This document shows, in pieces, positions 1-64,000 of a DNA stretch of 64,000 bases. Numbering within the stretch: position 1 is the first letter of the stretch; every line of letters begins with the position of its first letter. The DNA comes from Candidatus Uhrbacteria bacterium. Lineage in GTDB: Bacteria > Patescibacteriota > Patescibacteriia > UBA9934 > GWF2-40-263. The notes under the pieces were generated by a model that was not told where the DNA came from, did not search any database, and saw only the letters and a list, made by a program, of their open reading frames with translations. The stretch spans positions 95,073 to 159,072 of the forward strand of contig CAIMOJ010000046.1 in NCBI GenBank assembly GCA_903843045.1, in the 5' to 3' direction. A program made the position numbers and the translations under genes.

Positions 1-40
1 GAATATCACAAAATCGGCCGAATAGCAGCTTGGGGATAAC

Positions 41-220
41 TCACAATCTGGCCATCCGCAGTTTGTCGGCGACATCCTTCGGATCGTCGAGCTTGATCGA
101 CTTCACGACGATCTCGACGCGCACCGGCTTGCCGTCTTGAACCACGAGACGCAGCTCCCCGTAGCCCATCGTTTCGATGAGCTGGACGAGGTGTTTCCAT
201 TGTGGCGTGTCTGGGATCAT
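41..220 (-). CDS. DUF2292/YezD-like small protein (59 aa), translationally coupled to TerL (ATGA overlap)
   Basis: Hand-translated minus-strand ORF MIPDTPQWKHLVQLIETMGYGELRLVVQDGKPVRVEIVVKSIKLDDPKDVADKLRMARL. It is just under the 60-aa ORF-track cutoff. The GELRLVVQDGKPVRVE pattern resembles the YezD/DUF2292 family. The listed alternative ORF 6..200 is Arg-rich and looks like a shadow frame. Confidence 0.5.
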   Translation of the reverse strand: MIPDTPQWKHLVQLIETMGYGELRLVVQDGKPVRVEIVVKSIKLDDPKDVADKLRMARL

Positions 221-1665
221 AGCTGGATGATTTGGGGCGTCTCGCCTTGAATCGCGAGGCTGACGGCGTGAACGAAGGCGTCGACCATGTCGTCGTGCTG
301 GCCGTGTGGGAAGGCGAGCAGCTCGGCGAAGAACTCCTCCGGCAGATCGTTTGCGAACTCGACCGTTCCGTTCTCGATGAACGGGAGCACCTGCAAGAAC
401 CGCCGCACCTTGTCTTTGTCGACTGTGATCTCCGACGTCGGGACGTAGGTGTTCTCCGATGGGCCGAGCCGGTCGATCTCCTGCTTGAGCGCCTTCTGGT
501 AGGCCACGGTTTCGATCCCGAACGTCTGGTAGTTGAACGTGCGATGTTTGCGCAGGATCATCCGAACCTGATCCGGGAACGACAGGTGGCCGCGCTCGAT
601 ATCCACGACCGTAAGCCGTCCGGTCTCGATGTTCCGCCAGACCGTTGCCACCGCCGTATAGTCGGCCGTCTCTTTCTCGCTGATGGCCGGATCAGCCGCT
701 CCGAAGGCATCCACGACCTGCGCGAGATTGCCTTCTTCATCCGTTCGCGTCGGCAGCGGCTTCGGCCTGCGTATGATCCAGCTTTCTTTCACTAGCCGCG
801 CCGCCGCAGTGATCGGGATGTTCATATATTCCTGATCGAACACGAGGGCGCCCACCGCGCGACGTTCTTCCGCAAGCCTCTTGAGCGGCCAGAATTGCGG
901 CCAGATGCTTTTACCGTCCTCGATCGCGGAACGCTGGATGCCGCCGAACGTGTTGTAAAACTTCACGAGCGCGGCGTCCGGGTGCAGGATCGTTCCGATC
1001 ATCTTCACCCTGCCGCGCTCTTTATCGCGGGACGGTATGATCACGCCAAAAATCCACCGATCGAGTTTGTCTCGCAATTCCGCGCTGCGCACTGCCTCAT
1101 CATTCTCCACGTCATCAATCACGATCTTGGTCGGCCTGCTCCCCTTGATGTTCACGCCGCGTCCCTTACGCGCTCCACGGGCTACGACGTTGACGCCGTT
1201 TGTCGTCTCGAAATGCTTGTTCGTCCATTTGCGGGACAGGTTTGAATCCGGCGGAACGATGTTGCCATAGACCTTCCGCAGCGCCGCGTTATTTTCAAGT
1301 TCGAACTTGATGCTCTCAAAATGAAACTGCGCTTCGGTAAGCGTGCACGATATGTACAAGATCACCGGCTCAAGCTTGTAGACGATGTCGTGGATGGTGT
1401 CGATCTTCTCCCACGTTGTTTTGGCGTGCCCGCGAGGAAATACGATCGCACTATCAGTCTGTCGCGCGAGTTCACGAATAAGGTCCGCATGGCAATCAGG
1501 GACTTCACCGGCGATCAGATGCGGGAAAAAATATCTACCGAAGATCGGCAGATTGTGCTTCGGCATCAGGCTTTGCCTGATCCACGTCGCCTTTTCCTGA
1601 TCCGGCTCCCTCAGCCTTGCGAGAGCCGCCATCCACGCGTTTATTTTCTTCGTCGTCTTTGTCAT
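217..1665 (-). CDS. Phage terminase large subunit (TerL)
   Basis: 482 aa. Walker A-like VFPRGHAKTT, the ATPase-domain acidic motif KIVIDDVEND, and a C-terminal nuclease DDMVDAF motif typical of TerL. Start uncertain (M1, M12 or M33) because the N-terminus overlaps the upstream TerS-like ORF. Confidence 0.85.
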   Translation of the reverse strand: MTKTTKKINAWMAALARLREPDQEKATWIRQSLMPKHNLPIFGRYFFPHLIAGEVPDCHADLIRELARQTDSAIVFPRGHAKTTWEKIDTIHDIVYKLEPVILYISCTLTEAQFHFESIKFELENNAALRKVYGNIVPPDSNLSRKWTNKHFETTNGVNVVARGARKGRGVNIKGSRPTKIVIDDVENDEAVRSAELRDKLDRWIFGVIIPSRDKERGRVKMIGTILHPDAALVKFYNTFGGIQRSAIEDGKSIWPQFWPLKRLAEERRAVGALVFDQEYMNIPITAAARLVKESWIIRRPKPLPTRTDEEGNLAQVVDAFGAADPAISEKETADYTAVATVWRNIETGRLTVVDIERGHLSFPDQVRMILRKHRTFNYQTFGIETVAYQKALKQEIDRLGPSENTYVPTSEITVDKDKVRRFLQVLPFIENGTVEFANDLPEEFFAELLAFPHGQHDDMVDAFVHAVSLAIQGETPQIIQL

Positions 1666-2071
1666 GGTCGTCGTTGATAAATGGGACCATCAATTCAAGC
1701 GCGCGCTTGCTGAGCGAACAGTCGATCTCCCCCTCGAACTCGAAGGTCTGGTGCTGCGTCGGTTTTCCTATGGCTTGATCGAGAAGCCACTCGATGGACT
1801 TTCCGTCGGGGGACTTCTTATAAACCCTGATCTCGTTGGTCTCGGGATCGGTGACCTGTACGAAGTGCCCCTTAGCCAGCGCTATCTTCGCCTCATACAA
1901 ATCGTCGAAGTGATCCGCGACCTTCTGCATCAGCTGGTTGCGCAACTCCAAACGGATGCGATTCTCTCGGCTGACCGACCCTTTAGGCCTGCCACCATTC
2001 TTCGCATTCTCGCGGTTGGCTTTTATTTGCGCTTCAGTTGCCATAATTGGGATTAAAATCCAATAACCCAA
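1535..2071 (-). CDS. Terminase small subunit-like / HTH DNA-binding protein
   Basis: Probable start at MATEAQIKANRENAKNGGRPKG (ATG at 2044). The NGGRPKG HTH motif is common in TerS and Hin-like proteins, and the gene sits immediately upstream of TerL. The acidic C-terminus overlaps the TerL start by roughly 35-130 nt. Confidence 0.5.
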   Translation of the reverse strand: MGYWILIPIMATEAQIKANRENAKNGGRPKGSVSRENRIRLELRNQLMQKVADHFDDLYEAKIALAKGHFVQVTDPETNEIRVYKKSPDGKSIEWLLDQAIGKPTQHQTFEFEGEIDCSLSKRALELMVPFINDDHDKDDEENKRVDGGSRKAEGAGSGKGDVDQAKPDAEAQSADLR

Positions 2072-2072
2072 T

Positions 2073-3251
2073 TCAAGTGATCATTTCGGCCTTTTTTCCG
2101 GTGTATTTCTCCCACCGTGCAATGATCACGTCGCAGTATCCGGGGTCGATCTCCATCATCCGGCACTTGCGTCCTGCTTGTTCGCAGGCAATCAGGGTGG
2201 TGCCGGAACCGCCGAACAGGTCTAGGACGATGTCACCGGGCACAGACGAGCCGTTAAGCGCCTTCACGACGAGCTGGATCGGCTTCATGGTCGGGTGAAG
2301 ATCGTTGACTGATGGACGCTTCAGCTGCCACACATCGCCTTGATCGCGGTCGCCGCACCAATAGTGCTCGGCACCCTCTTTCCAGCCGTAGAGAATCGGC
2401 TCGTACTGACGCTGATAATCCGCCCGGCCGAGCGTGAAGCGATCCTTCGCCCAGATGATCGTCGTCGACCAATGGCCTCCCAAGCGCAGCCATGCGGACT
2501 GTAACGGACCCCATTCCTTACAGCTCATGCAGATATACGACGCTCCGGCGTTGAATTGGAGGATGTTCTTGATGAAGCCGTCGACGAAGATCTGCCAATC
2601 GCCGTCACTCATTTTGTCGTTAACGATTTTCCGATCCTTGCCCCAGCGCGGGTTGTCATGATTCCCGTAGTCGACGTTGTAAGGCGGATCAGTGAAGACC
2701 ATCCCCGCGCGATCATCGGCCATAAGTCGCTTCACGTCTGCCTCGTCGACGGCGTCCCCGCAGATGAGGGTGTGCTCCCCAAGCCTGTAAAGATCGCCAC
2801 GCTTCGATTTCGGTTCCGCTGGCGGCTCCCCGTCGAAATCATCCTCCTCGCCCTCGATAGCCTTCTTGAGAATCTTGGCTATTTCGGACGGATCGAAACC
2901 GGACAACTTTCGTTCTTCTTCGCTCATTTCTTTCAGCAACGCCACGAGCAGCGCCTCGTCCCATTCGCCCTGAATCCTGTTCAGGGCGAGGTTCAGCGCC
3001 TTCTCTTTCTCCTTCGGGATATCAACCCTGATGACAGGCACCTCTTCGATCCCGAGACGCTTCGCGGCAGCGACCCGCTGGTGTCCGCCGATGATCGTGT
3101 CGTCTTGGTTGATGACGACCGGCTCTACACAGCCGTACTGCTCGAGGCTTCGCATCAGCTTCTCCATCTCGCGGTCGGCCATCTTGCGCGGATTATAAGA
3201 CGCCGGTTTCAGTTCCGTGATTTTCTTGTACTCGATTTGTATCTGATTCAT
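2073..3251 (-). CDS. ParB-like nuclease domain fused to N6-adenine/N4-cytosine DNA methyltransferase
   Basis: Start at MNQIQIEYKKI (ATG at 3251), not the upstream M of the listed ORF. N-terminal ParB/Srx fold (VINQDDTIIGGHQRVAAAKRLG). C-terminal MTase motifs FTDPPYN (motif IV) and LDLFGGSGTTLIACE (SAM binding). This is a typical phage ParB-MTase fusion. Confidence 0.8.
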   Translation of the reverse strand: MNQIQIEYKKITELKPASYNPRKMADREMEKLMRSLEQYGCVEPVVINQDDTIIGGHQRVAAAKRLGIEEVPVIRVDIPKEKEKALNLALNRIQGEWDEALLVALLKEMSEEERKLSGFDPSEIAKILKKAIEGEEDDFDGEPPAEPKSKRGDLYRLGEHTLICGDAVDEADVKRLMADDRAGMVFTDPPYNVDYGNHDNPRWGKDRKIVNDKMSDGDWQIFVDGFIKNILQFNAGASYICMSCKEWGPLQSAWLRLGGHWSTTIIWAKDRFTLGRADYQRQYEPILYGWKEGAEHYWCGDRDQGDVWQLKRPSVNDLHPTMKPIQLVVKALNGSSVPGDIVLDLFGGSGTTLIACEQAGRKCRMMEIDPGYCDVIIARWEKYTGKKAEMIT

Positions 3252-3758
3252 AAAAATTGAAATTGACAACAGAACACCCTTACCGCTATCCTTGAAGCAA
3301 TCGACTCGCTTCGTGATACCAGTTTCGAGGGAGACCCAGGCAAGGGTCTCTTTTCTATATCTCGTTCCCTCTGGAATGCGACCGGGTTGACGGTGTTCAT
3401 GGTTGGTTGCAAGAACCGCAGAGCCAACGATCAGAGCCCGGATTTTTCCCATGGACAGAGGAAGCGAGATTGTCTTCGGCAGCGTTACACCGTTGCCCCC
3501 ATCCAAGGCGACGGAACCTAGAGAGTCCTAGGGGATTTACACTTGCCATTTAGCGATTTGTTTTCCGCAGCCACGCGGTATCGTCGCAGTTTTACGCCCA
3601 GCACCTTTCTCCGATACGTCGGGCGACGCCTTTCTTTTTCTGCTTGCCGGTCCTTTGCGGCACGCCCTCCCACGAACGAGACACAGACCGGCCATTTAGG
3701 ACGATCTGTATTCGGTTCACAGGAGCGCGCACCGGGGCGATTGCTCGCCCGGCGGCGG

Positions 3759-3962
3759 TCAGGACAACTCTTCGATGGCTTCAAGTATGGTTTCGAGCTC
3801 TTTGAATTCGCGCTCGATCTGGTTTTGAACCACCCTTGCCATCCACTTGAGCGACCTGATCTGCCCTTCCTTGCGTTCGCGCATCTCGATCAGGTTCTGG
3901 AGCTGCTGCTCCAGCGTAATCGGCACGACCCGCACTTTGGGCTTGCGCTCATTTGTAAACAT
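3759..3962 (-). CDS. Small coiled-coil protein (67 aa), phage module
   Basis: Strong SD (AGGAGG, 5-nt spacer) before the ATG at 3962. Lies directly downstream of the Sak4-like gene. High heptad/charge content. Confidence 0.45.
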   Translation of the reverse strand: MFTNERKPKVRVVPITLEQQLQNLIEMRERKEGQIRSLKWMARVVQNQIEREFKELETILEAIEELS

Positions 3963-3977
3963 AGGCTCCTCCTAGCG

Positions 3978-5069
3978 TTAGGCTTTACTCATCGAGGCAG
4001 CCGCCTCTGCGAGTTTCTTCTCCACGAACTCGTGCATCTTGTCGATGCCGCCTTCGAGTAACTTAGGATTCTTTCCGGTGATCTCGGTCCAGCTCGGCGT
4101 TGCGAATGCAAACTCGAGCGCGGCGATCTTGTTCTGCTTCATTTCCGCCGTCTGGCCGGGCCACACCTTCGTGAGATAGGCCTCGATCTTTTCAAGGGCG
4201 ATGTCGCGGCGCTTAAGATAGTCGCGCTTGTCGTCCTCCGTTTGAACGAGAGCCGATGCGTCCGCTTCCGCGACGGTAGACCGCTTCATCGGTTCGGAGA
4301 GAATGACCTCCATCGCCGGTTTGAATTGCTCGTAGGTCGGGTTCTCGAAGGACTTGCCATCGAGAAGCGTCGAGCGGTCTTTGATGATCACCGCGCGGCG
4401 CGAGACCTTCTTGATGTCGCCTCCCTCCATTTCCTGAATGCGCTCCATGAGGACCAGAAGGTCAGGCTCGTAAGCGGTTTCGCCTTCCACCTTCATTTTC
4501 ACGCCCGACTTGTAGATTTCGCGCTTGCCGGTTTCTTCGTTGATCTCGTTGTCATACTCGAAGCCAGCGCGGCCAGTCATGATGATGTGGTACGGATCGC
4601 GGACGAAGGGGTCGGAAAACTCCGCCTTCCACGTCGGCTTGATCACGCCCCAGTCCTGAAACTCGAGCCGTGTTCGGTTTTTCTTTTTCTTGTACGCCTC
4701 CGTGAAGTTTTCCCAGATGTGGCTGATCGAATCGACCAGCAGTACGTCGGAAAAACCATCGCGACAGCGTTTCATCGTCTCGGTGAGATCTGCGAGGCTG
4801 CGGCTTTCCTTCAAAACCGCCTCGATCCCATGCTCCGCGAACAGTGGTTTCAAGAACTTGGCTGACATTTCCGTATCGAAGATGACGATTGGCTTCGTCG
4901 AACCGATACGTTTGTGGAGCCCCACAGCGACAAGCGCGGCAGTGTAGGTTTTGCCCGTTCCGGCGAAGCCTTCGAACGCGGCTTTGAAGTACGGTTTTGT
5001 GTTCCCGATCGGGCTGAAGAAGTCGTCGAAGTTGTTTTTGTCGTAGGTCGTCGTTGGTTTGGTTGTCAT
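3978..5069 (-). CDS. Sak4-like RecA-family ATPase (phage recombination/replication AAA domain)
   Basis: 363 aa. Walker A GFAGTGKTYTAALVAV and Walker B VLLVDSISHIW. SD GAGAAAGGA before the ATG. Typical phage single-strand-annealing/recombination-module ATPase. Confidence 0.75.
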   Translation of the reverse strand: MTTKPTTTYDKNNFDDFFSPIGNTKPYFKAAFEGFAGTGKTYTAALVAVGLHKRIGSTKPIVIFDTEMSAKFLKPLFAEHGIEAVLKESRSLADLTETMKRCRDGFSDVLLVDSISHIWENFTEAYKKKKNRTRLEFQDWGVIKPTWKAEFSDPFVRDPYHIIMTGRAGFEYDNEINEETGKREIYKSGVKMKVEGETAYEPDLLVLMERIQEMEGGDIKKVSRRAVIIKDRSTLLDGKSFENPTYEQFKPAMEVILSEPMKRSTVAEADASALVQTEDDKRDYLKRRDIALEKIEAYLTKVWPGQTAEMKQNKIAALEFAFATPSWTEITGKNPKLLEGGIDKMHEFVEKKLAEAAASMSKA

Positions 5070-5299
5070 ATCCTTTCTCGCCTTTCAATGGTGAATAAGC
5101 CTTGGTGGACGGTTCCTCGGCCTCGCGGCAGAGTTCCTTTTCCACCTCGATGTCGTACGGTTCGATCGAACCGCCGAGCGGGTAATCCGCGCTCGGCTCC
5201 TCATGTCCTTTGTCCATATTTCTCCTGTCAGGTTAATTAAACCCCCCGTCTCCTTTTGGCTGGAGCAGCCTTTCGACCTTTAACGGGCTGTGGATAACG

Positions 5300-5330
5300 A
5301 AAAAGCTCGCTTTTTAAGCGAGCTTCTCGT
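5300..5330. terminator. Bidirectional intrinsic terminator downstream of secA
   Basis: Hairpin AAGCTCGC-TTTTTA-AGCGAGCTT flanked by A/T runs, 25 nt past the secA stop on the minus strand. Confidence 0.6.
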
Positions 5331-5355
5331 GGTCTGATTTGCGATTATTTATCCC

Positions 5356-8055
<2,700 letters not shown>

Positions 8056-8111
8056 ATCGAGAGGATTATGCCGGTTTGCTGGGAAAACAGCAAGGGATGG
8101 CAAAACGGTCG

Positions 8112-8140
8112 AAAATCAAAAGAGCCGGATGGCTCTTTGA
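8112..8140. terminator. Intrinsic terminator after hpf
   Basis: Hairpin AGAGCC-GGAT-GGCTCT, with a U-tract on the minus-strand transcript. Confidence 0.5.
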
Positions 8141-8152
8141 TGGTTTTACGGC

Positions 8153-8494
8153 TTATTCCTTGTCCGGCCGCGGGGCGCGCTGCTCGTCCTTGGCGCGATC
8201 CTTGTGCTCGACCAGCTGGCGGCGGACCTCGTCCTTGCAGACGTCGATCGCCTCGTACAGGTCCTCGCGCTCCTCGACCGAGCGGAACAGGTTGCCAAGG
8301 AAGGTCAGGTTGATTTCCGCACGCATGTACGGGCCCTTGTTGTGGTGCTGCGTGCTTTTGCCCACCTCGACCTCGACCATCGCCGCCGCGTCGTAATCGT
8401 CCACGAGCTTCGCAATCGATTCCATGCGCTCGTCGACGTACTGCCGAATCGCGTCGGTAAGCTCGATCGCCGTCGCCTTGATCTTGATTTCCAT
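8153..8494 (-). CDS. hpf: Ribosome hibernation promoting factor (HPF/RaiA), short form
   Basis: Start at MEIKIKATAIELTDAIRQYV (ATG 8494). 113 aa S30AE-family signature. hpf directly upstream of secA as in Firmicutes-like arrangements. Confidence 0.85.
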   Translation of the reverse strand: MEIKIKATAIELTDAIRQYVDERMESIAKLVDDYDAAAMVEVEVGKSTQHHNKGPYMRAEINLTFLGNLFRSVEEREDLYEAIDVCKDEVRRQLVEHKDRAKDEQRAPRPDKE

Positions 8495-8510
8495 ACCTCG
8501 ATCATTAGTT

Positions 8511-9437
8511 TCAGAACCCCAGGTATTGTACCTCTTCCTGCAACTGGATGCCAAACTCGTTTCGCGCCCGCGTTTTTACCAAGGCGACGAGCTGGACCAC
8601 GTCGCTCGCGGTCGCGGAACCGAGGTTCACGATGAAGTTTCCGTGTTCCTCGCTGATCTTCGCGTCGCCGATGCGCGTCCCTTTCAGCCCGAGCTTGTCG
8701 ATGAGCCAGCCGGCAGACAGTCGCCGGCTGGCAGGCATCTCGTGCATAGGTATATCGGCCTTCGCGGAGATTCGTTGCGCTTCCTCTTCCGTCGCGTCAA
8801 AATTCTTAAAAACGCATCCCGCCGATCCGCCGTACAGCGGCTGCGACGCCTTCCGCTTCGCCAGCGTCTCGTCAAGCTTCGCGCGAAGTTCGTCGCGATC
8901 GCCGGGGCTGAGCTCCATCGTGACGGACAGGATGATGTCGGAAGAATGCTTGATCGCGGACTCGCGGTAGGCAAAGAGAAGATCGCCGCGGCCGACGTCG
9001 ACGGTTTGCCCGTCGCGCAGGACGCGAACGGACAAAACGACATCGCCCATCTCCCCGCCGAAGCACCCCGCGTTCCCGCGCACGGCCCCGCCGATCGTTC
9101 CGGGCAGCGAAATCGCCCACTCCATGCCCCTGAGTCCCGAGTCCGCCGTCTGTCGAGCGACCATCGCGGACATGGCGCCAGCCTCCGCGACGACCGTCGG
9201 CCCATCGATCGCGATCTTCCGCATCGCCATCTGAATCACGACTCCCGCGAACCCCTCGTCGTTCGCCAGCGTGTTCGACCCTCCGCCCGTCACGCAAAAC
9301 CCAACCCCCTTCTCCGCCGCGAACGCAATCGCCTCCCGCAATTCTTCCTCCGACCGAACCTCAACGAACCACCGCGCGTTCCCGCCGATGCGAAAGTTAG
9401 TATGCTTCGAAAGCGATTCGTTTTCCTTAAGATTCAT
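8511..9437 (-). CDS. murB: UDP-N-acetylenolpyruvoylglucosamine reductase MurB
   Basis: 308 aa with FAD-binding and MurB C-terminal domains (GGGSNTL, GTIGGAVRGNAGCFG). Confidence 0.9.
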   Translation of the reverse strand: MNLKENESLSKHTNFRIGGNARWFVEVRSEEELREAIAFAAEKGVGFCVTGGGSNTLANDEGFAGVVIQMAMRKIAIDGPTVVAEAGAMSAMVARQTADSGLRGMEWAISLPGTIGGAVRGNAGCFGGEMGDVVLSVRVLRDGQTVDVGRGDLLFAYRESAIKHSSDIILSVTMELSPGDRDELRAKLDETLAKRKASQPLYGGSAGCVFKNFDATEEEAQRISAKADIPMHEMPASRRLSAGWLIDKLGLKGTRIGDAKISEEHGNFIVNLGSATASDVVQLVALVKTRARNEFGIQLQEEVQYLGF

Positions 9438-9849
9438 ACGAAAAATGCACGCGAATCCTGTCCGCCGTAATGGTCAATTCCTCAACGCTCGCCTCGATTT
9501 TCCCAACGACGCCCTCGGAGGCGGCATACAGTCCGCGCAGGTTCGTCTTGCTCGGCAGCACGTGCGCATGCAGATGCGGCTGGCTGCGATACTCCCAGCC
9601 GTTCACAAGGAACATCGGCGTCACGCCATATTCCTTCTTCACTGCGTCCATCGCCAAATTCGCCGCCGTCATAAACGCCCGCGCCTCTTCGGCAGTAAGA
9701 TCCTTCATGTTCTCCGCGTGACGGATCGGAATGATCATGACGTGCCCGTCCTTGATCGGGTGGAGAATTGGTACAACAAATACGTGCGCGTCGGAGTAGA
9801 TGATACGGCTCTTCTCGTTCTCGAAAGCGTTGCAAAGTTCGCAGGGCAT
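9427..9849 (-). CDS. HIT-family hydrolase
   Basis: 140 aa with histidine-triad HLHAHVLP. Overlaps the murB start by 11 nt. Confidence 0.8.
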   Translation of the reverse strand: MPCELCNAFENEKSRIIYSDAHVFVVPILHPIKDGHVMIIPIRHAENMKDLTAEEARAFMTAANLAMDAVKKEYGVTPMFLVNGWEYRSQPHLHAHVLPSKTNLRGLYAASEGVVGKIEASVEELTITADRIRVHFSYES

Positions 9850-9852
9850 AAT

Positions 9853-10326
9853 TCACGATACCGGGCCGGGGAGATACCCAAGCCGCTTGAACAACTCGAC
9901 GGACGGTGGCGTCAGCTTCAGTCGGTTAAGCTCCGCAAGATCCGTCCACGCGTACTCGACGAGATCGTCATTCAGTGAAACCCCGACGTCTTCCGCGTTC
10001 TGATCGCCGAGTACAACTCGATAGACGAAAAACTTCATCTCGCACAAAACCGTTTCGCCCGTGTCCTTCAGCGTCTTCTCACCCATGCCGCCACCCTGAT
10101 CGTCGACGAGTTCGATCGGATACGCGGAAACGTCGATCCCGGTTTCCTCCCGAACCTCACGAATCAACGCGTAGACCTTCTCTTCGCCTGCGTCGATTCC
10201 TCCGCCAGGAATATGCCAGCAGTCCGCATAGACCCCGCCCTTCGACGAATCCTTTCTCCCTTGGAGCAGTTTGCCATCCTTCGACAGGAGAAGCGCGGAA
10301 ACAATGTCGCGGTGGATCGTTCGCAT
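9853..10326 (-). CDS. NUDIX hydrolase
   Basis: Start at MRTIHRDIV (ATG 10326). Nudix box GGGIDAGEEKVYALIREVREETGI. The listed longer N-terminus is a shadow of murC. Confidence 0.8.
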   Translation of the reverse strand: MRTIHRDIVSALLLSKDGKLLQGRKDSSKGGVYADCWHIPGGGIDAGEEKVYALIREVREETGIDVSAYPIELVDDQGGGMGEKTLKDTGETVLCEMKFFVYRVVLGDQNAEDVGVSLNDDLVEYAWTDLAELNRLKLTPPSVELFKRLGYLPGPVS

Positions 10327-10336
10327 AGCAAGACCG

Positions 10337-11692
10337 TTAGTCGACGAGCCTCCGCGCAACCTCGTCGATGTCCCCCGCCCCCTGGACGATGACGACGTCG
10401 CCGTCGCGGACGATCTCTCGCAACGCAGCCTCCGCCTCGTCGAGCCCCGCCGCATACTCGACTCTTCGACTCTTCGACCCTTCGACCCTTCGCACCTCCT
10501 CAACGAGATCCTCGCTCGACACCGCCTCGCTCTCCGTCCGCCCCGCGACGCCATAGATCTCGGCGACGACGATCTCATCCGCGAGGGCGATCGACGCGAC
10601 GAACTCGTCGAACAGCTCGTGGGTTCGGGAGTGCTGGTGCGGCTGGAAGCAGAGGACGATGCGGCGGCCCGGGAAGAACTCGCGGGCGGCTTCGATCGTT
10701 CCCTTGATGGCCGTTGGATGGTGGCCGTAGTCGGAGACAACCTCCGCGCCGTTAAATTGTCCGACGCGCTCGAAGCGACGCCAGATTCCGGTGAAGGACG
10801 AAAGGACGCGCGCGCAGGTTTCGAACGGGACGCCGAGTTCCATGGCGGCGGACGTGGCGGCGAGCGCGTTCATCGCGTTGAACGCTCCGGGGATCTTGAG
10901 TTTCAGCGTCCCTTGGCTCGTCTCGACGGTCTGGATTCCGTCGACGGTCATTCGTGACAGACGTTCGTAGTCCGACGCCCCGTCGAACCCGTACGTCACC
11001 CCGCGGTCGACGATGAGACGATTCGACTGCGCGTCGTCCTTGTTCCACACGGTCAGCCCCTTTCCCTTCAGCTTGTCCACGAACGTCTGGAACGTCTCGC
11101 GAATGTGGTCGACGTCGCGATAAAAGTCGAGATGGTCCGCCTCGATATTCGTGAGCACGATCATCTCCGGGTTGATCTCCAGCATGTTGGCGCGGTACTC
11201 GCACGCCTCGACGACGAAGAAGCGCCCGTTGCCGACGCGGAGGTTGCCAAGCGGAAACGACGGCACGAGCGAGCCGACGATGACCGTCGGATCGTATCCG
11301 GCGGCCTCGAGCATGAGGGCGAGCATCGCGGTGGTCGTCGACTTCCCGTTCGTCCCAGAAACCGCGATCGTGGAATACCCCTTGGACATCGCGCCCAAAA
11401 ACTGCGGGTACGATAATTCCTTCGCCCCGAGCTCGCGGGCACGGACGCGCTCGACGTTCGATTCGACGACCGCCGGGCTATACACGACCAACTGGACCCC
11501 GACCGGCACGTTCGTCGCGTCATGCCCGATCGCGATCGCCACCCCGCGACGCTCAAGATCGTCCGTGATCGCCGACCCCGCCCGATCCGACCCGCTGACT
11601 TTTTTCCCTTTCGCCAAACACCACTTCGCCGCCGCCGAAACCCCAATCCCCCCAACGCCAACGAAATGAATTGTTTCAATTCCCTCAAGCAT
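10337..11692 (-). CDS. murC: UDP-N-acetylmuramate--L-alanine ligase MurC
   Basis: 451 aa with Mur ligase N/M/C domains (GVGGIGVS, GTNGKSTTTAM). Contains an internal GGTCGAAGG tandem repeat encoding RRVEGSKSRRVE. Confidence 0.92.
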   Translation of the reverse strand: MLEGIETIHFVGVGGIGVSAAAKWCLAKGKKVSGSDRAGSAITDDLERRGVAIAIGHDATNVPVGVQLVVYSPAVVESNVERVRARELGAKELSYPQFLGAMSKGYSTIAVSGTNGKSTTTAMLALMLEAAGYDPTVIVGSLVPSFPLGNLRVGNGRFFVVEACEYRANMLEINPEMIVLTNIEADHLDFYRDVDHIRETFQTFVDKLKGKGLTVWNKDDAQSNRLIVDRGVTYGFDGASDYERLSRMTVDGIQTVETSQGTLKLKIPGAFNAMNALAATSAAMELGVPFETCARVLSSFTGIWRRFERVGQFNGAEVVSDYGHHPTAIKGTIEAAREFFPGRRIVLCFQPHQHSRTHELFDEFVASIALADEIVVAEIYGVAGRTESEAVSSEDLVEEVRRVEGSKSRRVEYAAGLDEAEAALREIVRDGDVVIVQGAGDIDEVARRLVD

Positions 11693-11811
11693 AACCCAAG
11701 CATCTTACCGTTCATCCACCATTCGTGGCAATACGTTACATATGTGTAATAAGTAACTAATTCGTTATTCGCAACCCCGCCTCCCCAAATAAAAAGGGCC
11801 ACTGAACACGA

Positions 11812-13092
11812 TCAGCGGCCGTAGGGGAGTTCGATGCGATGGATCTTGCCGCTGACGAGCACGTTCGCCGTGACGTGGTCTTCGCCGTGCGCGATGTTCC
11901 AGGCGTAGGGATAGCCTGAGGTCATCGATGAGCCGGCGACCACGTGTCTTCCGCTCCCGTCCTCGAGGACGTATGCCACGCGGCCGGAGTTGTCGATGCT
12001 GGGCTCGTACGCCATCCCGTGGATGACATCCCGGCGCCCGCCCTTCGTGACGATCATCTCGTTCCGCTGGTTTCCGTCGCTGTCGACGAGGCGGAGATGG
12101 GCCACGAACTGGCTGCCGTCGGGAGACCAGCGCAAGTCACTTTCACGGATGCAGAAATTCCCTTCGTACACGCGCTCGGTCGAGTTCAGCAGGAGCCTTC
12201 GGGAAATGCTGCCGTCCTTCCTCTGGATGCGAAGCAGATTGACGATCGAGCTCGTGTCCGGCGAAGGCCAGACGAAGTCGATCCCCGTGTCCGTCCCGTC
12301 GCGACCCATGTCCGTGAGGACTCCCTCGCGACGGACCCTTCCGTCCTTCCTGACGTCGACCTCGTGCCAGTACGCGTCGCAGTTCCCATCCCGAAGCACG
12401 CACATCATCCGTCCGTGGTACAGGAACGGCTCGACCCGGTCGGCGACGAACGGAAGCGGGTAGATCGGCGGTCCTCCCTCGTCGGCGGAAAGACGCGGAT
12501 CGGTCGGAGGCGGCAGAATCCACGAACGGCGCGTTCCGCTTCCAAGCGGAAGCATGCCGTGCGAAACTCCCCGGTCGTCCATGACGAGCCTGGTCCCCTC
12601 GGGGACGACGACCTCCGTGTCGCGAATGACGTAGCGCCGCTGCCCGTCCCCGAGCGTGCCGATCACGACGGTTCCGAACGGCGAGGGCACGACGGCGTCG
12701 ACCCGATCGAGGCGCGTCACCAGTCGCGGCGCGCAGTGCTTGGTCAGCATCCAGATGCCCCGCGTGCCCCCGTACTCTCCCCACGCCTTCACGGCGCAGT
12801 CGGAATACACGTGCAGAATCATCGCCTCCCCGAAAATGGAACCGGGAAGCGGAAGCTCGGGGCTGGAGTGGACGACGATCGAGCAGGAGCTGCCCATCCG
12901 TCGCGTGACGGCGGCGATGTGCGAGCCGTCCTCGCTCGCTACCAAGTGCCGCTGCGCCAGTCGCTTGTGCAGCTCCGAGGCGAGCAGCGGATACGACGGC
13001 GCGTAGACGAGCTGCGAACGCGTCGGCTCGCGAAGGGAGAGGTGAACGATATCCTGATCGACCGGTCTCGGTCCCTGTTGAATCTTGACCAT
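11812..13092 (-). CDS. Hypothetical protein, probable TolB-like beta-propeller (PD40-like repeats)
   Basis: 426 aa with WSPDGSQF and SIDNSGRVAYVLEDGSG repeats. Strong SD AGGAGG before the ATG at 13092. Confidence 0.55.
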   Translation of the reverse strand: MVKIQQGPRPVDQDIVHLSLREPTRSQLVYAPSYPLLASELHKRLAQRHLVASEDGSHIAAVTRRMGSSCSIVVHSSPELPLPGSIFGEAMILHVYSDCAVKAWGEYGGTRGIWMLTKHCAPRLVTRLDRVDAVVPSPFGTVVIGTLGDGQRRYVIRDTEVVVPEGTRLVMDDRGVSHGMLPLGSGTRRSWILPPPTDPRLSADEGGPPIYPLPFVADRVEPFLYHGRMMCVLRDGNCDAYWHEVDVRKDGRVRREGVLTDMGRDGTDTGIDFVWPSPDTSSIVNLLRIQRKDGSISRRLLLNSTERVYEGNFCIRESDLRWSPDGSQFVAHLRLVDSDGNQRNEMIVTKGGRRDVIHGMAYEPSIDNSGRVAYVLEDGSGRHVVAGSSMTSGYPYAWNIAHGEDHVTANVLVSGKIHRIELPYGR

Positions 13093-13236
13093 TTGTCCTC
13101 CTGCCCACCTTTCGATGGAGCTTTGCCAACCTACGTGGTTTTGCCGAGTTTGTCAAGAAAAAGACCCCGAAGTACACTGTGGCGGTATGTCATAGAGAGC
13201 TCACGATTCCTCATTTCTATTTTTTAACGTCTCTCT

Positions 13237-14481
13237 ATGTTTCTTTCTGATTTCGATCCGGACCTGACCCGCTCCCTCAACGCCGAACTCCGCCGCCAGC
13301 GCGAGGGGCTCGAGATGATCCCGTCCGAAAACTTCGTGTCGCCCGCCGTGCTCGAGGCGCTTGGCTCCGTCGCCACGAACAAGTACGCCGAAGGATACTC
13401 CGGCAAGCGGTACTACGGCGGCTGCGAGTTCATCGACGAGATCGAGGAGCTCGCGATTGCGCGCGCCAAACAGCTGTTCGGCGCCGAGCACGTGAACGTC
13501 CAGCCGCTTTCCGGAGCTCCCGCGAACATCGCCGCCTATTCGGCCATCCTGAAGCCCGGCGACACGGTCCTCGGGATGGACCTCTCGCACGGCGGCCACC
13601 TCACGCACGGCCATCCGGTCACCTTCGTCGCGGGGATCTACAACTTCATTCGATACAAGACCGCCAAGGACGGGACGCTCGACTACGACAACCTCCGGGC
13701 CATGGCGCTCGAGCACAGGCCGAAGCTGATCCTCGTGGGCTACTCGGCCTACTCGCGCGAGATCGACTACGCGAAGGTGAAGGCGATCGCCGACGAGGTT
13801 GGAGCGCTCACCATGGCCGACATCGCGCACATCGCCGGGCTCATCGCGGGCGGAGAAATGGCAAATCCGGTTCCGCTGTTCGACGTGGTTACGACCACCA
13901 CGCACAAAACGCTCCGCGGACCGCGCGGAGGGATGATCATGTGCAAGGAGGCGTTCGCGAAGGCAATCGACAAGGCGGTGTTCCCAGGGCTCCAGGGCGG
14001 TCCGCACGAGAACGCGATCGCGGCGAAGGCCGTTGCGTTCAAGGAGGCGCTCGAGCCGGCATTCCGGGACTATGCTCGGCAGATTCGGTTGAACGCGAAG
14101 GTTCTCGAACAGGAGTTCCGGTCGCGCGGCTACATGCTCGCGTTCGGAGGGACGGACAACCATCTCCTTCTCGTCGACGTGATGGGATCGAAGGGAGTCA
14201 CGGGGCGGAACGCGCAGGAGGCGCTCGACAAGGCCGGGATCACGGTAAACAAGAACGCGATTCCCGACGACGCGCGCGGACCGATGGATCCTTCGGGGAT
14301 TCGGCTGGGAACGCCGGCGGTCACGACGCGCGGAATGAAGGAAGGCGAGATGAAGCTGATCGCGGGATGGATGGACGCCGCAATCGTCCACGCCGGAGAC
14401 GAAGCAAAGCTCGCCTCGATCCGCGCCGAGGTAAAGGAGCTCACAGACAGGTTCCCGTTGTATCCCGGCCTCGCGTACTAA
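13237..14481 (+). CDS. glyA: Serine hydroxymethyltransferase
   Basis: 414 aa with the SHMT signature (PLP-lysine region [16 protein letters not shown]). -35 TTGTCA upstream. Confidence 0.95.
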
Positions 14482-14531
14482 CACGTTTCCCCGACTGCAA
14501 CCGTTCGACAATCCGTGCGATATATACGCAT

Positions 14532-15743
14532 ATGCACGAAATCAAACCAAATTCATCCGCAAAAATCGCTCTCGGCGTCTCAATCGCCGTGATCGTCTTC
14601 GCCCTCGGCGTCGCCGTCGCCCCGGATATCCAAAAGATTCTCCCGAACGTGCCTGATAACGCCGCGCCTCCAGCGACGATCCAGATCGTCTCCGAGGAAT
14701 CCGCGGTCATCGACGCGGTCAAAAAGGCATCCCCCGCGGTCGTCAGCATCATCGCGACCGGCGACGTCCCGAAGCTTGAACGCTGCATGAAGAGCGCGTT
14801 CGGAGGGTTCGGAGGAATGCAGTTCCAAATTCCGTCCACCTGCCAGAACGGAACGGAAAAGCAGCAGCTCAGCGCTGGGTCCGGATATCTCGTCACCGAA
14901 GACGGTTACATCATGACCAACAAGCACGTCGTAAGCGAGGCCGCCGGGACGGAGTACGCGGTCGTGCTGAACGACGACGGCCACAAGGGAAAGAGCGTCG
15001 CCGCGAAGGTGCTCGCGATCGACCCGACGAACGACATCGCCGTCCTAAAGATCGAGGAAACCGGGCTTCCCTTCCTCACGTTCGCGGACTCCGACGCGAT
15101 CCAGGTCGGACAAACCGCCATTGCCATCGGCTATGCGCTCGGACAGTTTGAGAACACGGTCAGCAAGGGCGTCGTCTCCGGCCTGGCCCGTTCGATCAAC
15201 GCGGGTGGTGGCACGTTGGGTTCCGAGCGCCTGTCCGGCATTATCCAGACCGACGCCGCACTCAACCCCGGAAACTCCGGCGGACCGCTGCTCGACATCC
15301 AGGGAAACGTCATCGGCATGAACGTGGCCATGGCAAGCGCGCAAAGCATCGCCTTCGCCCTTCCCGCGAACGACGTGAAGTCCGTGTTCGAAAGCGTGAA
15401 GTCGACGGGCAAGATCGAGCGCGCGTACCTCGGGGTTCGCTACGTCCCGATCGACGCGGATCTTAAGAAGCAGCAGGACCTTGCCTACGACTACGGTGCG
15501 ATCGTCGTCCGCGGCGAGAAGATCACCGACCTCGCCGTCGCCCCGGGCTCCCCGGCCGACAAGGCGGGACTCATTGAAAACGACATCCTTCTCGAGTGGA
15601 ACGGACAGAGGATCGACGAGGATCACGTGATCTCCGACTTGGTGAATCGGGCCAAGGTCGGCGACAGCGTCAGTGTCAAAATCTCGCACAAGGGCGAGGA
15701 GAAGACGGTGACCGTGGTGCTGGCGGCTAGGCCGACGGAATAA
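14532..15743 (+). CDS. HtrA/DegP-family serine protease with PDZ domain
   Basis: Start at MHEIKPNSS. N-terminal TM anchor, trypsin-like catalytic GNSGGPL and a C-terminal PDZ domain. Confidence 0.88.
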   Translation: MHEIKPNSSAKIALGVSIAVIVFALGVAVAPDIQKILPNVPDNAAPPATIQIVSEESAVIDAVKKASPAVVSIIATGDVPKLERCMKSAFGGFGGMQFQIPSTCQNGTEKQQLSAGSGYLVTEDGYIMTNKHVVSEAAGTEYAVVLNDDGHKGKSVAAKVLAIDPTNDIAVLKIEETGLPFLTFADSDAIQVGQTAIAIGYALGQFENTVSKGVVSGLARSINAGGGTLGSERLSGIIQTDAALNPGNSGGPLLDIQGNVIGMNVAMASAQSIAFALPANDVKSVFESVKSTGKIERAYLGVRYVPIDADLKKQQDLAYDYGAIVVRGEKITDLAVAPGSPADKAGLIENDILLEWNGQRIDEDHVISDLVNRAKVGDSVSVKISHKGEEKTVTVVLAARPTE

Positions 15744-15825
15744 GTTTTTGAGAGCATTCGTCGAAAGACGGGTGCTTTTCTTTTTCTTGCCGGAAGGGGT
15801 TTTTTCTGTGGCTGGCTGCCACACC

Positions 15826-16085
15826 GCGTCACTTTCTTTTTGCGGAAAAAGAAAGTAACCAAAGAAAGCCGCCGCCCGGTCGCCGGCCCTGCCGGAGCGA
15901 CCCAGCCAGGCCGCGGAAAGCTGACGGCGGCTTCAGCCGGGCGAGGATTGTCTGAGCGTACGAGCCCGCAGGCGAGAAGCGAGTTCCGCAGCGAGTCAGC
16001 TTTCCGTGGTCTGGCGTAGGAGCGGATGGCCGGGCGGAGCGGTTCTCTTTGGTTACTTTCTCTGTCCGCCAACAGAGAAAGTAAC
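15826..16085. repeat. MITE-like / structured-RNA-like inverted-repeat element (htrA-folD intergenic)
   Basis: Two similar hairpin modules, CTTTCTTTTT-GCGG-AAAAAGAAAGTAAC (around 15826-15858) and CTTTCTCTG-TCCGCCAA-CAGAGAAAGTAAC (around 16056-16085). Long-range imperfect inverted repeat GAAAGTAACCAAAGAAAGCCGCCGCCCGG (15851-15879) versus CCGGGCGGAGCGGTTCTCTTTGGTTACTTTC (16030-16060). These flank a roughly 150-nt GC-rich core. Shadow ORFs on the minus strand here are Arg-rich. Confidence 0.5.
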
Positions 16086-16121
16086 GCGGGTGCAGGGCGC
16101 AGCGCCTGCGGAAAAACACTT

Positions 16122-16150
16122 CAAATTCCGTGACACAAGTCACTTTCCCT
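16122..16150 (+). promoter_or_regulatory. Putative folD promoter (GTGACA-N17-TAACAT)
   Basis: The -10 TAACAT lies about 11 nt before the folD ATG, giving a near-leaderless transcript. Confidence 0.35.
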
Positions 16151-16170
16151 GCTAACATGCGTAGCATCTT

Positions 16171-17037
16171 ATGCTCCACCTCCTCGACGGACGTGCGATC
16201 GGCGCGCGGATCCGTGAAAAAGTGAAGGCGCGCGTCGCGGCAATGGCGGTTTCTCCCGGCCTTGCCGTAATTTTGGTCGGGGACGATCCGGCGTCGCACC
16301 TGTACGACGCGCTTAAGAAAAAAGCTTGCGAGGAGGCCGGGATCCGCTTTGAGCTATTTTTGTACCCAAACGACGAGCCCGAGCAATCGCTGATCGCGAA
16401 GATCGAGGAGCTCAACGCGCGCCACGACGTAACGGGGATCCTGGTCCAGCTCCCCCTCCCGACCCAAAACGCCGACCGTGTCATCGCCGCGATCCGACCG
16501 GATAAGGACGTCGACGGGTTCCATCAGGAAAATCTAAAGGCGCTCCGGGAAGGTCGCCCCGGAATCGTCTCCGCGCTGGCACTCGGCATCATGAAACTCG
16601 TCGACGAGGCAAAGCGAGTTTCCCCTCCTCATAGGGAGGAGGGGTCAGGGGTGGTCGTCGCGCCTCGCGTCGCCATCGTCGGAAGCAACCTCTTCGCCGA
16701 GCCCCTCCGCCACCTCTTCGCGGAACAGCACGCCGACGTCGAGCGCGTCGACCCGAAGGACGACGATCTCGCCGCCAAAACAAAAACCGCGGACGTACTC
16801 GTCGTCGCGGTCGGAAAGCCCGGACTTATCGTCGGTTCGATGGTAAAACCTGGCGCGACCGTCATCGACGTCGGAACGACACGCATGGGAAAACGCATCG
16901 TCGGCGACGTGGACGCCGAGTCCGTCTCATCCGTCGCCGGCGCGCTCAGTCCGGTTCCGGGCGGAGCCGGACCAATGACCGTCGCGATGCTGACGCTGAA
17001 CGTCCTCAAGGCCGCCGAGCTACAAAAAAATCCCTGA
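16171..17037 (+). CDS. folD: Bifunctional methylenetetrahydrofolate dehydrogenase/cyclohydrolase FolD
   Basis: 288 aa FolD with an extra surface-loop peptide VSPPHREEGSGVVV encoded by the palindromic mini-element at 16618-16664. Confidence 0.92.
   Translation: MLHLLDGRAIGARIREKVKARVAAMAVSPGLAVILVGDDPASHLYDALKKKACEEAGIRFELFLYPNDEPEQSLIAKIEELNARHDVTGILVQLPLPTQNADRVIAAIRPDKDVDGFHQENLKALREGRPGIVSALALGIMKLVDEAKRVSPPHREEGSGVVVAPRVAIVGSNLFAEPLRHLFAEQHADVERVDPKDDDLAAKTKTADVLVVAVGKPGLIVGSMVKPGATVIDVGTTRMGKRIVGDVDAESVSSVAGALSPVPGGAGPMTVAMLTLNVLKAAELQKNP
16618..16664 (+). repeat. Intragenic palindromic mini-element, type I, copy 1 (in folD)
   Basis: GTTTCCCCTCCTCATAGGGAGGAGGGGTCAGGGGTGGTCGTCGCGC, with a 9-10-bp perfect hairpin CCCCTCCTC/GAGGAGGGG. 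About 45 of 47 nt identical to the copy at 23036-23083. Confidence 0.8.
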
Positions 17038-17050
17038 CGGGATTTTTTCT
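17023..17050. terminator. Bidirectional intrinsic terminator overlapping the folD stop
   Basis: AAAAAAATCCC-TGAC-GGGATTTTTTT with the folD TGA in the loop. Convergent with the downstream minus-strand gene. Confidence 0.6.
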
Positions 17051-17054
17051 TGCC

Positions 17055-17450
17055 TTACTTCCGGCTCGCCCATCCCGCGACGAGTATCGCGGAGACATTG
17101 ATGAGCTGCCCCCGCAGCGTCGACGGCGAGAAGGCGATCGTCCACGGATATCCGTACACGGGCATCATCAGAAAGGCGGCTCCGACGACGGAAAGGCACA
17201 CCCAGACGGCGGCGACAAGAAACCGCATGCTCCAGTCGTTCTCGGAAACCTTTCGAAAATACAGCCAGGAAAACAGCAGGTATGTCAGCGGAGCCGCGAC
17301 GAACATCGCCATGAACACGAACGGGTTCGGCGCGATCTGGTAAAACGTGTACAGAAGCATCCCGGAAACATAGTTGACCGCAAAGCACGCGAACCAGAAT
17401 CCCAGCATTCGTTTGAGCGAGACGTTGTGGATGTTCATACGCTTAGGCAA
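17055..17450 (-). CDS. Hypothetical small polytopic membrane protein
   Basis: 131 aa with 4 predicted TM helices. Overlaps the permease stop by 8 nt. Start ambiguous (M1/M5/M15). Confidence 0.5.
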   Translation of the reverse strand: MPKRMNIHNVSLKRMLGFWFACFAVNYVSGMLLYTFYQIAPNPFVFMAMFVAAPLTYLLFSWLYFRKVSENDWSMRFLVAAVWVCLSVVGAAFLMMPVYGYPWTIAFSPSTLRGQLINVSAILVAGWASRK

Positions 17451-18588
17451 AATAATGAGCGACGGTCAGGATCATTCCGATCAGGTAGACTCCCGCGACC
17501 GCGAAGGAGCAAATGCGCGGAAGCTCAATGCAGACATGGTCGCGGCAGACCCCGGAGGATCGCATGGACTCGTAGGCTGCCACGATCAGGATGCCGACCC
17601 CGGCCGCGAGCACGGACCCAACGAACCCGATGAGACCGATGAACGAGCGCAGGCCGGCCAGGTAAAGGATCGCGGGCGGAACGAAGGTGAGCGCCCAGGC
17701 CGCGTTTTTGTGAAGGCCCAGATCAAATTGAAACGCATGGCGAAGCGCAATGGACGCGAGGGTGAAGATGGAGAGCACCGAGACGACTGCAAGCGCCGAG
17801 CCAATCGCCTCGAACGTCCCTCCGAGCAGCGGAACGAGCGCGTCAAGCGCGAAGGCGGACGTTCCCGTCCCGGTCGCGGATACGACGGCGAGGGTAAACA
17901 CCGCGTAGATTCCCATCACCCAACCCATTCCAACCATGACCGCGTGCGGTAGCCGCCGATTCGACCCGAGGATTTCCTTCATCTCCGGAATGGCCGCAAC
18001 CCCGCCGTTCAGGGCAAAATAAACGACGCCGTACACGAGAAGGAGCTTATTCCAGTGCGACGGCATCAGGTTCGCCGGATGCGCGACCGAGGACGCGGAA
18101 ATGGCGATGAACGCCAAGAGGAACAGAAGCACGGTGAGAATCGCCACCTCCGCCCGCGAGGCGACCTTCATCCCTCCATAGGAAATGACCGCGACCGTCG
18201 AGAGCACGAACAGGCCGAATGCCGTCTCGGATCCGGACGACGTCGTCCCAAAAAGAAGCGAAAGGAAGCGTCCGCCCGCCATCAGATACGCCGTCAGGCT
18301 CCCCCACACTCCCACCGCGAGCGCAATGAGCCCGAACCGCCCCCAACCCTTTCCCAAATATGCCGAAACGTATCCGGCAAGCCGATGATGGCCGGGGGTA
18401 TGGGCGACGATATCCGTGTACATCAGCAGGAGCAGCGCGTTCAGTCCGCCGAGAACGAGGAGCGCGAGCAAGCCAACGCCGTACCCCGCCTGCGCGAAGG
18501 CGAACGGCAGTCCGAAGATGCCAACGCCGACGATCGATCCGATCATCGTTCCCACGGCGCGTACGAACCGGTTATTGGCAAAATCCAT
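17443..18588 (-). CDS. Aromatic amino acid permease family transporter (Trp/Tyr permease-like)
   Basis: 381 aa with about 11 TM helices. N-terminal SIVGVGIFGLPFAFAQAGYG is typical of the PF03222 family. Confidence 0.8.
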   Translation of the reverse strand: MDFANNRFVRAVGTMIGSIVGVGIFGLPFAFAQAGYGVGLLALLVLGGLNALLLLMYTDIVAHTPGHHRLAGYVSAYLGKGWGRFGLIALAVGVWGSLTAYLMAGGRFLSLLFGTTSSGSETAFGLFVLSTVAVISYGGMKVASRAEVAILTVLLFLLAFIAISASSVAHPANLMPSHWNKLLLVYGVVYFALNGGVAAIPEMKEILGSNRRLPHAVMVGMGWVMGIYAVFTLAVVSATGTGTSAFALDALVPLLGGTFEAIGSALAVVSVLSIFTLASIALRHAFQFDLGLHKNAAWALTFVPPAILYLAGLRSFIGLIGFVGSVLAAGVGILIVAAYESMRSSGVCRDHVCIELPRICSFAVAGVYLIGMILTVAHYFA

Positions 18589-18652
18589 GCACAGATTATA
18601 CCACAGGTTATCCTCTTGTTCACTCTGGCCGGCGTGCTAAGATGCGTTCGAT

Positions 18653-20122
18653 ATGGGCCTTGAGAGACTCCCACCGCAAAACATGGAGGCCGAGCAATCC
18701 CTGCTCGGCTCCCTTCTGATTGACCAGGACGCCATGATCAAGATCGGCGACGTCACGCAGCCCGAGGACTTTTATCGCGACTCGCACCGGCTCATCTATG
18801 ACTGCATGCTCGACCTGAGCGAGCGCCACGAGCCAATCGACATTCTCACGGTCGGAAACCGCCTCGAGGAAAAGGGCAAGCTCCAGCACATCGGCGGCCG
18901 CACCTACCTCGTCGAGCTGTCGAACGCGGTCCCGACCAGCGCGCACATCGTCCACTACGCCCAGATCATCCAGAAGAAGGCTTCCCTTCGACGACTGATC
19001 GAGGCCGCCACGAACATCACCCGGCTCGGCTACGACGAGGAGGGCGACATCGACGAGACGCTCGACGAGGCCGAGCGCACGCTGTTCCGCGTCTCGCAGA
19101 ACCTCACCAAGAACGCCTTCACCCCCATCTCGCGCGTCCTCGCCGAGGCATTCGACCGCATCGACGAGCTCCACCGCGAGCGCGGCAAGCTCCGCGGCGT
19201 CCCGACGGGCTACACCGAGCTCGACGGGCTCCTCGCCGGGCTCCAGAAGTCCGACCTCCTCATCCTGGCCGCGCGTCCTTCCGTGGGAAAGACGTCGCTC
19301 GCCATGGACATCGCCCGCAACGTCGCCCTTCGCGGAAAGGCTCCCGTTGGCGTGTTCTCGCTCGAAATGTCCAAGGAGCAGCTGGTCGACCGTATGATTT
19401 GCGCCGAGGCCGGCGTGGACCTGTGGAAAATGCGTACCGGCCGCCTCTCCGACCGCGACGAGGACTTCCCGCGCATCGGCCACGCGCTCGGCGTGCTCTC
19501 CGAGGCCCCCATCTTCATCGACGACTCGCCGACGCTCACCGTCATGGAGCTTCGCACCAAGGCCCGCCGCATGCAGGCCGAGCACGGCCTCGGGCTTATC
19601 ATCATCGACTACTTGCAGCTGATGGAAGGCCGCAGCAAAAAAGGCGGAGGCAACGACGAGAACCGCGTGCAGGAAGTCTCGGAAATCTCCCGCGGCCTCA
19701 AGCAGATCGCCCGCGAGCTCCGCGTCCCGGTCCTCGCCCTCGCCCAGCTCTCCCGCGCCGTCGAGCAGAACAAGCCGGCCATTCCTCGATTGTCCCACCT
19801 GCGCGACTCCGGCTCCATCGAGCAGGATGCCGACGTGGTGATGTTCATCTACCGCAAGGCGGCGGACCGCAACTACCGCGAGGAGGATCTCGCCCCGGAA
19901 GAAAAGAACATCGCCGAGGTTCACATCGCCAAGCACCGCAACGGCCCGACCGGCATGGTCCGCCTCTTCTTCGATAAGACAAGGACAAGCTTTAAAAACC
20001 TCGACCTCCGCATGGGCGGCAGCAACCAGTACGGCTCCGACATGCCCGTTCCTCCCCCGATGCCGTCCGCTCCCCCTCCGGTTGATCACGGGTTCGTCCC
20101 GCCGCCGGGAGAGATGGTATAA
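18653..20122 (+). CDS. dnaB: Replicative DNA helicase DnaB
   Basis: 489 aa with the DnaB N-domain, Walker A ARPSVGKTSLAM and a Pro-rich C-terminal tail. No intein. -10 TAAGAT upstream. Confidence 0.95.
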   Translation: MGLERLPPQNMEAEQSLLGSLLIDQDAMIKIGDVTQPEDFYRDSHRLIYDCMLDLSERHEPIDILTVGNRLEEKGKLQHIGGRTYLVELSNAVPTSAHIVHYAQIIQKKASLRRLIEAATNITRLGYDEEGDIDETLDEAERTLFRVSQNLTKNAFTPISRVLAEAFDRIDELHRERGKLRGVPTGYTELDGLLAGLQKSDLLILAARPSVGKTSLAMDIARNVALRGKAPVGVFSLEMSKEQLVDRMICAEAGVDLWKMRTGRLSDRDEDFPRIGHALGVLSEAPIFIDDSPTLTVMELRTKARRMQAEHGLGLIIIDYLQLMEGRSKKGGGNDENRVQEVSEISRGLKQIARELRVPVLALAQLSRAVEQNKPAIPRLSHLRDSGSIEQDADVVMFIYRKAADRNYREEDLAPEEKNIAEVHIAKHRNGPTGMVRLFFDKTRTSFKNLDLRMGGSNQYGSDMPVPPPMPSAPPPVDHGFVPPPGEMV

Positions 20123-20150
20123 TATCGTCGCATTAATCTATTACGATCCT

Positions 20151-20453
20151 ATGTTCTCCAAGATCAAAGCCATCAAGGATATCCGCGACCAGGCCAAGAA
20201 CATGCAGTCCGCGCTCGAGGAGGTTGTCTGCACCGGTACCGGAGGAAAGGGCAAGGTGAGCATTTCCATGAACGGCAACCAGCGCATCCTTTCCATCGAC
20301 ATCGACGACGAGCTCATGACGAACAAGCCGGCGCTCAGCCAGGCGCTCATCGAGGCGTTCGGCAACGTGACGAAGGATCTGCAGAAGGAGATGGCAGGAA
20401 AGATGAAGGAGATGGGCGGATTGCAGGATATGATCAAGAGCTTGGGGATGTGA
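20151..20453 (+). CDS. ybaB: Nucleoid-associated protein YbaB/EbfC
   Basis: Start at MFSKIKAIKDIRDQAKNMQ (ATG 20151). 100 aa. Confidence 0.85.
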   Translation: MFSKIKAIKDIRDQAKNMQSALEEVVCTGTGGKGKVSISMNGNQRILSIDIDDELMTNKPALSQALIEAFGNVTKDLQKEMAGKMKEMGGLQDMIKSLGM

Positions 20454-21049
20454 GACGCTTTCCGGAGCCAATACAAAACGCCGTCGCGAGTTTCGCGCGG
20501 CTGCCAGGCGTGGGGCCCAAAACGGCCCTGCGCTTTGTGTATTATTTGCTGAAGCTGCCGAAGCACGACCTCGAGGTGATGGCCCGGTCGGTCGTCGCCC
20601 TCGCCGACATCAAGGTCTGTTCAACCTGCTTCACCTACGGCGAGGCCGAGACCTGCGACATCTGCCGCGACGAGAAGCGCGACAAGGCGATCCTCTGCGT
20701 CGTCGAGGAACCGCGCGACATCTCGACGCTCGAGGCGACGGACGCGTACCGCGGGCACTACCATGTCCTCGGCGGAACGCTTAACCCGATCGAGGGAATC
20801 ACGCCCGACGTTCTGCGCATCAAGGAGCTCGTCGAGCGCATTCGATCGACGGACTCGATCCGCGAGGTGATCCTGGCATTGTCTCCGACCGTTCATGGGG
20901 AGGCGACCATGATGTATCTGACGAAACAGCTGGCGCCGCTGGGACGACGCGTCACGCGGCTGGCGCGCGGCCTGCCGATCGGGGCGAGCTTGGAGTACGC
21001 GGACGAGATTACGCTCGGCGACGCGCTGAAGGGGCGGAGGGACTCGTAA
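20450..21049 (+). CDS. recR: Recombination protein RecR
   Basis: 199 aa with zinc finger C-x2-C...C-x2-C and a Toprim domain. Overlaps ybaB by 4 nt. Confidence 0.92.
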   Translation: MRRFPEPIQNAVASFARLPGVGPKTALRFVYYLLKLPKHDLEVMARSVVALADIKVCSTCFTYGEAETCDICRDEKRDKAILCVVEEPRDISTLEATDAYRGHYHVLGGTLNPIEGITPDVLRIKELVERIRSTDSIREVILALSPTVHGEATMMYLTKQLAPLGRRVTRLARGLPIGASLEYADEITLGDALKGRRDS

Positions 21050-21117
21050 CAGGATACAAAAAAGCCCCGCGCCAGCCCACCATCGGTGAGCCAACGCAGG
21101 GCAAGGGACGAGAGTCG

Positions 21118-21723
21118 TCAGGCGAGCGACGACGACAACAGCATGCGACGGCGCCCGCCAACGTGACGTTGGGGAACCTTCAGGTAGGGAGCATCATGCC
21201 GGCTGACATGAACCTTGCTGGCAAGATCGCACGCGCTCAGACAGCCCGAGCCAAACGACGTGCGAAGGAGGCATTCGGTAATGTCATCGATGCGCCTGCC
21301 AGCGAGATCCGAGCACGTCAGGTACAGGATGGCGTACTCCTCAAGCGACAGGAGACAGACGTCCGGCGTCAGTTCCTCGTGGCTTCTCATGCGATGCGGG
21401 CAGTTCACCGCGGCTTGAGAGAGGAACCAGTACCCGACGTCGCATGGCTCCCACCGGACCTTCTTCCGGGCCGCCTCGTCCGCGACGGTCCAGTCCCTGT
21501 CACAGCCGTGCGATGACATCCATGCCTCGTACGTCAGCTGCGACTCGGGAGGACGGTAGTTGAGGTCGAACTCCAGCCGCTCCCAGTTCATCAGATCCCG
21601 AACGGAGGCGGTCGGTTTCGGAACCGTCACGAACGGGTGGCCGAGACGACGGTAGTTCGCCTCGACGGCGGTGCGACGTTCCTCGGCGCGGTCACGAACG
21701 AATTCATCCAGCTGCGCTTCCAT
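21118..21723 (-). CDS. Hypothetical Cys-rich protein (9 Cys)
   Basis: 201 aa with high GC3 throughout. No recognisable family. Confidence 0.5.
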   Translation of the reverse strand: MEAQLDEFVRDRAEERRTAVEANYRRLGHPFVTVPKPTASVRDLMNWERLEFDLNYRPPESQLTYEAWMSSHGCDRDWTVADEAARKKVRWEPCDVGYWFLSQAAVNCPHRMRSHEELTPDVCLLSLEEYAILYLTCSDLAGRRIDDITECLLRTSFGSGCLSACDLASKVHVSRHDAPYLKVPQRHVGGRRRMLLSSSLA

Positions 21724-21858
21724 GAGCCTTCCAGGAAAATATGTCCGTTTCCGCGCGGGATGCGCGATCTTGGAACGATGGGAAGGTACCCGAAAATGAA
21801 GGATTTGTCAAGAAATCCCGGTTTGTGCGAACAAAAAAAGCCGACCGAGCATGGTCGA

Positions 21859-22107
21859 CTAGTGGACGCACTCATCCCAGGCTTTCGCCTGTATCTCCCG
21901 GGACCGCTGGAGCCGCAGGAGCATGACGAGCTCCTTCACGTGTTCGTTGCGACACCCTTCGAAGAATCGCCTGGACTCCTCGGAATCGTAGCCATACGCG
22001 TGTTCGCGCACGGAGTCGACGTGGATTTCCCACGGGACCTTCTTCTCCGCCTCATCGATCGCCTCGGCCAGCCTCTCATCCGACAGCCGTTCTTCCTGAT
22101 TTGCCAT
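21859..22107 (-). CDS. Hypothetical small acidic protein (82 aa)
   Basis: Canonical -35 TTGACA / N17 / -10 TATTGT and SD AGGAG upstream. Coding-like GC3. Confidence 0.55.
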   Translation of the reverse strand: MANQEERLSDERLAEAIDEAEKKVPWEIHVDSVREHAYGYDSEESRRFFEGCRNEHVKELVMLLRLQRSREIQAKAWDECVH

Positions 22108-22190
22108 TGCCCTGCTCCTAATGGTCGACTGACAATACTTGAAAACCGGCCGATTGTCAACCCAAGCGGCGCCAAAAGAAAATCTCCGCC

Positions 22191-22505
22191 CTAGGCGGAG
22201 ATTTTTTCGATCTTGAGCTTGGTGAACGGCTGGCGGTGACCGACGTGGCGGCGATAGCGCACCTTCGGCTTGTACTTGACCACCAGGATCTTGTCGGCGC
22301 GGCCGTGCTCGACGACGGTGGCCGAAACGACGGCTCCGGTGACGAACGGCGCTCCCACCTTCACGCTCTTGCCTTCCTCGTCGGAGACGAGCATGGCGTC
22401 GAACGCAATGGCCTTGCCCGCTTCGGTCTCCAGCAGCTCAACCTTGAGCTCCTGTCCCTCGCGGACAATGTACTGCTTTCCGCCGGTCTTAATGACTGCG
22501 AACAT
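22191..22505 (-). CDS. rplU: 50S ribosomal protein L21
   Basis: 104 aa, MFAVIKTGGKQY signature. No rpmA immediately downstream. Confidence 0.92.
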   Translation of the reverse strand: MFAVIKTGGKQYIVREGQELKVELLETEAGKAIAFDAMLVSDEEGKSVKVGAPFVTGAVVSATVVEHGRADKILVVKYKPKVRYRRHVGHRQPFTKLKIEKISA

Positions 22506-22587
22506 ATTTCACTCGCGGCTTATCCGTCCCCGTCAGCGACGGGCGATCCTGCCTGCGAACCTAGAGAATTACAGCGGAATAGTACCT

Positions 22588-23100
22588 TTACGGGAGATTG
22601 ATGTCAAGCGATTGGCCTGGTTTCAGGTCATGTTTCAGAGCAAACCCGGCGTTTACCTCCAAAACCTGGTTTATATCGCCGTTTGGCCGAACGCTTGGCG
22701 GATTCATGTCCGTCGAAACAGGCATGGACGGCTCGATTCCGACGACGATCCCGTCGCGCAGCCAGACGATGTCGATCGGAAACTTCATGTCCTTCATCCA
22801 AAACGCCGGGCGGGACAGGCCGTCGAGCATGAACAGCATCCCGCGGTCCGGGTCAAGAAAGATGTGGTCGGAAAGGCCGACGCGCCGTTCCTCGGGAGAA
22901 TCAGCGATTTCGACGGAGACGACGGTTCCGTCGGGGAAATGAACGGTCGGATGCGGGGATTTGAAGCGAATGAACAAGATGGCAATCGCGAGGACGAGGA
23001 AAACGGCGATAGCGACGACTGTCGCAGCTCGACGTTGCGCGACGACCACCCCTACCCCCTCCTCCCTATGAGGAGGGGAAACGATGTTATCGCGGATCAT
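22588..23100 (-). CDS. DUF192 (COG1430) family protein with N-terminal anchor
   Basis: 170 aa with the DUF192 signature FWMKDMKFPIDIVWL. The N-terminus carries the VSPPHREEGVGVVV peptide from mini-element copy 2. Confidence 0.7.
   Translation of the reverse strand: MIRDNIVSPPHREEGVGVVVAQRRAATVVAIAVFLVLAIAILFIRFKSPHPTVHFPDGTVVSVEIADSPEERRVGLSDHIFLDPDRGMLFMLDGLSRPAFWMKDMKFPIDIVWLRDGIVVGIEPSMPVSTDMNPPSVRPNGDINQVLEVNAGFALKHDLKPGQSLDINLP
23036..23083 (-). repeat. Intragenic palindromic mini-element, type I, copy 2 (in the DUF192 gene)
   Basis: The reverse complement reads GTTTCCCCTCCTCATAGGGAGGAGGGGGTAGGGGTGGTCGTCGCGC. Same orientation relative to the coding strand and same frame as copy 1. Confidence 0.8.
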
Positions 23101-24122
23101 ACCGGCTTATCCTGCTTCGACAGAACGATCGCGACGACGAGCATGAGGGCGACGATCGCGGCCAGGGCGATCAGCTTCTCCCTGCTCTGCAGGAACAGCG
23201 CCGAGCAGCCGAAGACGATGGCGACGAGATAGTAGGCCGCGACGATCTGGGTCTGGGTCCATCCGCGGTCGAGGAGGCGGTGGTGGAGATGCTTGCGGTC
23301 GCCCTTGAACACCTGGGACAGTCCTCCCGCTCGGAAGCGACGAACCATGATCCACACGACGTCGAGCATCGGGATCGCGAGGACTAACAATGCCGTCGCG
23401 AGCTTTCCGCCCGAGATCACCGCAAGCGTGCCGACGATAAAGCCGACGAACGTGCTGCCTCCCTCGCCGAGGAAGATCTTGGCGGGATGAAAGTTAAACG
23501 CAAGGAACCCGAGCATCGCGCCGAGGCAAACGGTCGCAAAGGCCGCGACGTCGGGCTGGAAATATGCGGCCGTCGAGGCGAGCAGCAGGACCATCAGCGT
23601 TCCAATCGACGAGACTCCGGTCGCGAGACCGTCGAGGCCGTCGAGGAACTTCGTCGTGTACATCACGACCATGAGCCAGACGAAGACGATGACGTTCGAC
23701 TGCCAGTGCTCGAGAAGGATGACGCCGCCGAACGGGTTCGTGAGCTTCGTGATCTCGATCCCGAGCGCGATCACGATGACGGCCGCGATGACCGGCGCGA
23801 CGATGGCGAACTTCGCGGAAAGGTTGAGCTTGTCGTCGAGGAACCCGCCGACCATGAGGACGGTGCCGCCGAGCAGGAAGCCGACGTAGTGGCGTACGGA
23901 GATGTCGCCGCCGGTCAGCAGATCCGTGCGAAGCAAGAGGACGTCGACGGTCGCGGCGATCGCGAGAAAGATTGCCAGCCCTCCGAGCAGCGGGATCGCC
24001 TTCGCATGGATCTTTCGTCCTCCCGTGGGCCGGTCGACGATCCCGAACCGGATCGCGACGGAACGGACGACGACCGTCGCGACCATCGACAGGAAGAACG
24101 CGCCAAAGAACCAGGAGATCAT
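23097..24122 (-). CDS. Glycosyltransferase family 4 phospho-sugar transferase (WecA/TagO/MraY-like)
   Basis: 341 aa polytopic protein with the D-D...LDGLDGLA motifs of the MraY/WecA superfamily. Confidence 0.85.
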   Translation of the reverse strand: MISWFFGAFFLSMVATVVVRSVAIRFGIVDRPTGGRKIHAKAIPLLGGLAIFLAIAATVDVLLLRTDLLTGGDISVRHYVGFLLGGTVLMVGGFLDDKLNLSAKFAIVAPVIAAVIVIALGIEITKLTNPFGGVILLEHWQSNVIVFVWLMVVMYTTKFLDGLDGLATGVSSIGTLMVLLLASTAAYFQPDVAAFATVCLGAMLGFLAFNFHPAKIFLGEGGSTFVGFIVGTLAVISGGKLATALLVLAIPMLDVVWIMVRRFRAGGLSQVFKGDRKHLHHRLLDRGWTQTQIVAAYYLVAIVFGCSALFLQSREKLIALAAIVALMLVVAIVLSKQDKPV

Positions 24123-26770
24123 AGTGCCGCCCCCTTCTCAATCTCAATCTTTCCTCCGTGATGCAGGACGATCGTGTCGCGACGATTCACGCGCCCTTCG
24201 AGAAGAGCGGTCGCGATCGCGTTGTCGACCTCCTCCTGGATAATGCGGCGCAACGGACGCGCGCCAAACTTCGGGTCGTACCCCTTCGTCGACAGCTCCG
24301 CGACCGCCTCGTCCGTCGCGCGGAACATAATCCCTTTTGCCTCGAGCCGCTCCGCGACCTGCGCGATCATGAGGTAGGTGATCTGTTGAACGTCGTCGGG
24401 CGTCAGCGGATGGAAGACGATGATCCCGTCGAAGCGGTTCAGCAGCTCCGGGCGGTACGTTCCGTGCAGTTCCTCCTCGATGAGGCGCGTCTTCATCTGG
24501 TCGGCCGGGACGCCCTCGGACACGGCCTTCTGAATGTACGCGCTCCCGGCGTTCGAGGTGACGATGATGATCGCGTTCGTGAAGTCGACGACGCGCCCGG
24601 CCGAATCGGTGAGGCGGCCCTCGTCGAACACCTGGAGGAACAGGTTGAGGATGTTCGGGTGCGCCTTCTCGAACTCGTCGAGCAGGATGAGCGAGAACGG
24701 ATTGCGTCGGACGGCCTCGGTCATCAGCCCCGCGTCCCCTCCCGGCGCGCCGATAAGCCGGTAGACGCTCGCCTGGTCCTGGTACTCGCTCATGTCGAAC
24801 CGCAGCATCGCGTTCTCCCCGCCGAAGTACGACGCCGCCACGGCCTTTGCGAGCGCGGTCTTTCCAACGCCGGACGGGCCGAGGAACAGGAAGGTCGAGA
24901 TGGGGCGGTTCTGCGCCCGAAGCTCGGTCCGCGCGCGACGCAGTGCCGAAGCCACGGCCTTCACGGCCTCCTCCTGGCCGATCACGCGCGCGTGGATCGT
25001 CGACTCGAGCGTCAGCAACTTGTCCTTCTCATCGGTGGATACCTGCGTCATCGGGATACCGGTCTTTGCCGCGAGGACCGTTTCCACGTCGTCTCCCGTG
25101 ACGATCGCGTTCTCCCCTCGGGCCTTGAACGCGACGAGCGCGGCCTCCTTGCAGACGCCGATCGCCTTCTTCGGAAGGTAGGAGGCGTGGACGTATCGGT
25201 CAGAGAGAACGACGGACCGCTCGACCGCGTCATACGTAAAGATGACGTTCTGATCGTATTCGATCGCGCCGACCTTCGACTCGACGATGCGGATCGCCTC
25301 GGTCGTATCGGGCTCGGGAACGTTCACGACCTCGAAGACGCGCGAGATCGGCGACCGCTCGACGGTTTGCGCGTATGCCTCGGGGGTCGTGGTCGCGATC
25401 ACGAACGCCATTCGGCGCGTGAGGGCGTCCACGAGGAGCGAGGCGAGTTCCGACCCCGTCTCGACGAGCTGCTCGATGTTCTGCATGACGAGTACGACGT
25501 TCCCCGAGCGTCCGGAGTCGTTCAACACGCCGATAAGTCTCTGCTGCGCCTCGGACGCGTCGACTCCCGAGATGACCGCCGACAGCACGACGCTCACGAG
25601 GCGACGGTCCTGTAGCATCTTCGGAACGTCCTCGCGCACCATCCGTTCGGCCAGCCCGGAAATGAGCGCGGTCTTTCCCACGCCCTCCGGACCCACGAGC
25701 AGAACGCTGCGTCCGCCCCCCTCGATGACGCGCAATAGTTCCTCCATCTCCGCGTCGCGCCCGATGAGCATCGGCAGGCGTCCTCCCACCGCCGCGGTCG
25801 TAAGATCCTCGGAAACGGAATCGAGCGCCGGCGTCTGGATGGCGGTCATGGAGCGGTTCATCGGCCCGGTGGGCTTGAACGCGGCGGCGCGGCGGTACCT
25901 GTCGTACCGCTCCCGGAGCGCGTCCGTGATGCGGATCCATTCGACGACGTTCGAGAGCCGCGCCTCGTCGACCTTCACGTCGTACAGGAGCTCCTGGACG
26001 AACGGGTCGCGACGGTATGCCTCGTAGAATAGTTCGATAGGGGAAACGGACGATCGGTCACGAACGACCGCGTTTTGGAACGCCGCGATCAGGGTCTGCT
26101 CGGCCTCCTCGGAAAAGGTCGGCCCGGGGCCGGTCGGAACGGAAAGCAGGCGGCGGTTGAGCGCGTCGCTTACCGCGTCGAACCGAAGGCCGAGGCGGCC
26201 GAAGACGACCGGAACGTCGCCGTGCGACAACGATGAGATGAACAGGTGCAGCGGCTGGATCGATGCGTGACCGAACGAAGAGGCGAGCTTGTACGCGTCC
26301 TCGACCGTCTTCATCGCGTCCGCGTGGAACAGATCGGCAACGTTGACGCGCTCGCCCTCCGGGATCGTCGAGACAACGCCAGGCACCGCTTCCCCGTGCG
26401 AAATCACCGGCATCTCAACTTTCTTTCGCGTTACCTCGCACATCCGTTGGAAGACAAACGAGGATGACAGCACGAACAGCGAAAACGAGAGCCCCACGAA
26501 GCTCGGACGGAATACCGCGCGCACGAATGCCGTCATTCCACTGGGAATCACGTACAGGTACATCCCCCATCCGAACCAGAGGAAAAATAGGAATGCCGCG
26601 GCCAGGATTCCTGCGCTGATGGCTGTCTGAACCTTTTGTGCCAGCCGCTTCTTCGCGAGCGACGCGTCGTCTAGCCGTTCCGACCAAACAAAAGCCTTCC
26701 CGTCGATGAGGACGCCGGCGCGGGGGGTCGAAGGGATCGGGGGGTTCGAAGGGATCATGTTAAAAAACAA
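24119..26770 (-). CDS. ClpC/ClpA-like two-NBD AAA+ chaperone with N-terminal transmembrane anchor
   Basis: 883 aa. Two predicted TM helices, then two Clp_N repeats, NBD1 (GPEGVGKTAL), a short linker and NBD2 (GPSGVGKTALAKA). The start region contains a GGTCGAAGG-type tandem repeat encoding IPSNPPIPSTP. Confidence 0.85.
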   Translation of the reverse strand: MFFNMIPSNPPIPSTPRAGVLIDGKAFVWSERLDDASLAKKRLAQKVQTAISAGILAAAFLFFLWFGWGMYLYVIPSGMTAFVRAVFRPSFVGLSFSLFVLSSSFVFQRMCEVTRKKVEMPVISHGEAVPGVVSTIPEGERVNVADLFHADAMKTVEDAYKLASSFGHASIQPLHLFISSLSHGDVPVVFGRLGLRFDAVSDALNRRLLSVPTGPGPTFSEEAEQTLIAAFQNAVVRDRSSVSPIELFYEAYRRDPFVQELLYDVKVDEARLSNVVEWIRITDALRERYDRYRRAAAFKPTGPMNRSMTAIQTPALDSVSEDLTTAAVGGRLPMLIGRDAEMEELLRVIEGGGRSVLLVGPEGVGKTALISGLAERMVREDVPKMLQDRRLVSVVLSAVISGVDASEAQQRLIGVLNDSGRSGNVVLVMQNIEQLVETGSELASLLVDALTRRMAFVIATTTPEAYAQTVERSPISRVFEVVNVPEPDTTEAIRIVESKVGAIEYDQNVIFTYDAVERSVVLSDRYVHASYLPKKAIGVCKEAALVAFKARGENAIVTGDDVETVLAAKTGIPMTQVSTDEKDKLLTLESTIHARVIGQEEAVKAVASALRRARTELRAQNRPISTFLFLGPSGVGKTALAKAVAASYFGGENAMLRFDMSEYQDQASVYRLIGAPGGDAGLMTEAVRRNPFSLILLDEFEKAHPNILNLFLQVFDEGRLTDSAGRVVDFTNAIIIVTSNAGSAYIQKAVSEGVPADQMKTRLIEEELHGTYRPELLNRFDGIIVFHPLTPDDVQQITYLMIAQVAERLEAKGIMFRATDEAVAELSTKGYDPKFGARPLRRIIQEEVDNAIATALLEGRVNRRDTIVLHHGGKIEIEKGAAL

Positions 26771-27137
26771 TCAGCCCGACCGCGTGGTAGAGCAAGCCGA
26801 GAATGGCCATCGGAAGGGCAAGGACGTAGACGGCAAGCCCGACGAACGCGGCCGAGGACCAGACGGCAACCGCGCTGCCGCGCACGAAGATCATCGCGAA
26901 ACGCACGCCGAAGCTGATGGCGCGCCCGCTCCATTCCGTGTCGCCGTACATCGGAACAAACAGGTTCCTTACCCACACCCCAAGCGAGAAGCGCTCGGAG
27001 GCGTCCCGGACGAATGTTCGGAACCATGCGGTCATGATGGCAAGGCCGCGCGTGTACCACCACGCCGGAAGCGAGACGATGCCGTCGAATAGTTCCGTGA
27101 GGACGAGACGCAAAACCATATGCGTACAGTTTACCAT
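26760..27137 (-). CDS. Hypothetical small membrane protein
   Basis: Start MVNCTHMVLRLV (or M at 27119), 3 TM helices. Overlaps the clp start by 11 nt. Putative -10 TAAACT upstream. Confidence 0.4.
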   Translation of the reverse strand: MVNCTHMVLRLVLTELFDGIVSLPAWWYTRGLAIMTAWFRTFVRDASERFSLGVWVRNLFVPMYGDTEWSGRAISFGVRFAMIFVRGSAVAVWSSAAFVGLAVYVLALPMAILGLLYHAVGLIVF

Positions 27138-27186
27138 AAATCGATTGCATTGACAGAAGCGCGATAATCGCGTATTCTGCCGGTTC

Positions 27187-27783
27187 GTGCGCGGATCCTC
27201 CGAGCACAACCCAGAGGTTTTCATGCCCCTCCCCGCCTTCTCCCCCTGCCAGCACTTCATACAGGCCGTCCTCCCCGGTCTGATCCACGCGGACGCTTCG
27301 CTCACGCACGTGGTGGCAAGTTACAACCGGATCGGATCCAGAAGGCCCGCGATGCCCGCGGAGATTCTCCGAGCCGACGGGCTGACCTCATTGCTGTTTT
27401 CAGAGCTGACGCTTGGACGGATCCAGACGGACGTCGTCCGGGTCGTTCGGAAGGAATCCGACCCCCTGGTCCCGATGATCGCGACCGTCTACGTCGGCGG
27501 ACGACAGTTTGTCGAGATGATGCAGCTCGTCGTCCTCCTTCGCGAGGCTCGTCCGGACGCCAGGATCGTCGCCATCGCCTGTCCGTGCATCACGACGGAC
27601 CAGGAGGAGACCGTCAGGCGCGGCATCGAGGCCGGCAAGCTCACGGCGGCGGCCTGGAGCGATTGCGGCGGAACGAACATGATCCGCGACATCCATCGCG
27701 CGGTCGAAAAAAACTGGATCTCCGACGAATCGGACATCCAGTTCTCTCACCACTCGACGAATTCCGTCGACCTTGGCGCCTAG
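27187..27783 (+). CDS. Hypothetical protein
   Basis: 198 aa (start possibly MPLPAFSP at 27223). Divergent from the 26760 gene. The opposite-strand ORF is a shadow of tgt. Confidence 0.4.
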   Translation: MRGSSEHNPEVFMPLPAFSPCQHFIQAVLPGLIHADASLTHVVASYNRIGSRRPAMPAEILRADGLTSLLFSELTLGRIQTDVVRVVRKESDPLVPMIATVYVGGRQFVEMMQLVVLLREARPDARIVAIACPCITTDQEETVRRGIEAGKLTAAAWSDCGGTNMIRDIHRAVEKNWISDESDIQFSHHSTNSVDLGA

Positions 27784-27785
27784 CC

Positions 27786-28901
27786 TTAGGCGCTTTTTTC
27801 TTTTCTCAGTTCCTCCATCAGCCTCAGGTAAAACCGCAGGTTGTGGATCGTCGCCAGCCGCATGGCCAGCATCTCGCCGACCGAGAACAGGTGTCGGAGA
27901 TACGCCCGCGAGACGGTCTTGCACGTCGAGCAGTCGCACCACGCGTCCACCGGCGACTCGTCGAACGTACTGGCCTCGCCGGTCACGTTGAGCTTCTTGT
28001 AGAAATCGGTGGGCCGCTTCGAGAAGTCGATCGTCGTCGGATCCTGAGCCCAGGTGAACAGCGTGCCGTGCCGCGCGTTTCGCGTCGGGATCACGCAGTC
28101 GAACATGTCCACGCCGAGCGAGACGTAATGCACGATCTCCTCCGGCATCCCCCCGCCCATGAAATACCGCGGCTTGTCCGCCGGCATCTTGTCGCAGATG
28201 AACTCCGCGATCCGATACGCGTCCTCCCGCTTCTCCCCGACGGACAGTCCGCCGATCGCATACCCGTCGAACCCGATCTCGACGAGCCCCTCGACCGACT
28301 TCTCGCGAAGGTCCTCGTGCGTCCCGCCCTGGACGATCCCGAACAGATTCTGTCCTGGCGGCAGCGCATCCTTGCACCGCCTCGCCCATCGCAGCGACAG
28401 CTCCATCGCCTGCTCGTACCGCTCGCGCGTCGAGTCGCCGGCCGCGACGTCGTCGAACTGCATCACGATGTCGGACCCGATCGCCGCCTGCATCTGCATC
28501 GACAACTCCGGAGTCAAATGGATCCGCTTCCCATCGATGTGCGACTGGAACGTCACGCCATCCTCGTTCGTCTTGTTCATCTTCGACAGGCTGAAGACCT
28601 GATAGCCACCTGAGTCCGTGATGATCGGCTTGTTCCAACCCATCAGGTGATGGAGACCTCCAAGTTTCTCCATTCCCTCCAACCCCGGACGCAGCAACAG
28701 ATGATACGTGTTCGACAAAACGATCGACGCGCCAAGCGCTTCGACATCCGCCGACGACAGCGTCTTCACCGCCCCCTTGGTCGCGATCGGCATAAAGCAG
28801 GGCGTCTCGACGATTCCATGTGGAAGGGTCAGGCGTCCGCGTCGGGATTTTCCGTTGGTTGAGAGAAGTTCGAACACAGAGAATTTCAAATTGATCAACA
28901 T
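27786..28901 (-). CDS. tgt: Queuine tRNA-ribosyltransferase (tRNA-guanine transglycosylase)
   Basis: 371 aa with the TGT signature (RRGRLTLPHG...ETPCFMP) and zinc site CDCSTC...H. Confidence 0.92.
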   Translation of the reverse strand: MLINLKFSVFELLSTNGKSRRGRLTLPHGIVETPCFMPIATKGAVKTLSSADVEALGASIVLSNTYHLLLRPGLEGMEKLGGLHHLMGWNKPIITDSGGYQVFSLSKMNKTNEDGVTFQSHIDGKRIHLTPELSMQMQAAIGSDIVMQFDDVAAGDSTRERYEQAMELSLRWARRCKDALPPGQNLFGIVQGGTHEDLREKSVEGLVEIGFDGYAIGGLSVGEKREDAYRIAEFICDKMPADKPRYFMGGGMPEEIVHYVSLGVDMFDCVIPTRNARHGTLFTWAQDPTTIDFSKRPTDFYKKLNVTGEASTFDESPVDAWCDCSTCKTVSRAYLRHLFSVGEMLAMRLATIHNLRFYLRLMEELRKEKSA

Positions 28902-28968
28902 ACCTCACGGCTGCAAGGTAAGTTGAACTGTCCAACATACCTTGCAGCCGTGAGGTATGTTGGACAGT
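28889..28968 (-). promoter_or_regulatory. Mutually exclusive hairpins sequestering the tgt SD/AUG (dnaJ-tgt junction)
   Basis: Perfect 25-bp inverted repeat CAACATACCTCACGGCTGCAAGGTA (28896-28920) / TACCTTGCAGCCGTGAGGTATGTTG (28938-28962). In the minus-strand transcript this puts the tgt AUG and the GAGG inside the 3' arm. An alternative 16-bp hairpin AACTGTCCAACATACC/GGTATGTTGGACAGTT uses the 5' arm. Confidence 0.5.
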
Positions 28969-30045
28969 TTACTGTAGCAGGTGGAGCTCTTCCAGCAGCT
29001 TCCGCTGCTCCTTCGACAACTTCGTGGGCGTCACGACTTGAACAATGAACACGTGATCGCCACGACCGTTTCCTGCCGGGACGCCTTTGCCGCGGACACG
29101 GATTTCCGTTCCCGACTGTGTGCCGGGTTCAATCTCGAGTTTCCACTTTCCGTCGATGATCTCCGTATCCACCGTCGCGCCGAGCGCGGCCTGCGTGAAG
29201 CCGAGATTGAGCGACGAGTAAATCGTCGAACCCTCGCGCTCGAAGCGCGTGTCGTTCTTCACGTGGAGACGGACGAACAGGTCGCCCGTTTGTCCCCCGC
29301 GGATCGCCTCGCCGCCGCCGCGAACGCGGAGGGTGTTGCCGTTCTCGACGCCGGACGGGATATGGACCGTCAGCGTCTTTTTTCCGCGGACGATCCCATC
29401 GCCGTGGCACGCCTTGCAGTTCGTCGACGGAACCTTTCCCTCGCCGCGGCACGTTCCGCACGCGACCTTGGACTGGAACGTTCCAAGAATCGTGCGCTGC
29501 TGGACCACCTTCACGCCCTTTCCGCCGCAGTCGTCGCAGTCCCTCATCTTCGTCCCCGGCTCGGCTCCCTTGCCGTCGCATTTCTCGCACGCGTCGAACT
29601 TCGACAGGTGCAATTCCTTGTCGACGCCAAAGATTGAATCCTTGAACGTAAGCTCGGCATCGACCTGGATGTCGTTCCCCCGCGGCGCGGCATGACGACC
29701 TCCTCCCCCGCCGAACATGTTCCCGAACATCTCGCCCAAATCCTCGAACCCACCGCCGCCCTGGAACCCAGAGAAATCAAACCCTCCAAACCCCTGGCCA
29801 CCGCCGAATCCCTGCCCCCCTCCCGGGCTTCCATCAAACGCGGCCGACCCGAACTGGTCGTACTTCTTGCGCTTCTCCGCGTCGCCCACCACCTGGTACG
29901 CCTCGTTGATCTCCTTGAACTTCGCCTCGTCCCCCGTCGGCTTGTCGGGATGATACTGGTGCGCCAGCTTCCGGAACGCAGCCTTAATCTCATCCTGCGA
30001 CGCGGACTTGGAGACGCCGAGCAAATTGTAGAAATCTTTGGCCAT
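28969..30045 (-). CDS. dnaJ: Chaperone DnaJ
   Basis: 358 aa with the J domain (HPD), G/F-rich region and four CxxCxGxG zinc repeats. Confidence 0.95.
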   Translation of the reverse strand: MAKDFYNLLGVSKSASQDEIKAAFRKLAHQYHPDKPTGDEAKFKEINEAYQVVGDAEKRKKYDQFGSAAFDGSPGGGQGFGGGQGFGGFDFSGFQGGGGFEDLGEMFGNMFGGGGGRHAAPRGNDIQVDAELTFKDSIFGVDKELHLSKFDACEKCDGKGAEPGTKMRDCDDCGGKGVKVVQQRTILGTFQSKVACGTCRGEGKVPSTNCKACHGDGIVRGKKTLTVHIPSGVENGNTLRVRGGGEAIRGGQTGDLFVRLHVKNDTRFEREGSTIYSSLNLGFTQAALGATVDTEIIDGKWKLEIEPGTQSGTEIRVRGKGVPAGNGRGDHVFIVQVVTPTKLSKEQRKLLEELHLLQ

Positions 30046-30049
30046 AGGT

Positions 30050-30295
30050 TCAATGTCCTCCTCCGCCGCGGTGAATCGACAGCATCAAGAGCTCGATCAT
30101 CAGTCCGACAAAGAGGACCACGATCACCAGCGTCGCGAGATGCCACTGCGCGATGCCATACAACGAGTGGACCGACTTCGAACACGAAGACGGGGGCGGG
30201 ATCATCCCGCCCGCCGTCTTCACGCATCCTTCCTGAGATTCCGCGAACGCGACGATCTGCTCGTCAAACGACCGCGCCACGTGCGTCTGAGTCAT
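30050..30295 (-). CDS. Small membrane protein (81 aa) between dnaK and dnaJ
   Basis: ATG 2 nt after the dnaK stop. High GC3. One strong TM helix (WHLATLVIVVLFVGLMIELLMLSI). Ends GGGGH 5 nt before the dnaJ ATG. Confidence 0.5.
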   Translation of the reverse strand: MTQTHVARSFDEQIVAFAESQEGCVKTAGGMIPPPSSCSKSVHSLYGIAQWHLATLVIVVLFVGLMIELLMLSIHRGGGGH

Positions 30296-30297
30296 AT

Positions 30298-32181
30298 TTA
30301 TTTCTCTTCGGCCTTCGCGTCAATCGGCTCATCGTTCGTCTTTTCCTCCGAACCCTTGGCCCCCTCGGAACCCTCGGTCCCCTTATTCTCGTACATCTTC
30401 GCCCCAACCTTCTGCGCCGCGTCCGACAGCGTGTCCGCGGCCTTCTTGATGGCCTCGTGGTCGTCGCCGTCCTTCACAGCCTTCAGCGCCGCGATCTTTT
30501 CCTCGATGTCCTTCTTTTCCTCGTCGGTCGCCTTGTCGCCGGCGTCCTTCATCATCTTCTCGGCGGTATAGATCATGTTGTCCGCCAGGTTGCGATGCTC
30601 GATCATCTCCTTCTTCTTCTTGTCCTCGTCGGCATGCTCCTCGGCATCGCGCTTCATGCGCTCGATCTCGTCCTTGGAGAGGCCGGTCGACGCGGTAATC
30701 GTGATCTGCTGGCTCTTGCCGGTGCCTTTGTCCGTCGCAGAGACGTTCAGGATTCCGTTCGCGTCGATGTCGAACTTCACCTCCACCTGCGGCACGCCGC
30801 GCGGCGCCATCGGGATTCCGGAGAGGGTGAAGTGTCCGAGCGGCTTGTTGTCCGCGGCCATCTCGCGCTCGCCCTGGAGAACGACGATTTCGACGGACGA
30901 CTGGTTGTCCGCGGCCGTCGAGAAGACCATCGCCTTCGACGTCGGGATCGTGGTGTTGCGCTCGATCAGCTTCGTCGACACGCCGCCCATCGTCTCGATG
31001 CCGAGCGACAGCGGGGTCACGTCGAGCAGGAGCACGTCCTTCACCTCGCCCTGCAGCACGCCGCCCTGAACCGCCGCGCCGACCGCGACCACCTCGTCCG
31101 GGTTCACCGTGATGTTCGGCTTCTTGCCAAAGAAATCCTCCACGGCCTTCTGCACCATCGGCATGCGCGTCATTCCGCCCACCATGACGATCTCGTTGAT
31201 GTCGCCCTTGTCCATCTTTGCGTCCGCAAGCGCCTTCTTCACCGGACCGAGCGTCTTTTCCACGAGCGGGCGAACGAGCTCTTCCAGTTTCGATCGCGAC
31301 AGCGAAAGCGACAGATGCTTCGGGCCGTTGGCGTCCGACGTGATGAACGGCTGGTTGACCTCCGTCTGCTGGGCCGTCGACAATTCAATCTTGGCACGCT
31401 CGGCGGCATCCTTGATGCGCTGCAGCGCGAGCGGATCCTTTCCGAGGTCGATTCCCTCGGCCTTTCGGAACTCGTCCACGATCCAATCGATAATACAGCG
31501 GTCGAAGTCATCTCCGCCAAGGTGCGTGTCGCCGTTGGTCGACTTCACTTCGACGGTGTCAGCGGAAACGTCGAGCACGGAAACGTCGAACGTTCCGCCC
31601 CCGAGGTCGTACACCATCACCTGCTCGCCCTTCTTCTTGTCGAATCCGTAGGCAAGCGCGGCAGCCGTCGGCTCGTTGATGATGCGCAGAACTTCGAGTC
31701 CGGCGATTTCGCCCGCAACCTTGGTCGCGGCGCGCTGGGCGTCGTCGAAGTACGCCGGAACGGTGATGACCGCCTGCGTGATCTTCTCCCCGAGCTTCTC
31801 CTCCGCGTCCGCCTTGAGCTTCCCAAGGATCATCGCCGAGATCTCCTCCGGCGTGTAATCCGTTCCCGACATGGTAATCGCGATCCCGTCGCCCTTCTTC
31901 ACGATCTTGTACGGCATCGTCTTCATGTCGCGCTGCACCTCGGCGTCGTCAAACCGGCGGCCGATCAGACGCTTGATCGAAAACAGCGTGCTCTCCGCGT
32001 TCGTCACGGCCTGACGCTTCGCAGGTGCTCCAACGAGACGCTCGCCCGTCTTCGTCACGGCGACCATCGAGGGAGTCGTCCGCGCGCCTTCGCGATTTTC
32101 CAAAACCTTCGGCTGTCCGCCTTCAATGATGGACATGCACGAGTTCGTCGTTCCAAGGTCGATTCCAAGAATCTTTGCCAT
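30298..32181 (-). CDS. dnaK: Chaperone DnaK (Hsp70)
   Basis: 627 aa with the Hsp70 signatures IDLGTTNS and DLGGGTFD. Confidence 0.97.
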
Positions 32182-32191
32182 AAAAATATTG

Positions 32192-32677
32192 TTATTTGTT
32201 TACGATGACCTTCCCCGGCCTCACGATCTTGCCTCCCATCTTCCATCCGCGCGCGACGACCTCGACGATCGCGTTCGGGGCGACCTTCTCGTCCGCTCGC
32301 TCGCCGACCGCGTCGTGCAGGTTCGCGTCGAACGGGTCTCCGACTTCGCCGAACGGTTCCACCCCCATCTGGAGAAGGACCTCGTCGAGCTGGGTCTGGA
32401 CGAACAGGATGCCCATGAGCCAGTTCTTCAGCTTCGCGTCGATCCCCTCCGGGACGAACTTCACGGCGGTGTCGAAGTTGTCGATCACCGGGATGATCCG
32501 GCTTGCCGCGTCGGCCGTGGCCGCCGCGCGCATCTCGACGCGCTCGCGTCCCTGCTCCTTCTTCAGGTTGTCGTAATCCGCGAGGGCGCGTTTCCATCCC
32601 GCAAGATACTCGGCTGCCTTGTCCTCGACAGGTGTCTCGACAGTCGGCTCGACCGTCACGTCTTGTTCGTCGCTCAT
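32192..32677 (-). CDS. grpE: Nucleotide exchange factor GrpE
   Basis: Start at MSDEQDVTV (ATG 32677), overlapping the hrcA stop. GrpE coiled-coil plus beta domain. Confidence 0.9.
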
Positions 32678-33387
32678 AGAGAATCGTCTAGAATTTCTTG
32701 AATGTCCGTAACGAGTCCGAGGTTCCTCCCATAGTCCATCCGCATGGGGCCGATCAATCCGAGGATGCCAATCTGTCCGTTTGGCAGCCGACACTTCACC
32801 ATCACCGCGCTCATGTCCTTGCCGAACGGGTTCTCGCTGCCGATGAGAACCTGCGGCTCGCTCGTCATGCGGTCGAACACCTCGCCGACCAGCTGGTCGA
32901 AGCGGTCGAGCATCCGGGAAAGTTCCTGGACGACCACGATGTCGCTGAAGTCGGGTTTGCCCACGAGGTTGGCGACGCCCGAGTAATAGCTGTTGCGCGG
33001 ATCGACCGCGACGATCGCCATCTCGCCCGACAGCTCCATGAGCGTCCGGGCCAGGTCGCGCATGTCGGGCTCTCCGGCTCCGGTCGAGCGGCCGTCCGCG
33101 ACCGACTTCCGGAGCTGGTCGCTGGCCGCGTGTCCGGGCTCCGCGGACACGAAGTTCTGGAGATAGTAGACGTACGCCCTCTCGGTGGGTATCCGTCCGG
33201 CCGACGTGTGCGGCTGGACGATGAATCCCGCATCCTCGAGCGCGGCCATCTCGCTGCGGATGGTGGCGGGCGACACGTTGCTCCCCGACAGCTCCGCGAC
33301 CAGGCGAGACCCGACCGGTTGCGCCGATCGGATATACTCGTCCACGATCGCCTTCAAAATGGCCTCTTGCCGTGGTTCCAGACGCAT
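32674..33387 (-). CDS. hrcA: Heat-inducible transcription repressor HrcA (short form)
   Basis: 237 aa. N-terminal winged helix ILKAIVDEYIRSAQPVGSR...SPATIRSEMAALE. Confidence 0.9.
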   Translation of the reverse strand: MRLEPRQEAILKAIVDEYIRSAQPVGSRLVAELSGSNVSPATIRSEMAALEDAGFIVQPHTSAGRIPTERAYVYYLQNFVSAEPGHAASDQLRKSVADGRSTGAGEPDMRDLARTLMELSGEMAIVAVDPRNSYYSGVANLVGKPDFSDIVVVQELSRMLDRFDQLVGEVFDRMTSEPQVLIGSENPFGKDMSAVMVKCRLPNGQIGILGLIGPMRMDYGRNLGLVTDIQEILDDSL

Positions 33388-33397
33388 AAAATCAAAA

Positions 33398-33424
33398 TTA
33401 GCACTCTCATTGTACGAGTGCTAA
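33398..33424 (-). promoter_or_regulatory. CIRCE operator (TTAGCACTC-N9-GAGTGCTAA) with embedded -10
   Basis: Perfect consensus inverted repeat 11 nt upstream of the hrcA ATG. -35 TTGACA at 33431-33436 and -10 TACAAT inside the N9 spacer. Confidence 0.9.
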
Positions 33425-33460
33425 TTCATCGTGTCAAGGCTGAGAAAAACGGCATGCGCG

Positions 33461-35119
33461 CTATCGGTCCAAGGCCAGTTTCTGCCAGGACAAACGTCGC
33501 GTTTTCTTTTCTGACAGCAACTCGCGCAACTTCTCTCCCCCGAGCACCGTCGGAATGATCACGAACGTCGCACCGGCCGCGTAACACTTCTCAGCCTCGT
33601 CCTTCGTCCGCGCCGACACGACGGCCGTTCCGGCGAATTTCTCGCCGCGAAGATAACCGAGAATCTCGAGCGAAACGCTCACGTCCGGAATGGTCGACAC
33701 GATGAACTTCGCGCGCTCGACCCCGATCTCCTCGAGAAAGCTGTCGTCGCCCGCGTCGCCGTAAATGGCCGGGATGCCGACCGCGGTGAGGTCGCGAATC
33801 ACGATCGGGTCGAAGTCGACCACCGCGAACGGCTGGCGCAGTTCCTCGAGCGCGGAAAGGGCCGCCGTGCCGATGTCGTGCAGGCCGAAGAGATACGTCT
33901 TCACCTCCGGATGGACGACCTTGTGCTCGCGCGAAAGCGACCGTGCCGGCTCCATGAATCGAAACACCGGGCGAAGGATGTCATAGATGGCCGCGTTATG
34001 CTGGATGACGAGCGACGAGGTAGCGATCGTCACGAGCCCGACTGTCGTCGCAAGCGTGAGAATCGACGGATCGATATGGCCGAGCGCAATTCCCGCCGCG
34101 ATCACGATGAACGAGAACTCGGAGATCTGCGCGGCCGTGGTCCCGGAAAGGAACCCTGTGCGCGGATGGTAGCCGAGCGCGCGCATCACGAGCATGGCAA
34201 GGATCGGGTTGCCAACGAGGACGTAGAGCGAGAAGACGATCGTCGGAACGACGAGCGAGCCGACGGACGAGACGTTGAGGTGCGTTCCGAGGACCACGAA
34301 GAAGATCAGCAGGAAGAAGTCGCGCAACGACCGGATGCGCGCGCCGATCTCGCGTTCGAACACCGTTCCCGAAAGCGTTATCCCGGCGATGAGCGCGCCC
34401 ATCTCCACGCCGAATCCGAACCAGACAAGCAGTCCGGCGATGAGAAAGCACCAGGCGACGGAGAAGACGAACAGGAGCTCCTGCGACTTGGCTGCGTATG
34501 CGACGAGACGCGGGACGACGTATGCGGACACGACCATCAGGACGGGGACGAGGAATGCGATCTTGATCAGCGTCTGCGCGATGATATCCGGCAGGCTTGC
34601 CCCGCTCCCGATGGCGCCGAGGCCGAGCAGGATGAACATGGCGATGAAGTCCTGCACGAGGAGGAACCCCACGCTGATGCGCCCGTACAGCGTGTTGAGC
34701 TCGTCCTTGTCCGACAGCAGCTTCACGATCACGATCGTGCTCGAGAACGAGAACGCGACCGCCACGTACAGCGACGTAACTGTCGTGAGCCCGACGAGAC
34801 GTCCGATCACGAACCCAACCACCGACGTCACGAGAACCTGCCCGACCCCCGTCGCAAGCGCGATCCCGCCCACGTCCTTCATCCGCCGCCAGTTCAGCCC
34901 GAGCCCGACCGTGAACAGCAGGAAGGCGACGCCAATCTTCGACAGAGCCTCAAACGTCTCCGGATTTTTCGTCAGCGCGAACACGCTCGGCCCCACGAGA
35001 ATTCCCGTCACGATATACGCGATCACGAGCGGAAGTCGCAAACGCGAAACCACCATCGCGAGCGATGCCGCGAGGACGACGACGGTTCCGATCTCAAAAA
35101 ACAATTCCTGCAGGAGCAT
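33461..35119 (-). CDS. Kef-type K+/H+ antiporter (CPA2) with C-terminal RCK/TrkA-N domain
   Basis: Start at MLLQELFFEIGT (ATG 35119). About 12 TM helices plus a Rossmann-like domain (LFGLHDIGTAA). -10 TATACT upstream. Confidence 0.85.
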   Translation of the reverse strand: MLLQELFFEIGTVVVLAASLAMVVSRLRLPLVIAYIVTGILVGPSVFALTKNPETFEALSKIGVAFLLFTVGLGLNWRRMKDVGGIALATGVGQVLVTSVVGFVIGRLVGLTTVTSLYVAVAFSFSSTIVIVKLLSDKDELNTLYGRISVGFLLVQDFIAMFILLGLGAIGSGASLPDIIAQTLIKIAFLVPVLMVVSAYVVPRLVAYAAKSQELLFVFSVAWCFLIAGLLVWFGFGVEMGALIAGITLSGTVFEREIGARIRSLRDFFLLIFFVVLGTHLNVSSVGSLVVPTIVFSLYVLVGNPILAMLVMRALGYHPRTGFLSGTTAAQISEFSFIVIAAGIALGHIDPSILTLATTVGLVTIATSSLVIQHNAAIYDILRPVFRFMEPARSLSREHKVVHPEVKTYLFGLHDIGTAALSALEELRQPFAVVDFDPIVIRDLTAVGIPAIYGDAGDDSFLEEIGVERAKFIVSTIPDVSVSLEILGYLRGEKFAGTAVVSARTKDEAEKCYAAGATFVIIPTVLGGEKLRELLSEKKTRRLSWQKLALDR

Positions 35120-35169
35120 ATTGACAGTATAGCATTTTTCCCCTACGGTGCGCGACACCCGAGACAATC

Positions 35170-36024
35170 ATGCCGCTGCTCATCGTCCTCTTCTATCAGC
35201 TCGTTCTTTTTCCCATCTTCTACCTGGCCGTCGTTCGCCTCGCGAGCACGGCTCCTGCCGATGCCGTCGATCCCGTTTCCCATTTCTCATCGACCGGACG
35301 CGCCTGCGCGCTCCCAGGATGGGCCGTCACGCTCGGCGCGATGACTCTCGTCCTTGCAATCATCGTCTGGCTCGTGGAGACATAGCCGGACTTCTCGAAG
35401 GCGCTCGACCGCTGGGGCACGATCCTCGTCCTCGGCGCGTTCCTCGGCGGAGTCTTTTCGCCCAAGACAACCTGGACCAGGCTCGCGCTGGGGTACGCGG
35501 CCGCCTACGCGCTCTTCGAGGGAGTGCGCGCCTGGACGAACTGGCTGACGCTGGAAATGCTCGGGTTCGCGGTCTGCGGCATCGGAATCCTGCTCTTTCG
35601 CCAGATCCGGACGCGGTTCCTTTCCTACGGGTCCGTCGGCATGATGCTCTATGACGTCATCAACGTCTTCGGAACGAAGCTGATGCTCCGCATCGTCCCG
35701 GACACATCGGACACGACGTCCATGGCACCAACCCTGGCCGGAACATTCTCCATCCCGATGTCCCTGAGCCTTTCCTCGGACGCGTCCGTCAGCCTCGGCT
35801 TCGGCGACATCGTCATCCCCGGACTCTGGGTGATGGCAGCGGCGCGGACGACCGATCGCCCGACGCGCGCCGTCCTCTGGACCGTTGCCGGAATCTCCGT
35901 CGCGCACGTGGTCACCCTCGGCGTCCTGATCGCCTCACAGGTTCCGCTCCCCGCCCTGCTCTTCCTCCTCCCCGGCGCCGCCGCCGGCTACTGGATCGGC
36001 ACCCACCCTCCGCACACCCGCTAA
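35170..36024 (+). pseudogene. Presenilin/SPP-like (A22 family GxGD) intramembrane aspartyl protease interrupted by an in-frame TAG at 35383-35385
   Basis: The two listed ORFs (35170-35385 and 35524-36024) are in the same frame. The 47 codons after the TAG have high GC3 and no start codon. The joined product has 9 TM helices with YD (MMLYDVINVF), GxGD (LGFGDIVIPG) and PAL (PLPALLFLLPG) motifs. Confidence 0.55.
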
Positions 36025-36113
36025 ACCGGGTGTTTTTTCTTCTTCGCCCGTTCCGTCAGGACGATCGGCAACGTCCTTGAGTCGCAGAGTCGTTGCGTGT
36101 AGGATGCTTGCAT

Positions 36114-36782
36114 ATGTTCACAGGAATCGTAAAAGGACTCGGAACGGTCGTCTCGGGCCACGCGCGGCCGGGACTCGTCAGCTTCACCGTCGAAATGCCC
36201 GCGGGATACGCGGACGGCTTACAAATCGGCGCGTCCGTCGCCATCGACGGGGTTTGCCTGACCGTCACCGACATGTACCCCTCTCCTTCACAAGGAGAGG
36301 GACAGGGTGAGGTCATCGCCTCGGCGTCCTTCGACGCGATGCAGGAAACGCTCGAACGAACGACCATCGGCGCGCTCGTCGAAGGTTCTCGCGTCAACGT
36401 CGAGCGATCCTATCGCGTCGGCGACGAGGTCGGCGGACACATCGTCTCCGGCCACGTCACCGGAACGGCCGATATCGTCGCGATCGACGCGCCGGAAAAC
36501 AACCACGTCATCACCTTCCGCGTCCCGCCGGAATGGATGAAGTACATCCTCCCCAAAGGATTCGTCGCCCTCGACGGATGCTCGCTCACCATCGTCGACG
36601 TCAACCGAACCGATTCGACCTTCACCGTCTGGCTCATCCCCGAGACGCTCCGAATGACAACCTTCGGCTTCAAGAAACCAGGCGACAAAGTAAACCTCGA
36701 GATCGATTCGAAGACCCAAACCATCGTCGACACCGTAGAATCTTTCCTATCCGTACATCCCCAGATCCGTAATTCGTACTAA
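36114..36782 (+). CDS. ribE: Riboflavin synthase alpha subunit
   Basis: Start at MFTGIVKGLG. Two lumazine-binding repeats. Carries the extra peptide YPSPSQGEGQGEV encoded by mini-element copy 3. Confidence 0.9.
   Translation: MFTGIVKGLGTVVSGHARPGLVSFTVEMPAGYADGLQIGASVAIDGVCLTVTDMYPSPSQGEGQGEVIASASFDAMQETLERTTIGALVEGSRVNVERSYRVGDEVGGHIVSGHVTGTADIVAIDAPENNHVITFRVPPEWMKYILPKGFVALDGCSLTIVDVNRTDSTFTVWLIPETLRMTTFGFKKPGDKVNLEIDSKTQTIVDTVESFLSVHPQIRNSY
36278..36314 (+). repeat. Intragenic palindromic mini-element, type II, copy 3 (in ribE)
   Basis: CCCCTCTCCTTCACAAGGAGAGGGACAGGGTGAGGTC with a 10-bp hairpin CCCTCTCCTT/AAGGAGAGGG. 36 of 37 nt identical to the copy at 51840-51876. Confidence 0.8.
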
Positions 36783-36791
36783 AAAATCCGT

Positions 36792-37193
36792 ATGAGAAAT
36801 ATCGCCATCGTCCTCGGCTCGTTCCACACGAAGGAGGTCTCGGAGATGCTCGACGAGGCCAAGCAGACCGCGGCCGAGCTCGGGCTCAACATCGTCGAGC
36901 TCGTATGGGTCCCGGGATCCATCGAGAAGCCGCTCGCGCTCAAGCGCCTGCTGATGCGCAGCGATATCCACGGCTGCGTGGCGCTCGGCATCATCGAGCG
37001 CGGCGCCACCAAGCATGGCCTCGTGATGGGCGAGGTGGTGTACGACGCCATCATCCGCCTCATGCTCGAATTCATGAAGCCCATCGGCCTCGGCATCCTC
37101 GGGCCGGAGATCGACCCGGAACAGATCGAACCCCGCCTTCGCCCGTACGCCCGCGCCGCGGTGGAAGCGACGGCCAAGATGATGGTCGTATGA
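36792..37193 (+). CDS. ribH: 6,7-dimethyl-8-ribityllumazine synthase
   Basis: 133 aa, lumazine synthase fold. Confidence 0.92.
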   Translation: MRNIAIVLGSFHTKEVSEMLDEAKQTAAELGLNIVELVWVPGSIEKPLALKRLLMRSDIHGCVALGIIERGATKHGLVMGEVVYDAIIRLMLEFMKPIGLGILGPEIDPEQIEPRLRPYARAAVEATAKMMVV

Positions 37194-38674
37194 TCGACGA
37201 CGACGGGTCCGTCCCGATGATCGTCGGAGCCGGCGTGATGCTTGGCGCGCTGTTTTACGGCTTGGTTTGGAGTTCGAACGGACTGGGAATCAACGCGTTT
37301 CTGATGCAGATCGCGTTCGTGGCCGCCATCGCCTGGCTCACGCGTCGAGCGGGCCGAACCCTTCCCCGCGAGGCGTGGGTTGCGGCGGCTTTCTCGCTGG
37401 CATTCGCGGGAACCTTTGCGATATGGACGTCCGACCTTGCGCTGGGCGTCGCGTTCGTCTGCCTCATGGTGTCGGAGGCGGCGTTCATTCTCTACGCCAT
37501 CGGCCATCACTTTGAATTCCACCACCCCGCGCTCTTTGCCCACGCCGCGTTCGTCATGACGCCCATCCATGCCCTCGGACGGCTCGGCATCTTCCGTCAC
37601 CTTCCGCTCCCAAGCCGCGCCCCGGCGCAAACGCGATCAATCGTGGTGGGCCTTCTCGCGCTTGTCCCGGTCCTGCTCGTCTTCGGAACCCTGTTCGCAT
37701 CCGCGGATCCCCTGTTCGGAGACTACGTGCGGAGTGTCCTAAATTTCTCCTCCGTTCCAGACTGGACGAGATACGCCGTTGGAACCCTCTTCTGGTCCGT
37801 CGCGTTCGCGTCCCTGCTCGGCCTCGCGTTTTGGAAACGGGAAACGTTCGCGTCGCACGTCCGGCCGAGTCCGCAGTGGCACGTCGAAAGCAACGTCGTT
37901 CTCTGCGGAGTCATCGGCCTGTTCGCGCTCTTTATCGCCGTCCAGGCAACCTACCTGTTCGGCGGCGAAGCGGCGTTCCTTGCCACCGACTATACCTTTT
38001 CCGAGTACGCCCGCCGCGGTTTCAACGAGCTCGTAACCGTCGCGACGATCGTTCTGTTCCTCTTCCTCAGCCTGCGCTACCTCCACGGCGATCGCGCGTC
38101 AAACATCCTGAGAGTTCTGTATGGCGTCCTCTTCGGCGAGACCCTGCTCGTCCTTCTCTCCGCGATCATCCGCATGAACCTGTACGTGGACGCCTACGGC
38201 TATACCGCGGCAAGGCTGTTCGCCTACGCGTTCCTTACGGCCGTCGCGACCCTCATCGTCGTCGCCTTCGTCCACGTCCTGCGCAACGAGCCCCAGCCGC
38301 GATTTATCCGGCAAGGACTGGTCGTCACCGGAATCTTCGCCCTTGCGTTCGTCGTCTCCGCCCCGGACGCACTGTCCATGAGCCTGAACGAGAACCGCTT
38401 CCGCCAGAACGGAGGAATCAGCCTGCTGGATATTATCTACGCGTCCGAGGAGGCATACCCGGTCATGCGCTCCATGGAAGCGCGCGGCATCGTCGCGTAC
38501 GATCTCGGGCCGTCGCAGGAGCTGACGGATACGGAAGTAAACGCGGAATTCCCCAGCCCCCAACCGGACTGGCGCCAATGGAACTTCTCAAAATCCCGCA
38601 TTGATCCGTCGAAACCCTATCCCTGGCTTGGCTGCGTAACCCCCGAATGCACGGCGACCGAAGCCCAGCCTTGA
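37190..38674 (+). CDS. Hypothetical polytopic membrane protein (DUF4153/DUF4173-like)
   Basis: Start at MIDDDGSVP, with an ATGA overlap on the ribH stop. About 12 TM helices and a C-terminal extracytoplasmic tail. Confidence 0.6.
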   Translation: MIDDDGSVPMIVGAGVMLGALFYGLVWSSNGLGINAFLMQIAFVAAIAWLTRRAGRTLPREAWVAAAFSLAFAGTFAIWTSDLALGVAFVCLMVSEAAFILYAIGHHFEFHHPALFAHAAFVMTPIHALGRLGIFRHLPLPSRAPAQTRSIVVGLLALVPVLLVFGTLFASADPLFGDYVRSVLNFSSVPDWTRYAVGTLFWSVAFASLLGLAFWKRETFASHVRPSPQWHVESNVVLCGVIGLFALFIAVQATYLFGGEAAFLATDYTFSEYARRGFNELVTVATIVLFLFLSLRYLHGDRASNILRVLYGVLFGETLLVLLSAIIRMNLYVDAYGYTAARLFAYAFLTAVATLIVVAFVHVLRNEPQPRFIRQGLVVTGIFALAFVVSAPDALSMSLNENRFRQNGGISLLDIIYASEEAYPVMRSMEARGIVAYDLGPSQELTDTEVNAEFPSPQPDWRQWNFSKSRIDPSKPYPWLGCVTPECTATEAQP

Positions 38675-38727
38675 TCAATCTGAGCGGGCATGATATTCTC
38701 TCGCCACGAGAAACTATCAGCCCAAAC

Positions 38728-38802
38728 GGCCCCATCGTCTAGCGGCTAGGACGGCTCCCTCTCACGGAGCAAACCCGGGTTCGATTCCCGGTGAGGTCAC
38801 CA
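38728..38802 (+). tRNA. tRNA-Glu (anticodon CUC)
   Basis: Cloverleaf read by hand. Acceptor GGCCCCA/UGAGGUC with one C-A mismatch. D-stem GTCT/GGAC. Anticodon stem GCTCC/GGAGC with loop CTCTCAC. T-arm CCGGG-TTCGATT-CCCGG. Discriminator A and encoded CCA. Confidence 0.8.
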
Positions 38803-38805
38803 AAA

Positions 38806-38836
38806 ATCCCCACGCAACTGCGTGGGGATTTTTGCT
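38806..38836 (+). terminator. Intrinsic terminator after tRNA-Glu
   Basis: ATCCCCACGC-AACT-GCGTGGGGAT followed by TTTTG. Confidence 0.7.
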
Positions 38837-38846
38837 TAGAAAGCGG

Positions 38847-39152
38847 TTATGACACAAGGTACCCGATCGCCGCCGTGACAACATTCATCACCACCCCCGT
38901 GGCAAACGCCAGCGCCCGGCGATCCCGGAACATCAGCCCAAGGACAATCCCCTCGAACGCCGCGACGCATGCTTCCGATAGGAACCAGTTCGCGTGCAAA
39001 ACGAAGATCATCTGCCAGACGATCGGATGCGAGACCATGTTGACCCCGACCACGACCAAGGTCACCCGCCGCCAGTCCTCCTGCCGCAGGAGGACGAGGG
39101 CGACGGGCAGCTCGACGGCGACCGTCAGGATGAGATACGTTATTTCTTCCAT
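38847..39152 (-). CDS. Hypothetical small membrane protein (101 aa)
   Basis: 3 TM helices. Last gene of a minus-strand surface-protein operon. Confidence 0.45.
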   Translation of the reverse strand: MEEITYLILTVAVELPVALVLLRQEDWRRVTLVVVGVNMVSHPIVWQMIFVLHANWFLSEACVAAFEGIVLGLMFRDRRALAFATGVVMNVVTAAIGYLVS

Positions 39153-39907
39153 GCCTTTGTGGCGAGAACCAGGATCGCGGCGCCCATGACGACGATGGCG
39201 ATCCAGAAGGGCGTCGAGGAGGAATTGGTGGAATCGGCGACGGGCGCGGGAACAATGATCGGGGTTGCCGCGACGGGTACCGTGTCGGTAGCGGGCTGGA
39301 CGGTCGTCGCGACGACGGGAGTCGCGGTCCGAACGGTCGGAAGCGCGGGGCCGCTCACGAGCTTCGCGGTCGCGTCATAGCGGGACTCGCTCACGAAGTG
39401 CGCGGTGAACTGCGCGTCCGTCAGCTGGTCGATATGATACGTCCAGACGATGTAGACGGCTGGATTCGAATCCGGGAGAGCGCCGTTCACAAGTTCTGTC
39501 TTTAAAGACTTTCCCTCTCCCGTACCGGTCGCAACGATCAGGTACTGCTTGTTTTCGGGAAGTTTGTCCCACATGTCGCCCTGCTCCCCGCTTGGATCGT
39601 CCTTGTGCGCGATTAACGACTGATTGCTTTTCTTGACGGCAACGAACGGAGGCAAGTCGGAGGTCGGATGCCCATTGGAAGCAATGTCCTTCTGAACGGG
39701 AGCGACCGCGTCCTTCGCCAGCGTCAAGGACGGTCCGAACCGCCAGCTCATGGTCGCGTAAACGTCGTATCCCGGATAATCCGCAAGGTTATCAAACTCC
39801 GCGTGCGTAGAATACTCGTGCGTTCCCGGATCCGGCGCGATGTCGGCCTTCGCGGCAAACGGCAGAATGGTCGCGCCAATGAGCAGAATTGAAAGGAGAT
39901 ATTTCAT
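39140..39907 (-). CDS. Hypothetical secreted/cell-surface protein with C-terminal T/P-rich linker and TM anchor
   Basis: Signal peptide MKYLLSILLIGATILPFAAKA, then PTVRTATPVVATTVQPATDTVPVAATP and a C-terminal TM segment. Confidence 0.55.
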   Translation of the reverse strand: MKYLLSILLIGATILPFAAKADIAPDPGTHEYSTHAEFDNLADYPGYDVYATMSWRFGPSLTLAKDAVAPVQKDIASNGHPTSDLPPFVAVKKSNQSLIAHKDDPSGEQGDMWDKLPENKQYLIVATGTGEGKSLKTELVNGALPDSNPAVYIVWTYHIDQLTDAQFTAHFVSESRYDATAKLVSGPALPTVRTATPVVATTVQPATDTVPVAATPIIVPAPVADSTNSSSTPFWIAIVVMGAAILVLATKAWKK

Positions 39908-39918
39908 AGGATTGTTCG

Positions 39919-40659
39919 TTACCGGTTTTTAATCTTCAGCGTCGACGCGATGTCCGTCATGGCCGCCAGCGCCTTGGTCAGCTCGGCGCTGCCCTTGACC
40001 GGAAAGTCGTTCACGACCTTGCCGTCGTAGGCCATGGTAACGACGAGGGCCGGATTCTGGCCGGGGACGTAATCGTTAAAGTACCCGTTGCCCGGGCTCG
40101 TCAGGTACGAGAAGAACCAGACGGTCTTCCCGTTCGTCGGAACCGAGCATCCGGCGCGGGCGTCGTCGGGTCCCACGAAATTGTCGACGCGCGAGAAGCT
40201 GTCGTGCGCGGGCGTCGTCTCCCTCGTGCCGCACTCGCCCGGCCAGTCGGTCACCACCGCGTCCGCGCTGGGCGCTCCCATCGCGATCTCGGCGAACCGC
40301 CCTCCCTCCACGCCGCTCGCCTGCGACGCGTTCACGTTGATGTACAGGATCCACTTTCCATTCGTCACGTTGACGCCGGCAGTGGTCGCGGCTTGCTTGG
40401 CGGTCCAGCCGGCGGGGACGGTCAACGTCAGATCGGCGGTATCATAGACGGTCCCCTTCTTTGCCGAGGCATCCGTCGCGGTGACGGCAGGCGACGTCGG
40501 AACGACCTTCGGATCGGAAGGCGCTACCGCGGACGAAACCGTCGCGTTAACCTGCGACGGACGCTGACGGCGGACGTTCCACGCGGGATAGGAGACGGCC
40601 GCCCCGACGAGAATAAGCGCAACAACCGCGATACCGATCGTCTGTGTCCGATTTGACAT
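39919..40659 (-). CDS. Hypothetical membrane-anchored extracytoplasmic protein
   Basis: Start at MSNRTQTIGIAVVALILVGAAV (ATG 40659). Signal anchor plus a 220-aa domain. The upstream part of the listed ORF is Arg-rich shadow. Confidence 0.55.
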   Translation of the reverse strand: MSNRTQTIGIAVVALILVGAAVSYPAWNVRRQRPSQVNATVSSAVAPSDPKVVPTSPAVTATDASAKKGTVYDTADLTLTVPAGWTAKQAATTAGVNVTNGKWILYINVNASQASGVEGGRFAEIAMGAPSADAVVTDWPGECGTRETTPAHDSFSRVDNFVGPDDARAGCSVPTNGKTVWFFSYLTSPGNGYFNDYVPGQNPALVVTMAYDGKVVNDFPVKGSAELTKALAAMTDIASTLKIKNR

Positions 40660-40811
40660 AGCACCAGATAAGTCACTCAGCGTGGGACTCTCCATTGAGT
40701 GTGGGCTACATCGGCCAGAAGCACAAGGACATTGACGTTCCGCGCACGGTCGACCATTCGGTTGCCCGGGATTCGGCGGGGTTGTTTCCTTTTCAACAAA
40801 AAAACGACGAT

Positions 40812-41735
40812 TCACGCGTCGAGCGTGGTCGCCGTCAGGCCGATGACGAGGTAGTCCGCGAGGGTGCAGTCGGGGGTCGGGTCGAACGTGCGGTACGCTT
40901 CCACGATCTCGGGGCCGTCCGCCACGATGCGGTCCTCGTCGAACGGGACGCCGGAGAACGCCTCGAGGACGCCCGGGGCGAGAGTTCCGTCGCGAATGAG
41001 CGCCCGGAGGATCTTTGCCCAGACGTCCGTGAACGATCCCACGAACTCGGCAAGCTCCTTGTACGCGATTCCAGCCTTGCGCGCGTGATGGGCCGCCCAG
41101 AGAAAATGCCCGCTCCACGACACGAGCTTCTCCGCCTCGTCGTCGACGACCGGGTGCGCGCCGGATTCCATCAGCGACGAGAACGGGTCGACGGCGGCGC
41201 ACAGGAGATCGATCGCGTCCGCGAGCGTGTCCGGATTCTCGGACCATTCGCGCTCCACGAACTCGTTGTCGTCCAGGTCTCCCGCGAGCATCGCGGACAC
41301 GTCCATCAGCCGTAGAAGGAGCTGCTCGTACGCGAGGTGCGCGTCCTGGACGGGATCGTCCGTGGCGCGAATCAGCGACGGAACGGAAGACAGCCGGCGC
41401 AGGAAGCGCGTCATCTCCGGGAGCGTATAGCGCAGCCCGAGCTCCCAAACTTCGCCCGCGATCAGGAGGCCGAACAGGTGGTCGGCCGGATCCGGAAGCG
41501 CCGACGCGATCTCTCCCGCCGCCTCGATCCACCCCTCGAACATCGGCCGGCCCGGCGTCGCCGCGCATGGAGCGCTTGCGTACCGCGCCAGCATCGCCCG
41601 CATGGGGTCGACCGGGTGCGTCCACGAGTGCGCGACCGCGGACAGCCGGTCCTGAAGCCACTCGAACCGGGCGTGGTCGGATGGGAATTCCCCGCCCCGG
41701 ACCTGCGTCGCATATCCCTCGATTTCCTTTGACAT
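40812..41735 (-). CDS. Hypothetical cytoplasmic protein
   Basis: Start at MSKEIEGYATQ (ATG 41735). 308 aa, coding-like GC3. Confidence 0.5.
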   Translation of the reverse strand: MSKEIEGYATQVRGGEFPSDHARFEWLQDRLSAVAHSWTHPVDPMRAMLARYASAPCAATPGRPMFEGWIEAAGEIASALPDPADHLFGLLIAGEVWELGLRYTLPEMTRFLRRLSSVPSLIRATDDPVQDAHLAYEQLLLRLMDVSAMLAGDLDDNEFVEREWSENPDTLADAIDLLCAAVDPFSSLMESGAHPVVDDEAEKLVSWSGHFLWAAHHARKAGIAYKELAEFVGSFTDVWAKILRALIRDGTLAPGVLEAFSGVPFDEDRIVADGPEIVEAYRTFDPTPDCTLADYLVIGLTATTLDA

Positions 41736-41848
41736 TCGTACCTCCGACGTGAGAGTAGACGAGGAAATCCCCTGCGTCAAGAATCGGGTGCCGCTCCTTG
41801 ACGCATCTTCGATTTCCCTCTACCCTACGCGGACACACGGAGCCTCGC

Positions 41849-42442
41849 ATGGCAATCATCGTAGACGCGTGCCCCGCGGAGGCGGGATGGCGCTATCGCC
41901 TCAGGGACACGCAGACGGCACGGTACGTGACCGACGGGACCGGCGCGGTCGAGATCACGGCGGAAATCAAGGCCATGATGGAATGGGGCGGAGTCCAGGA
42001 AAGCCCGGACGCGAATGCCGTCCTGAACCGGTGGCTGAACCTGGCACGTACGCGCGGCAGCAGCGACCTCTCGAAGAAGGCCGTGGAGCCCGCGGACAGG
42101 AAGTGACAGGCGCCGACGGAGACGGATCCGCCGGCCGGACCGCTCCGCTACGCCATCCGGTCGGCAGCCGTTGCTGGACAAATCGTCCAGGGCATCCTGA
42201 ACACCCAGATTGCCGAATGGACGTCCCGTCTCTCCCCCGAGGCGGCCGCGTTCCTGGGAACGTCCTTCGTCATTCCAGAGCTCCTGCGCGGCCCCGGCAC
42301 GGCGGTAATCCGTGCCCGCATCGGCTCGCATGCCGACACGCAGAAGCTCGTCACGGAAATCACCCTCGCCTTGCCCGAGATCGTCTCCGTCGAAACCGAA
42401 TGCGTCGACGATACCATCTCCTTCGTCTTCCGCCTGCGCTAG
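41849..42442 (+). pseudogene. Hypothetical protein gene with an in-frame TGA at 42104-42106 (85 + 111 codons)
   Basis: -35 TTGACG / -10 TACCCT / SD GGAG before ATG 41849. After the TGA the same frame continues for 111 high-GC3 codons with no ATG, GTG or TTG start until close to its end. It ends with TAG at 42440-42442, followed by a terminator-like hairpin. Confidence 0.5.
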
Positions 42443-42522
42443 CGCACGGCGGTTTTTTCTTGACGCTGATTGGGAAATCGTCTAACGTCCCGGCACGATC
42501 AACCACTCACCGGGAGCCAGCG

Positions 42523-43158
42523 ATGAAACTTCTCAGTCCGTTCTTTGACCAGGAAGGCAAGGCGGCGATCATGGGGCTGCGGGACGGGAAAAAATACACC
42601 GCGTTCGTCGTGCACGGCAAGGACGCGGCGCGTCACGTCGTCGCGCGCCACGCGGCAGCCGGCGACCGGCATTGGGAGATGCTCTCGCTCGTCGAGAACT
42701 CGCCGCTTCCCGGGCTGGCCGTCCTCGAGACGGAAATCGTCGACGGAGGGTCGGCGGAAATCGTGCACAGTGCGCTCGCGACGTTCGACGAGTTCGTGGG
42801 TCGGAACGCGCGCATCGACGAGACGGAAGAGGAGACGGCGCTCGCGGGCATCCAGCTGGCGTTCACCAGGCGCGGAAAGAGATCGGGAGGACTCCTGGCC
42901 TATCGGGATCCCGAGCGGAATTCCCACGTGTTCGCCTTCTGCGCGAAGCGCCAGGCGCGAAAGCACGTGCGCCAGCAGCTGATCTGGCTCGACAAGGAAC
43001 CATGCACCGCCATCTCCCAGAACGTCGAGGAGAGCGACCTTGACGACCAGCCACCCGTCAACGCCAACCCCGCGCGGCGCGAGGTCCACATCGTCGGCGA
43101 TCTCGCCACTCGCATCCGCATGGGACTCTACCTCCGAGCGACCAGGACGAAGCTCTGA
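42523..43158 (+). CDS. Hypothetical protein (211 aa)
   Basis: -35 TTGACG / N17 / -10 TAACGT / SD GGGAG before ATG 42523. Terminator GCACCGA-TCGT-TCGGTGC plus a T-tract at 43162-43188. Confidence 0.55.
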   Translation: MKLLSPFFDQEGKAAIMGLRDGKKYTAFVVHGKDAARHVVARHAAAGDRHWEMLSLVENSPLPGLAVLETEIVDGGSAEIVHSALATFDEFVGRNARIDETEEETALAGIQLAFTRRGKRSGGLLAYRDPERNSHVFAFCAKRQARKHVRQQLIWLDKEPCTAISQNVEESDLDDQPPVNANPARREVHIVGDLATRIRMGLYLRATRTKL

Positions 43159-43233
43159 CCCGCACCGATCGTTCGGTGCGTTTTTTATTGGAATGTGCTA
43201 TCGTTTAAGCATTGAAATCGCTCATCCACCCAT

Positions 43234-43764
43234 ATGCGATCCTCTCCATCCCCAAAGCCGCCAGGATTCTGGGAAAACCTGAAAAACGCTCCCGGCGACC
43301 TGATGAAGGAAATCAAGGGGGTCGTCGCGCCGAAGCCGAAGGAGTCTCCGCCGCAGACGACCACGGCCGAATTGAACCGTCAGGAGAAAACAACCGCAAA
43401 ATATCAGGCGCTCCACGCTGCCGACCAGCAGAAAAACGCCCCGGCAATCGACGCGATACGCAACCGGTGGAACCCGCCGCCCATGCGCCCCGTTGAGGCT
43501 CGGCGTCAACGGTCGGCCGTAGAGCAGGACATGGAAGACTCATTCAACGCGACGCCTGCGGGAAGAGAGGTCGGCGCCGCGGTCAAGGCCGGGACGATGG
43601 ACACGCGACCGCTTACTGCGGACGAGATGAGGAGCCGTGACACGAAACGCATGCTCCTCGACGCGCTGCCCGCGGCCAAGACGAAAGCGGATCAGGATCG
43701 TATCTACGCCCAGCTATACGCGCAAAAAGGCAAGCAGGCCGGCGGACAACATCCGAATCTATAA
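43234..43764 (+). CDS. Hypothetical low-complexity/disordered protein (176 aa)
   Basis: Long ORF, Lys/Pro/Ala-rich. A terminator follows it. Confidence 0.45.
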   Translation: MRSSPSPKPPGFWENLKNAPGDLMKEIKGVVAPKPKESPPQTTTAELNRQEKTTAKYQALHAADQQKNAPAIDAIRNRWNPPPMRPVEARRQRSAVEQDMEDSFNATPAGREVGAAVKAGTMDTRPLTADEMRSRDTKRMLLDALPAAKTKADQDRIYAQLYAQKGKQAGGQHPNL

Positions 43765-43765
43765 A

Positions 43766-43797
43766 AAACAGGCACGGGTCAGACCCGTGCCTTTGTG
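43766..43797. terminator. Bidirectional intrinsic terminator
   Basis: AGGCACGGGTC-AGA-CCCGTGCCT flanked by A6 and TTTG. Sits between convergent genes. Confidence 0.55.
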
Positions 43798-44210
43798 ATT
43801 TCCGCTTCGACGATGCGGATGATGTCCATGATGTGCGACATGGGCTTGAAGACCTCGGCGATTCGATGGTCGGCGAAGTACCCGTCGGGGAGGGTTTCGC
43901 GAAACTCCGGCCCGCCGCCATGAACGAGAATGAACGCGATGCGCCGCGCCCGCAGCGTCGGCTCGATCGTCGCGTGGATCGCGATTCCCGTCTCGCCGGA
44001 CAGCGTCTGGTCGCACAGCACGGCGACCACGTCGTCGTGCGCGTCGAGGAGCGCGCAAAGCTGCTCCCCGGACGATCCGGCGGAAGTCGAGAATCGTCCT
44101 TCCATTGCCAGAACGGTCGCGAAGATTTCGCAGATCAGTTGCTCGTCGTCAATCAACAGAACGCGCCCCAAGATGCACTCCTGTCCGGTTGGACAGGATA
44201 ATTGCACCAC
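43779..44210 (-). CDS. Single-domain response regulator (CheY-like receiver)
   Basis: 143 aa with LLIDDE and VLCDQ acidic-pocket/phospho-acceptor motifs. Confidence 0.75.
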   Translation of the reverse strand: MVQLSCPTGQECILGRVLLIDDEQLICEIFATVLAMEGRFSTSAGSSGEQLCALLDAHDDVVAVLCDQTLSGETGIAIHATIEPTLRARRIAFILVHGGGPEFRETLPDGYFADHRIAEVFKPMSHIMDIIRIVEAEITKARV

Positions 44211-44225
44211 GGTTCGCGAAAATAT

Positions 44226-45524
44226 TCAAGCCGCTTCCACCCACGCCCCGTACTGGCGAACGAGCAGTTCCTCCGCCCGCAGCGGCTCGGCCATCAGGTC
44301 CTTCACGACCTTTTCCATCCGTGCGCTCTGCGAACCCTTCACGAGCACGATGTCGCCCTTCTTCACGTTGAAGTCCAGCCATCTCCCCGCCTCGACCGAC
44401 GTCGCGAAGAACTCGACGTTGTGCTCGTCCATCCCGGCCTCGATGGCGCCGCGGCGCGTGTCGCGGCCCTCCTCGTTCACGCAGACGAGAATGTCCGCGA
44501 CCTCGGCGGCGCGCATGCCGAGAAGACGGTGCTCATTTTCGGAGTAGCGGCCGAGCTCGGCCATCTTGCCGAGGACGGCGATGCGACGCGCGTTTTCGTC
44601 GGGAGAGAAAAATCGAAGGACCTCTAGGGCGGAAGCCATCGAGGCGGGCGCGGCGTTATAGGAATCGTCGAGGAGGAGCGTCTCCTTGATGCCCGGCAGC
44701 GGGCGCATGCGTCCGGCCTGGGGTTGGAGCGTTCGGAGCGCGGCGACGATCTCGGAGAGCGGCATGCCGAAGTGTCGTCCGACCGCGGCGGCCGCGAGGG
44801 CGGCGCAGGCCTGGCCGCGGCCGAGGAGGTTTGGCAGGGAGACCTCGGCGCGCTCGTCGCCAACGACGAGGTCGAAGTGGATCTCGCAGAACGGCTCGTC
44901 GGACTGGCAGCGGAGAACGTCGTGCGTCTCGACGTGATAGTTTTCGGCGCGGACGTCGAGGCCTTCCGAGAACCCGTAGGTGACGACGGTTCCGTCGCCT
45001 CGTTCCGCAATCACGAGCGGGTCGTCGCCATTCAAAATCGCGACTCCTCCCCTCTTGAGATGACGGACGATTCCCGCCTTCTCGTGGGCGAGCGCCTCGA
45101 TCGAATCGAAATATTCCGCGTGGACCGGCGAGACGGCCGTGAAGACGGCCACGTCGGGCGGGGCGATCTTGCAGAGCGCGTCCATGTCGCCGGGACGGTC
45201 GATGCCGTACTCGAGCGCGAGGAGGTTCGGATACTTTGCGCGCGGGAGCAGCCAGAGCGCCTTGGCCCGGGCAAGGATGCCCAGCCAGCCCAGAATCGAC
45301 GAACCCGCGGTCTTTTCGCCGACGATCGTCAGCGGGACGCCGAACTCGTTGTTGTAGTTCTCCTCCGGAGACCGAACGACAAACCGACCGTCCAGGACGG
45401 CCGCGATCGCGTTTCGCGTCGAAGTCTTTCCGACCGACCCCGTCACGGCGACGACGGTCGGACGGTAGCGACGAAGGGTCATGCGGGCATGGAAGGCGAG
45501 CAACGATTGGATGAGATATTTCAT
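44226..45524 (-). CDS. murF: UDP-N-acetylmuramoyl-tripeptide--D-alanyl-D-alanine ligase MurF
   Basis: Start at MKYLIQSLLAF (ATG 45524). Mur ligase P-loop VTGSVGKTST. Confidence 0.9.
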   Translation of the reverse strand: MKYLIQSLLAFHARMTLRRYRPTVVAVTGSVGKTSTRNAIAAVLDGRFVVRSPEENYNNEFGVPLTIVGEKTAGSSILGWLGILARAKALWLLPRAKYPNLLALEYGIDRPGDMDALCKIAPPDVAVFTAVSPVHAEYFDSIEALAHEKAGIVRHLKRGGVAILNGDDPLVIAERGDGTVVTYGFSEGLDVRAENYHVETHDVLRCQSDEPFCEIHFDLVVGDERAEVSLPNLLGRGQACAALAAAAVGRHFGMPLSEIVAALRTLQPQAGRMRPLPGIKETLLLDDSYNAAPASMASALEVLRFFSPDENARRIAVLGKMAELGRYSENEHRLLGMRAAEVADILVCVNEEGRDTRRGAIEAGMDEHNVEFFATSVEAGRWLDFNVKKGDIVLVKGSQSARMEKVVKDLMAEPLRAEELLVRQYGAWVEAA

Positions 45525-45544
45525 AGGGTTATGGGGTCCGGAGG

Positions 45545-45592
45545 GTCGAAGGTTCGAAGAGCCGCGGTTCTTCGAACCTTCGACCCTATCCT
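45545..45592. repeat. GGTCGAAGG-family palindrome (18-bp stem hairpin) between ftsI and murF
   Basis: GGGTCGAAGGTTCGAAGAGCCGCGGTTCTTCGAACCTTCGACCC. The same core motif occurs at 10452-10500 and 26718-26760. Confidence 0.5.
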
Positions 45593-45605
45593 CCCTTCTC
45601 ACCCC

Positions 45606-47372
45606 TCAGAGAGGCCGCTCCGGCGGCACTTCGAAATATTGAAGAAGAAACTTCGCGATGTCCCCGAACAGCGGCGCGGCGGACGACTCGGCCCAGGTGA
45701 CGTCGCGCGGATGGTCGATGCGGACGATCATGACGAACCGCGGATTGTTCACCGGGCCGAACCCCGCGAACGAGCCGATCGTCGAGTCAAGCTCGTACCC
45801 GCCGCCGTCCGAACGCGCGACCTGCGCCGTGCCGGTCTTTCCGCCGATGTAATACCCCGGCACGCCCGCCTTCTTTCCGTGCCCGTTTTCGACGACGGAG
45901 ACAAGCATCGCTCCCAGCAGGCTCGCGGTCTTCGGCTGGACGACGCGGCGCACCTCCTGCGGAACGCGCGGATCGTGCGTCCCGTCCGGCTTCACCACGT
46001 CCTCGACGACATACGGCCGCATCAGCATCCCGTTGTTCGCAAGCGCGCCGTACGCCGCCACCATCTGAACCGGCGTGACCGTGATCCCCTGCCCGAACGA
46101 CGCGGTCGCCGCGTAAATCTCCTGTCCGATATCGAGCGACGCGATCGTACCCGACGACTCGGTTTCCATCTCCAATCCCGTTCGGACGCCGAACCCGAAG
46201 TTCTTCACGTACTCGACGAACTTTTCCATTCCCATCTGTCGCATCGAGTACACCATGCCCGTATTCACCGATTCCTCCAGCACGGTCGTCATGTCGATCA
46301 GCCCGTACACCTTGTTCTGCGCGTTCCGGATCGGCCTCGGCCATCCGCTCACCATCACCTCGCCCGTGTCCGTGAACGTGGTCGTGGGCGTCACGGCCCC
46401 GGTATCGACGGCCGCGGCCATCGTGATTGCCTTGAAGATGGATCCCGGCTCGTAGGAGTTGAAGATGGCAGGATTGTTGAAGGAATCGGTGGAAGGAGCA
46501 TTGCGATAATCGCCAGGCTCAAAGTCTGGCGACCCGCACATGGCAAGAATCTTGCCCGTTTTCGGCTCCATGACGATCACGCTTCCGCCGTCCGCCCCGT
46601 GCCGCGCCACGGCCTCCTTCAGCTTGGTGCACGCCTCGTACTGAATCGTGCGGTCTATCGTCAATACCACGTCGGACCCGTTCACCGCCGGCTCGATCGA
46701 GCGCTCCCCGACCGCGATCAAGCGCCCCGCGATGTCGCGCTCGCTGCGTAGGAACCCGGGAGTACCCGTCAGCTCCTGGTTGAAGTATCCCTCGATCCCG
46801 TACTTTCCGGTCATGGTCCCGTCCTCCGACGACCCGACGAACCCCGTCACCTGCCCTCCGAGCCCGGACTCGGGATACAGGCGTCCTTCCTCCCGGATAA
46901 AGTAGATACCGGGTAACTTCAGCGCGATGAGTTCCGAGAGCTTGTCCTCCTTCACGTTGCGCATGATCGGCTCGTAGGGGTCGGTATGCACGTCGAGGTG
47001 CGTCGCAATCGTCTTGACCTTGTCCGCGTCGAACCCGAACAGCGCCCCGAGCTTGTCGGCCGTCCCGATCGCATCCACGACCTTTCGCGGGTCGGCATAC
47101 ACGAACGAAACCTGCTGAACCGTCGCGATCGGAACGAGCGAGCCGTCCTTCATGTCATGGATCAGGATATCGCCGCGGCTCGGGAACAGTTCCTTGAAAA
47201 TCTCATGCTGGCCCGAGGCAAGCGCCACGTACGTGTCGTGGTCGAGCACCTGGAGCACGAACAGCTTCAGCGTGATCGCCACCGCAAACGCAACCATTCC
47301 GTAACGAATGGCATTCATGCGCCACTCGTTGTTTCCCTGCGACAGTGAGGATCCTCGTCGGTGTCGTGTCAT
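45606..47372 (-). CDS. ftsI: Peptidoglycan D,D-transpeptidase FtsI/PBP2-like (class B PBP)
   Basis: Start at MTRHRRGSS (ATG 47372). N-terminal TM, PBP dimerisation domain, and transpeptidase motifs SIFK, SVN and KTGT. Confidence 0.9.
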   Translation of the reverse strand: MTRHRRGSSLSQGNNEWRMNAIRYGMVAFAVAITLKLFVLQVLDHDTYVALASGQHEIFKELFPSRGDILIHDMKDGSLVPIATVQQVSFVYADPRKVVDAIGTADKLGALFGFDADKVKTIATHLDVHTDPYEPIMRNVKEDKLSELIALKLPGIYFIREEGRLYPESGLGGQVTGFVGSSEDGTMTGKYGIEGYFNQELTGTPGFLRSERDIAGRLIAVGERSIEPAVNGSDVVLTIDRTIQYEACTKLKEAVARHGADGGSVIVMEPKTGKILAMCGSPDFEPGDYRNAPSTDSFNNPAIFNSYEPGSIFKAITMAAAVDTGAVTPTTTFTDTGEVMVSGWPRPIRNAQNKVYGLIDMTTVLEESVNTGMVYSMRQMGMEKFVEYVKNFGFGVRTGLEMETESSGTIASLDIGQEIYAATASFGQGITVTPVQMVAAYGALANNGMLMRPYVVEDVVKPDGTHDPRVPQEVRRVVQPKTASLLGAMLVSVVENGHGKKAGVPGYYIGGKTGTAQVARSDGGGYELDSTIGSFAGFGPVNNPRFVMIVRIDHPRDVTWAESSAAPLFGDIAKFLLQYFEVPPERPL

Positions 47373-47373
47373 A

Positions 47374-48606
47374 TCATTGTCCGAGCCCAAAGCCAAAGAG
47401 CGATCCGGTCCCGCTTGGATTCTGTCCGTTCAGAACCTCCTCGCCGTCGCTTTTCCCATCGCCGTCCGTGTCCGCCTTGTTCGGGTTCGTCCCGTAGAAC
47501 GCCTCGACGATCGCGGAAAGCCCGTCATTGTCCGCGTCGTCCGTCGCGTTCGTTGTCTCCACGGGAAGGTGCGCCGCGTCGTTCGTGACAAGCGCGGTCG
47601 CCGGTCTGCCCGCCATATCCGCCGACGATTCCAGCGAGCCGATCATCGCGTTCGCGATCGACGAGAAGCCGACGGTCTTCTTCGAACCCGGCACCTCGCC
47701 ACCGTAGGGAGCGTTGAAATCCGAAAGATTTACGAGAACGTCGACGGTCGCCTTCGTCTTCGGTTCCTCCGCAACCGTCCCAGCGACCTGAAACCGATAG
47801 AGCAGATGGTCGGTCGTCCCGATCCAAAGCCGAACCTTCAGCGATTCCAGCTGCTTGGCCCGAGACTCGACGATCACCCGTTCCGCGTCGTTCGGCTCGC
47901 GATTTTCCTTCGCGCGAATCTCGTCCGCCAGAAACGCCCGAATCGCGTCCGGGTCGAACCGCGCCTCGATCACCCGCGTCGCATGCGCGTCGACGATCTC
48001 GGTCACGTCGTCGTACCGAACGAGAAAGACGTCCGCGACGGAAAGGAGGTCACGCAGGCGAAGGATCGCGTCGTCCGTCCAGGGAGTCGCGGGTTCGAGG
48101 TACGAGGACGTCGCAGGCAACGAGACGATCGGCGCGTCCAGACCCGGCAGCACGGAACCCCACTTCGGCAATTCCCCATCCGCGAAGGAGACCCACGTTT
48201 CCTTCGACGAAAAGTCCACGCCGGGAACGTTCGGTCCCGGCGGCGAGTACGTCAGGTACGTCGTCCCGCCCTTCGTCCTCAGCTCGCCGGACAGGTCCGC
48301 GTACTCCTTCGACGTCTTCAGCCGGAACAGCCGAAACTTCGTATCCTGCTGAATGGACGGCAGACCCGAAAGGTCCATCTGCCCGACGAGATAGAGCGAC
48401 GTCGCCACCCGGGCCTTCCCCTCACCCCGCGTCCAGGAAAACGCCGACCGCTCCCGAACGGTCTGAACCTTCGACATCGCCCGCAGCATCCGCGGAATCT
48501 CGGCCTCGGGCCGAAACTTCATGAAGACCACGTAAACCGCGAAGACGACGATCAAAACGAAAAGCACGGCGGAGGCGATAAAGTAGAGGGCGCGGCGGCC
48601 GTTCAT
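47374..48606 (-). CDS. Hypothetical bitopic membrane protein with C-terminal thrombospondin-type-3-like Ca-binding repeats
   Basis: N-terminal TM (ALYFIASAVLFVLIVVFAVYVV) and a C-terminal DADNDG / DTDGDGKSDGEE region. Sits in the FtsL position upstream of ftsI. Start ATG 48606 (or GTG 48615). Confidence 0.55.
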   Translation of the reverse strand: MNGRRALYFIASAVLFVLIVVFAVYVVFMKFRPEAEIPRMLRAMSKVQTVRERSAFSWTRGEGKARVATSLYLVGQMDLSGLPSIQQDTKFRLFRLKTSKEYADLSGELRTKGGTTYLTYSPPGPNVPGVDFSSKETWVSFADGELPKWGSVLPGLDAPIVSLPATSSYLEPATPWTDDAILRLRDLLSVADVFLVRYDDVTEIVDAHATRVIEARFDPDAIRAFLADEIRAKENREPNDAERVIVESRAKQLESLKVRLWIGTTDHLLYRFQVAGTVAEEPKTKATVDVLVNLSDFNAPYGGEVPGSKKTVGFSSIANAMIGSLESSADMAGRPATALVTNDAAHLPVETTNATDDADNDGLSAIVEAFYGTNPNKADTDGDGKSDGEEVLNGQNPSGTGSLFGFGLGQ

Positions 48607-48624
48607 ATTGCCCACAGTATACTA

Positions 48625-48663
48625 AAAATCCCCGGTCTCTGGAACTCAGAGACCGGGGATTTG
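48625..48663. terminator. Intrinsic terminator (bidirectional-capable)
   Basis: ATCCCCGGTCTC-TGGAACTCA-GAGACCGGGGAT, with a U-tract on the minus transcript after the 48668 gene. Confidence 0.6.
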
Positions 48664-48667
48664 TCCA

Positions 48668-49114
48668 CTATTCGACCAATACGACATCTTCCTCACCGAC
48701 GACGACCCCGACGAACGTCATCACGTCGCCCGTGCTGTCGTTGCGAACGAGACGGATGCGCTCGCCACCGGAGGACTCGTAGTCCGAGAAGCCGTAGCGC
48801 TCGTCGCTGTCCACCGGGCAGTCTCCCTCCGCATCGGTGACGGAACCGACGTCCTCGTACGAGAACTCGTATTCCTTCCCCTGCCAGCCGATGGTCTCGT
48901 TCTCCGGCTCCAGCGCCTCGTCAAGCTGGCGGTAAAACATCAGTTCCTCGTCGCTCGGCGAAATGGCCAGCATCGCCCCGTCCGCCTGGAACAGCCAGAT
49001 CAGCGCATCCCCGCCTTCCAAGGTAACGGATGCCTTTCCAGAATAGGTGAACGGTTCGTTGGAAATTGTGAGCTCGGAGTCCGGCTCGAGGGTCAAAAGC
49101 GCGTCGATCTTCAT
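48668..49114 (-). CDS. Hypothetical acidic protein (148 aa; DUF4178-like, tentative)
   Basis: Start at MKIDALLTLEPDS (ATG 49114). -35 TTGGCG / -10 TATAAT upstream. The listed longer ORF is a shadow of truD. Confidence 0.5.
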   Translation of the reverse strand: MKIDALLTLEPDSELTISNEPFTYSGKASVTLEGGDALIWLFQADGAMLAISPSDEELMFYRQLDEALEPENETIGWQGKEYEFSYEDVGSVTDAEGDCPVDSDERYGFSDYESSGGERIRLVRNDSTGDVMTFVGVVVGEEDVVLVE

Positions 49115-49228
49115 AAAGGGCTGGCTGATTGAATAACAATCGGGATTATAACAGGATATCTGAAATCGCCAAGAGGGGGCATGCGATGGTAGAATACTGT
49201 CAACACTTACTCGCGAGACGAACGACGT

Positions 49229-50644
49229 ATGGCGACATCCCACGCGGACCACGAGGTCTGGCAGAAAGAGCAGAATTTCATCTCGCAAAAGCGCAAGGAG
49301 AACCGAGAGCTGTTCGCGTCGTCGGACAAGGGCGCGTTCGATCTGTATGATCGAATCGGCATCACGTCGCATCCGCCGCAGCTGCCGAAGGGGTACGTGA
49401 AATATTCGCCGCTCGACTTCATCGTCGAGGAAATCCGTCCGGACGGAACGCTCATGACCGTCGACGGCCAGCCCGCCGTGCCGGAGACGCCCGACGGCGA
49501 GGGGACGATTTACGCGGATCTCACCAAGCTTGGCATCTCGACGCTCGACGCGGTCCAGCGCATGACCGACGTGCTTGGGGTTCCCCAGGACAAGATCGGC
49601 TACGCGGGAATCAAGGACGCGGTCGCGCTTACGGCGCAGCGAATCAGCGTCCGCGGAGGGTCGCTTGAGGCCGTGAAGAATCTCGCGATCACCGGCTGCC
49701 AGTTTCGACAGGTGGTCGACGGCAAGGGCGTGATCTCGACCGGCAACCTGAAGGGGAATCGGTTCACCCTTCTCATCCGCACGGAAGGCGAGCCCGACAA
49801 GGAGGCGTTCGCCGCGGCGATCGAGCTGGTGAAGACGCGGGGCGTGATGAACTACTACGGCACGCAGCGCTTCGGCACGCCGCGGTTTCTCGCCCACCTG
49901 TTCGGCGCGCACATCATGCGCGGCGACCTCGAATCGCTCATCAAGGCGTACCTCATGCAGCCGAGCCCGTACGAGCTCCCGTTCTACGCCAACATCCGGG
50001 CCGAGGCGGCCGCGGCGTATGGCGACTTTGCAAAGATGCAGACGATCATGGGAGTGCTCCCCTACTCGTTCCGCTACGAGCTCCAGATGCTCGAGGAGCT
50101 CGTCAAGAACCCGACGGGCTTCGAGGCGGCCATGAACCGCACGCAAAAGCAGGCGGACCTCTGGGCCCGCGCCTACGCCAGCTATCTCACCAACCTCATC
50201 CTCGCCGACGCGGAAAAAAACGGAACCAAGCTCCCGGACCGCATCCCGCTCCTCATCACGCAGGAACCGGAGGCGAAGCAGTTTTACGCGTCGTGGCTCA
50301 AACAGCACGGAACGGAGAGGTACATGGAGAACCTGAGAAAGTACCGGTTCATCAACGTGGGAAAGAACCAGACCATCGAGCCCGTCATCCGCCCGACGGT
50401 CCATGATTACAAGTTCGTCCCCGAGGGAATCGTCATCTCGTTCGACCTTCCGAAGGGCGCCTACGCGACAACGATCCTGATGTACCTGTTCGACTCCGTC
50501 AGCGGAACGCCGATTCCGGAATGGATGAACACGGCCGAGGTCGACACCAAGGAACTCCTCGGCACCGGCTCGCTCCGCCACGTCCGCGAACAATTTGCCG
50601 GGGAGATCGTTTCGGCGATGGCGAACAAGACGGACGACGAGTAG
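49229..50644 (+). CDS. truD: tRNA pseudouridine(13) synthase TruD
   Basis: 471 aa with catalytic-Asp motif GIKDAVALTAQRIS and NYYGTQRFG. Extended -10 TGgTAGAAT upstream. Confidence 0.88.
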   Translation: MATSHADHEVWQKEQNFISQKRKENRELFASSDKGAFDLYDRIGITSHPPQLPKGYVKYSPLDFIVEEIRPDGTLMTVDGQPAVPETPDGEGTIYADLTKLGISTLDAVQRMTDVLGVPQDKIGYAGIKDAVALTAQRISVRGGSLEAVKNLAITGCQFRQVVDGKGVISTGNLKGNRFTLLIRTEGEPDKEAFAAAIELVKTRGVMNYYGTQRFGTPRFLAHLFGAHIMRGDLESLIKAYLMQPSPYELPFYANIRAEAAAAYGDFAKMQTIMGVLPYSFRYELQMLEELVKNPTGFEAAMNRTQKQADLWARAYASYLTNLILADAEKNGTKLPDRIPLLITQEPEAKQFYASWLKQHGTERYMENLRKYRFINVGKNQTIEPVIRPTVHDYKFVPEGIVISFDLPKGAYATTILMYLFDSVSGTPIPEWMNTAEVDTKELLGTGSLRHVREQFAGEIVSAMANKTDDE

Positions 50645-50752
50645 GCCGAAAAAACAAAGAGACCCCGGGCAACGCGGAGATCGAGACGAGCACCGTGTGC
50701 TCGGGATCTCTTTGTTGCCACGGGGTCAGGGACCTCGCAGCGGGGCCGCGGG

Positions 50753-51466
50753 TCAGACGCGCTCGTAGCTCAGGCCGGTCTCGCTGAAGCTGAGCTTCTT
50801 GACGGTCGCGGGAGGCAGGCCGTCGACTCGGTGGCTGAGGTTCAGCGTGACGCTGCCGTTCGGGTTCGAGAACCCATGAACGTGCTCATACGCGCTGGCC
50901 AGGACGGCGTCGATCTCGCCCTGCATCGCGGGTGAAACCGAGAAGGGCACCGCCTCTTCGCCCTTGCTGTACCAGAGCTTGAGCTGGCACATCTTGTCGC
51001 CGGTCTTGTGCTCGATGTAGACCCGCTCGAGAACGTAGCCGGCGGCGAGCAGCTCCGCGGGAACCTCGGAGAGCAGGCCGAGCGCGAGCCCGTCCGTCCC
51101 CCAGATCTTGGTCCCGCTGTCCGCCTGGACGTTGCCGGAGCCATCGACGCGCAGGCCGTTACCGGAGCCATTGGCCTGTGCCTCTGCCATGCGCGCGTTC
51201 GCCTGCTCTTGCATCTTGCCGACGGACTTCTCCCTCAGCTCGACACCAGTCCGCATGAGCCGGCCCGCGGCCTTCTCGTTGATGCGGAGGTTGATGCCGA
51301 AGGACGTGGGAGCGATTGAGAAATTGTACACGGTCACCTCAAGGAAATATGCCCGGGTTGGGCGGTCACGACGTCCAGGAATGGAAACGGCGCTAGATTC
51401 ATGGTCGTTTTCTCCGTGGTGGAAAATGACTGCGAGTCTTGCGCCGCTTTCAATCGGGTGGATCAT
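50753..51466 (-). CDS. Hypothetical protein
   Basis: 237 aa. -35 TTGACA / N17 / -10 TATTCT sits about 20 nt before the ATG at 51466 (short leader). Alternative start MRTGVELREK at 51256. Confidence 0.45.
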   Translation of the reverse strand: MIHPIESGARLAVIFHHGENDHESSAVSIPGRRDRPTRAYFLEVTVYNFSIAPTSFGINLRINEKAAGRLMRTGVELREKSVGKMQEQANARMAEAQANGSGNGLRVDGSGNVQADSGTKIWGTDGLALGLLSEVPAELLAAGYVLERVYIEHKTGDKMCQLKLWYSKGEEAVPFSVSPAMQGEIDAVLASAYEHVHGFSNPNGSVTLNLSHRVDGLPPATVKKLSFSETGLSYERV

Positions 51467-51529
51467 CGTCGGAAAAGAAGAATACCACCTTTTGGAGGTT
51501 TTGTCAAGTGATCGATGGTCAGATTACGC

Positions 51530-52066
51530 TTATCTCACGTATAAATAGAGCTTTGCCGCCCCAGGCATCTCGTCGACTTTCGTGGGATTCCAATCCGGAA
51601 TTGGCCAGACGAACGAGACGAGTCGCGCTCCCGGTTTCAGTTCCGCTTCCAGTTTTGGGCGGATTTTTTCGTAGGTTTCAGGGAGAAGAAAGAGATATAC
51701 CGCGTCGGCGTCGCGAAGGTCGTAGGCGAACGCGTTGCCAAGGACGAAGCGGGTGTTCCAGGAACGCGTGATGATTCGACGGATCTGCGCGGCGATCCAC
51801 TGGATAATCGAGAGCTCGACGCCGACGGCGATGATCTTAGACCTCACCCTGTCCCTCTCCTTTTGAAGGAGAGGGGAGCTTAGAGCGAGGACGACCCTTC
51901 CGTCCCCGCAGCCGAGCTCGACGAATTTCTCCCCGTCCTTCAAATCCAACAGCCGTCGAATGCGCTCGATGTCCCGCTTGAACGTGGGAACCCAGGGCGC
52001 GCCCGAGGCGGAGGCGTAGGCGAGGGAAAAGAGGAGAATGAGGATTGGGATCCAGAGGAGGGACAT
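51530..52066 (-). CDS. Membrane-anchored class I SAM-dependent methyltransferase
   Basis: N-terminal TM, SAM motif I VELGCGDGRVV. Contains the extra peptide SSPLLQKERDRVRS encoded by mini-element copy 4. Paralog of the 59870-60412 gene. Confidence 0.7.
   Translation of the reverse strand: MSLLWIPILILLFSLAYASASGAPWVPTFKRDIERIRRLLDLKDGEKFVELGCGDGRVVLALSSPLLQKERDRVRSKIIAVGVELSIIQWIAAQIRRIITRSWNTRFVLGNAFAYDLRDADAVYLFLLPETYEKIRPKLEAELKPGARLVSFVWPIPDWNPTKVDEMPGAAKLYLYVR
51840..51876 (-). repeat. Intragenic palindromic mini-element, type II, copy 4 (in the methyltransferase gene)
   Basis: The reverse complement reads CCCCTCTCCTTCAAAAGGAGAGGGACAGGGTGAGGTC. It is translated in a different frame from copy 3. 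Confidence 0.8.
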
Positions 52067-52146
52067 AGCGGGCGTATTTTACCACGCATTCCCGTCTCTT
52101 GCGCGAAAAACGACATTCGGGTATTATTCTCCTCGCAAAGGGAAAT

Positions 52147-52281
52147 CGGGCTGTGGCGCAGATGGTAGCGCGCTTCGCGAGGGAGTGCAGGCGCAGAGAG
52201 GAGCCAACTGCTTGGCTCCGAACCGCCGGAACGGGCATGGCGTTATGCATCAGCATAGCCATGCACGGAAGAGGCCGTGGG
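52147..52281 (+). pseudogene. Scrambled partial tRNA-Pro copy (5' half 31 nt + 87-nt unrelated insert + 15-nt 3' fragment)
   Basis: 52147-52177 CGGGCTGTGGCGCAGATGGTAGCGCGCTTCG is identical to nt 1-31 of the intact tRNA-Pro. 52267-52281 GGAAGAGGCCGTGGG matches its anticodon-stem 3' side through the T-stem 5' side. The intervening 87 nt (52178-52264) contain the local hairpins GGAGCC...GGCTCC and GCATGGC...GCCATGC. No T-loop or acceptor 3' strand is present. Confidence 0.5.
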
Positions 52282-52297
52282 GGAAAATCGAATTAGT

Positions 52298-52373
52298 CGG
52301 GCTGTGGCGCAGATGGTAGCGCGCTTCGTTCGGGACGAAGAGGCCGTGGGTTCAAATCCCGCCAGCCCGACCA
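52298..52373 (+). tRNA. tRNA-Pro (anticodon CGG)
   Basis: Acceptor CGGGCTG/CAGCCCG, D-stem GCGC/GCGC, anticodon stem CTTCG/CGAAG with loop TTCGGGA, T-arm GTGGG-TTCAAAT-CCCGC, discriminator A, CCA encoded. Confidence 0.85.
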
Positions 52374-52374
52374 C

Positions 52375-52407
52375 AAAGAGACTGTCGCAAGACAGTCTCT
52401 TTGTTTT
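52375..52407 (+). terminator. Intrinsic terminator after tRNA-Pro
   Basis: AAAGAGACTGTC-GCAA-GACAGTCTCTTT followed by GTTTT. Confidence 0.75.
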
Positions 52408-52414
52408 GCACTCC

Positions 52415-53398
52415 CTAGTAATCGATCCCTTCCCGCGCCTGCACCCCGCTGTAAAAATAATGCTTTCTTAATCTCATCTCCGTCACCAGATGCGCGTGGT
52501 CGAAGAACGCGTCCGGCGCGTTGCGGCCCGTCAGGACGACCTCGGTCTTCTCCGGTTTCTCGTCGAGGACGGACAAGACGGATTCGACGGACAACATCTT
52601 CAAATCGGTCGTCGAGTTGATCTCGTCGAGCACGACCAAGTCGTATCCCTCCGCGAACATCCTGCGAACCTCCTCGAGCCCGCGAGCCGCCTCGTCGCGA
52701 TCGATTTGCTGGATCGAGAAGTCGAACCGGTTCGTCACCGGATCGATGCGGTCGCGGCCCGTGGCGACGTATGCGGTGCCGACGCGATCGAGAATCGTCC
52801 GCTCCGAGTAGTGCGTATTCCCGCCCTTGTCGAAGAACACGATCCCGACCTTTTTTCCCGCCCCGGCAGCACGCACCGCCTCGCCGATTGCCGCGGTTGT
52901 CTTTCCCTTTCCGTTTCCCGTAAACAGTTGGATCAGTCCCAACCCCTGCCGCCCCACGATCGCCTTGTCCGCCGCGACGACGATCCCCTCGCTCTTGCGA
53001 TACGCGTCGACGACCTCCGCGATATGCCACGCCTCGATCTTTGCGCCGCGCGGATCGATCCAATCGTAGGAGACGTGCTCGTTCGACAGGACGATCTCGA
53101 CCTCGCCGACGGGAACGACGAAGTACAGGCAGAGGACGTATTCGACCTGGCTTGCCGTCTCGCTCAATTCCAACCCGTGGTAAATGCGTCGTCCCGCGAA
53201 GAACGGCTGGATCCCGGCCACGTCCAGGTCGAGCCCGGTCTCCTCGCGCAGTTCGCGCCGCAGTCCGTCGTGCGTCCCTTCCCCGGCGTCCATCCGCCCG
53301 CCCGGAAGGTCTTCCTTCCCGTTCGCGAGCCGCAGCATCAGGATCTTTCCGTGCGGATTGACGAGCAGCGCCTTGTTCGACACGTACATTTTTTCCAT
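52415..53398 (-). CDS. NUDIX hydrolase fused to cob(I)alamin adenosyltransferase (CobA/CobO/BtuR family)
   Basis: N-terminal Nudix box GGRMDAGEGTHDGLRRELREETGL. C-terminal P-loop QLFTGNGKGKTTAAIGEAVRAAG and VLDEI. Start MEKMY at 53398 (alternatives 53389, or GTG 53416). Confidence 0.8.
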   Translation of the reverse strand: MEKMYVSNKALLVNPHGKILMLRLANGKEDLPGGRMDAGEGTHDGLRRELREETGLDLDVAGIQPFFAGRRIYHGLELSETASQVEYVLCLYFVVPVGEVEIVLSNEHVSYDWIDPRGAKIEAWHIAEVVDAYRKSEGIVVAADKAIVGRQGLGLIQLFTGNGKGKTTAAIGEAVRAAGAGKKVGIVFFDKGGNTHYSERTILDRVGTAYVATGRDRIDPVTNRFDFSIQQIDRDEAARGLEEVRRMFAEGYDLVVLDEINSTTDLKMLSVESVLSVLDEKPEKTEVVLTGRNAPDAFFDHAHLVTEMRLRKHYFYSGVQAREGIDY

Positions 53399-53420
53399 AC
53401 GCCAACATGCTATCACGCCG

Positions 53421-53449
53421 TTGACATCCGGGCCAAAATGGCGTATGTT
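53421..53449 (+). promoter_or_regulatory. Sigma70-like promoter TTGACA-N17-TATGTT with SD AAGGAGA
   Basis: Sits immediately upstream of ATG 53479, divergent from the cobO fusion gene. Confidence 0.5.
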
Positions 53450-53478
53450 CGTGGCGGCATTTCGCCAAGGAGAAGTTC

Positions 53479-54243
53479 ATGCGTGGATTCTGTCTGTTGC
53501 CAGGGACCGTCAAGGGCGAGGCGTGCACGGTGCGCGTCCATCCGCTCAATCCGAACGCCGAGTACTTCGGCCCTCCCATTCCTCCGGAAATGAACGAGCT
53601 GTTCGAACGCACGCTGGACGCGACCGTCTCCGAGCTCGGAGGACCGCGGGTTGGCGGCGGGCGTCACGTCGAGGTCCGTCTCATCGACGAGTGGCTCGAG
53701 ACGAACTCGCGCCCGGGGCTTCGCAGGCTGTACGGCGGCGAGCCGCCCGCGCCGTTCAAGTACGAGCTGGCGAGACTCAAGCACTACATGAACGGCTGGA
53801 CGCGCGAGACTGACATCAAGGTCGGCTCCAAGGCGTTCATCTGGATCAAGGAGACGGGCGACATCCCGTGGCTCCACCGCGTACCCGATCAGCTCCCGTC
53901 CGCGTTCCCCCGCTACCCGCACGCGCAGACGGTGGGCTTCTGGGAGGCACGCATCGAGGCGATCAGCAAGCCCGCGGAAGGAATTCTCGTCCGCAAGGTG
54001 CGCGCCGTGCTCACCGACCTGCGCATCCGCAACCACGAGAACAGCGCCGTCGCCGTACTGCACGGACAGGAGCCCTGGATCGACTACACGGTGACGCTCG
54101 CCGCGAACGAGACCCTCGCCGCCATGGGCGAAGCCTGGGGCGCGCTCGGCGACTGGACCGAGGCAAGGACGCGCGGAATCAAGGTTCCCCGCTGGCTCCA
54201 GGACGTGGGCGAGCAGATCTGGGACCCGGACGACCTCCTCTAA
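53479..54243 (+). CDS. Hypothetical protein A (254 aa) of the orphan cluster
   Basis: Own promoter and SD. Terminator AGCCCCGAC-TCCG-GTCGGGGCT plus a T-tract at 54243-54270. No recognisable domain. Confidence 0.55.
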   Translation: MRGFCLLPGTVKGEACTVRVHPLNPNAEYFGPPIPPEMNELFERTLDATVSELGGPRVGGGRHVEVRLIDEWLETNSRPGLRRLYGGEPPAPFKYELARLKHYMNGWTRETDIKVGSKAFIWIKETGDIPWLHRVPDQLPSAFPRYPHAQTVGFWEARIEAISKPAEGILVRKVRAVLTDLRIRNHENSAVAVLHGQEPWIDYTVTLAANETLAAMGEAWGALGDWTEARTRGIKVPRWLQDVGEQIWDPDDLL

Positions 54244-54317
54244 GCCCCGACTCCGGTCGGGGCTCTTTTCATTGACAATCGGGAAAATTCCTGTCACGAT
54301 CTCCCTCGGAGAGTCAC

Positions 54318-54737
54318 ATGGCAAACATCGTATCGGACCGACTGCTGTGCGCCATCGGCCGCGCGCCCGGGACCGATCCGCCCCCGGATACGTTTCGAGA
54401 AGGGTCGCACAGGGAGCAGTTCCGCGCCGAGTGGGATGGCGATATCCCACTGGCAGTCGCAAACGTAGCCCTCGCGCTCGAGATCGCCCGCCGCAGGATT
54501 TTCACGCGCGTCATCCTCGACGTCCTGAGGGCGTCCTCGACCTCGCAGATTCCCCCGATGGCGAAACGACAGCACTTGGAAAAGCGCAAGCTCGTCCGCG
54601 GAGAGATCATCGACGGGCTTGGCCACTGGGACGTCGCTCCCGCCGGCCACGAGCTCCTTCGTTCCTCCGCAATCGTCGCGACGATCCCCGAGGAGACGAT
54701 CCGCGCCATCCTTGCTCGCCACGGAATGGCAGCCTGA
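54318..54737 (+). CDS. Hypothetical protein B (139 aa) of the orphan cluster
   Basis: Preceded by TTTCATTGACA (-35 TTGACA at 54273-54278). Terminator GACGACCG-AACC-CCGGTCGT plus T6 at 54736-54761. Confidence 0.5.
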   Translation: MANIVSDRLLCAIGRAPGTDPPPDTFREGSHREQFRAEWDGDIPLAVANVALALEIARRRIFTRVILDVLRASSTSQIPPMAKRQHLEKRKLVRGEIIDGLGHWDVAPAGHELLRSSAIVATIPEETIRAILARHGMAA

Positions 54738-54824
54738 CGACCGAACCCCGGTCGTTTTTTCATTGACAGGATTGAATTTCCATGCCAGCATATTCGCGCA
54801 ACGCCATGACAAGGAGATCGAGCC

Positions 54825-55430
54825 ATGGGCAGTCCACTCAGCCTCACGGAATTCAAGCGGATCAAGAGACAGCACGGGCAAAAGGTCGCGGAAGCGGCAA
54901 ACCGGGGGGAGTACGCGCATCTTGTGCGACAGATTCGGACCCCCCTCACGGTGTCCGGCCCCGATTTTGAGGAGGTCGAGCGTCCGCCTCGCCAGGAGAG
55001 ACCGGAACGTCCATCCGTCGAAAGGACGGCGCGTCCGTTCATGGTTCGACCGAACCCCTTCCCGACCGAAGCGGTTCCTGAAGTTCCCAAGAAGGAGACG
55101 ATCGTCGAGGTACCAAAGCCGAGCCGACCGATCCTGAACCCCATCCAGGCGCGGTTCGCCGCCATCGCCTGGAACGTCCAGGGGCAGCTGAGGCGCCCGC
55201 CGACCAAGGCCGAGCTCGAGGTCATCCGGGAGAGGATCTTCTTCGGAGGGAACTTCTTCGGAGCGATGAGCGCGCTCGAGCGTCTCGGCGCCGTCGCCCG
55301 CGACGACGACGGCGACAGCATCCGCTACCGCGTCCACGAGCCGCGAACGGCGGCCCTGCAGCCAAGCGACTACAAGATCGTCCGCGCGGCCGTGACGGGC
55401 GTCACGAACGAAAGCGACGAGCCCGCTTGA
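54825..55430 (+). CDS. Hypothetical protein C (201 aa, Pro/Glu/Arg-rich middle) of the orphan cluster
   Basis: Preceded by TTTTCATTGACA (54764-54769) and SD AAGGAGA. Confidence 0.5.
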   Translation: MGSPLSLTEFKRIKRQHGQKVAEAANRGEYAHLVRQIRTPLTVSGPDFEEVERPPRQERPERPSVERTARPFMVRPNPFPTEAVPEVPKKETIVEVPKPSRPILNPIQARFAAIAWNVQGQLRRPPTKAELEVIRERIFFGGNFFGAMSALERLGAVARDDDGDSIRYRVHEPRTAALQPSDYKIVRAAVTGVTNESDEPA

Positions 55431-55819
55431 CTCGAACGGCGTTTCCGAAGACAATTGTCCTGCCAGCCATCCGCTCCCGCCACACCCCGAGGTTCTCCGC
55501 CATGCCCCTGCCCCCGCAAACGTTCGCCCCCACGCCCGAGCCGCTCACCAAGCTCACCTATCTGCTCCTGTGCCGCCTGTGCGACGACCACGACGCCGTC
55601 GTCGTCCCGCGCGACCTGTTGCTCAGCCATATCGCCCGGTGGTCGCTCATCGACAACCCCGCCGGCACGCTCGATCACCTGCGACGCAACAAGGTCGTCG
55701 TTGAGCTGAACGACGGCCGCGTCCGCGTCCGCCGCCCGAAGCGCGATCTCAAGAGCCTTCCCGGCTCGCTTCCGCACAACTGGCTCCTGCTCCTCCGTGG
55801 AACGACGGCCACCCTCTGA
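55427..55819 (+). CDS. Hypothetical protein D (up to 130 aa) of the orphan cluster
   Basis: Overlaps gene C by 4 nt. Alternative internal start MPLPPQTF at 55499. Terminator GACGACC-AATC-GGTCGTC plus T8 at 55818-55846. Confidence 0.4.
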   Translation: MTRTAFPKTIVLPAIRSRHTPRFSAMPLPPQTFAPTPEPLTKLTYLLLCRLCDDHDAVVVPRDLLLSHIARWSLIDNPAGTLDHLRRNKVVVELNDGRVRVRRPKRDLKSLPGSLPHNWLLLLRGTTATL

Positions 55820-55963
55820 CGACCAATCGGTCGTCCTTTTTTTTCGGCCTGCGGGCTTCTGCGAATAACGTATGAGCTGCCAATCACACAAATTGCTACG
55901 GATTGCCACGAATACAAAAGGCCGGGGGAATACCCTCGGCCTTTCTTTTCGTCAGCGGTTGGA

Positions 55964-58900
55964 TCAGCTACATCCCGACGTGCTTCCGCAATTCAGACAC
56001 TTGTAACACGCGGCGTTGCGCACCATCATGGAGCCGCAGGTGTCGCAGGCCGGGGCGTCGGAGTGGTTGTCGAACGTGCCGGTGAGGGACGGCGCCTTGG
56101 TCGCGGCCTTCGGGGCGGCGGCGAACAGGTCGATCTGGGCGTTCGGAACGGAAGTGACGGCGTCGGACCCGTGGAGCTTTCCCTCCAGTTCCTTCATTTC
56201 GTCGACGACCACGTCCTCGACCACGTTGATCCCGACGGCGCGCTGGGCCTCGACCGAGAGGAACTTCATCGCCATCCAGCGGAAGATGTAATCCACGATG
56301 GACTTGGCGATGCGGATGTTCGGGTTGGTGGTGTATCCGCTCGGCTCGAAGCGCATGTGCACGTACTTGTTCACGAACACCTGCAACGGAACGCCGTACT
56401 GAAGCCCCACGGAAATGCTCGCCGCGAACGCGTCCATCAGGCCGGAGATGACCGAGCCCTCCTTCGCCATCGTGATGAAGATCTCGCCCGGCGTGCCGTC
56501 GTCGTACAGGCCGACGGTGATGTATCCCTCGTGATTGCCCACGGAGAACTTGTGCGTGATGGCGCGGCGCTCGTCCGGAAGGCGTCGGCGCTTGGCCTTG
56601 TACTCGTCCGTGACGACCGCGGCGGCGACGGGCTTGGGTGCCTCGACGGTCTCAACGGCCTTCGCTACCTCCTCCGCGTTCTGTTTCTTCGCGTCCTTTT
56701 CCTTGCTCGTCGTCAGCGCCTGCTGTCGCTTCGAACCGTCGCGATAGATCGCAATCGCCTTCAGCCCGAGCTTCCAGCCTTCCATGTACACCTTTTCGAT
56801 ATCCTCCACCGTCGCCTCGTGGGGCATGTTGACCGTCTTCGAGATGGCACCAGAGATGAACGGCTGCACGGCAGCCATCATGCGGACGTGGCCCATGTAC
56901 TGGATGGTACGCGTCCCCTGCGCGGCCTTGAAGGCACAGTCGAACACCGGGAGGTGCTCGGCGCGGATGTGCGGCGCGCCCTCGATGGTGTCGGCCTTGT
57001 CGATGTACTCCAAGATCTCGCGGATCTCCGTCTCGGTGTAGCCGAGGCGGTGCAGTCCTTCCGGCACGGTCTGGTTCACGATCTTCATCATGCCGCCGCC
57101 CACGAGCCACTTGTACTTCACGAGCGCGATGTCCGGCTCGATGCCGGTCGTGTCGCAGTCCATAAGGAACCCGATGGTTCCGGTCGGGGCGAGCACGGAG
57201 ATCTGCGCGTTGCGGAGGCCGTGGACCGACGCGTGCGAGACGACGTTGTCCCACGCCTTGCGCGCCTCGAACAGGATGTCGGACGGGACGCCCGACGTCG
57301 TGATCTGGTACGCCGCGTCGCGATGCATGCGCATCACCTCGAGGCAGGGCGCCTCGTTCTTCTTAAATCCCGCGAACGGGCCGATCTTCTCCGCGATCTT
57401 CGACGACTGGAAGTAGCTGTGGCCGCTCTGCAGCGCCGTGATGGTCGCCGCGAGGTTGCGACCTTCCTCGGAATCGTACGGGAGGCCGAAGCTCATGAGA
57501 AGCGCGCCGAGGTTCGCGTAGCCGATGCCGAGCGGGCGGTAGTCGAACGAGTTCTGCTCGATGGCCGGGGTCGGATAGCTCGAGGATCCCACGACGATCT
57601 CCATCGCCGTGATGATGATCTCGTTCGCCTTCTTGAACGAGTCGACGTCGAACACCTGCTCGCCGTTCACCACCTTGCGATACTTCATCAGGTTGAGCGA
57701 CGCCAGGTTGCACGCCGTGTCGTCGAGGAACATGTACTCGCTGCACGGGTTCGACGCGTTGATGCGGTCGGTGTTCTTGCAGGTGTGCCACTTGTTGACG
57801 GTGGTGTCGTACTGCATCCCCGGGTCGCCGCACAGCCAGGTGGCCTCGGCGGCCGCGCGCATGACCTCGCGGGCCTTGTACGTGAGCGAGGGCTTGCCGG
57901 TGGTCACCTCGTGCGTGGTCCAATCGCCGTCGGCCTCCACGGCGAACATGAAGTCGTCGGTGACACGGACGGAGTTATTGGCGTTCTGGAAATAGATCGA
58001 CGAGTAGGCAGCGCCGTCCATGGAGCCGTCGTATCCGGCGTCCATCAGCGCCCAGGCCTTCTTCTCTTCCTCCAGCTTGCAGGTGATGAACTCCATGATG
58101 TCCGGGTGGTCGGCGTTCAGGATGACCATCTTGGCCGCGCGGCGCGTCTTGCCGCCGCTCTTGATGACGCCGGCGAACGCGTCGAGCCCCTTCATGAAGC
58201 TCACCGGGCCCGAGGCCTTGCCGTTCGATCCGCCCATGTATTCCTGGCGCGAACGAAGCTTGGAAAGGTTGGAGCCCGCTCCCGAGCCGCCCTTGAACAG
58301 CATTCCCTCGGTGACGGCGAGGTTGAGAATCGAGCGCATGTCATCCTGCACCGAGTTGATGAAACAGGCCGAGCACTGCGGATGCGGGTTCACGCCCACG
58401 TTGAACCAGACCGGCGAGTTAAACGCGGCCATCTGGTTGGCGAGCAGGTGCGTGAGCTCGGCCTCGAAGACATCGGCGTCCTCAGCGGTTTGGAAGTACG
58501 CCTCGTTGCGTCCCCAGTTGGAGATGGTCACGGCCACGCGCGAAACGAGCTGCTTCACGGAAAACTCGCGGTCGGGAGCGCCGACCTTGCCGCGAAAATA
58601 TTTCGAGACGACGATGTTCGTGGCGGTCTGCGTCCAGGTCTTCGGAACCTCCACGGCCAGCTGCTCGAACACGGTCGCGCCCTTCTCGTTCGTGATGCGG
58701 GCGTCGCGGCGCTCCCATTCGATCTGGTCGTACGGGTGCATCCCCGGCTTCGTGTAGTAGCGGCCGACCGAGATCCCATGGCCGAACGTCGGCTGCTTGG
58801 CGCGGCGCGCCTCGACGGTGCGGAACGAAAGATAGCGCTTGGCGGCATGCGACAGGTTGTGGTCGATGAACGTCAGGTTCACGGCCTCGCGCACGTCCGA

Positions 58901-59173
58901 AAATCCCGGGGTGCTGTGGCCGTCGAACACGGCCGTAAGCCGGGAGACGACGCTCGCGGAAACGGTCCGCGCGAGCCGCTCGTCCTTGATCCCCGCCGAC
59001 TGCATGGCGGCAAGAACGGAGCGGTATAGCTTTCCCGCGTCGAACGACTGCTCGGAACCGTCGCGTTTTTTCAGGGCCTTGAGCGACGTAACAAATTCCC
59101 AGACGGCATCGGAGACGCCCTGGGCCGGAGCGATCGTCGGACGAACGGACGTAGCAACGAGGGGTTCGGACAT
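55964..59173 (-). CDS. nrdJ: Adenosylcobalamin-dependent ribonucleotide reductase (class II, NrdJ)
   Basis: 1069 aa. Class II RNR motifs: the thiyl-radical Cys loop around NPCSE and the B12-binding region. C-terminal Cys-rich zinc ribbon CDTCGSMMVRNAACYKCLNCGS. No intein seen. Confidence 0.93.
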   Translation of the reverse strand: MSEPLVATSVRPTIAPAQGVSDAVWEFVTSLKALKKRDGSEQSFDAGKLYRSVLAAMQSAGIKDERLARTVSASVVSRLTAVFDGHSTPGFSDVREAVNLTFIDHNLSHAAKRYLSFRTVEARRAKQPTFGHGISVGRYYTKPGMHPYDQIEWERRDARITNEKGATVFEQLAVEVPKTWTQTATNIVVSKYFRGKVGAPDREFSVKQLVSRVAVTISNWGRNEAYFQTAEDADVFEAELTHLLANQMAAFNSPVWFNVGVNPHPQCSACFINSVQDDMRSILNLAVTEGMLFKGGSGAGSNLSKLRSRQEYMGGSNGKASGPVSFMKGLDAFAGVIKSGGKTRRAAKMVILNADHPDIMEFITCKLEEEKKAWALMDAGYDGSMDGAAYSSIYFQNANNSVRVTDDFMFAVEADGDWTTHEVTTGKPSLTYKAREVMRAAAEATWLCGDPGMQYDTTVNKWHTCKNTDRINASNPCSEYMFLDDTACNLASLNLMKYRKVVNGEQVFDVDSFKKANEIIITAMEIVVGSSSYPTPAIEQNSFDYRPLGIGYANLGALLMSFGLPYDSEEGRNLAATITALQSGHSYFQSSKIAEKIGPFAGFKKNEAPCLEVMRMHRDAAYQITTSGVPSDILFEARKAWDNVVSHASVHGLRNAQISVLAPTGTIGFLMDCDTTGIEPDIALVKYKWLVGGGMMKIVNQTVPEGLHRLGYTETEIREILEYIDKADTIEGAPHIRAEHLPVFDCAFKAAQGTRTIQYMGHVRMMAAVQPFISGAISKTVNMPHEATVEDIEKVYMEGWKLGLKAIAIYRDGSKRQQALTTSKEKDAKKQNAEEVAKAVETVEAPKPVAAAVVTDEYKAKRRRLPDERRAITHKFSVGNHEGYITVGLYDDGTPGEIFITMAKEGSVISGLMDAFAASISVGLQYGVPLQVFVNKYVHMRFEPSGYTTNPNIRIAKSIVDYIFRWMAMKFLSVEAQRAVGINVVEDVVVDEMKELEGKLHGSDAVTSVPNAQIDLFAAAPKAATKAPSLTGTFDNHSDAPACDTCGSMMVRNAACYKCLNCGSTSGCS

Positions 59174-59228
59174 AGGAACGAAATGAAGGGAAAAATGTCG
59201 GATAAAAAAGAGGCACGGAACGCCCCAC

Positions 59229-59274
59229 CCACTACATCTAGTGGTATGTCTCTATTTTATGCCACAAGATGTGG
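59229..59274 (-). promoter_or_regulatory. Tandem NrdR-box-like palindromes upstream of nrdJ
   Basis: On the minus strand, box 1 CCACATCTTGTGG and box 2 CCACTAGATGTAGTGG (close to the NrdR consensus aCACTAtATaTAGTGt). Centre-to-centre spacing about 31.5 bp. TAAAAT -10-like element between the boxes. Box 2 lies 56 nt upstream of the ATG. Confidence 0.45.
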
Positions 59275-59301
59275 GGTTGCAAGGGTCGGTTATCCACACG
59301 A

Positions 59302-59868
59302 TCAAAACCCCAGCGTTAGGTTGATCGCCTGCTTCTGGGCGGGTTTCTGGGCGAAGTCCACGGGGATCGCCTTACGCCCCCCAAGCCGGTCCTCGTAGGC
59401 CAAAGCGCCATATTTCAAGCCGTATTCGTACACGCCCTTGGTTACCCGGACGTCGTCGAGGCAATACTTCTTGATCTTCTCGATTTCCCCCTGCTGGTAC
59501 CACTCCACGGCCTGCAGCCCGTGGCCGCTCTTCCCCACCCCGAGGCAGGTCTGCGCCACGTGGTCGAGCTTCAGCCGGAACCCGATGGACTTCTTGATTT
59601 CCTCCAGGATATCAAGCTGCGGGAGCTGGAATAGGTCGCCCGGATAGTAGTTATTCAATATCGGAATGTCGAATCCCTTGGAATTGTACCCGATCATCCG
59701 CCCGCCGTGCTCCAGCCGCGGCCAGAGCTTCGGCAGCTCCGCCTCCGTATAGGCCACATACTCGTCCGTCTCATAAAAATACACGCCGACGATCGACGCG
59801 CGCATCAACGAATAGTCCGCTCCCGCGGCGGTGGTTGTCTCGATGTCGAAGACGATCTCGTTGCTCAT
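59302..59868 (-). CDS. DEDDh 3'-5' exonuclease (DnaQ/RNase T-like)
   Basis: Start at MSNEIVFDIETTT (ATG 59868), an Exo I motif. 188 aa. Confidence 0.75.
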   Translation of the reverse strand: MSNEIVFDIETTTAAGADYSLMRASIVGVYFYETDEYVAYTEAELPKLWPRLEHGGRMIGYNSKGFDIPILNNYYPGDLFQLPQLDILEEIKKSIGFRLKLDHVAQTCLGVGKSGHGLQAVEWYQQGEIEKIKKYCLDDVRVTKGVYEYGLKYGALAYEDRLGGRKAIPVDFAQKPAQKQAINLTLGF

Positions 59869-59869
59869 A

Positions 59870-60412
59870 TTACAGTTCGTATAGGAATACCGTCTCGCTG
59901 CCAATCTTTTCTCTCCCGGTCTCTTTCAGCGTCGGAAACGGGAAGGTGCGCGAAACGACTCTCGTTCGGGCAGGATACCGTTTTTTCAGGATTGGCTCAA
60001 GGCGGGCATTGAGCTCGGGAAAGAGGTAGGAAAAAATAACGTCGGCATCGGGGAGATCAACCTTGAGCATGCTGCCACGCGCAAACGTCGCCGTTTCCGA
60101 CAGACCGAGAGAGCGCGCGCGCAGATTCGAAAACCAGTACAGCGACCACTGCGTCTCGATCCCGTGGCCGGTCGCCCCGAAGTCGCGCGCCGCGTCGATG
60201 ACGGTCGATCCGTCCCCGCTCCCCGCGTCGAGCATCCGTTCGCCCGGCTTCAGCCCGGCCAGTTGCAGCATCCTCTTCGTTTTCCACCGCGGCGTCCGAA
60301 CCCAGGGAACGGACGTGAAGGCGACGAGGTGCCAGTGAATCATGAACAGCATCGCGGCCAGCAGGATCAGCTGAATCAGAAGGATGAGGAACAGCGCGAT
60401 GGATTGCGGCAT
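59870..60412 (-). CDS. Membrane-anchored class I SAM-dependent methyltransferase (paralog of 51530-52066)
   Basis: N-terminal TM, VPWVRT, LDAGSGDGSTVID and PGARVVS, aligning with the other copy at about 35-40% identity. Confidence 0.65.
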   Translation of the reverse strand: MPQSIALFLILLIQLILLAAMLFMIHWHLVAFTSVPWVRTPRWKTKRMLQLAGLKPGERMLDAGSGDGSTVIDAARDFGATGHGIETQWSLYWFSNLRARSLGLSETATFARGSMLKVDLPDADVIFSYLFPELNARLEPILKKRYPARTRVVSRTFPFPTLKETGREKIGSETVFLYEL

Positions 60413-60430
60413 AGTGTTTTCACGGGGACG

Positions 60431-61279
60431 TCAGTCCCGCTTGTTCGAAACTGCCGCGGCCGCCTTCCCGACCCCTTCGCTCCAGGCAGAATCCGCACGG
60501 GGCATGGCCGCGAGCCTCTCGACCGTCGTCCCGAGTTGAATCGCAACGGAGGCCTCGTGGATCATCTCGCCGGCGCGGTCCGCGACGATCTGGCACCCCA
60601 CGACCTTGCGCGTCTTCGGGTGCGCGACGATCTTCACGAGACCGGTCGCGACCTTTTCCGCGACCGCTCGCGGCAGCGTCGAAACGTCGCACCGGCCCAC
60701 GAGCGCGCCGCCGAACCTTGCCTTCGCCTCCGCGGCCGTGAGTCCCGCCGTCGCGACCTCGGTGTGAACGAACGCGACGCGGACCAAGGACGGATCAACG
60801 GGCTTGCCCGTGCGTCCCGCCGCCAGCACGACCGCCTCGAGCGCGTGCGTCTCGACCGTGGCGCCGGACCGTACCCTCAGTCCGTATACCGCCCCTGTCG
60901 CGTTGATGGCCTCGAGAATTTCCGCGGACGTCGCGACCTCGATCCCCAGCCGGGCAAGCCGAGCGCCTGCGACCGCGGAAATCTCCCGGTCGACGCGCGG
61001 CAGCACGTTCGCCTCCCGCTCCACGAGCAGGACGCGCGTCCCGAGCGACGCGAACAGCGCCGCGATCTCGCATCCCGTCGACCCCGCGCCGATGACCGCC
61101 ATCGTCTTCGGCAGCCGCTTGAGCGACAACGCGTCCCTCGCGCGCAACAAGTGAATCGTCTCGATGCCGGGAATGCCCGGCACGATCTCCTCGCGTCCGG
61201 CCGCGACCGCGCGCTCCGCCTTCGCGCGAAGGATTCTCGCGAGCGGCACGTCCAAAAAATCCATGGTGGGTTGCGACAT
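60431..61279 (-). pseudogene. Pyridine nucleotide-disulfide oxidoreductase fragment (Lpd/MerA/GR family) lacking the N-terminal FAD/redox-Cys domain
   Basis: 282 aa covering only the NAD-binding domain (MAVIGAGSTGCEIA) and dimerisation domain. The ATG is 1 nt after the upstream GH stop. It could also be an expressed truncated protein. Confidence 0.55.
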
Positions 61280-61280
61280 A

Positions 61281-62297
61281 CTAGCGCGATGAGAATATCC
61301 GCCTCGCCTCGTTCCACAGTCCCGGATCCCCGTGCTTCTTCAGCCAAAACCACCACTCCGCGCCCCAGAGGTTCGTCTCGGAAATGCCCGTGCGCGCGGC
61401 GAAGGCGACGTTCTCGGCGAGGTCGCGCGGGGTAAAGTAGGTCGCCCACTCGGCCGGGGCATTGTTCGCGATCGGCTCGCCGAACCAGGGTTCGGCCTGC
61501 AGTTCGGAAATGCCCACCTCGCCTGCGAACGGCCTGACGGCAAGGGCGCGGACGCGATAGACCCAGGCGGGAATCGGATAGTGGAAATAGCCGAACGTGG
61601 GGCTCCACGTGGTGCGGTAGAGCGAGATCCCGAGATCGTCGACGGGACCCGCGACGGGAAGCCATGCCTCCAGTTCCCCGCTGACCGTCGCCGCGATCGG
61701 GTGTCTGCCATCGGTTTGGCGAACGAGATCAATCTCGCGCCGCCACTCGGTCGCGTCGGGCTTCGGACACACGCCGAAGTCGAACAGCGGCTCGTTCTCC
61801 ACCTGCCAGCGAGAGAGCGCGGGACTGTTCTGATAGCGCGTAACGACGCCCCCGAGAAATGCCTCCAACGCCTCGTACCGCTTCGGGGCGTCGCCAGCCT
61901 CGGCCCAGTCCGGAACGAAGCATTCCGGCCACCGCGGCACTTTCATCCCAATCGCCAGCGTCACCGAAGCTCCGCGTTTCTCCGCCTCGCCCATCATCCA
62001 GTCCACGTCGTCCCAATGAAACTCGCCTTGGCGCGGCTCCACGTCCGACCAGTACACCGGAATTCGAAACCGTCGCACGCCGACGTCGTCCAGCAGCGCC
62101 GTAAACGTCTCCCGCGAATCCAGCCCAAGCTCCCGCGCGTGAATCGTAGAAAACGTCACGCCCAACTTCTGTCGCGCCGGCACCTCCGCCCAAACCGCCA
62201 ACCCAAACGCCGCCGCAACGATCAAAAATCCGACGGCAACGTGCCTCTTTTCGTATTTCGTTACTTTCGTAATATGTTTCGCACTTCGTAACCTCAT
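61281..62297 (-). CDS. Membrane-anchored glycoside hydrolase, GH clan A (GH5-like)
   Basis: Start at MRLRSAKHI (ATG 62297). Signal anchor VAVGFLIVAAAFGLAVWA and catalytic NEP motif WQVENEPLFDF. The listed longer N-terminus (TTG start) is an Arg-rich shadow. Confidence 0.65.
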   Translation of the reverse strand: MRLRSAKHITKVTKYEKRHVAVGFLIVAAAFGLAVWAEVPARQKLGVTFSTIHARELGLDSRETFTALLDDVGVRRFRIPVYWSDVEPRQGEFHWDDVDWMMGEAEKRGASVTLAIGMKVPRWPECFVPDWAEAGDAPKRYEALEAFLGGVVTRYQNSPALSRWQVENEPLFDFGVCPKPDATEWRREIDLVRQTDGRHPIAATVSGELEAWLPVAGPVDDLGISLYRTTWSPTFGYFHYPIPAWVYRVRALAVRPFAGEVGISELQAEPWFGEPIANNAPAEWATYFTPRDLAENVAFAARTGISETNLWGAEWWFWLKKHGDPGLWNEARRIFSSR

Positions 62298-62319
62298 CGC
62301 CCTTCGTACCCACCCGTGC

Positions 62320-63897
62320 CTAGATCTCTTCTTTTTTCTCCCGCAGAAACGCCAGCCATCCCTCCACCATGCTGATCGCCGCCTTGAACGGCGCCTCCAC
62401 GATGAAGTCAAAGAAGAAGATGAACACGTTCACCCGCGGGGCCCGGAGCGCGACCCAGCGGCCGGCGCGGATCATCGGGAGGAACAGGATGTCCGCGATC
62501 GTCCCGACGATGCCGACGCGCGTCTCCACCACCATCAGCTCGCGGCGCGTGTTGCGGATCTTCAGGCCGAAGAAGGTGACGAGCGAGAGGAAGAACACGA
62601 AGAAGAAGATCGAGAGCGGGTTGAAGTCGAACGAGTGCAGGATCGTCGCGATCACCGTGATCGTGAACAGGAACATCACGGCGTAAATCGCGTTGAACAC
62701 GATGCCGAGCGTTCCGCGCGACCAGGGCCGGCGCATCTTGTACGTGAACCCGACGTTATCGCCGATTCCGAGGAACGCGTGCGCCTCGTGGATGATCGCC
62801 TCCGTGTTCGCCGCCTCCGGGATGCGCGCGGTCAGTCCGATGATGCCGAGCATCGTCGGGTGGAAGATGATGTTCACGAGCAACGGCGTAATGTTCGTCG
62901 TCTTCAGCACGAGCCGCTCGTATGGGAACTCGATGATGAGCGCGAGCGCCATCTTGGTAATGAACAGGAACAGCACGGCGCGCACGACCGAGTTGCGCAG
63001 GCGCGCCTTGAACTTGTCGTAGCGCTGCGACGCGAACAGCGAGACGCGGGAATCGATCTCGCCCACGTTGTGCGCCGTCACGTACTCGGCGAACTTCTTC
63101 GGATTTTCCTCGGCCGCGTCGCGGATGACATGGAAGACGATGGCGTGCCGGCGCACGATCATGTACAGCGCGTCCTGGCCCGGATGCTGGATGGAGCGCT
63201 CCACCTGGTCGATCATCCGCGTCAGCTCCTCGGCCGTCACGGCTTTCGCGACATGCTCGCCCGACTTGGTCCAGTCGGGATGGAACAGCGCGAACACGCG
63301 GAATCGCAGCGTCGCGAGGTTCGACTTGAGAACCGCGCGGTGAACGGCAATGTACAGCTGAAGGTCTCGATCCTGCTCGCCGATCACGTCGCTGTTCCAC
63401 GACAGCCGCTGCTTCAGCTCCGCGTACGCGAAGCTGGCCACCGCCTCGTCCACGATCGGAGGCGACATCACGTATTCGACCTCCGTCGACACGACGTCAA
63501 GCAGCCAGTCGTGCGAGCGCTGGCCTTCCTTCGTCGTGTGCGTCGCGGCCACGAAGAGCGGCTGGTACTTGTCGAGGATCGCCGCGAGCGTGCCGACCTT
63601 GGACTCGGGGATCGCCTTGTTCGGAAGGTACCGCGCCCAGATCAGCTCGCGCAACAAATCGGCTGCGAGCGCCGCGCTCTCAACCTCCCCAAGCTTGCGC
63701 TTCAAAATCCGACGGATCGCGTTCCGGCGAAGCAAATGTTCCTCGTCGTACTCCAACGAGTTCCGAATCGTCTCGTACACCGACGCGGCCGCCGAGACGG
63801 TCTCGGACACGGTCAGAAGCTCGCCCTCGGGCTTCGTCTCGGCGAGCTCGTGAGCCTTCTCAATCGCTCCGAGAAGAAATTCAAGCGGTTTATCCAT
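62320..63897 (-). CDS. Hypothetical protein with large cytoplasmic N-domain and C-terminal polytopic membrane domain
   Basis: 525 aa, 5-6 C-terminal TM helices. No recognisable family. Confidence 0.55.
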   Translation of the reverse strand: MDKPLEFLLGAIEKAHELAETKPEGELLTVSETVSAAASVYETIRNSLEYDEEHLLRRNAIRRILKRKLGEVESAALAADLLRELIWARYLPNKAIPESKVGTLAAILDKYQPLFVAATHTTKEGQRSHDWLLDVVSTEVEYVMSPPIVDEAVASFAYAELKQRLSWNSDVIGEQDRDLQLYIAVHRAVLKSNLATLRFRVFALFHPDWTKSGEHVAKAVTAEELTRMIDQVERSIQHPGQDALYMIVRRHAIVFHVIRDAAEENPKKFAEYVTAHNVGEIDSRVSLFASQRYDKFKARLRNSVVRAVLFLFITKMALALIIEFPYERLVLKTTNITPLLVNIIFHPTMLGIIGLTARIPEAANTEAIIHEAHAFLGIGDNVGFTYKMRRPWSRGTLGIVFNAIYAVMFLFTITVIATILHSFDFNPLSIFFFVFFLSLVTFFGLKIRNTRRELMVVETRVGIVGTIADILFLPMIRAGRWVALRAPRVNVFIFFFDFIVEAPFKAAISMVEGWLAFLREKKEEI

Positions 63898-63906
63898 AGA
63901 AAAATT

Positions 63907-64000
63907 TTACACGATCAGCGGCAGCGGCTGGATCTCGCTGATTCTTCCGAGCACGATGTCCTCGATGCGGTACGTTCCGTGCGTCGGCGCCTCCACGTAG
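63907..64000 (-). CDS. 3' end of an unidentified CDS (partial, runs off the window)
   Basis: The minus-strand frame ends ...YVEAPTHGTYRIEDIVLGRISEIQPLPLIV then TAA (63907-63909). High GC3. Confidence 0.4.
   Translation of the reverse strand, partial: YVEAPTHGTYRIEDIVLGRISEIQPLPLIV

What the first reader, a model, noticed from the sequence alone, without database searches (positions are those of the whole stretch)
24119..26770. Membrane-anchored ClpC-like AAA+ unfoldase in an operon with a GT4 phospho-sugar transferase and a DUF192 protein
Clp ATPases are normally soluble. This one has two N-terminal TM helices ahead of the Clp_N repeats and both NBDs. It is translationally coupled (4-nt overlaps) to a WecA/MraY-like transferase and a DUF192 protein, preceded by a small membrane protein. 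This suggests an envelope-associated protein quality-control or extraction system.
Basis: partly seen in the sequence, partly recalled or inferred. Interest (0 to 1): 0.5.

Follow-up and report, generated by a model that had tools for sequence, protein, structure and literature searches.

The report
Membrane-anchored Hsp100 ATPase lacking pore tyrosines
A Clp/Hsp100-type ATPase in a candidate-phyla-radiation bacterium really is tethered to the membrane and always sits next to a tiny membrane protein, but it lacks the parts that Clp unfoldases use to grip proteins and dock a protease, so it belongs to an apparently undescribed branch of a well-known chaperone family and is not a membrane-bound ClpC.

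Summary
It has an N-terminal hydrophobic hairpin and overlaps by ATGA a WecA/TagO-type transferase gene, which in turn overlaps a DUF192 gene. A 119-aa membrane protein gene lies directly upstream.

The hairpin is conserved in 117/120 close homologues and 91/92 distant cluster representatives. The family occurs in at least 585 species genomes, and every one that carries an informative name is Patescibacteria.

The "ClpC-like unfoldase" reading fails on several points:
- There is no M-domain and no ClpP-docking loop.
- Ring 1 has lost its Walker-B DE and its pore-loop Tyr across the family.
- Ring 2 keeps every catalytic motif, but its GYVG pore loop is deleted.

The invariant partner is the small tail-anchored protein, found upstream in 83/83 loci that could be assessed. 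The transferase is adjacent in 58/74 loci, so it is frequent but not obligate.

Best reading: a ClpP-independent, membrane-tethered ATPase driven by ring 2 that acts with its small partner and probably does not thread polypeptides. Its substrate is unknown. I found no description of it in the searched literature. I rate it a new variant of a known kind.

The parts
26760..27119 (-). Small partner gene, 119 aa. It has an approximately 85-aa cytosolic helical hairpin with invariant PxWWY and PMYG motifs and one strong C-terminal TM segment (aa 92-110). Its stop lies 1 nt before the ATPase start codon.
   Evidence: Sequence. Alignments. AF2 pLDDT 93.9 with helices 2-43 and 63-118. Hessa dG -0.53. 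Found upstream of the ATPase gene in 76/80 GTDB loci, where the 4 misses have no upstream DNA, and in 7/7 distant loci. No Pfam, NCBIfam or PADLOC family. No significant Foldseek match.
24119..26758 (-). Membrane-anchored Hsp100-family ATPase gene, 879 aa from ATG 26758.
26678..26719 (-). N-terminal cytosolic beta-hairpin (aa 14-27, AGVLIDGKAFVWSE). In most distant relatives a DnaJ-type CxxCxGxG x2 zinc finger precedes it; that finger is absent here.
   Evidence: AF2 strands 15-18 and 21-24. 63/92 representatives have at least 2 CxxC in the first 90 aa, and 58 have CxxCxGxG.
26549..26629 (-). TM1 (aa 44-70).
   Evidence: KD 1.97, dG -0.66. Family median dG -1.48, below 0 in 85% of 208 members.
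26444..26506 (-). TM2 (aa 85-105), marginally hydrophobic. It is probably the second leg of a helical hairpin.
   Evidence: KD 1.64, dG +3.8. Family median +2.1. AF2 helix 87-111.
25973..26350 (-). Clp_N-like helical N-domain (aa 137-262).
   Evidence: One Clp_N repeat at the Pfam threshold. PF02861 is precomputed for most homologues. AF2 models helices in this region.
25799..25888 (-). Family-specific, nearly invariant linker AAFKPTGxMNRxMTxxxTPxLDxxSEDLT (aa 291-320).
   Evidence: K295, P296, R302, T305, P310 and D313 are invariant in A1. This is the lowest-pLDDT stretch of the model, 68-70. It supplied the pattern for the genome scan.
25124..25771 (-). NBD1/D1 (aa 330-545), degenerate. Walker A is GPEGVGKT. 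Walker B is VVLVMQN (Q-N in place of D-E) at 25475-25498. The pore loop ISGVDASEAQQ has no aromatic residue, at 25541-25573.
   Evidence: Alignment to ClpC. Family columns. Representatives: DE in 2/92, GK[ST] in 41/92.
24404..25036 (-). NBD2/D2 (aa 575-785), with its catalytic motifs intact. These are Walker A GPSGVGKT, Walker B LILLDEF, sensor-1 TSN and the Arg in RPELLNRFD. The pore loop is shortened to IGAPGGDAGL (24725-24754) and there is no ClpP loop (24458-24544).
24155..24403 (-). D2-small domain with sensor-2 GARPLRR.
   Evidence: PF10431, E 1.2e-22. Invariant G832, A833, R834, P835, L836 and R838.
23097..24122 (-). WecA/TagO-type polyprenyl-phosphate HexNAc-1-P transferase gene, 341 aa, with an ATGA overlap onto the ATPase stop.
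   Evidence: PF00953, E 2.9e-29. TIGR02380 WecA 131 bits against MraY 66 bits, both below their cutoffs. DD96, DGLDG161 and HLHH278, with 8 hydrophobic windows. Junction sequence.
22588..23100 (-). DUF192 gene, 170 aa, with an N-terminal signal-anchor (aa 26-44) and an ATGA overlap onto the transferase stop.
   Evidence: PF02643, E 4.1e-25. dG -4.86. Junction sequence.

Best explanation
This is a member of a Patescibacteria-wide, so far undescribed subfamily of class-I Hsp100/Clp ATPases. A helical hairpin holds it at the cytoplasmic face of the membrane, and it works together with an obligate small tail-anchored membrane protein encoded immediately upstream.

Shown here:
- The architecture is [Zn finger in most relatives, lost here] - beta-hairpin - TM hairpin - Clp_N-like domain - D1 - D2. 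It is collinear with ClpA, with no M-domain.
- D1 keeps the Walker-A Lys but has lost the Walker-B Asp-Glu and the pore-loop Tyr.
- D2 keeps Walker A and B, sensor-1, the Arg finger and sensor-2, and is the best-conserved part of the protein.
- There is no ClpP-docking loop.
- In this clade the D2 GYVG pore loop is deleted.

Inferred:
- The protein forms the usual hexamer, with the N-domain/D1 face against the membrane.
- D1 is a ring that binds nucleotide but does not hydrolyse it, and serves assembly.
- D2 is the only motor.
- The gripping tyrosines are dispensable across the family. The ATP cycle therefore most likely drives a conformational or assembly switch, or short-range remodelling, acting on or through the small partner and nearby membrane proteins. 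Processive threading or delivery to a protease is less likely.
- The recurrent, non-obligate coupling to a WecA/TagO-type initiating transferase and an extracytoplasmic DUF192 protein points to envelope glycopolymer biogenesis as the likeliest area of action. The substrate is not identified.
For: Family and anchor:
- 120/120 best hits are full-length relatives or fragments of them. Those with an informative organism name are Uhrbacteria or Patescibacteria, apart from two labelled Binatia and Eisenbacteria.
- At least 585 species genomes encode a relative.
- 192 clusters at 50% identity match the N-terminal profile at E<=1e-30.
- Hydrophobic N-terminal segments occur in 117/120 and 91/92 members. 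TM1 dG has a median of -1.48.

Architecture:
- The NCBIfam ClpA model aligns in one stretch (aa 149-860), whereas the ClpB, ClpV, ClpK and ClpG models split in two. All score far below their cutoffs.
- The alignment to ClpC lacks ClpC residues 400-465, the M-domain, and shows the D1 and D2 pore-loop and Walker-B changes.
- These changes are conserved family-wide.
- Mean column identity is 0.79 for the D2 large domain, 0.66 for D1 and 0.34 for the TM region.
- The AF2 model has pLDDT 89.3. Foldseek's best matches are ClpC and ClpB, with TM-score about 0.8 over D1-D2.

No ClpP loop.

Partner:
- It is upstream in every assessable locus.
- It lies 1 nt upstream of the ATPase start here, overlaps it by 4 nt in L081 and is 2-3 nt away in L085 and L087.
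- The partner model is confident, pLDDT 93.9.

Transferase and DUF192 linkage. The linkage persists where the upstream genes differ (L081, L083, L085).

Precedent: Torsins are relatives of Clp/Hsp100, are membrane-associated and lack aromatic pore loops. That absence is taken to argue against threading (PMC5425593).
Against: - No experiment or expression data are available.
- Hexamer formation, orientation and contact with the partner are inferred only.
- 9/92 distant representatives keep a canonical GAPPG[YF] D2 loop. The ancestral protein may therefore have threaded, and non-aromatic loops might still translocate weakly.
- TM2 is only marginally hydrophobic. The anchor could be one TM plus an interfacial helix, or a monotopic hairpin.
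- Much of the neighbourhood (tgt, dnaK, dnaJ, rplU, recR) is syntenic across the same genomes. Part of the transferase/DUF192 adjacency may therefore be inherited gene order and not functional coupling. In 7/74 loci the transferase is absent from the flank.
- I could not determine whether these genomes also encode a soluble ClpB or ClpC.
Confidence: 0.5

Rival explanations
1. One reading: a membrane-anchored ClpC-like unfoldase that extracts envelope proteins and hands them to ClpP, working like FtsH but built from Clp parts.
For: The geometry fits, since the N-terminal anchor would place the D1 entrance at the membrane as in FtsH. A ClpP gene exists in at least one relative's contig (L081). 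The hrcA-grpE-dnaK-dnaJ operon lies just upstream.
Against: There is no ClpP-docking tripeptide or loop in the query, and GF occurs in only 3/177 family members, while the ClpC controls score positive. There is no M-domain for MecA-type adaptors. Both pore-loop tyrosines are missing. No CIRCE element lies near this operon.
Confidence: 0.05
2. A protease-independent threading machine. D2 alone pulls membrane or aggregated proteins through the pore, like Msp1/ATAD1 or ClpB, using non-aromatic loops. The small protein acts as adaptor or substrate receptor.
For: The D2 catalytic set is intact and highly conserved. 9/92 representatives keep GAPPG[YF]. Most relatives carry a DnaJ-type zinc finger, a motif known from a module that binds unfolded proteins (the link to function is from my own knowledge). 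The membrane-facing orientation fits extraction.
Against: The canonical aromatic residue is lost in about 90% of cluster representatives and the loop is shortened by 4-5 residues in this clade. D1 contributes no pore-loop aromatic either. There is no M-domain for cooperation with DnaK.
Confidence: 0.22
3. A dedicated four-gene envelope module in which the ATPase and its partner specifically control or assemble the WecA/TagO-type transferase and DUF192, for example by tuning the first committed step of a wall glycopolymer.
For: ATGA overlaps join the three downstream genes here. The transferase is adjacent in 58/74 loci and within the flank in 67/74, including distant loci with different upstream genes. 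DUF192 is present in 51/65.
Against: The transferase is absent from the flank in 7/74 loci and separated by inserted genes in 9/74. Adjacency falls from 13/13 to 10/18 as ATPase identity drops below 50%. Region-wide synteny inflates the counts. There is no direct evidence of interaction.
Confidence: 0.2
4. An annotation artefact: a soluble Clp ATPase whose true start lies after the hydrophobic region.
For: In-frame Met residues exist at aa 106 and 116. TM2 is only marginally hydrophobic.
Against: The upstream 105 codons are conserved as protein down to about 45% identity, with positionally conserved hydrophobic segments in more than 200 relatives. AF2 is confident there. The upstream gene's stop abuts ATG 26758.
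Confidence: 0.01
5. An anti-phage defence ATPase, similar to the ClpB-like DolB of Dodola.
For: PADLOC DolB and PDC-M37B models match at E 1e-36 to 1e-37.
Against: The matches cover only the generic D2 AAA core (aa 572-747). The partner, transferase and DUF192 have no PADLOC hit. The gene sits in a fixed housekeeping location in hundreds of species, unlike defence islands.
Confidence: 0.01

Closest known systems
ClpB / Hsp104 (D2 in particular)
   Same: Two AAA+ rings and a Clp_N-type N-domain. The D2 and D2-small domains give the best NCBIfam score (TIGR03346, 524 bits). There is no ClpP loop. The segment after sensor-1 is short and helical as in ClpB; that comparison rests on my recollection of the E. 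coli ClpB sequence.
   Different: The score is far below the cutoff (1232). There is no M-domain, so the known DnaK-coupling element is missing. Both pore-loop tyrosines are missing, D1 Walker B is dead, and the protein is membrane-anchored.
ClpA
   Same: Collinear N-D1-D2 architecture without an M-domain. The TIGR02639 model aligns in one stretch over aa 149-860.
   Different: 435 bits against a cutoff of 993. There is no IGL-type ClpP loop, D1 is degenerate, the pore loops are lost, and there is a TM hairpin.
ClpC / ClpC1
   Same: These are the best PDB sequence and fold matches (E 1e-122, Foldseek TM-score about 0.8 on D1-D2). This is also the name public annotations give.
   Different: It lacks the M-domain (ClpC residues 400-465), the (V/L/A)GF ClpP loop, the KYRGEFE and GYVG pore loops, and the D1 Walker-B DE.
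Torsins (eukaryotic ER and nuclear-envelope AAA+ proteins)
   Same: Torsins are relatives of Clp/Hsp100 D2, are membrane-associated through an N-terminal hydrophobic segment, lack aromatic pore loops and function with membrane-embedded partner proteins (PMC5425593).
   Different: Torsins have a single ring, lack their own Arg finger and act in the lumen. Here there are two rings, the D2 Arg finger is retained, and the body must be cytoplasmic. The resemblance is functional analogy only; homology beyond the shared Hsp100 ancestry was not tested.
FtsH and Msp1/ATAD1
   Same: N-terminally membrane-anchored AAA+ rings whose entry face looks at the membrane. Msp1 acts on tail-anchored proteins, and the partner here is tail-anchored.
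   Different: They belong to the classical AAA clade, not Hsp100. They have a single ring with an essential aromatic pore loop. FtsH also carries a protease domain.
NSF D2, p97 D1 and Pex1/6 D1 (non-catalytic assembly rings)
   Same: One of the two stacked rings binds nucleotide, but hydrolysis and substrate gripping are lost or not required. It serves oligomerisation. This is from my own knowledge.
   Different: A different AAA clade. In those proteins the other ring keeps its aromatic pore loops.

Membership tests
Class-I Hsp100/Clp ATPases (two-ring superfamily) | Two AAA+ modules (D1 of the AAA type with AAA_lid_9, D2 of the AAA_2 type) followed by the ClpB_D2-small domain. | tested here: met
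   PF07724 at 3.6e-50, PF10431 at 1.2e-22, PF17871 at 1.3e-6. Foldseek to ClpC and ClpB at E 1e-57 to 1e-43.
Class-I Hsp100/Clp ATPases (two-ring superfamily) | Clp_N double-repeat N-domain. | tested here: inconclusive
   One repeat scores 21.3 bits against a cutoff of 20.7. PF02861 is listed for most homologues. AF2 gives an all-helical domain at aa 140-260. The second repeat was not detected by sequence.
Class-I Hsp100/Clp ATPases (two-ring superfamily) | Aromatic pore-loop-1 residues: KYRGEFE in D1 and GYVG in D2. | tested here: not met
   D1 reads GVD-ASEAQQ. D2 has a 5-residue deletion giving GAPGG-----DAG. No aromatic residue in the family columns. 8/92 (D1) and 9/92 (D2) of distant representatives keep one.
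ClpC (ClpC/MecB, ClpC1) | A short coiled-coil M-domain inserted in the D1 small domain. | tested here: not met
   ClpC residues 400-465 have no counterpart: query 541-547 joins directly. The model has no coiled-coil insertion.
ClpC (ClpC/MecB, ClpC1) | A ClpP-docking loop with a (V/L/A)GF tip in D2. | tested here: not met
   The loop is 29 aa against 35. It is modelled as helix - 3-residue turn - helix and has no hydrophobic-G-F/L tip. GF occurs in 3/177 members. Controls: AGF in S. aureus ClpC and VGF in B. subtilis ClpC.
ClpA | Equivalog score and an IGL ClpP loop. | tested here: not met
   TIGR02639 scores 435 against a cutoff of 993, and NF008263 scores 338 against 1350. No IG[LF] loop.
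ClpB | Equivalog score and a long M-domain for DnaK coupling. | tested here: not met
   TIGR03346 scores 524 against a cutoff of 1232 and aligns in two stretches, consistent with a missing M-domain. No M-domain.
ClpV (TssH), ClpK, ClpG | Equivalog or exception-model score. | tested here: not met
   425 against 885, 423 against 1900, and 416 against 1900. No T6SS genes were seen in the flanks examined.
Active AAA+ module (D1) | Walker A GK[ST] and Walker B hhhhDE. | tested here: not met
   The query has GVGKT but VVLVMQN. In the family the Lys is kept in 113/117, the next residue is T or S in only 51/117, the Walker-B first position is P/T/Q/E and the second is D/N. DE occurs in 2/92 representatives.
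Active AAA+ module (D2) | Walker A, Walker B DE, sensor-1 Asn, Arg finger and sensor-2 GARPL. | tested here: met
   G627, G630, V631, G632, K633 and T634 are invariant, as are D694, E695, T734, S735, N736, R775, G832, A833, R834, P835 and L836.
Integral or anchored membrane protein | At least one hydrophobic segment able to insert, conserved in position, with the positive-inside rule satisfied. | tested here: met
   TM1 dG -0.66, family median -1.48. Conserved in more than 200 relatives. Lys/Arg clusters lie on both cytoplasmic flanks, read from the sequence. TMHMM and DeepTMHMM were not available. Whether TM2 spans the membrane is uncertain.
WecA/TagO-type PNPT (the neighbouring transferase) | Glycos_transf_4 fold with DD, DGxDG and H(I/L)HH motifs; closer to WecA than to MraY. 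| tested here: met
   PF00953 at 2.9e-29. WecA model 131 bits over nearly full length against MraY 66 bits, both below their equivalog cutoffs. DD96, DGLDG161 and HLHH278. The role of HIHH in UDP-GlcNAc recognition is from my own knowledge. Sugar specificity was not tested.
Torsin | A single D2-like ring, no own Arg finger, activation by LAP1 or LULL1. | tested here: not met
   Two rings are present and the D2 Arg (R775) is invariant. Only the analogy holds: membrane association and no aromatic pore loops.

The most novel reading that the evidence does not exclude
Patescibacteria have turned an Hsp100 double ring into a non-threading, membrane-embedded ATP switch, a bacterial counterpart of the Torsin principle. 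A dead D1 ring holds the hexamer together and D2 cycles. The work is done on an obligate tail-anchored partner whose invariant PMYG-tipped cytosolic hairpin engages the ring. The output controls the initiating WecA/TagO-type enzyme, and with it wall glycopolymer synthesis, in these minimal-genome episymbionts.
Probability: 0.15. Interest if true: 0.8.

Novelty: new variant of a known kind. Interest (0 to 1): 0.58.

Why it matters
Hsp100/Clp proteins are textbook soluble threading machines. This is a lineage-wide branch, present in hundreds of species of a very large and poorly understood bacterial radiation. It is integral to the membrane, has a catalytically dead first ring, has repeatedly shed the pore-loop tyrosines thought to be indispensable, and cannot dock ClpP.

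If it is functional, as strong conservation of D2 and of the gene pair implies, it offers a natural experiment on what an AAA+ double ring can do without gripping loops. It would also add a new component to the envelope biology of Patescibacteria.

Practically, the public annotation 'ATP-dependent Clp protease ATP-binding subunit ClpC' is misleading for this family.

Tried and rejected
- **Misassigned start.** Rejected on conservation of the N-terminal 105 aa.
- **ClpP partner.** Rejected on the loop test with positive controls. My first regex was too strict, because it missed the AGF of S. aureus ClpC. The broadened one mainly picks up charged-G-V/I tripeptides, most at the helix end (RGI/RGV) and some in the short turn (EGV here), which are not a docking tip.
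- **Heat-shock regulon membership through CIRCE.** The only CIRCE element in the window is upstream of hrcA.
- **Defence system.** Rejected.
- **Small partner as a duplicate of the ATPase's own TM hairpin.** hhalign probability 0.7%, so no homology.
- **Fold search for the small partner.** No significant hit, only generic helical hairpins. The afdb50 library was unavailable.
- **Pfam and NCBIfam for the partner.** No family.
- **Is the transferase the genome's MraY?** No mraY follows murF in the window, but the WecA-over-MraY score and the HLHH motif favour the WecA/TagO type.
- **Literature.** Six full-text searches found no description of a membrane-anchored bacterial Hsp100. A search on DUF192 gave nothing functional.
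- **Not achieved.** I had no access to model coordinates to measure the pore.

Full report
**What is there.** The window is a GC-rich (about 61%) stretch of a Candidatus Uhrbacteria (Patescibacteria/CPR) genome. The closest public contig is JBAXQK010000019.1, with 91-97% protein identity across the locus.

The following genes lie on the minus strand, in order:
- hrcA (preceded by a perfect CIRCE element), grpE, dnaK, dnaJ and tgt
- after a 666-nt gap that holds a plus-strand ORF, a 119-aa membrane protein gene (26760-27119)
- the Clp-like gene (24119-26758)
- a Glycos_transf_4 transferase gene (23097-24122)
- a DUF192 gene (22588-23100)
- rplU

The Clp-like ORF most likely starts at ATG 26758. 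That codon is 1 nt after the TAA of the small gene and matches the annotated start of the 95%-identical homologue. Both downstream junctions are ATGA overlaps with AG-rich stretches ahead of them.

**The membrane anchor is real.** Two hydrophobic segments (aa 45-63 and 85-103) stand out. On the Hessa scale TM1 is -0.66 and TM2 is +3.8. The next-lowest window (+6.3) lies between them, and nothing outside the N-terminal region falls below +7.

The segments are positionally conserved in 117 of the 120 best database hits, and the other three are fragments lacking the N-terminus. They are also conserved in 91 of 92 full-length representatives of 50%-identity clusters retrieved with a profile of the N-terminal 350 residues. 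Family-wide, TM1 has a median dG of -1.48 and TM2 of +2.1.

AF2 (mean pLDDT 89.3) models a short beta-hairpin (aa 15-24), helices 31-70, 75-83 and 87-111, and then a helical N-domain. Lys/Arg clusters flank the hairpin on both cytoplasmic sides. Most distant relatives carry a cytoplasm-type zinc finger ahead of TM1. Because the ATPase body needs ATP, both ends must be cytoplasmic. The anchor is therefore a two-helix hairpin or a monotopic hairpin. A misassigned start is excluded.

**It is not ClpC-like in mechanism.** Residue-level alignment to S. aureus and B. subtilis ClpC shows five differences:
- The M-domain (ClpC 400-465) is absent.
- The D1 pore loop AGTKYRGEFEERL is replaced by SGVD-ASEAQQRL.
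- The D1 Walker B ILFIDEL is replaced by VLVMQNI.
- The D2 pore loop GAPPGYVGHDDGGQLTE is replaced by GAPGG-----DAGLMTE.
- The ClpP-docking loop (..FAGFGG.. or ..YVGF..) has no counterpart.

All of these are family traits.
- Among 117 close relatives, the Walker-B positions are P/T/Q/E followed by D/N.
- The Walker-A Lys is kept (113/117) but the following Thr/Ser is not (51/117).
- No column of either pore loop is aromatic.
- Among 92 distant representatives, DE occurs in 2, a D1 aromatic in about 8 and a canonical D2 G[YFW] in 9.

By contrast, D2 keeps invariant Walker A, Walker B DE, sensor-1, Arg finger and sensor-2 residues. It is also the most conserved part of the protein, with mean column identity 0.79 against 0.66 for D1 and 0.34 for the anchor.

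The region where the ClpP loop would sit is 29 aa, against 35 in ClpC. It is modelled as two helices with a 3-residue turn and carries no hydrophobic-Gly-Phe/Leu tip, whereas the ClpC control fragments score positive.

No NCBIfam equivalog is reached for ClpA, ClpB, ClpV, ClpK or ClpG. The ClpA model is the only one that aligns in a single stretch, which fits an N-D1-D2 architecture without an M-domain. By fold the protein is an ordinary Hsp100 protomer.

**The family.** Every informatively named organism among these, and among sampled clusters, is Uhrbacteria, Parcubacteria or 'Patescibacteria group'. The many 'uncultured Gammaproteobacteria' titles belong to one MAG series and share the same synteny.

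The N-terminal profile finds 192 clusters at 50% identity with E<=1e-30. Typical lengths are 870-940 aa. About two thirds of the representatives start with a DnaJ-type CxxCxGxG x2 zinc finger. The window's clade has lost the cysteines but keeps the following beta-hairpin.

Ancestrally the architecture was therefore Zn finger - TM hairpin - Clp_N - degenerate D1 - active D2. The D2 tyrosine was present in a minority and lost in most.

**The invariant partner.** The small upstream gene is found by tblastn in 76 of 80 loci, and the four misses have less than 300 nt of upstream DNA. A profile HMM finds it at E 1e-27 to 1e-44 directly upstream in all seven more distant loci. In several of these the other upstream genes are different, for example mraZ-rsmH, MBOAT genes or a DsbA-like gene. 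The two reading frames abut or overlap.

The protein has invariant PxWWY..G and PMYG motifs. It folds, with pLDDT 93.9, as one long helical hairpin (helices 2-43 and 63-118). It has a single strong TM segment at its C-terminus (aa 92-110), so it is tail-anchored with an approximately 85-aa cytosolic hairpin.

It has no Pfam, NCBIfam or PADLOC family, no significant structural neighbour, and is not homologous to the ATPase's own N-terminus.

**The transferase and DUF192.** The transferase is of the WecA/TagO type. The WecA model scores 131 bits over nearly its full length against 66 for MraY, and the DD, DGLDG and HLHH motifs are present. DUF192 has a signal-anchor and is presumably extracytoplasmic.

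The transferase is within 400 nt downstream in 58 of 74 assessable loci, further downstream in 9 and absent from the flank in 7. Adjacency falls from 13/13 at 55% or more ATPase identity to 10/18 below 50%. DUF192 is present in 51/65.

The linkage survives in some distant loci with different upstream genes (L083, L085). It is lost in others (L084, L086, L087). Because the whole region is syntenic in these genomes, I treat the coupling as suggestive and not as proof of one system.

**Operon boundaries.** No terminator-like site separates the four genes. A sigma-70-like site lies at the end of the DUF192 gene, ahead of rplU. The plus-strand ORF and its terminator between tgt and the small gene uncouple the module from the CIRCE-controlled dnaK operon in this genome.

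**Mechanism.**

*Shown:* a membrane anchor; a D1 that cannot hydrolyse in the canonical way and has no gripping residue; a complete D2 ATPase; no ClpP interface; no M-domain; and an obligate small membrane neighbour.

*Inferred:*
- The protein forms a hexamer with the N-domain/D1 face toward the membrane.
- D1 acts as a nucleotide-binding assembly ring, as in NSF D2 and p97 D1 (own knowledge).
- D2 is the sole motor.
- The canonical aromatic paddle is dispensable across the family while the ATPase site is under strong constraint. The conserved function is therefore unlikely to be processive threading.
- Torsins are the precedent for a membrane-associated relative of Hsp100 that lacks aromatic pore loops, works with membrane partners and is judged unlikely to thread (PMC5425593).

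I therefore favour an ATP-driven switch or remodelling complex made with the small partner, probably acting in envelope glycopolymer biogenesis. A D2-only extraction machine is the main rival. The substrate is unknown.

**Novelty and verdict.** The protein is in public databases under generic ClpC, Clp or 'AAA family ATPase' names. Six full-text searches found no paper that describes a membrane-anchored bacterial Hsp100, its degenerate motifs or its partner. That library does not cover all journals.

It is a new variant, in effect a subfamily, of a known kind.

Noticed in passing
window 33398-33424: A perfect CIRCE inverted repeat (TTAGCACTC-N9-GAGTGCTAA) lies 10 nt upstream of hrcA (32674-33387, minus). 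It heads an hrcA-grpE-dnaK-dnaJ(-tgt) array. It is the only match in the window at up to 3 mismatches, and 0 are expected by chance.
   Followed up: yes
window 27187-27783 (+): A 198-aa ORF on the opposite strand is wedged between tgt and the small membrane gene and ends in a terminator-like hairpin (27775-27794). It has no Pfam or PADLOC hit. In most relatives tgt and the small gene are only about 50 nt apart, so this looks like a lineage-specific insertion.
   Followed up: partly
window 27128-27156 (-): Read by eye: CTGTCA-17 nt-TGgTAAACT, ending 8 nt before the ATG of the small gene. This could be the module's own promoter, giving a nearly leaderless transcript. It scores 8/12 and so falls below the scan tool's threshold.
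   Followed up: no
window 25799-25888 (ATPase aa 291-320): The linker motif AAFKPTGxMNRxMTxxxTPxLD is nearly invariant across the family yet is the least confident part of the AF2 model (pLDDT 68-70). A conserved flexible segment of this kind may be a docking or pseudo-substrate element. It remains unexplained.
   Followed up: partly
family members P0101, P0106, P0115, P0176 and others (N-termini): About two thirds of the 50%-cluster representatives carry an N-terminal DnaJ-type CxxCxGxG x2 zinc finger ahead of TM1. The window's Uhrbacteria clade has lost the cysteines.
   Followed up: yes
window 217-5069 (-): The left end of the window holds phage-like genes: a terminase large-subunit RNaseH-like domain (217-1665), a ParB_N-N6/N4 DNA methylase fusion (2073-3506) and an AAA_24 protein (3978-5069). 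GC is lower here (0.55-0.57). This may be a prophage remnant next to secA (5356-8103).
   Followed up: no
window 44226-47396 (-): A dcw fragment, ftsI followed by a murF-like ligase, is not followed by mraY. The next 2.5 kb hold no recognisable PNPT gene.
   Followed up: partly
window 21118-22107 (-): Downstream of rplU there is no rpmA (L27). Instead there are an 82-aa ORF (21859-22107), followed by a terminator-like hairpin (21860-21839), and a 201-aa ORF (21118-21723). Neither has a Pfam hit.
   Followed up: no
L002, L007, L008, L013 and other loci from genome contigs: Many genomes titled 'uncultured Gammaproteobacteria bacterium' (binchicken and SRP co-assembly MAGs) carry the same Patescibacteria-type locus and synteny. 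The record titles appear to be placeholder or wrong taxonomy.
   Followed up: no
L085 2195-4705: In a Parcubacteria relative, an MBOAT (DltB-like) gene and a 351-aa neighbour lie a few kb upstream of the small-protein/ATPase/transferase trio. This is a further hint of a wall-polymer context, but from a single locus.
   Followed up: no
window 55964-59173 (-): A large (1069 aa) class II, B12-dependent ribonucleotide reductase with ATP-cone and TSCPD domains. A corrinoid adenosyltransferase-NUDIX fusion lies nearby at 52415-53416.
   Followed up: no

What the first reader, a model, noticed from the sequence alone, without database searches (positions are those of the whole stretch)
35170..36024. 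Presenilin/signal-peptide-peptidase-like GxGD intramembrane protease gene split by an in-frame TAG
ORFs 35170-35385 and 35524-36024 share a frame. The intervening 47 codons after TAG(35383-35385) are clearly coding (high GC3, hydrophobic helices). The joined 284-aa product has 9 TM helices with YD (LYDVINVF), GxGD (GFGDIVIPG) and PAL (PLPALLF) motifs in the order and spacing of the A22 family. A22 proteases are uncommon in bacteria. The internal stop could be a recent pseudogenisation, a read error or programmed read-through.
Basis: partly seen in the sequence, partly recalled or inferred. Interest (0 to 1): 0.65.

Follow-up and report, generated by a model that had tools for sequence, protein, structure and literature searches.

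The report
Nonsense-mutated presenilin-type protease gene
A candidate-phyla-radiation bacterium (Candidatus Uhrbacteria) carries a well-conserved presenilin/signal-peptide-peptidase-type membrane protease gene that a single real G-to-A change (TGG Trp to TAG stop) has interrupted, most likely a young loss-of-function allele and so fairly ordinary.

Summary
Window 35170-36024 (+) is one reading frame with a single internal TAG at 35383-35385. The joined 284-aa product is a GxGD (A22B, signal-peptide-peptidase-type) intramembrane aspartyl protease. Support: Pfam PF04258 E=8.6e-12; family profile vs human SPPL2a E=2.9e-28 and archaeal PSH E=1.8e-15; invariant D (of YD), GxGD and PA (of PAL); a 9-helix AlphaFold model whose top 23 PDB matches are all SPPL2a, presenilin-1 or PSH.

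The host is a Ca. Uhrbacteria (CPR) bacterium. Syntenic orthologs at 80%, 45% and 36% identity are all intact. The closest two have TGG (Trp) where the window has TAG.

The TAG is not a read error. The exact 71-aa truncated product is on at least 18 contigs from NCBI, ENA and Logan, and two contigs from different samples are 100% identical to the window.

TAG is a normal terminator here (8 of 46 genes, including SecA). No recoding signal, suppressor tRNA or restart codon lies near the stop.

There are no other lesions. dN/dS is 0.22-0.34 on both sides of the stop.

Verdict: a recent nonsense allele in a known family. Residual function by read-through or as a TM5-9 fragment is not excluded.

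The parts
35121..35149 (+). Possible promoter of the protease gene: perfect -35 box TTGACA (35121-35126), 17-nt spacer, weak -10 box TACGGT (35144-35149)
   Evidence: Read from the sequence. The stretch is nearly identical in ortholog locus L001. It did not reach the consensus threshold of the promoter scan, so this is inference only.
35170..35382 (+). N-terminal 71 codons of the A22B protease gene (TM1, cytoplasmic loop, TM2)
   Evidence: The ATG and the MPL(L/I/V)IVLFY start are conserved in orthologs L001, L085 and L086. Public gene calls list it as a separate 71-aa protein, P0006.
35326..35332 (+). Site of a 9-bp in-frame deletion (3 residues of TM2) that is derived in the window lineage
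   Evidence: DNA alignment with L001. The outgroups L086 and P0004 have residues at this position.
35383..35385 (+). Premature stop codon TAG. The closest orthologs have TGG (Trp75 of P0001), at the turn between TM2 and TM3
   Evidence: The allele is present in at least 18 contigs and 32 collection blocks. Loci L002 and L003 are 100% identical to the window.
35386..35523 (+). 46 codons after the stop that contain no ATG, GTG or TTG (TM3 and TM4). They can be translated only if the TAG is read through
   Evidence: GC3 is 0.91 and dN/dS against L001 is 0.22.
35524..36024 (+). C-terminal ORF (166 aa from GTG 35524, or 155 aa from ATG 35557) holding TM5-TM9 and all the catalytic motifs: YD at 35650-35655, GxGD at 35797-35808, PAL at 35950-35958. 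The stop codon TAA is at 36022-36024
   Evidence: Pfam Peptidase_A22B E=1e-12 and SPP E=3.4e-6. Public gene calls list it as the 155-aa protein P0002. The motif columns are invariant in the family alignment.
36014..36043 (+). Intrinsic-terminator-like hairpin (7-bp stem, 6-nt loop) overlapping the TAA, followed by a T run
   Evidence: It is conserved in L001, with one G-U pair.

Best explanation
The locus is the single-copy, syntenic ortholog of a conserved CPR-bacterial family of SPP-type (A22B) GxGD intramembrane aspartyl proteases. Intact members are about 290 aa with nine TM helices. The two catalytic aspartates sit in TM6 (YD) and TM7 (GxGD), and a PAL motif precedes TM9. The topology is N-terminus outside and C-terminus inside.

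By homology, such enzymes cut type II-oriented transmembrane segments within the membrane, for example signal-peptide remnants or membrane-anchored regulators.

In this Ca. Uhrbacteria strain, one G-to-A transition changed the Trp codon at the TM2/TM3 turn (TGG) into TAG. Ribosomes therefore terminate after 71 residues (TM1-TM2). The catalytic part is left without a nearby start codon. The gene is thus most likely a very young loss-of-function allele (an incipient pseudogene) fixed in a clonal, widely sampled population.

Shown here: family membership, the ancestral TGG, the reality of the allele, normal use of TAG as a terminator, and the absence of other lesions. Inferred: loss of function, the substrate class and the topology.
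For: Family membership:
- Pfam PF04258 is above its cut-off.
- The family profile hits SPPL2a at E=2.9e-28 over the full length and PSH at 1.8e-15.
- D (of YD), GxGD and PA (of PAL) are invariant in 22 diverse members; the Tyr of YD is nearly invariant.
- The AlphaFold model has pLDDT 86 and pTM 0.85, with 9 helices.
- The top 23 Foldseek PDB hits are all SPPL2a, presenilin-1 or PSH, with TM-scores mostly 0.5-0.69.
- K+R counts put loops 1, 3, 5 and 7 and the C-terminus inside, which is the SPP orientation.

Ancestral state:
- L001 and L085 have TGG at the aligned codon.
- Syntenic orthologs at 45% and 36% identity are full length in the same setting, with Kef on the minus strand upstream and A22B-RibE-RibH on the plus strand.

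The allele is real:
- The exact 71-aa product is on 18-19 contigs from NCBI, ENA and Logan, in 32 blocks.
- L002 and L003, from different samples and assemblers, are 100% identical to the window over 6.2 kb and 5.6 kb.
- No intact allele of this species turned up in the 5.8-billion-cluster search.

TAG terminates here:
- It ends 8 of 46 putative genes. These include SecA, whose SEC-C motif ends one residue before the stop, and Kef, which has the same 552-aa length as its orthologs.

The mutation is young:
- There are no further stops or frameshifts.
- dN/dS is 0.34 (codons 1-71), 0.22 (73-118) and 0.25 (119-284), all clearly below 1.
- The window lineage shows no excess of derived amino-acid changes: 10 vs 8, and 2 vs 7 with the second outgroup.

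No rescue signals:
- There is no ATG, GTG or TTG for 46 codons after the TAG.
- The RNA downstream has no unusual structure (z = -0.35).
- No suppressor tRNA lies in the window.
Against: Apart from the stop, the ORF is perfectly preserved. That is also what continued function would look like.

The tests for relaxed selection have little power. Even if the gene had been neutral along the whole window branch (d about 0.19), the chance of seeing no further stop is still 0.055. The polarised substitution counts are also small.

CPR genomes are streamlined and the gene is conserved in every other lineage found, so its loss may carry a cost. No redundant paralog was found in the window or in the database search, although a relative does have one.

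All sampled contigs are clonal, so population data cannot show whether selection still acts on the gene.
Confidence: 0.7

Rival explanations
1. The gene is still functional at a low level. Termination at ACA-TAG-C is leaky, and near-cognate decoding (for example by tRNA-Trp, Gln, Tyr or Lys) yields some full-length 284-aa protease. That is enough for an enzyme needed in small amounts.
For: The whole frame stays intact and clean on both sides of the stop. dN/dS is 0.22 in the 46 codons that only read-through could translate. The base after the stop is C, which established work in E. coli associates with weaker termination (my own knowledge, not tested here). The stop falls at a poorly conserved position in the TM2/TM3 turn, so any inserted residue should be tolerated.
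Against: The stop is not conserved, since orthologs have TGG. No downstream structure is present. TAG followed by C also ends two ordinary genes here, including Kef. The low dN/dS is equally explained by a very recent mutation, because it averages over the whole divergence from L001.
Confidence: 0.12
2. The locus works as a truncated or two-piece enzyme. The TM5-TM9 core, with both aspartates and PAL, is translated on its own from GTG 35524 or ATG 35557. It may act alone or together with the 71-aa TM1-TM2 peptide, much as presenilin acts as an NTF/CTF heterodimer.
For: The downstream ORF holds all the catalytic motifs and alone passes the Pfam thresholds for A22B and SPP. The number of N-terminal helices varies in the family. 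P0027 is a complete 214-aa member without TM1-TM2, with stop codons upstream. A C-terminal region of human SPP has been reported to be a functional catalytic domain (Narayanan et al. 2007, J Biol Chem 282:20172, cited as reference 24 in PMC2947513; I did not read that paper itself). The N-out orientation needed for TM5 fits the predicted topology.
Against: TM3-TM4 would be lost, and they are present even in the shortest confirmed complete member. The candidate starts have poor Shine-Dalgarno context: GAGGGA abuts the GTG with no spacer, and only GGAA lies before the ATG. The restart point is 139 nt beyond the stop. No ortholog shows such an arrangement. P0022, which looked like a natural TM5-TM9 form, is merely cut off by a contig end.
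Confidence: 0.1
3. The TAG is an artefact: a sequencing or assembly error, or a consensus call of a minority variant.
For: Raw reads could not be inspected. All contigs compared are 100% identical, so they could share a systematic error.
Against: The identical allele occurs in at least 18 contigs and 32 collection blocks. These were produced by different assemblers and from different samples in NCBI, ENA and Logan. The site is not a homopolymer. The sister lineage, sequenced in comparable data, reads TGG. No intact allele of this species exists in the protein collection.
Confidence: 0.03
4. TAG is a sense codon in this organism, through genetic-code reassignment or pyrrolysine.
For: Stop-codon reassignments are known in some CPR lineages, for example UGA in Gracilibacteria and Absconditabacteria (my own knowledge).
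Against: TAG ends 8 of 46 putative genes in the window at the expected C-termini, for example SecA right after its SEC-C motif. A scan for stops embedded in coding-like sequence found no other in-frame TAG inside a gene. No tRNA(CUA) or pyl genes lie in the window.
Confidence: 0.02

Closest known systems
Eukaryotic signal peptide peptidase / SPP-like proteases (MEROPS A22B; Pfam PF04258; human SPPL2a structures 9k92 and 9k93)
   Same: It is the best sequence and fold match. The profile E-value is 2.9e-28 over all nine TM helices, and the top Foldseek hits have TM-score about 0.61. The YD, GxGD and PAL motifs fall in TM6, TM7 and before TM9. The predicted N-out/C-in topology is the SPP orientation.
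   Different: The protein is bacterial (CPR) and only about 285-300 aa. It lacks the luminal protease-associated (PA) domain and the long tails of SPPL2a, and identity is only about 17-18%. In this window the gene is interrupted by a stop codon. No substrate or activity is known.
Archaeal presenilin homolog PSH / MCMJR1 (PDB 4hyc, 4hyg; NCBIfam NF041679; Pfam PF06550)
   Same: It is a prokaryotic, stand-alone, roughly 300-aa nine-TM GxGD protease that needs no partner subunits. The profile E-value is 1.8e-15, and 4hyg and 4hyc are Foldseek hits.
   Different: The NCBIfam equivalog model scores far below its cut-off, 21 bits against 125, so this is not an ortholog of PSH. The family here has a true PAL motif, whereas MCMJR1 has PPL (PMC2947513). 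It scores better against the A22B model than against the PSH/SPP model.
Presenilin-1 (A22A), the catalytic subunit of gamma-secretase
   Same: It has the same fold (TM-score up to 0.69) and the same catalytic motifs. Presenilin works as two fragments (NTF/CTF), which is the precedent for the idea of a split enzyme.
   Different: The Pfam Presenilin model scores below its cut-off, 15 bits against 34. The predicted membrane orientation is the opposite. There are no partner subunits. Presenilin is cleaved between TM6 and TM7, not after TM2.
Annotated CPR homologs, for example 'presenilin family intramembrane aspartyl protease' HKX73363.1 (Candidatus Saccharimonadales) and 'presenilin-like A22 family membrane protease' (IMG)
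   Same: They belong to the same family as retrieved by exhaustive phmmer (P0021 and P0009), with the same length class and motifs.
   Different: Those genes are intact and only 23-28% identical to P0001, the intact ortholog. The window's copy carries a premature TAG and is called publicly as two unnamed ORFs of 71 and 155 aa.

Membership tests
A22 GxGD intramembrane aspartyl proteases (A22B / SPP branch) | Significant match to the curated family model | tested here: met
   PF04258 Peptidase_A22B gives E=8.6e-12 and 45.7 bits against a cut-off of 23.3 on the joined product, and 48.7 bits on the C-terminal ORF alone. Only profile positions 106-260 are matched by Pfam. The family profile aligns to SPPL2a over positions 3-287.
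A22 GxGD intramembrane aspartyl proteases (A22B / SPP branch) | First catalytic Asp in a YD motif in TM6 | tested here: met
   LYDVINVF is present, with Asp162 at 35653-35655. The Asp is invariant and the Tyr nearly invariant in 22 family members. It lies in helix 151-171 of the model.
A22 GxGD intramembrane aspartyl proteases (A22B / SPP branch) | Second catalytic Asp in a GxGD motif at the start of TM7 | tested here: met
   GFGD lies at 35797-35808. G213 and D216 are invariant and G215 is nearly invariant. The motif sits at the start of helix 215-230, preceded by a short beta hairpin.
A22 GxGD intramembrane aspartyl proteases (A22B / SPP branch) | PAL motif before TM9 | tested here: met
   PAL lies at 35950-35958. 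P264 and A265 are invariant.
A22 GxGD intramembrane aspartyl proteases (A22B / SPP branch) | Nine-TM presenilin fold | tested here: met
   This was tested on the intact 80%-identical ortholog P0001. AlphaFold gives pLDDT 86.2 and pTM 0.85, with 9 TM helices. The top 23 Foldseek PDB hits are all SPPL2a, presenilin-1 or PSH.
A22 GxGD intramembrane aspartyl proteases (A22B / SPP branch) | SPP-type orientation (N-terminus outside, C-terminus cytoplasmic) | tested here: inconclusive
   The positive-inside count over 22 members favours N-out/C-in. Net charges are +0.9, +2.0, +1.95 and +1.8 for loops 3, 5 and 7 and the C-terminus, and -1.2 for loop 6. This is a prediction only.
A22 GxGD intramembrane aspartyl proteases (A22B / SPP branch) | Uninterrupted gene encoding the whole enzyme | tested here: not met
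   TAG at 35383-35385 interrupts the gene after codon 71, and the allele is confirmed in many assemblies. The locus is a disrupted member of the family, not a demonstrably functional one.
A22 GxGD intramembrane aspartyl proteases (A22B / SPP branch) | Intramembrane proteolytic activity sensitive to aspartyl-protease transition-state inhibitors | not testable with these tools
   Needs biochemistry.
Archaeal PSH (NCBIfam NF041679 equivalog) | Score above the equivalog cut-off | tested here: not met
   21.1 bits against a cut-off of 125.
Programmed stop-codon read-through / recoding site | Stop codon conserved in orthologs | tested here: not met
   The two closest orthologs have TGG. More distant orthologs are uninterrupted.
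Programmed stop-codon read-through / recoding site | Stimulatory RNA structure or special decoding apparatus | tested here: not met
   The 88 nt from the TAG fold no better than shuffled sequence (z = -0.35). No tRNA(CUA) lies in the window. The rest of the genome could not be examined.
Young pseudogene | Disabling lesion that is absent from intact, syntenic orthologs and is real in the population | tested here: met
Young pseudogene | Relaxed selection or further decay | tested here: inconclusive
   No further stops or frameshifts are present. dN/dS is 0.22-0.34 and the lineage shows no acceleration. However, power is low: the chance of no further stop is 0.055 even for neutrality along the whole branch.

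The most novel reading that the evidence does not exclude
The strain still makes an active GxGD protease despite the fixed TAG. It would do so either by efficient natural read-through of ACA-TAG-C or as a naturally split or truncated enzyme, a TM5-TM9 catalytic core with or without the TM1-TM2 peptide. That would be a first natural example of a fragment-type presenilin/SPP-family protease in bacteria, and it would give a minimal catalytic core for the family.
Probability: 0.1. Interest if true: 0.55.

Novelty: new member of a known kind. Interest (0 to 1): 0.25.

Why it matters
For this locus, the practical point is annotation. The two public ORFs (71 aa and 155 aa, both unnamed) are halves of one nonsense-mutated A22B protease gene and should be flagged as a disrupted gene.

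More broadly, the work shows that Uhrbacteria-like CPR bacteria keep an SPP-type GxGD protease at a conserved position, between a divergently transcribed Kef-type antiporter gene and the riboflavin synthase genes ribE and ribH. It persists across lineages down to 36% identity, sometimes with a second paralog, and elsewhere next to site-2 protease genes. No bacterial member of this family has been characterised. No paper in the searched library links presenilin or SPP with Patescibacteria.

A clonal, widely sampled strain that has lost the gene is a natural knockout. It could help in working out what the enzyme does. If instead the enzyme still works, the strain would define a minimal catalytic core.

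Tried and rejected
- **Genome scan for orthologs.** A scan of 185,579 species-representative genomes with the 4-sequence alignment found no relative, not even the window's own species. The 22-sequence alignment was too diverse to search with.
- **JGI metagenome scan.** It gave only one distant relative, at 33% identity, so no lineage of intermediate distance was available to date the mutation.
- **Word-indexed protein searches.** They returned very few family members. A search for a second A22B paralog from the window's own genome found none, but its sensitivity was limited by the 8000-candidate ceiling. No paralog lies in the 64-kb window.
- **AlphaFold-database fold library.** It was not available.
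- **Code reassignment or pyrrolysine.** Rejected. TAG terminates 8 of 46 genes, and no other in-frame TAG sits inside a gene.
- **Other split-gene candidates.** The same-frame neighbours 44226-45605 / 45606-47429 and 36081-36782 / 36783-37193 turned out to be distinct genes: MurE and FtsI, and RibE and RibH.
- **Recoding RNA structure downstream of the TAG.** None found.
- **Natural TM5-TM9 forms.** P0022 looked like one but is an ORF cut off by a contig end.
- **Tests for relaxed selection.** The relative-rate and stop-accumulation tests were run but lack the power to separate a young pseudogene from a gene that is still selected.
- **Literature.** Searches found nothing on bacterial or CPR presenilin/SPP homologs.

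Full report
**Observation**

Window 35170-36024 (+) translates in one frame to 284 sense codons. It has a single internal TAG at 35383-35385 and a terminal TAA. The ORF list shows the two same-frame pieces, 35170-35385 (71 aa) and 35524-36024 (166 aa, GTG start).

The only correction is that 46 codons, not 47, lie between the TAG and the GTG.

**What the gene is**

- The joined product matches Pfam Peptidase_A22B at E=8.6e-12 (45.7 bits, cut-off 23.3). It matches the PSH/SPP and Presenilin models more weakly.
- The archaeal PSH equivalog model of NCBIfam is far below its cut-off.
- An exhaustive phmmer search with the intact ortholog found 106 clusters at 50% identity, nearly all 280-310 aa.
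- In an alignment of 22 diverse members, the invariant columns include the Asp of YD, G and D of GxGD, and P and A of PAL; the Tyr of YD is nearly invariant.
- A profile of that alignment hits human SPPL2a (9k92) at E=2.9e-28 over profile positions 3-287, and archaeal PSH (4hyc) at 1.8e-15.
- AlphaFold on the ortholog P0001 with this alignment gives pLDDT 86.2 and pTM 0.85. The model has nine TM helices and a short beta hairpin before TM7.
- The 23 best Foldseek PDB matches are all SPPL2a, presenilin-1 or PSH, with TM-scores mostly 0.5-0.69 and up to 0.69.
- Lys+Arg counts over the family place loops 1, 3, 5 and 7 and the C-terminus in the cytoplasm. That is an N-out/C-in topology, the SPP orientation rather than the presenilin one.

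Membership of the A22 family, closest to the A22B/SPP branch, is therefore well supported.

**Organism and context**

The window encodes SecA, ClpB, DnaB, MurE, FtsI, TruD, a class II ribonucleotide reductase and other bacterial genes. Its SecA is 91% identical to that of a MAG named Candidatus Uhrbacteria bacterium RIFOXYB12_FULL_58_10. The next hits, at 57-64%, are Patescibacteria, Uhrbacteria and unclassified-bacterium MAGs. The host is thus a CPR bacterium with about 62% G+C.

The protease gene appears to stand alone as a transcription unit:
- It lies downstream of a TTGACA-17 nt-TACGGT element, which did not reach the threshold of the promoter scan.
- It is followed by a hairpin and T-run terminator that overlaps the stop codon.
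- A divergently transcribed Kef-type antiporter gene lies upstream, and ribE and ribH lie downstream.

The same arrangement holds for the orthologs P0001 (80% identity), P0003 (45%) and P0004 (36%). The gene is therefore old and vertically inherited in this clade.

Public sources already name some family members:
- 'presenilin family intramembrane aspartyl protease' (Candidatus Saccharimonadales, HKX73363.1);
- 'presenilin-like A22 family membrane protease' (IMG);
- 'hypothetical protein' in a Parcubacteria-group bacterium.

**The stop codon**

The DNA alignment with L001 shows TGG where the window has TAG, a single G-to-A transition. A second contig of the sister lineage, L085, also has TGG. 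The more distant orthologs are uninterrupted. In the model, this Trp sits at the turn between TM2 (residues 50-74) and TM3 (76-98), and the position is not conserved across the family.

The allele is real:
- The exact 71-aa product and the 155-aa downstream gene call are in the public collection on 19 contigs from NCBI, ENA and Logan. The index lists the 71-aa product in 32 blocks.
- Two contigs from different samples and assemblers are 100.000% identical to the window over 6.2 kb and 5.6 kb.
- No intact allele of this species appeared in the 5.8-billion-cluster search.

A read error is therefore very unlikely. The identity of the contigs also means that all the samples hold one clone.

**Is TAG decoded?**

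TAG ends 8 of 46 putative genes in the window. These include SecA, whose SEC-C motif ends one residue before the stop, and Kef, which has the same 552-aa length as its orthologs. Scans for stops embedded in coding-like sequence found no other in-frame TAG within a gene.

The window has no tRNA(CUA). The RNA downstream of the TAG folds no better than shuffled sequence (z = -0.35). No ATG, GTG or TTG occurs for 46 codons after the stop. The first candidate starts, GTG 35524 and ATG 35557, have poor Shine-Dalgarno context and would give only TM5-TM9.

**Age of the lesion**

- There is no other stop and no frameshift. The only other change is one derived 9-bp in-frame deletion in TM2.
- dN/dS against L001 is 0.34 for codons 1-71, 0.22 for codons 73-118 and 0.25 for codons 119-284, with bootstrap upper limits of 0.65 or less. 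The neighbouring Kef and HrcA genes give 0.07 and 0.10.
- Polarised with outgroups, the window lineage has 10 derived replacements against 8 in L001. With the second outgroup the counts are 2 against 7. There is no acceleration.

These data fit a recent mutation, but they are weak evidence. Even if the gene had been neutral along the whole branch, no further stop would be seen with probability 0.055.

**Conclusion**

The most likely reading (about 0.7) is a young nonsense allele that inactivates a conserved SPP-type GxGD protease in one clonal Ca. Uhrbacteria strain.

Two rescue scenarios remain open at about 0.1 each:
- **Leaky read-through.** The base after the stop is C and the site is a tolerant loop position.
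- **A truncated or two-piece enzyme built on the TM5-TM9 core.** The downstream ORF passes the Pfam thresholds alone. A complete 214-aa member lacking TM1-TM2 exists. A C-terminal catalytic domain of human SPP has been reported (Narayanan et al. 2007, cited in PMC2947513).

An artefact and a code reassignment are both very unlikely.

This is a disrupted member of a known family, of modest interest. The side result is that the family is conserved and syntenic in CPR bacteria and has never been characterised.

Noticed in passing
window 60431-61339 (-): A 302-aa ORF matches the pyridine nucleotide-disulphide oxidoreductase model only from profile position 105 of 291, plus the dimerisation domain. 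No N-terminal FAD-binding or redox-cysteine part lies upstream in any frame, and a glycoside-hydrolase-like gene abuts it. It is possibly a truncated gene remnant.
   Followed up: partly
window 41798-42442 (+), TGA at 42104-42106: Two ORFs of about 100 and 111 codons share a frame and are separated by a single TGA. GC3 is 0.78-0.87 on both sides. This is either two small genes or a second in-frame stop. There is no Pfam match, and no relative was available for comparison.
   Followed up: partly
window 49858-49952 (-): ARAGORN calls a 95-nt tRNA-Ile(gat) inside the TruD ORF. Rfam's tRNA model does not match there, so it is probably a false positive.
   Followed up: partly
L086 1886-2782 (+) and 5065-5934 (+): A related genome (ortholog 45% identical, same synteny) carries a second A22B paralog (P0016, 298 aa) 2.3 kb upstream of the syntenic copy. 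No such paralog lies in the 64-kb window.
   Followed up: partly
L087 4817-9866: In a groundwater metagenome contig, a family member (P0025) sits between two Peptidase_M50 (site-2 protease) genes. This clustering of intramembrane protease genes might hint at a shared pathway.
   Followed up: no
L094 357-1001: P0027 is a complete 214-aa family member that lacks TM1-TM2, with stop codons in frame upstream. The number of N-terminal helices therefore varies in the family.
   Followed up: partly
window 62320-63906 (-) and 11812-13152 (-): Two long ORFs (528 and 446 codons) with a strong coding signature (GC3 0.89 and 0.82) have no Pfam match at all.
   Followed up: no
window 30298-38674: The gene order is conserved in relatives down to 36% protease identity: DnaK, GrpE, HrcA and Kef on the minus strand, then A22B, RibE, RibH and a DUF4153 protein on the plus strand.
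   Followed up: yes

What the first reader, a model, noticed from the sequence alone, without database searches (positions are those of the whole stretch)
36278..36314. The same mini-element is translated in two different reading frames (ribE versus methyltransferase)
The ribE copy (CCCCTCTCCTTCACAAGGAGAGGGACAGGGTGAGGTC) and the reverse complement of the methyltransferase copy (CCCCTCTCCTTCAAAAGGAGAGGGACAGGGTGAGGTC) differ at a single nucleotide. They are read as ccc-tct-cct-tca (PSPSQGEGQGEV) in ribE and as tcc-cct-ctc-ctt (SPLLQKERDRVRS) in the methyltransferase. Identical DNA in different frames means selection acts on the nucleotide element (hairpin) rather than on the encoded peptide. That is strong evidence for a selfish or RNA-structural element and not a protein motif.
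Basis: seen in the sequence. Interest (0 to 1): 0.7.

Follow-up and report, generated by a model that had tools for sequence, protein, structure and literature searches.

The report
Triplex-type DNA repeat inside genes
A 36-base self-folding DNA repeat of a kind known from E. coli, where it has only been reported between genes, sits in-frame inside four housekeeping genes of this candidate-phylum bacterium and is read in different frames, so it is DNA-level baggage and not a protein motif.

Summary
The 37-mer occurs at 36278-36314 (+) in ribE and at 51840-51876 (-) in a methyltransferase. The copies differ by one loop base, both lie on the sense strand, and their reading frames are one base apart.

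The element is more than a hairpin. It is a 36-nt unit with a 10-3-10-3-10 layout: pyrimidine arm, loop, purine arm, loop, then a G-rich mirror copy of the purine arm. That is the architecture of the BoxC/PIT/TMECO "potential intrastrand triplex" repeats (Holder 2015).

A second subfamily sits in FolD and in a DUF192 gene. All four copies in the window are intragenic.

Close orthologues of ribE, the methyltransferase and FolD have the site empty, or filled by another variant, at other insertion points and in other phases. Between orthologous copies the 33 non-loop bases are identical, while the surrounding gene DNA is about 80% identical.

In other phyla about 20% of copies lie in-frame in confirmed conserved genes, and all four stop-free frames are used.

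The RNA-structure alternative is not supported. How the element spreads is unknown.

I rate it a new variant of a known kind, of moderate interest.

The parts
36279..36314 (+). Element A, copy 1, a 36-nt unit inside ribE. Pyrimidine arm 36279-36288 (CCCTCTCCTT), loop 36289-36291 (CAC), purine arm 36292-36301 (AAGGAGAGGG), loop 36302-36304 (ACA), mirror third strand 36305-36314 (GGGTGAGGTC). Translated as PSPSQGEGQGEV.
   Evidence: Predicted hairpin: RNA -22.6 kcal/mol (z -3.0), DNA -12.8 kcal/mol (z -3.7).
51840..51875 (-). Element A, copy 2, inside the methyltransferase-like gene. Same 10-3-10-3-10 unit with loop CAA. Translated as (S)PLLQKERDRVR(S), one base out of phase with copy 1.
16622..16657 (+). 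Element B, copy 1, inside folD: CCCCTCCTCA-tag-GGAGGAGGGG-tca-GGGGTGGTCG. The repeat shared with copy 2 extends over 16618-16663. Translated as (V)SPPHREEGSGVV(VA).
   Evidence: (pair I1).
23043..23078 (-). Element B, copy 2, at codons 7-20 of the DUF192 ORF. The shared repeat covers 23037-23082. It is in the same frame as copy 1 (VSPPHREEGVGVVVA). If the true start is the GTG inside the tail, the copy would lie just upstream of the coding sequence.
36114..36782 (+). Host gene ribE (riboflavin synthase, two Lum_binding domains). The insert lies in the turn between two beta strands of the N-terminal barrel.
   Evidence: Pfam. Alignment to PDB 1i8d shows +12 residues. In the AlphaFold2 model the insert is a coil between strands 47-56 and 69-76 with lowered confidence.
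51530..52066 (-). Host gene, a class I SAM-dependent methyltransferase-like protein. The insert lies between the GCGDG motif and the VGVELS strand.
   Evidence: Homologues and their Pfam domains. Alignment. This protein itself has no Pfam hit.
16171..17037 (+). Host gene folD (methylene-THF dehydrogenase/cyclohydrolase). The insert lies just before the Rossmann strand.
   Evidence: Pfam. Alignment to PDB 6v6y shows +10 residues. Orthologue alignment.
22588..23100 (-). Host gene for a DUF192 protein. Its ATG overlaps the stop codon of the upstream glycosyltransferase gene.

Best explanation
**What it is.** The two sequences are copies of a short, structure-defined DNA repeat. The unit is 36 nt, laid out 10-3-10-3-10: a pyrimidine arm, a loop, the complementary purine arm, a loop, and a G-rich third segment that mirrors the purine arm (G opposite G, and T or A opposite A). 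This is the architecture of the BoxC / PIT / TMECO "potential intrastrand triplex" repeats, described in E. coli and other bacteria.

**Where it sits.** The genome is probably Candidatus Uhrbacteria (Patescibacteria). In it, two subfamilies, A and B, have entered protein-coding genes.

**Why it is tolerated.** The unit is a multiple of three bases long. Its pyrimidine and purine tracts encode Pro/Ser/Leu followed by Gly/Glu/Arg in every stop-free frame. A copy that lands in a surface loop therefore only adds about 11-12 flexible residues, and the gene survives. The frame depends on where the copy landed.

**What is shown:**
- the architecture;
- the insertion relative to orthologues;
- several phases and several insertion points;
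- nucleotide-level conservation;
- distribution across many phyla.

**What is inferred:**
- that copies spread by some copy-and-insert or conversion process acting on DNA;
- that the folded single strand (hairpin or triplex) is the recognised or causal intermediate;
- that the inserts are translated.

The enzyme or repair pathway responsible is unknown.
For: **Architecture**
- A scanner that needs only a hairpin plus a mirror third strand finds exactly 4 elements in the window, against 0.05 expected in shuffles. All four are 10-3-10-3-10 with 9/10 allowed triads.
- In 137 distinct elements from viral contigs, position 8 of the third strand is T when the purine arm has A (12/13). It is G when the arm has G (108/108). 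Fisher p is about 1e-15.
- The A, B and C variants show the same shift of non-G positions in all three strands.

**Known class**
- Holder 2015 gives the pattern CCCTCNCCC-N3-6-GGGNGAGGG-N3-GGGNGAGGG, with triplex formation in vitro on single strands.

**Insertion relative to orthologues**
- ribE carries exactly +12 codons compared with orthologues of 76-83% identity whose site is empty.
- The insertion falls after codon 3 (window), codon 4 (L004, variant C, other phase) or codon 5 (L005) of a 7-codon turn.
- The methyltransferase site is empty in L247, carries A in the window and in L246, and carries a B-type in another phase in L248.
- The FolD site carries B in the window, A in L369, and is empty in L370 and others.
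- The DUF192 copy is absent from both relatives.

**Nucleotide-level constraint**
- 33/33 non-loop bases are identical between orthologous copies, against 80-81% identity in the flanking gene. P is about 7e-4 and 9e-4.

**Generality**
- Near-identical cores are found in more than 120 stretches in each of three collections. The genome scan spans Armatimonadota, Bacteroidota, Gammaproteobacteria and many Patescibacteria.
- 23 of 112 non-redundant copies in low-GC loci are in-frame in long ORFs, using all four stop-free frames.
- 10 of 10 tested host ORFs are conserved proteins.

**Tolerance**
- The ribE insert is a lower-confidence coil between two strands in an otherwise confident model.
Against: - No transposase, terminal inverted repeats or target-site duplication were found, so mobility is inferred only from distribution.
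- The same loops are occupied in several lineages. This could mean one old insertion per site followed by conversion and deletion, and not repeated insertion.
- Insert sizes are not always 36 nt relative to empty alleles. They are +11 codons in FolD and the methyltransferase, and +14 in L248. In the ribonucleotide reductase of L246 the element replaces a linker and does not add cleanly.
- Triplex formation was not detected in vivo in E. coli (Holder 2015). It cannot be tested here.
- Element A misses the strict TMECO pattern by one triad.
- Only four copies are available from the source genome.
- Translation of the inserts is inferred from preserved frames and is not observed.
Confidence: 0.78

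Rival explanations
1. It is an mRNA-level structural or regulatory element. The hairpin in the coding region would be kept because it pauses ribosomes, directs RNase cleavage or tunes expression.
For: - Stable predicted RNA hairpins: -19 to -27 kcal/mol, z -1.8 to -3.2.
- All four window copies, and most inserts seen at the ribE, methyltransferase and FolD sites in relatives, lie with the C-rich arm first on the sense strand.
- There is a weak resemblance to the Rfam Whalefall-1 RNA motif.
Against: - The covarying third strand obeys the purine-motif triplex code, which according to the work cited in Holder 2015 does not form in RNA.
- In the wider sample about 80% of copies are outside long ORFs. 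The intragenic ones are 12 sense and 11 antisense.
- One relative carries an antisense copy inside ribonucleotide reductase.
- Host genes are functionally unrelated.
- PIT elements showed no promoter or terminator activity in E. coli.
- The Whalefall-1 score of 17 bits is far below the gathering score of 37.
Confidence: 0.1
2. Each occupied site reflects one ancient insertion, and there is no ongoing mobility. Later differences would come from gene conversion between dispersed copies (concerted evolution) and from deletions provoked by the structure.
For: - The same three loops are occupied in several related genomes.
- The filled FolD alleles carrying A and B have identical total length, 19 codons, and a similar CGCGCC flank.
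- The methyltransferase copy is at the same position in the window and in L246.
- TMECO sites in E. coli are prone to deletion and mutation.
- Conversion would also explain 33/33 identity.
Against: - There are three different insertion points within 7 codons of ribE, each with exactly +12 codons.
- The DUF192 and ribonucleotide reductase copies are each present in only one of three syntenic genomes.
- The ribE and methyltransferase copies within one genome differ by a single loop base although their host sites differ in age: the ribE site is empty in the relative that has the methyltransferase copy.
Confidence: 0.3
3. The conserved feature is a G-quadruplex/hairpin switch and not a triplex, as proposed for the E. 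coli motif by Kaplan et al. 2016.
For: - The purine arm plus the third strand supply several G-runs.
- The common form elsewhere, GGGAGGGG-NNN-GGGGTGGG, fits a canonical four-tract quadruplex motif.
- CD evidence for the E. coli motif is cited.
Against: - Element A has only two GGG runs and two GG runs.
- Covariation of the non-G positions between arm and tail is predicted by mirror (triplex) pairing and not by a quadruplex.
Confidence: 0.1
4. It is a selected protein motif (a flexible loop), or an artefact of assembly or duplication.
For: The peptides are loop-like and sit in surface loops.
Against: - Two frames give unrelated peptides from the same DNA.
- Four frames are used elsewhere.
- Close orthologues function without the insert.
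- The identical ribE protein is on record in 32 blocks of the assembly collection, with 18 contigs read.
- The flanks of the two copies are unrelated.
Confidence: 0.02

Closest known systems
BoxC / PIT / TMECO intrastrand triplex motifs (Bachellier 1990s; Hoyne & Maher 2000, 2002; Holder et al. 2015, PMC4666352)
   Same: - The layout is the same: C-rich arm, loop, G-rich arm, 3-nt loop, G-rich mirror arm.
- The length is about 36-37 nt.
- The core is almost the same. E. coli has GGGAGAGGG-TTA-GGGTGAGGG; here it is AGGAGAGGG-ACA-GGGTGAGGT.
- It is a dispersed multicopy repeat, with loop positions more variable than stems.
- Elsewhere it occurs as inverted doublets.
- No transposase is associated.
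   Different: - In E. coli both studies found every copy between genes. Here all four copies are inside ORFs and in-frame.
- The strict TMECO pattern is missed at the outermost triad, with the change present in all three strands.
- The hosts are Patescibacteria and other phyla, whereas the TMECO census covered proteobacteria.
Rickettsia palindromic elements (RPE; Ogata et al. 2000, as summarised in PMC1779305 and PMC10969869)
   Same: - Palindromic repeats are inserted in-frame into unrelated housekeeping genes.
- They are tolerated as extra surface segments.
- They are also present between genes.
- They are interpreted as selfish DNA in a small genome.
   Different: - RPEs are 100-150 bp, encode a conserved peptide, and are confined to Rickettsia.
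- The element here is 36 nt, has a triplex-type third strand, is read in several frames, and occurs across many phyla.
- No sequence similarity is expected, and none was tested.
REP / REPIN elements mobilised by RAYT transposases (Bertels & Rainey 2011, PMC3116915)
   Same: - They are short GC-rich hairpin repeats found as singletons and as inverted doublets. The doublet form of this element is seen in a high-GC metagenome organism.
- Spread is inferred to go through single-stranded folded DNA.
   Different: - REPs are extragenic and have a conserved GTAG-type 5' tetranucleotide and a linked RAYT gene.
- Neither feature was seen here. The RAYT gene was not searched for.
Rfam RF01762 Whalefall-1 RNA motif
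   Same: It shares CUCUCCUU..GGAGAG and the tail AGGGUGAGGAC.
   Different: The family model has a further 24 positions between hairpin and tail. The score is 17.2 bits against a gathering score of 37, so this element is not a member.

Membership tests
Class II (purine-motif) potential intrastrand triplex motif, ITxF criteria of Holder 2015 | Three consecutive blocks with stems of 6-15 nt, at most one mismatched triplet, and loops of 1-6 nt. The third block must mirror the purine arm with G.G:C, A.A:T or T.A:T triads. | tested here: met
   A and B have 10-nt stems, 3-nt loops and 9/10 allowed triads. C has 8/9. Criteria taken.
TMECO, strict pattern | 5'-CCCTCNCCC N3-6 GGGNGAGGG N3 GGGNGAGGG-3' | tested here: not met
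   A reads CCCTCTCCT / AGGAGAGGG / GGGTGAGGT. The outermost triad is T-A-T where the pattern requires C-G-G. B and C differ further.
TMECO / BoxC | Intergenic location (reported as always intergenic in E. coli). | tested here: not met
   All 4 window copies lie inside ORFs. The E. coli statements are.
TMECO / BoxC | Forms a stable intramolecular triplex as single-stranded DNA in vitro. | not testable with these tools
   Only hairpin energies can be computed. Mirror-strand covariation is indirect support.
Rickettsia palindromic elements | A 100-150 bp palindromic repeat of defined RPE families that encodes a conserved peptide in one frame. | tested here: not met
   The unit is 36 nt and is read in at least 2 frames here and 4 frames elsewhere. 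RPE definition.
Rickettsia palindromic elements | In-frame insertion into unrelated conserved genes, with orthologues that lack the insert. | tested here: met
REP / REPIN-RAYT | A linked RAYT (Y1 transposase) gene in the genome. | not tested
   The window ORFs were not screened family by family, and the rest of the genome is not available.
REP / REPIN-RAYT | Inverted doublets of the repeat. | tested here: inconclusive
   There are none in the window. Doublets with a hairpin spacer occur in a high-GC metagenome organism and in viral contigs.
MITE | Terminal inverted repeats and target-site duplications flanking the element. | tested here: not met
   The insert consists of the folded unit alone. 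No consistent direct repeat was seen at the filled versus empty sites that were compared.
Rfam RF01762 Whalefall-1 | Covariance-model score at or above the gathering threshold of 37 bits. | tested here: not met
   The score is 17.2 bits, and 24 model positions are missing.
G-quadruplex/hairpin switch (Kaplan 2016) | Four G-tracts of at least three G with short loops. | tested here: not met
   A has tracts GG, GGG, GGG, GG. B has GGG, GG, GGGG, GGGG, GG, which is borderline.

The most novel reading that the evidence does not exclude
Triplex-type 36-nt repeats would be an ancient, pan-bacterial class of structure-defined mobile DNA. They would spread without a dedicated element-encoded transposase, through a folded single-strand intermediate handled by replication or repair. 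Because they are 12 codons long and encode loop-like peptides in every open frame, they would act in some candidate-phylum lineages as a recurrent source of new surface loops in essential proteins, repeatedly hitting the same permissive turns.
Probability: 0.25. Interest if true: 0.75.

Novelty: new variant of a known kind. Interest (0 to 1): 0.55.

Why it matters
BoxC/PIT/TMECO repeats have been known for about 30 years, yet they have no established function or mode of spread. In E. coli they have been reported only between genes.

Finding them in-frame in ribE, folD, a methyltransferase and other essential genes supplies natural filled and empty alleles. Those alleles have several insertion points and phases. 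With them the element's boundaries, its gain and loss, and the constraint on all three strands can be measured directly.

The result also explains a class of odd Pro/Ser...Gly/Glu/Arg insertions in proteins from candidate-phylum genomes. Such insertions could otherwise be read as lineage-specific protein features, or could degrade domain detection; the methyltransferase here no longer hits any Pfam model.

Tried and rejected
- **Genome scan mis-specified.** My genome contigs pattern had a 4-nt first loop. The window copies have 3 nt (noticed).
- **Metagenome scan saturated.** It was dominated by a roughly 70% GC organism in which ORF-based calls are unreliable, so I restricted the coding statistics to loci below 55% GC.
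- **First attempts at scanning and aligning.** A first regular expression for the element missed copies. The plain MAFFT alignment of variants was not structure-aware. I replaced both with a purpose-written hairpin-plus-mirror scanner. That scanner misses copies whose stem extends by an extra pair, as in L005.
- **Rfam.** There is no family at gathering score on the window or on 10 viral loci. The only sub-threshold match is Whalefall-1.
- **Literature.** A search for BoxC was swamped by unrelated "BoxCar" papers. No paper on in-frame palindromic repeats in Patescibacteria was found in the searchable library.
- **Target-site duplication.** CTAAG flanks the methyltransferase copy on both sides, but the implied length is not a multiple of three and the other sites show nothing similar, so I rejected it.
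- **Organism name.** Assignment to Uhrbacteria rests on named homologues of 67-81% identity.

Full report
**1. Observation**

The 37-mer CCCCTCTCCTTCACAAGGAGAGGGACAGGGTGAGGTC is at 36278-36314 (+). Its only other match within 3 mismatches is at 51840-51876 (-). The single difference is C versus A in the hairpin loop. Dinucleotide-preserving shuffles give no matches.

The first copy lies in an ORF of 222 aa starting at the ATG at 36114. This ORF is a riboflavin synthase with two Lum_binding domains. The second copy lies in a 178-aa ORF on the minus strand. Its homologues are class I SAM-dependent methyltransferases.

Codon by codon, ribE reads CCC TCT CCT TCA CAA GGA GAG GGA CAG GGT GAG GTC, which is PSPSQGEGQGEV. 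The methyltransferase reads TCC CCT CTC CTT CAA AAG GAG AGG GAC AGG GTG AGG TCT, which is SPLLQKERDRVRS.

Both copies are on the sense strand, one base out of phase with each other, and their flanks are unrelated. The identical ribE protein including the insert is on record in 32 blocks of the assembly collection, with 18 contigs read.

**2. Anatomy**

Folding predicts a 10-bp stem with a 3-nt loop:
- RNA: -22.6 kcal/mol, z -3.0.
- DNA: -12.8 kcal/mol, z -3.7.

The 3' tail is not a loose end. GGGTGAGGTC is the mirror image of the purine arm AAGGAGAGGG, with G opposite G and T or A opposite A. The unit is therefore 10-3-10-3-10, or 36 nt, at 36279-36314.

A repeat search found a second subfamily, B, with the same layout: CCCCTCCTCA-tag-GGAGGAGGGG-tca-GGGGTGGTCG. 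One copy is at 16622-16657 (+) in folD. The other is at 23043-23078 (-), at the 5' end of a DUF192 gene.

I wrote a scanner that asks only for a pyrimidine/purine hairpin followed by a mirror strand. It finds exactly these four elements in the window, where shuffles give 0.05. Each has 9 of 10 permitted triads.

**3. The third strand is constrained**

The non-G positions move together in all three strands across variants A, B and C. C is found in a relative's ribE.

I tested this in 137 distinct elements recovered from viral contigs with a loose pattern. The eighth base of the purine arm and the eighth base of the tail covary:
- A with T in 12 of 13 cases.
- G with G in 108 of 108 cases.
- Fisher p is about 1e-15.

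The copies are not independent, so the p-value overstates the case, but the rule is clear. T opposite an A:T pair is a reverse-Hoogsteen triad. It is not a Watson-Crick alternative pairing, and a quadruplex does not require it.

**4. What is already known**

A full-text search with the E. coli version of the core that I recalled returned Holder et al. 2015 (PMC4666352) and Kaplan et al. 2016 (PMC5100583).

Holder et al. describe the 37-nt TMECO motif, earlier called BoxC and PIT.
- Its pattern is CCCTCNCCC-N3-6-GGGNGAGGG-N3-GGGNGAGGG.
- They found it 3610 times in 262 proteobacterial genomes.
- It forms a class II purine-motif triplex as a single strand in vitro, but this was not detected in vivo.
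- It is associated with local sequence instability and has no linked transposase.
- In E. coli K-12 it is "always located intergenically".

Kaplan et al. likewise found all copies flanking ORFs and none within. Holder et al. also cite work showing that purine-motif triplexes do not form in RNA.

Element A differs from the strict TMECO pattern only at the outermost triad, and the change is present in all three strands. Rfam has no family for the element. The best sub-threshold match is Whalefall-1, at 17 bits against a gathering score of 37. It shares the hairpin and the tail but has 24 extra positions between them.

**5. The elements are insertions, and the sites are dynamic**

*ribE.* Orthologues of 76-83% identity have the turn empty (..DIDRDKVSFD..). 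Others carry exactly 12 extra codons. At the DNA level the 36-nt unit sits at three different points in a 7-codon turn:
- after codon 3 in the window;
- after codon 5 in L005, which has the same A variant;
- after about codon 4 in L004, which has variant C in a different phase.

*Methyltransferase.* The site is empty in L247 and in several other homologues. It carries A at the same position in the window and in L246. It carries a B-type element in yet another phase in L248. Other homologues have further triplex-like inserts at this loop.

*FolD.* The window has B. L369, from the same genome as L004, has A in the PSPSKGEGQGEV phase. L370 and several homologues of 83-85% identity are empty.

*DUF192 and ribonucleotide reductase.* The DUF192 copy is absent from both syntenic relatives. 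One relative has an antisense A-type copy in a linker of ribonucleotide reductase, where the window has an unrelated linker.

*Comparison with solved structures.* ribE has +12 residues relative to 1i8d, and FolD has +10 relative to 6v6y. An AlphaFold2 model of ribE has mean pLDDT 84.9. It places the insert as a lower-confidence coil between strands 47-56 and 69-76.

**6. Nucleotide-level conservation**

Between the window and L246 (methyltransferase), and between the window and L005 (ribE), the 33 non-loop bases of the element are identical. The rest of each gene is 80-81% identical, and 64-65% at third codon positions. The only differences in the element lie in loop 1. At the flanking rate, the chance of no change in 33 bases is about 7e-4 and 9e-4. 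This indicates selection on the nucleotides, conversion between copies, or recent re-insertion. All three are DNA-level processes.

**7. Wider distribution**

The genome hits include Capsulimonadaceae and other Armatimonadota, Bacteroidota, Acinetobacter and other Gammaproteobacteria, Elusimicrobia, and many Patescibacteria.

Among 112 non-redundant copies in loci below 55% GC:
- 23 (about 20%) lie well inside long ORFs.
- 12 of these are sense and 11 antisense.
- All four stop-free frames are used: PSPLQGEGQGEV, SPLLxKERDRVR, PHPxPLLxKERG and TSPCPSPxEGEG.
- Ten of ten host ORFs tested are conserved proteins: M16 peptidase, GMP synthase, UvrC, MnmA, a Mur ligase, two radical SAM enzymes, MgsA, an ATP-grasp/NUDIX protein and ValRS.

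In most lineages the element is therefore depleted from genes but not excluded. In the window's lineage 5 of 6 copies found without reference to a filled homologue are intragenic. That is close to what random landing in a gene-dense genome would give. The numbers are small.

**8. Mechanism**

*Shown.* The element is a structure-defined repeat whose three strands covary. It is inserted relative to orthologues, at several points and in several phases. Its non-loop sequence is conserved beyond the host gene.

*Inferred.*
- It spreads or is homogenised at the DNA level.
- The folded single strand is the relevant form.
- Inserts are translated, because the frame is preserved through all four copies found by DNA search alone.
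- Tolerance follows from the length of 12 codons and from pyrimidine/purine tracts that encode Pro/Ser/Leu followed by Gly/Glu/Arg.

*Unknown.* The agent of spread is not identified. No terminal repeats or target duplications were seen. Some filled alleles differ from empty ones by 33 or 42 nt and not by 36, and one copy replaces a linker. These features would fit repair-associated or template-switch events as well as transposition.

In a high-GC metagenome organism the element occurs as inverted doublets with a hairpin spacer, which resembles REPINs.

The main open alternative for the dynamics is one old insertion per site followed by conversion and deletion. The equal length of the A- and B-filled FolD alleles favours that view. 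The three ribE insertion points and the lineage-specific DUF192 and reductase copies argue against it.

**9. Verdict**

The element belongs functionally and architecturally with the BoxC/PIT/TMECO triplex-type repeats, although it fails the strict TMECO pattern and the intergenic criterion.

The closest behavioural analogue is the Rickettsia palindromic element, which is much longer and is read in one frame. I found no description of in-frame triplex-type repeats in candidate-phylum genomes in the searchable library. That is absence of evidence only.

I rate it a new variant of a known kind, of moderate interest.

Noticed in passing
window 52148-52290, next to tRNA-Pro at 52298-52373 (+): About 31 nt of the 5' half of tRNA-Pro (..TCGGGCTGTGGCGCAGATGGTAGCGCGCTTC..) is repeated about 150 nt upstream of the intact gene, together with a fragment resembling its T-arm. 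This may be a decayed second copy or an integration scar.
   Followed up: partly
window 49858-49952 (-): ARAGORN calls a 95-nt tRNA-Ile(GAT) with the anticodon at position 38. Rfam's tRNA model does not report it at gathering score. It may be a tRNA with an insertion or intron, or a false call.
   Followed up: no
window 10467-10496 and 45535-45580: A second repeat family built from CGAAGGGTCGAAG-like units. It forms a tandem run at 10467 and a near-perfect hairpin at 45535-45580. The same kind of peptide (..EGRRESKS..) appears as an insert at the methyltransferase loop in homologues P0124, P0128 and P0135.
   Followed up: partly
window 28888-28970: A long palindrome with 41-nt arms, 88% complementary, separated by 1 nt, and relatively AT-rich (pair I2).
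   Followed up: no
L252-L304 and other Ga018222x/Ga018223x metagenome contigs: In an organism of about 70% GC the same core occurs as inverted doublets: forward element, then a tgtgacc..ggtcaca hairpin spacer, then the reverse element. The flanks are conserved, which is REPIN-like.
   Followed up: partly
L309 8-154 and L240 1674-1830: Tandem arrays of the element: four copies at 42-nt spacing inside an ORF (..KERGTQPHPVPLLV.. repeated), and three copies at 60-nt spacing in a Moranbacteria contig.
   Followed up: no
window 36277-36314 versus Rfam RF01762: The Whalefall-1 "RNA motif" consensus shares the hairpin CUCUCCUU..GGAGAG and the tail AGGGUGAGGAC with this element. This raises the possibility that the family is a triplex-type DNA repeat carrying an extra hairpin.
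   Followed up: partly
L369 17302-17787 (DUF192 orthologue): Where the window has element B, the N-terminus of this relative's DUF192 protein carries a different simple repeat, (GGTCAAA)n, encoding GQRSNVKGQRG.
   Followed up: no
window 51530-52066 (-): The methyltransferase-like protein gives no Pfam hit at E<=0.001, although shorter homologues without the insert hit Methyltransf_25 and related models. The insert may depress domain detection.
   Followed up: partly
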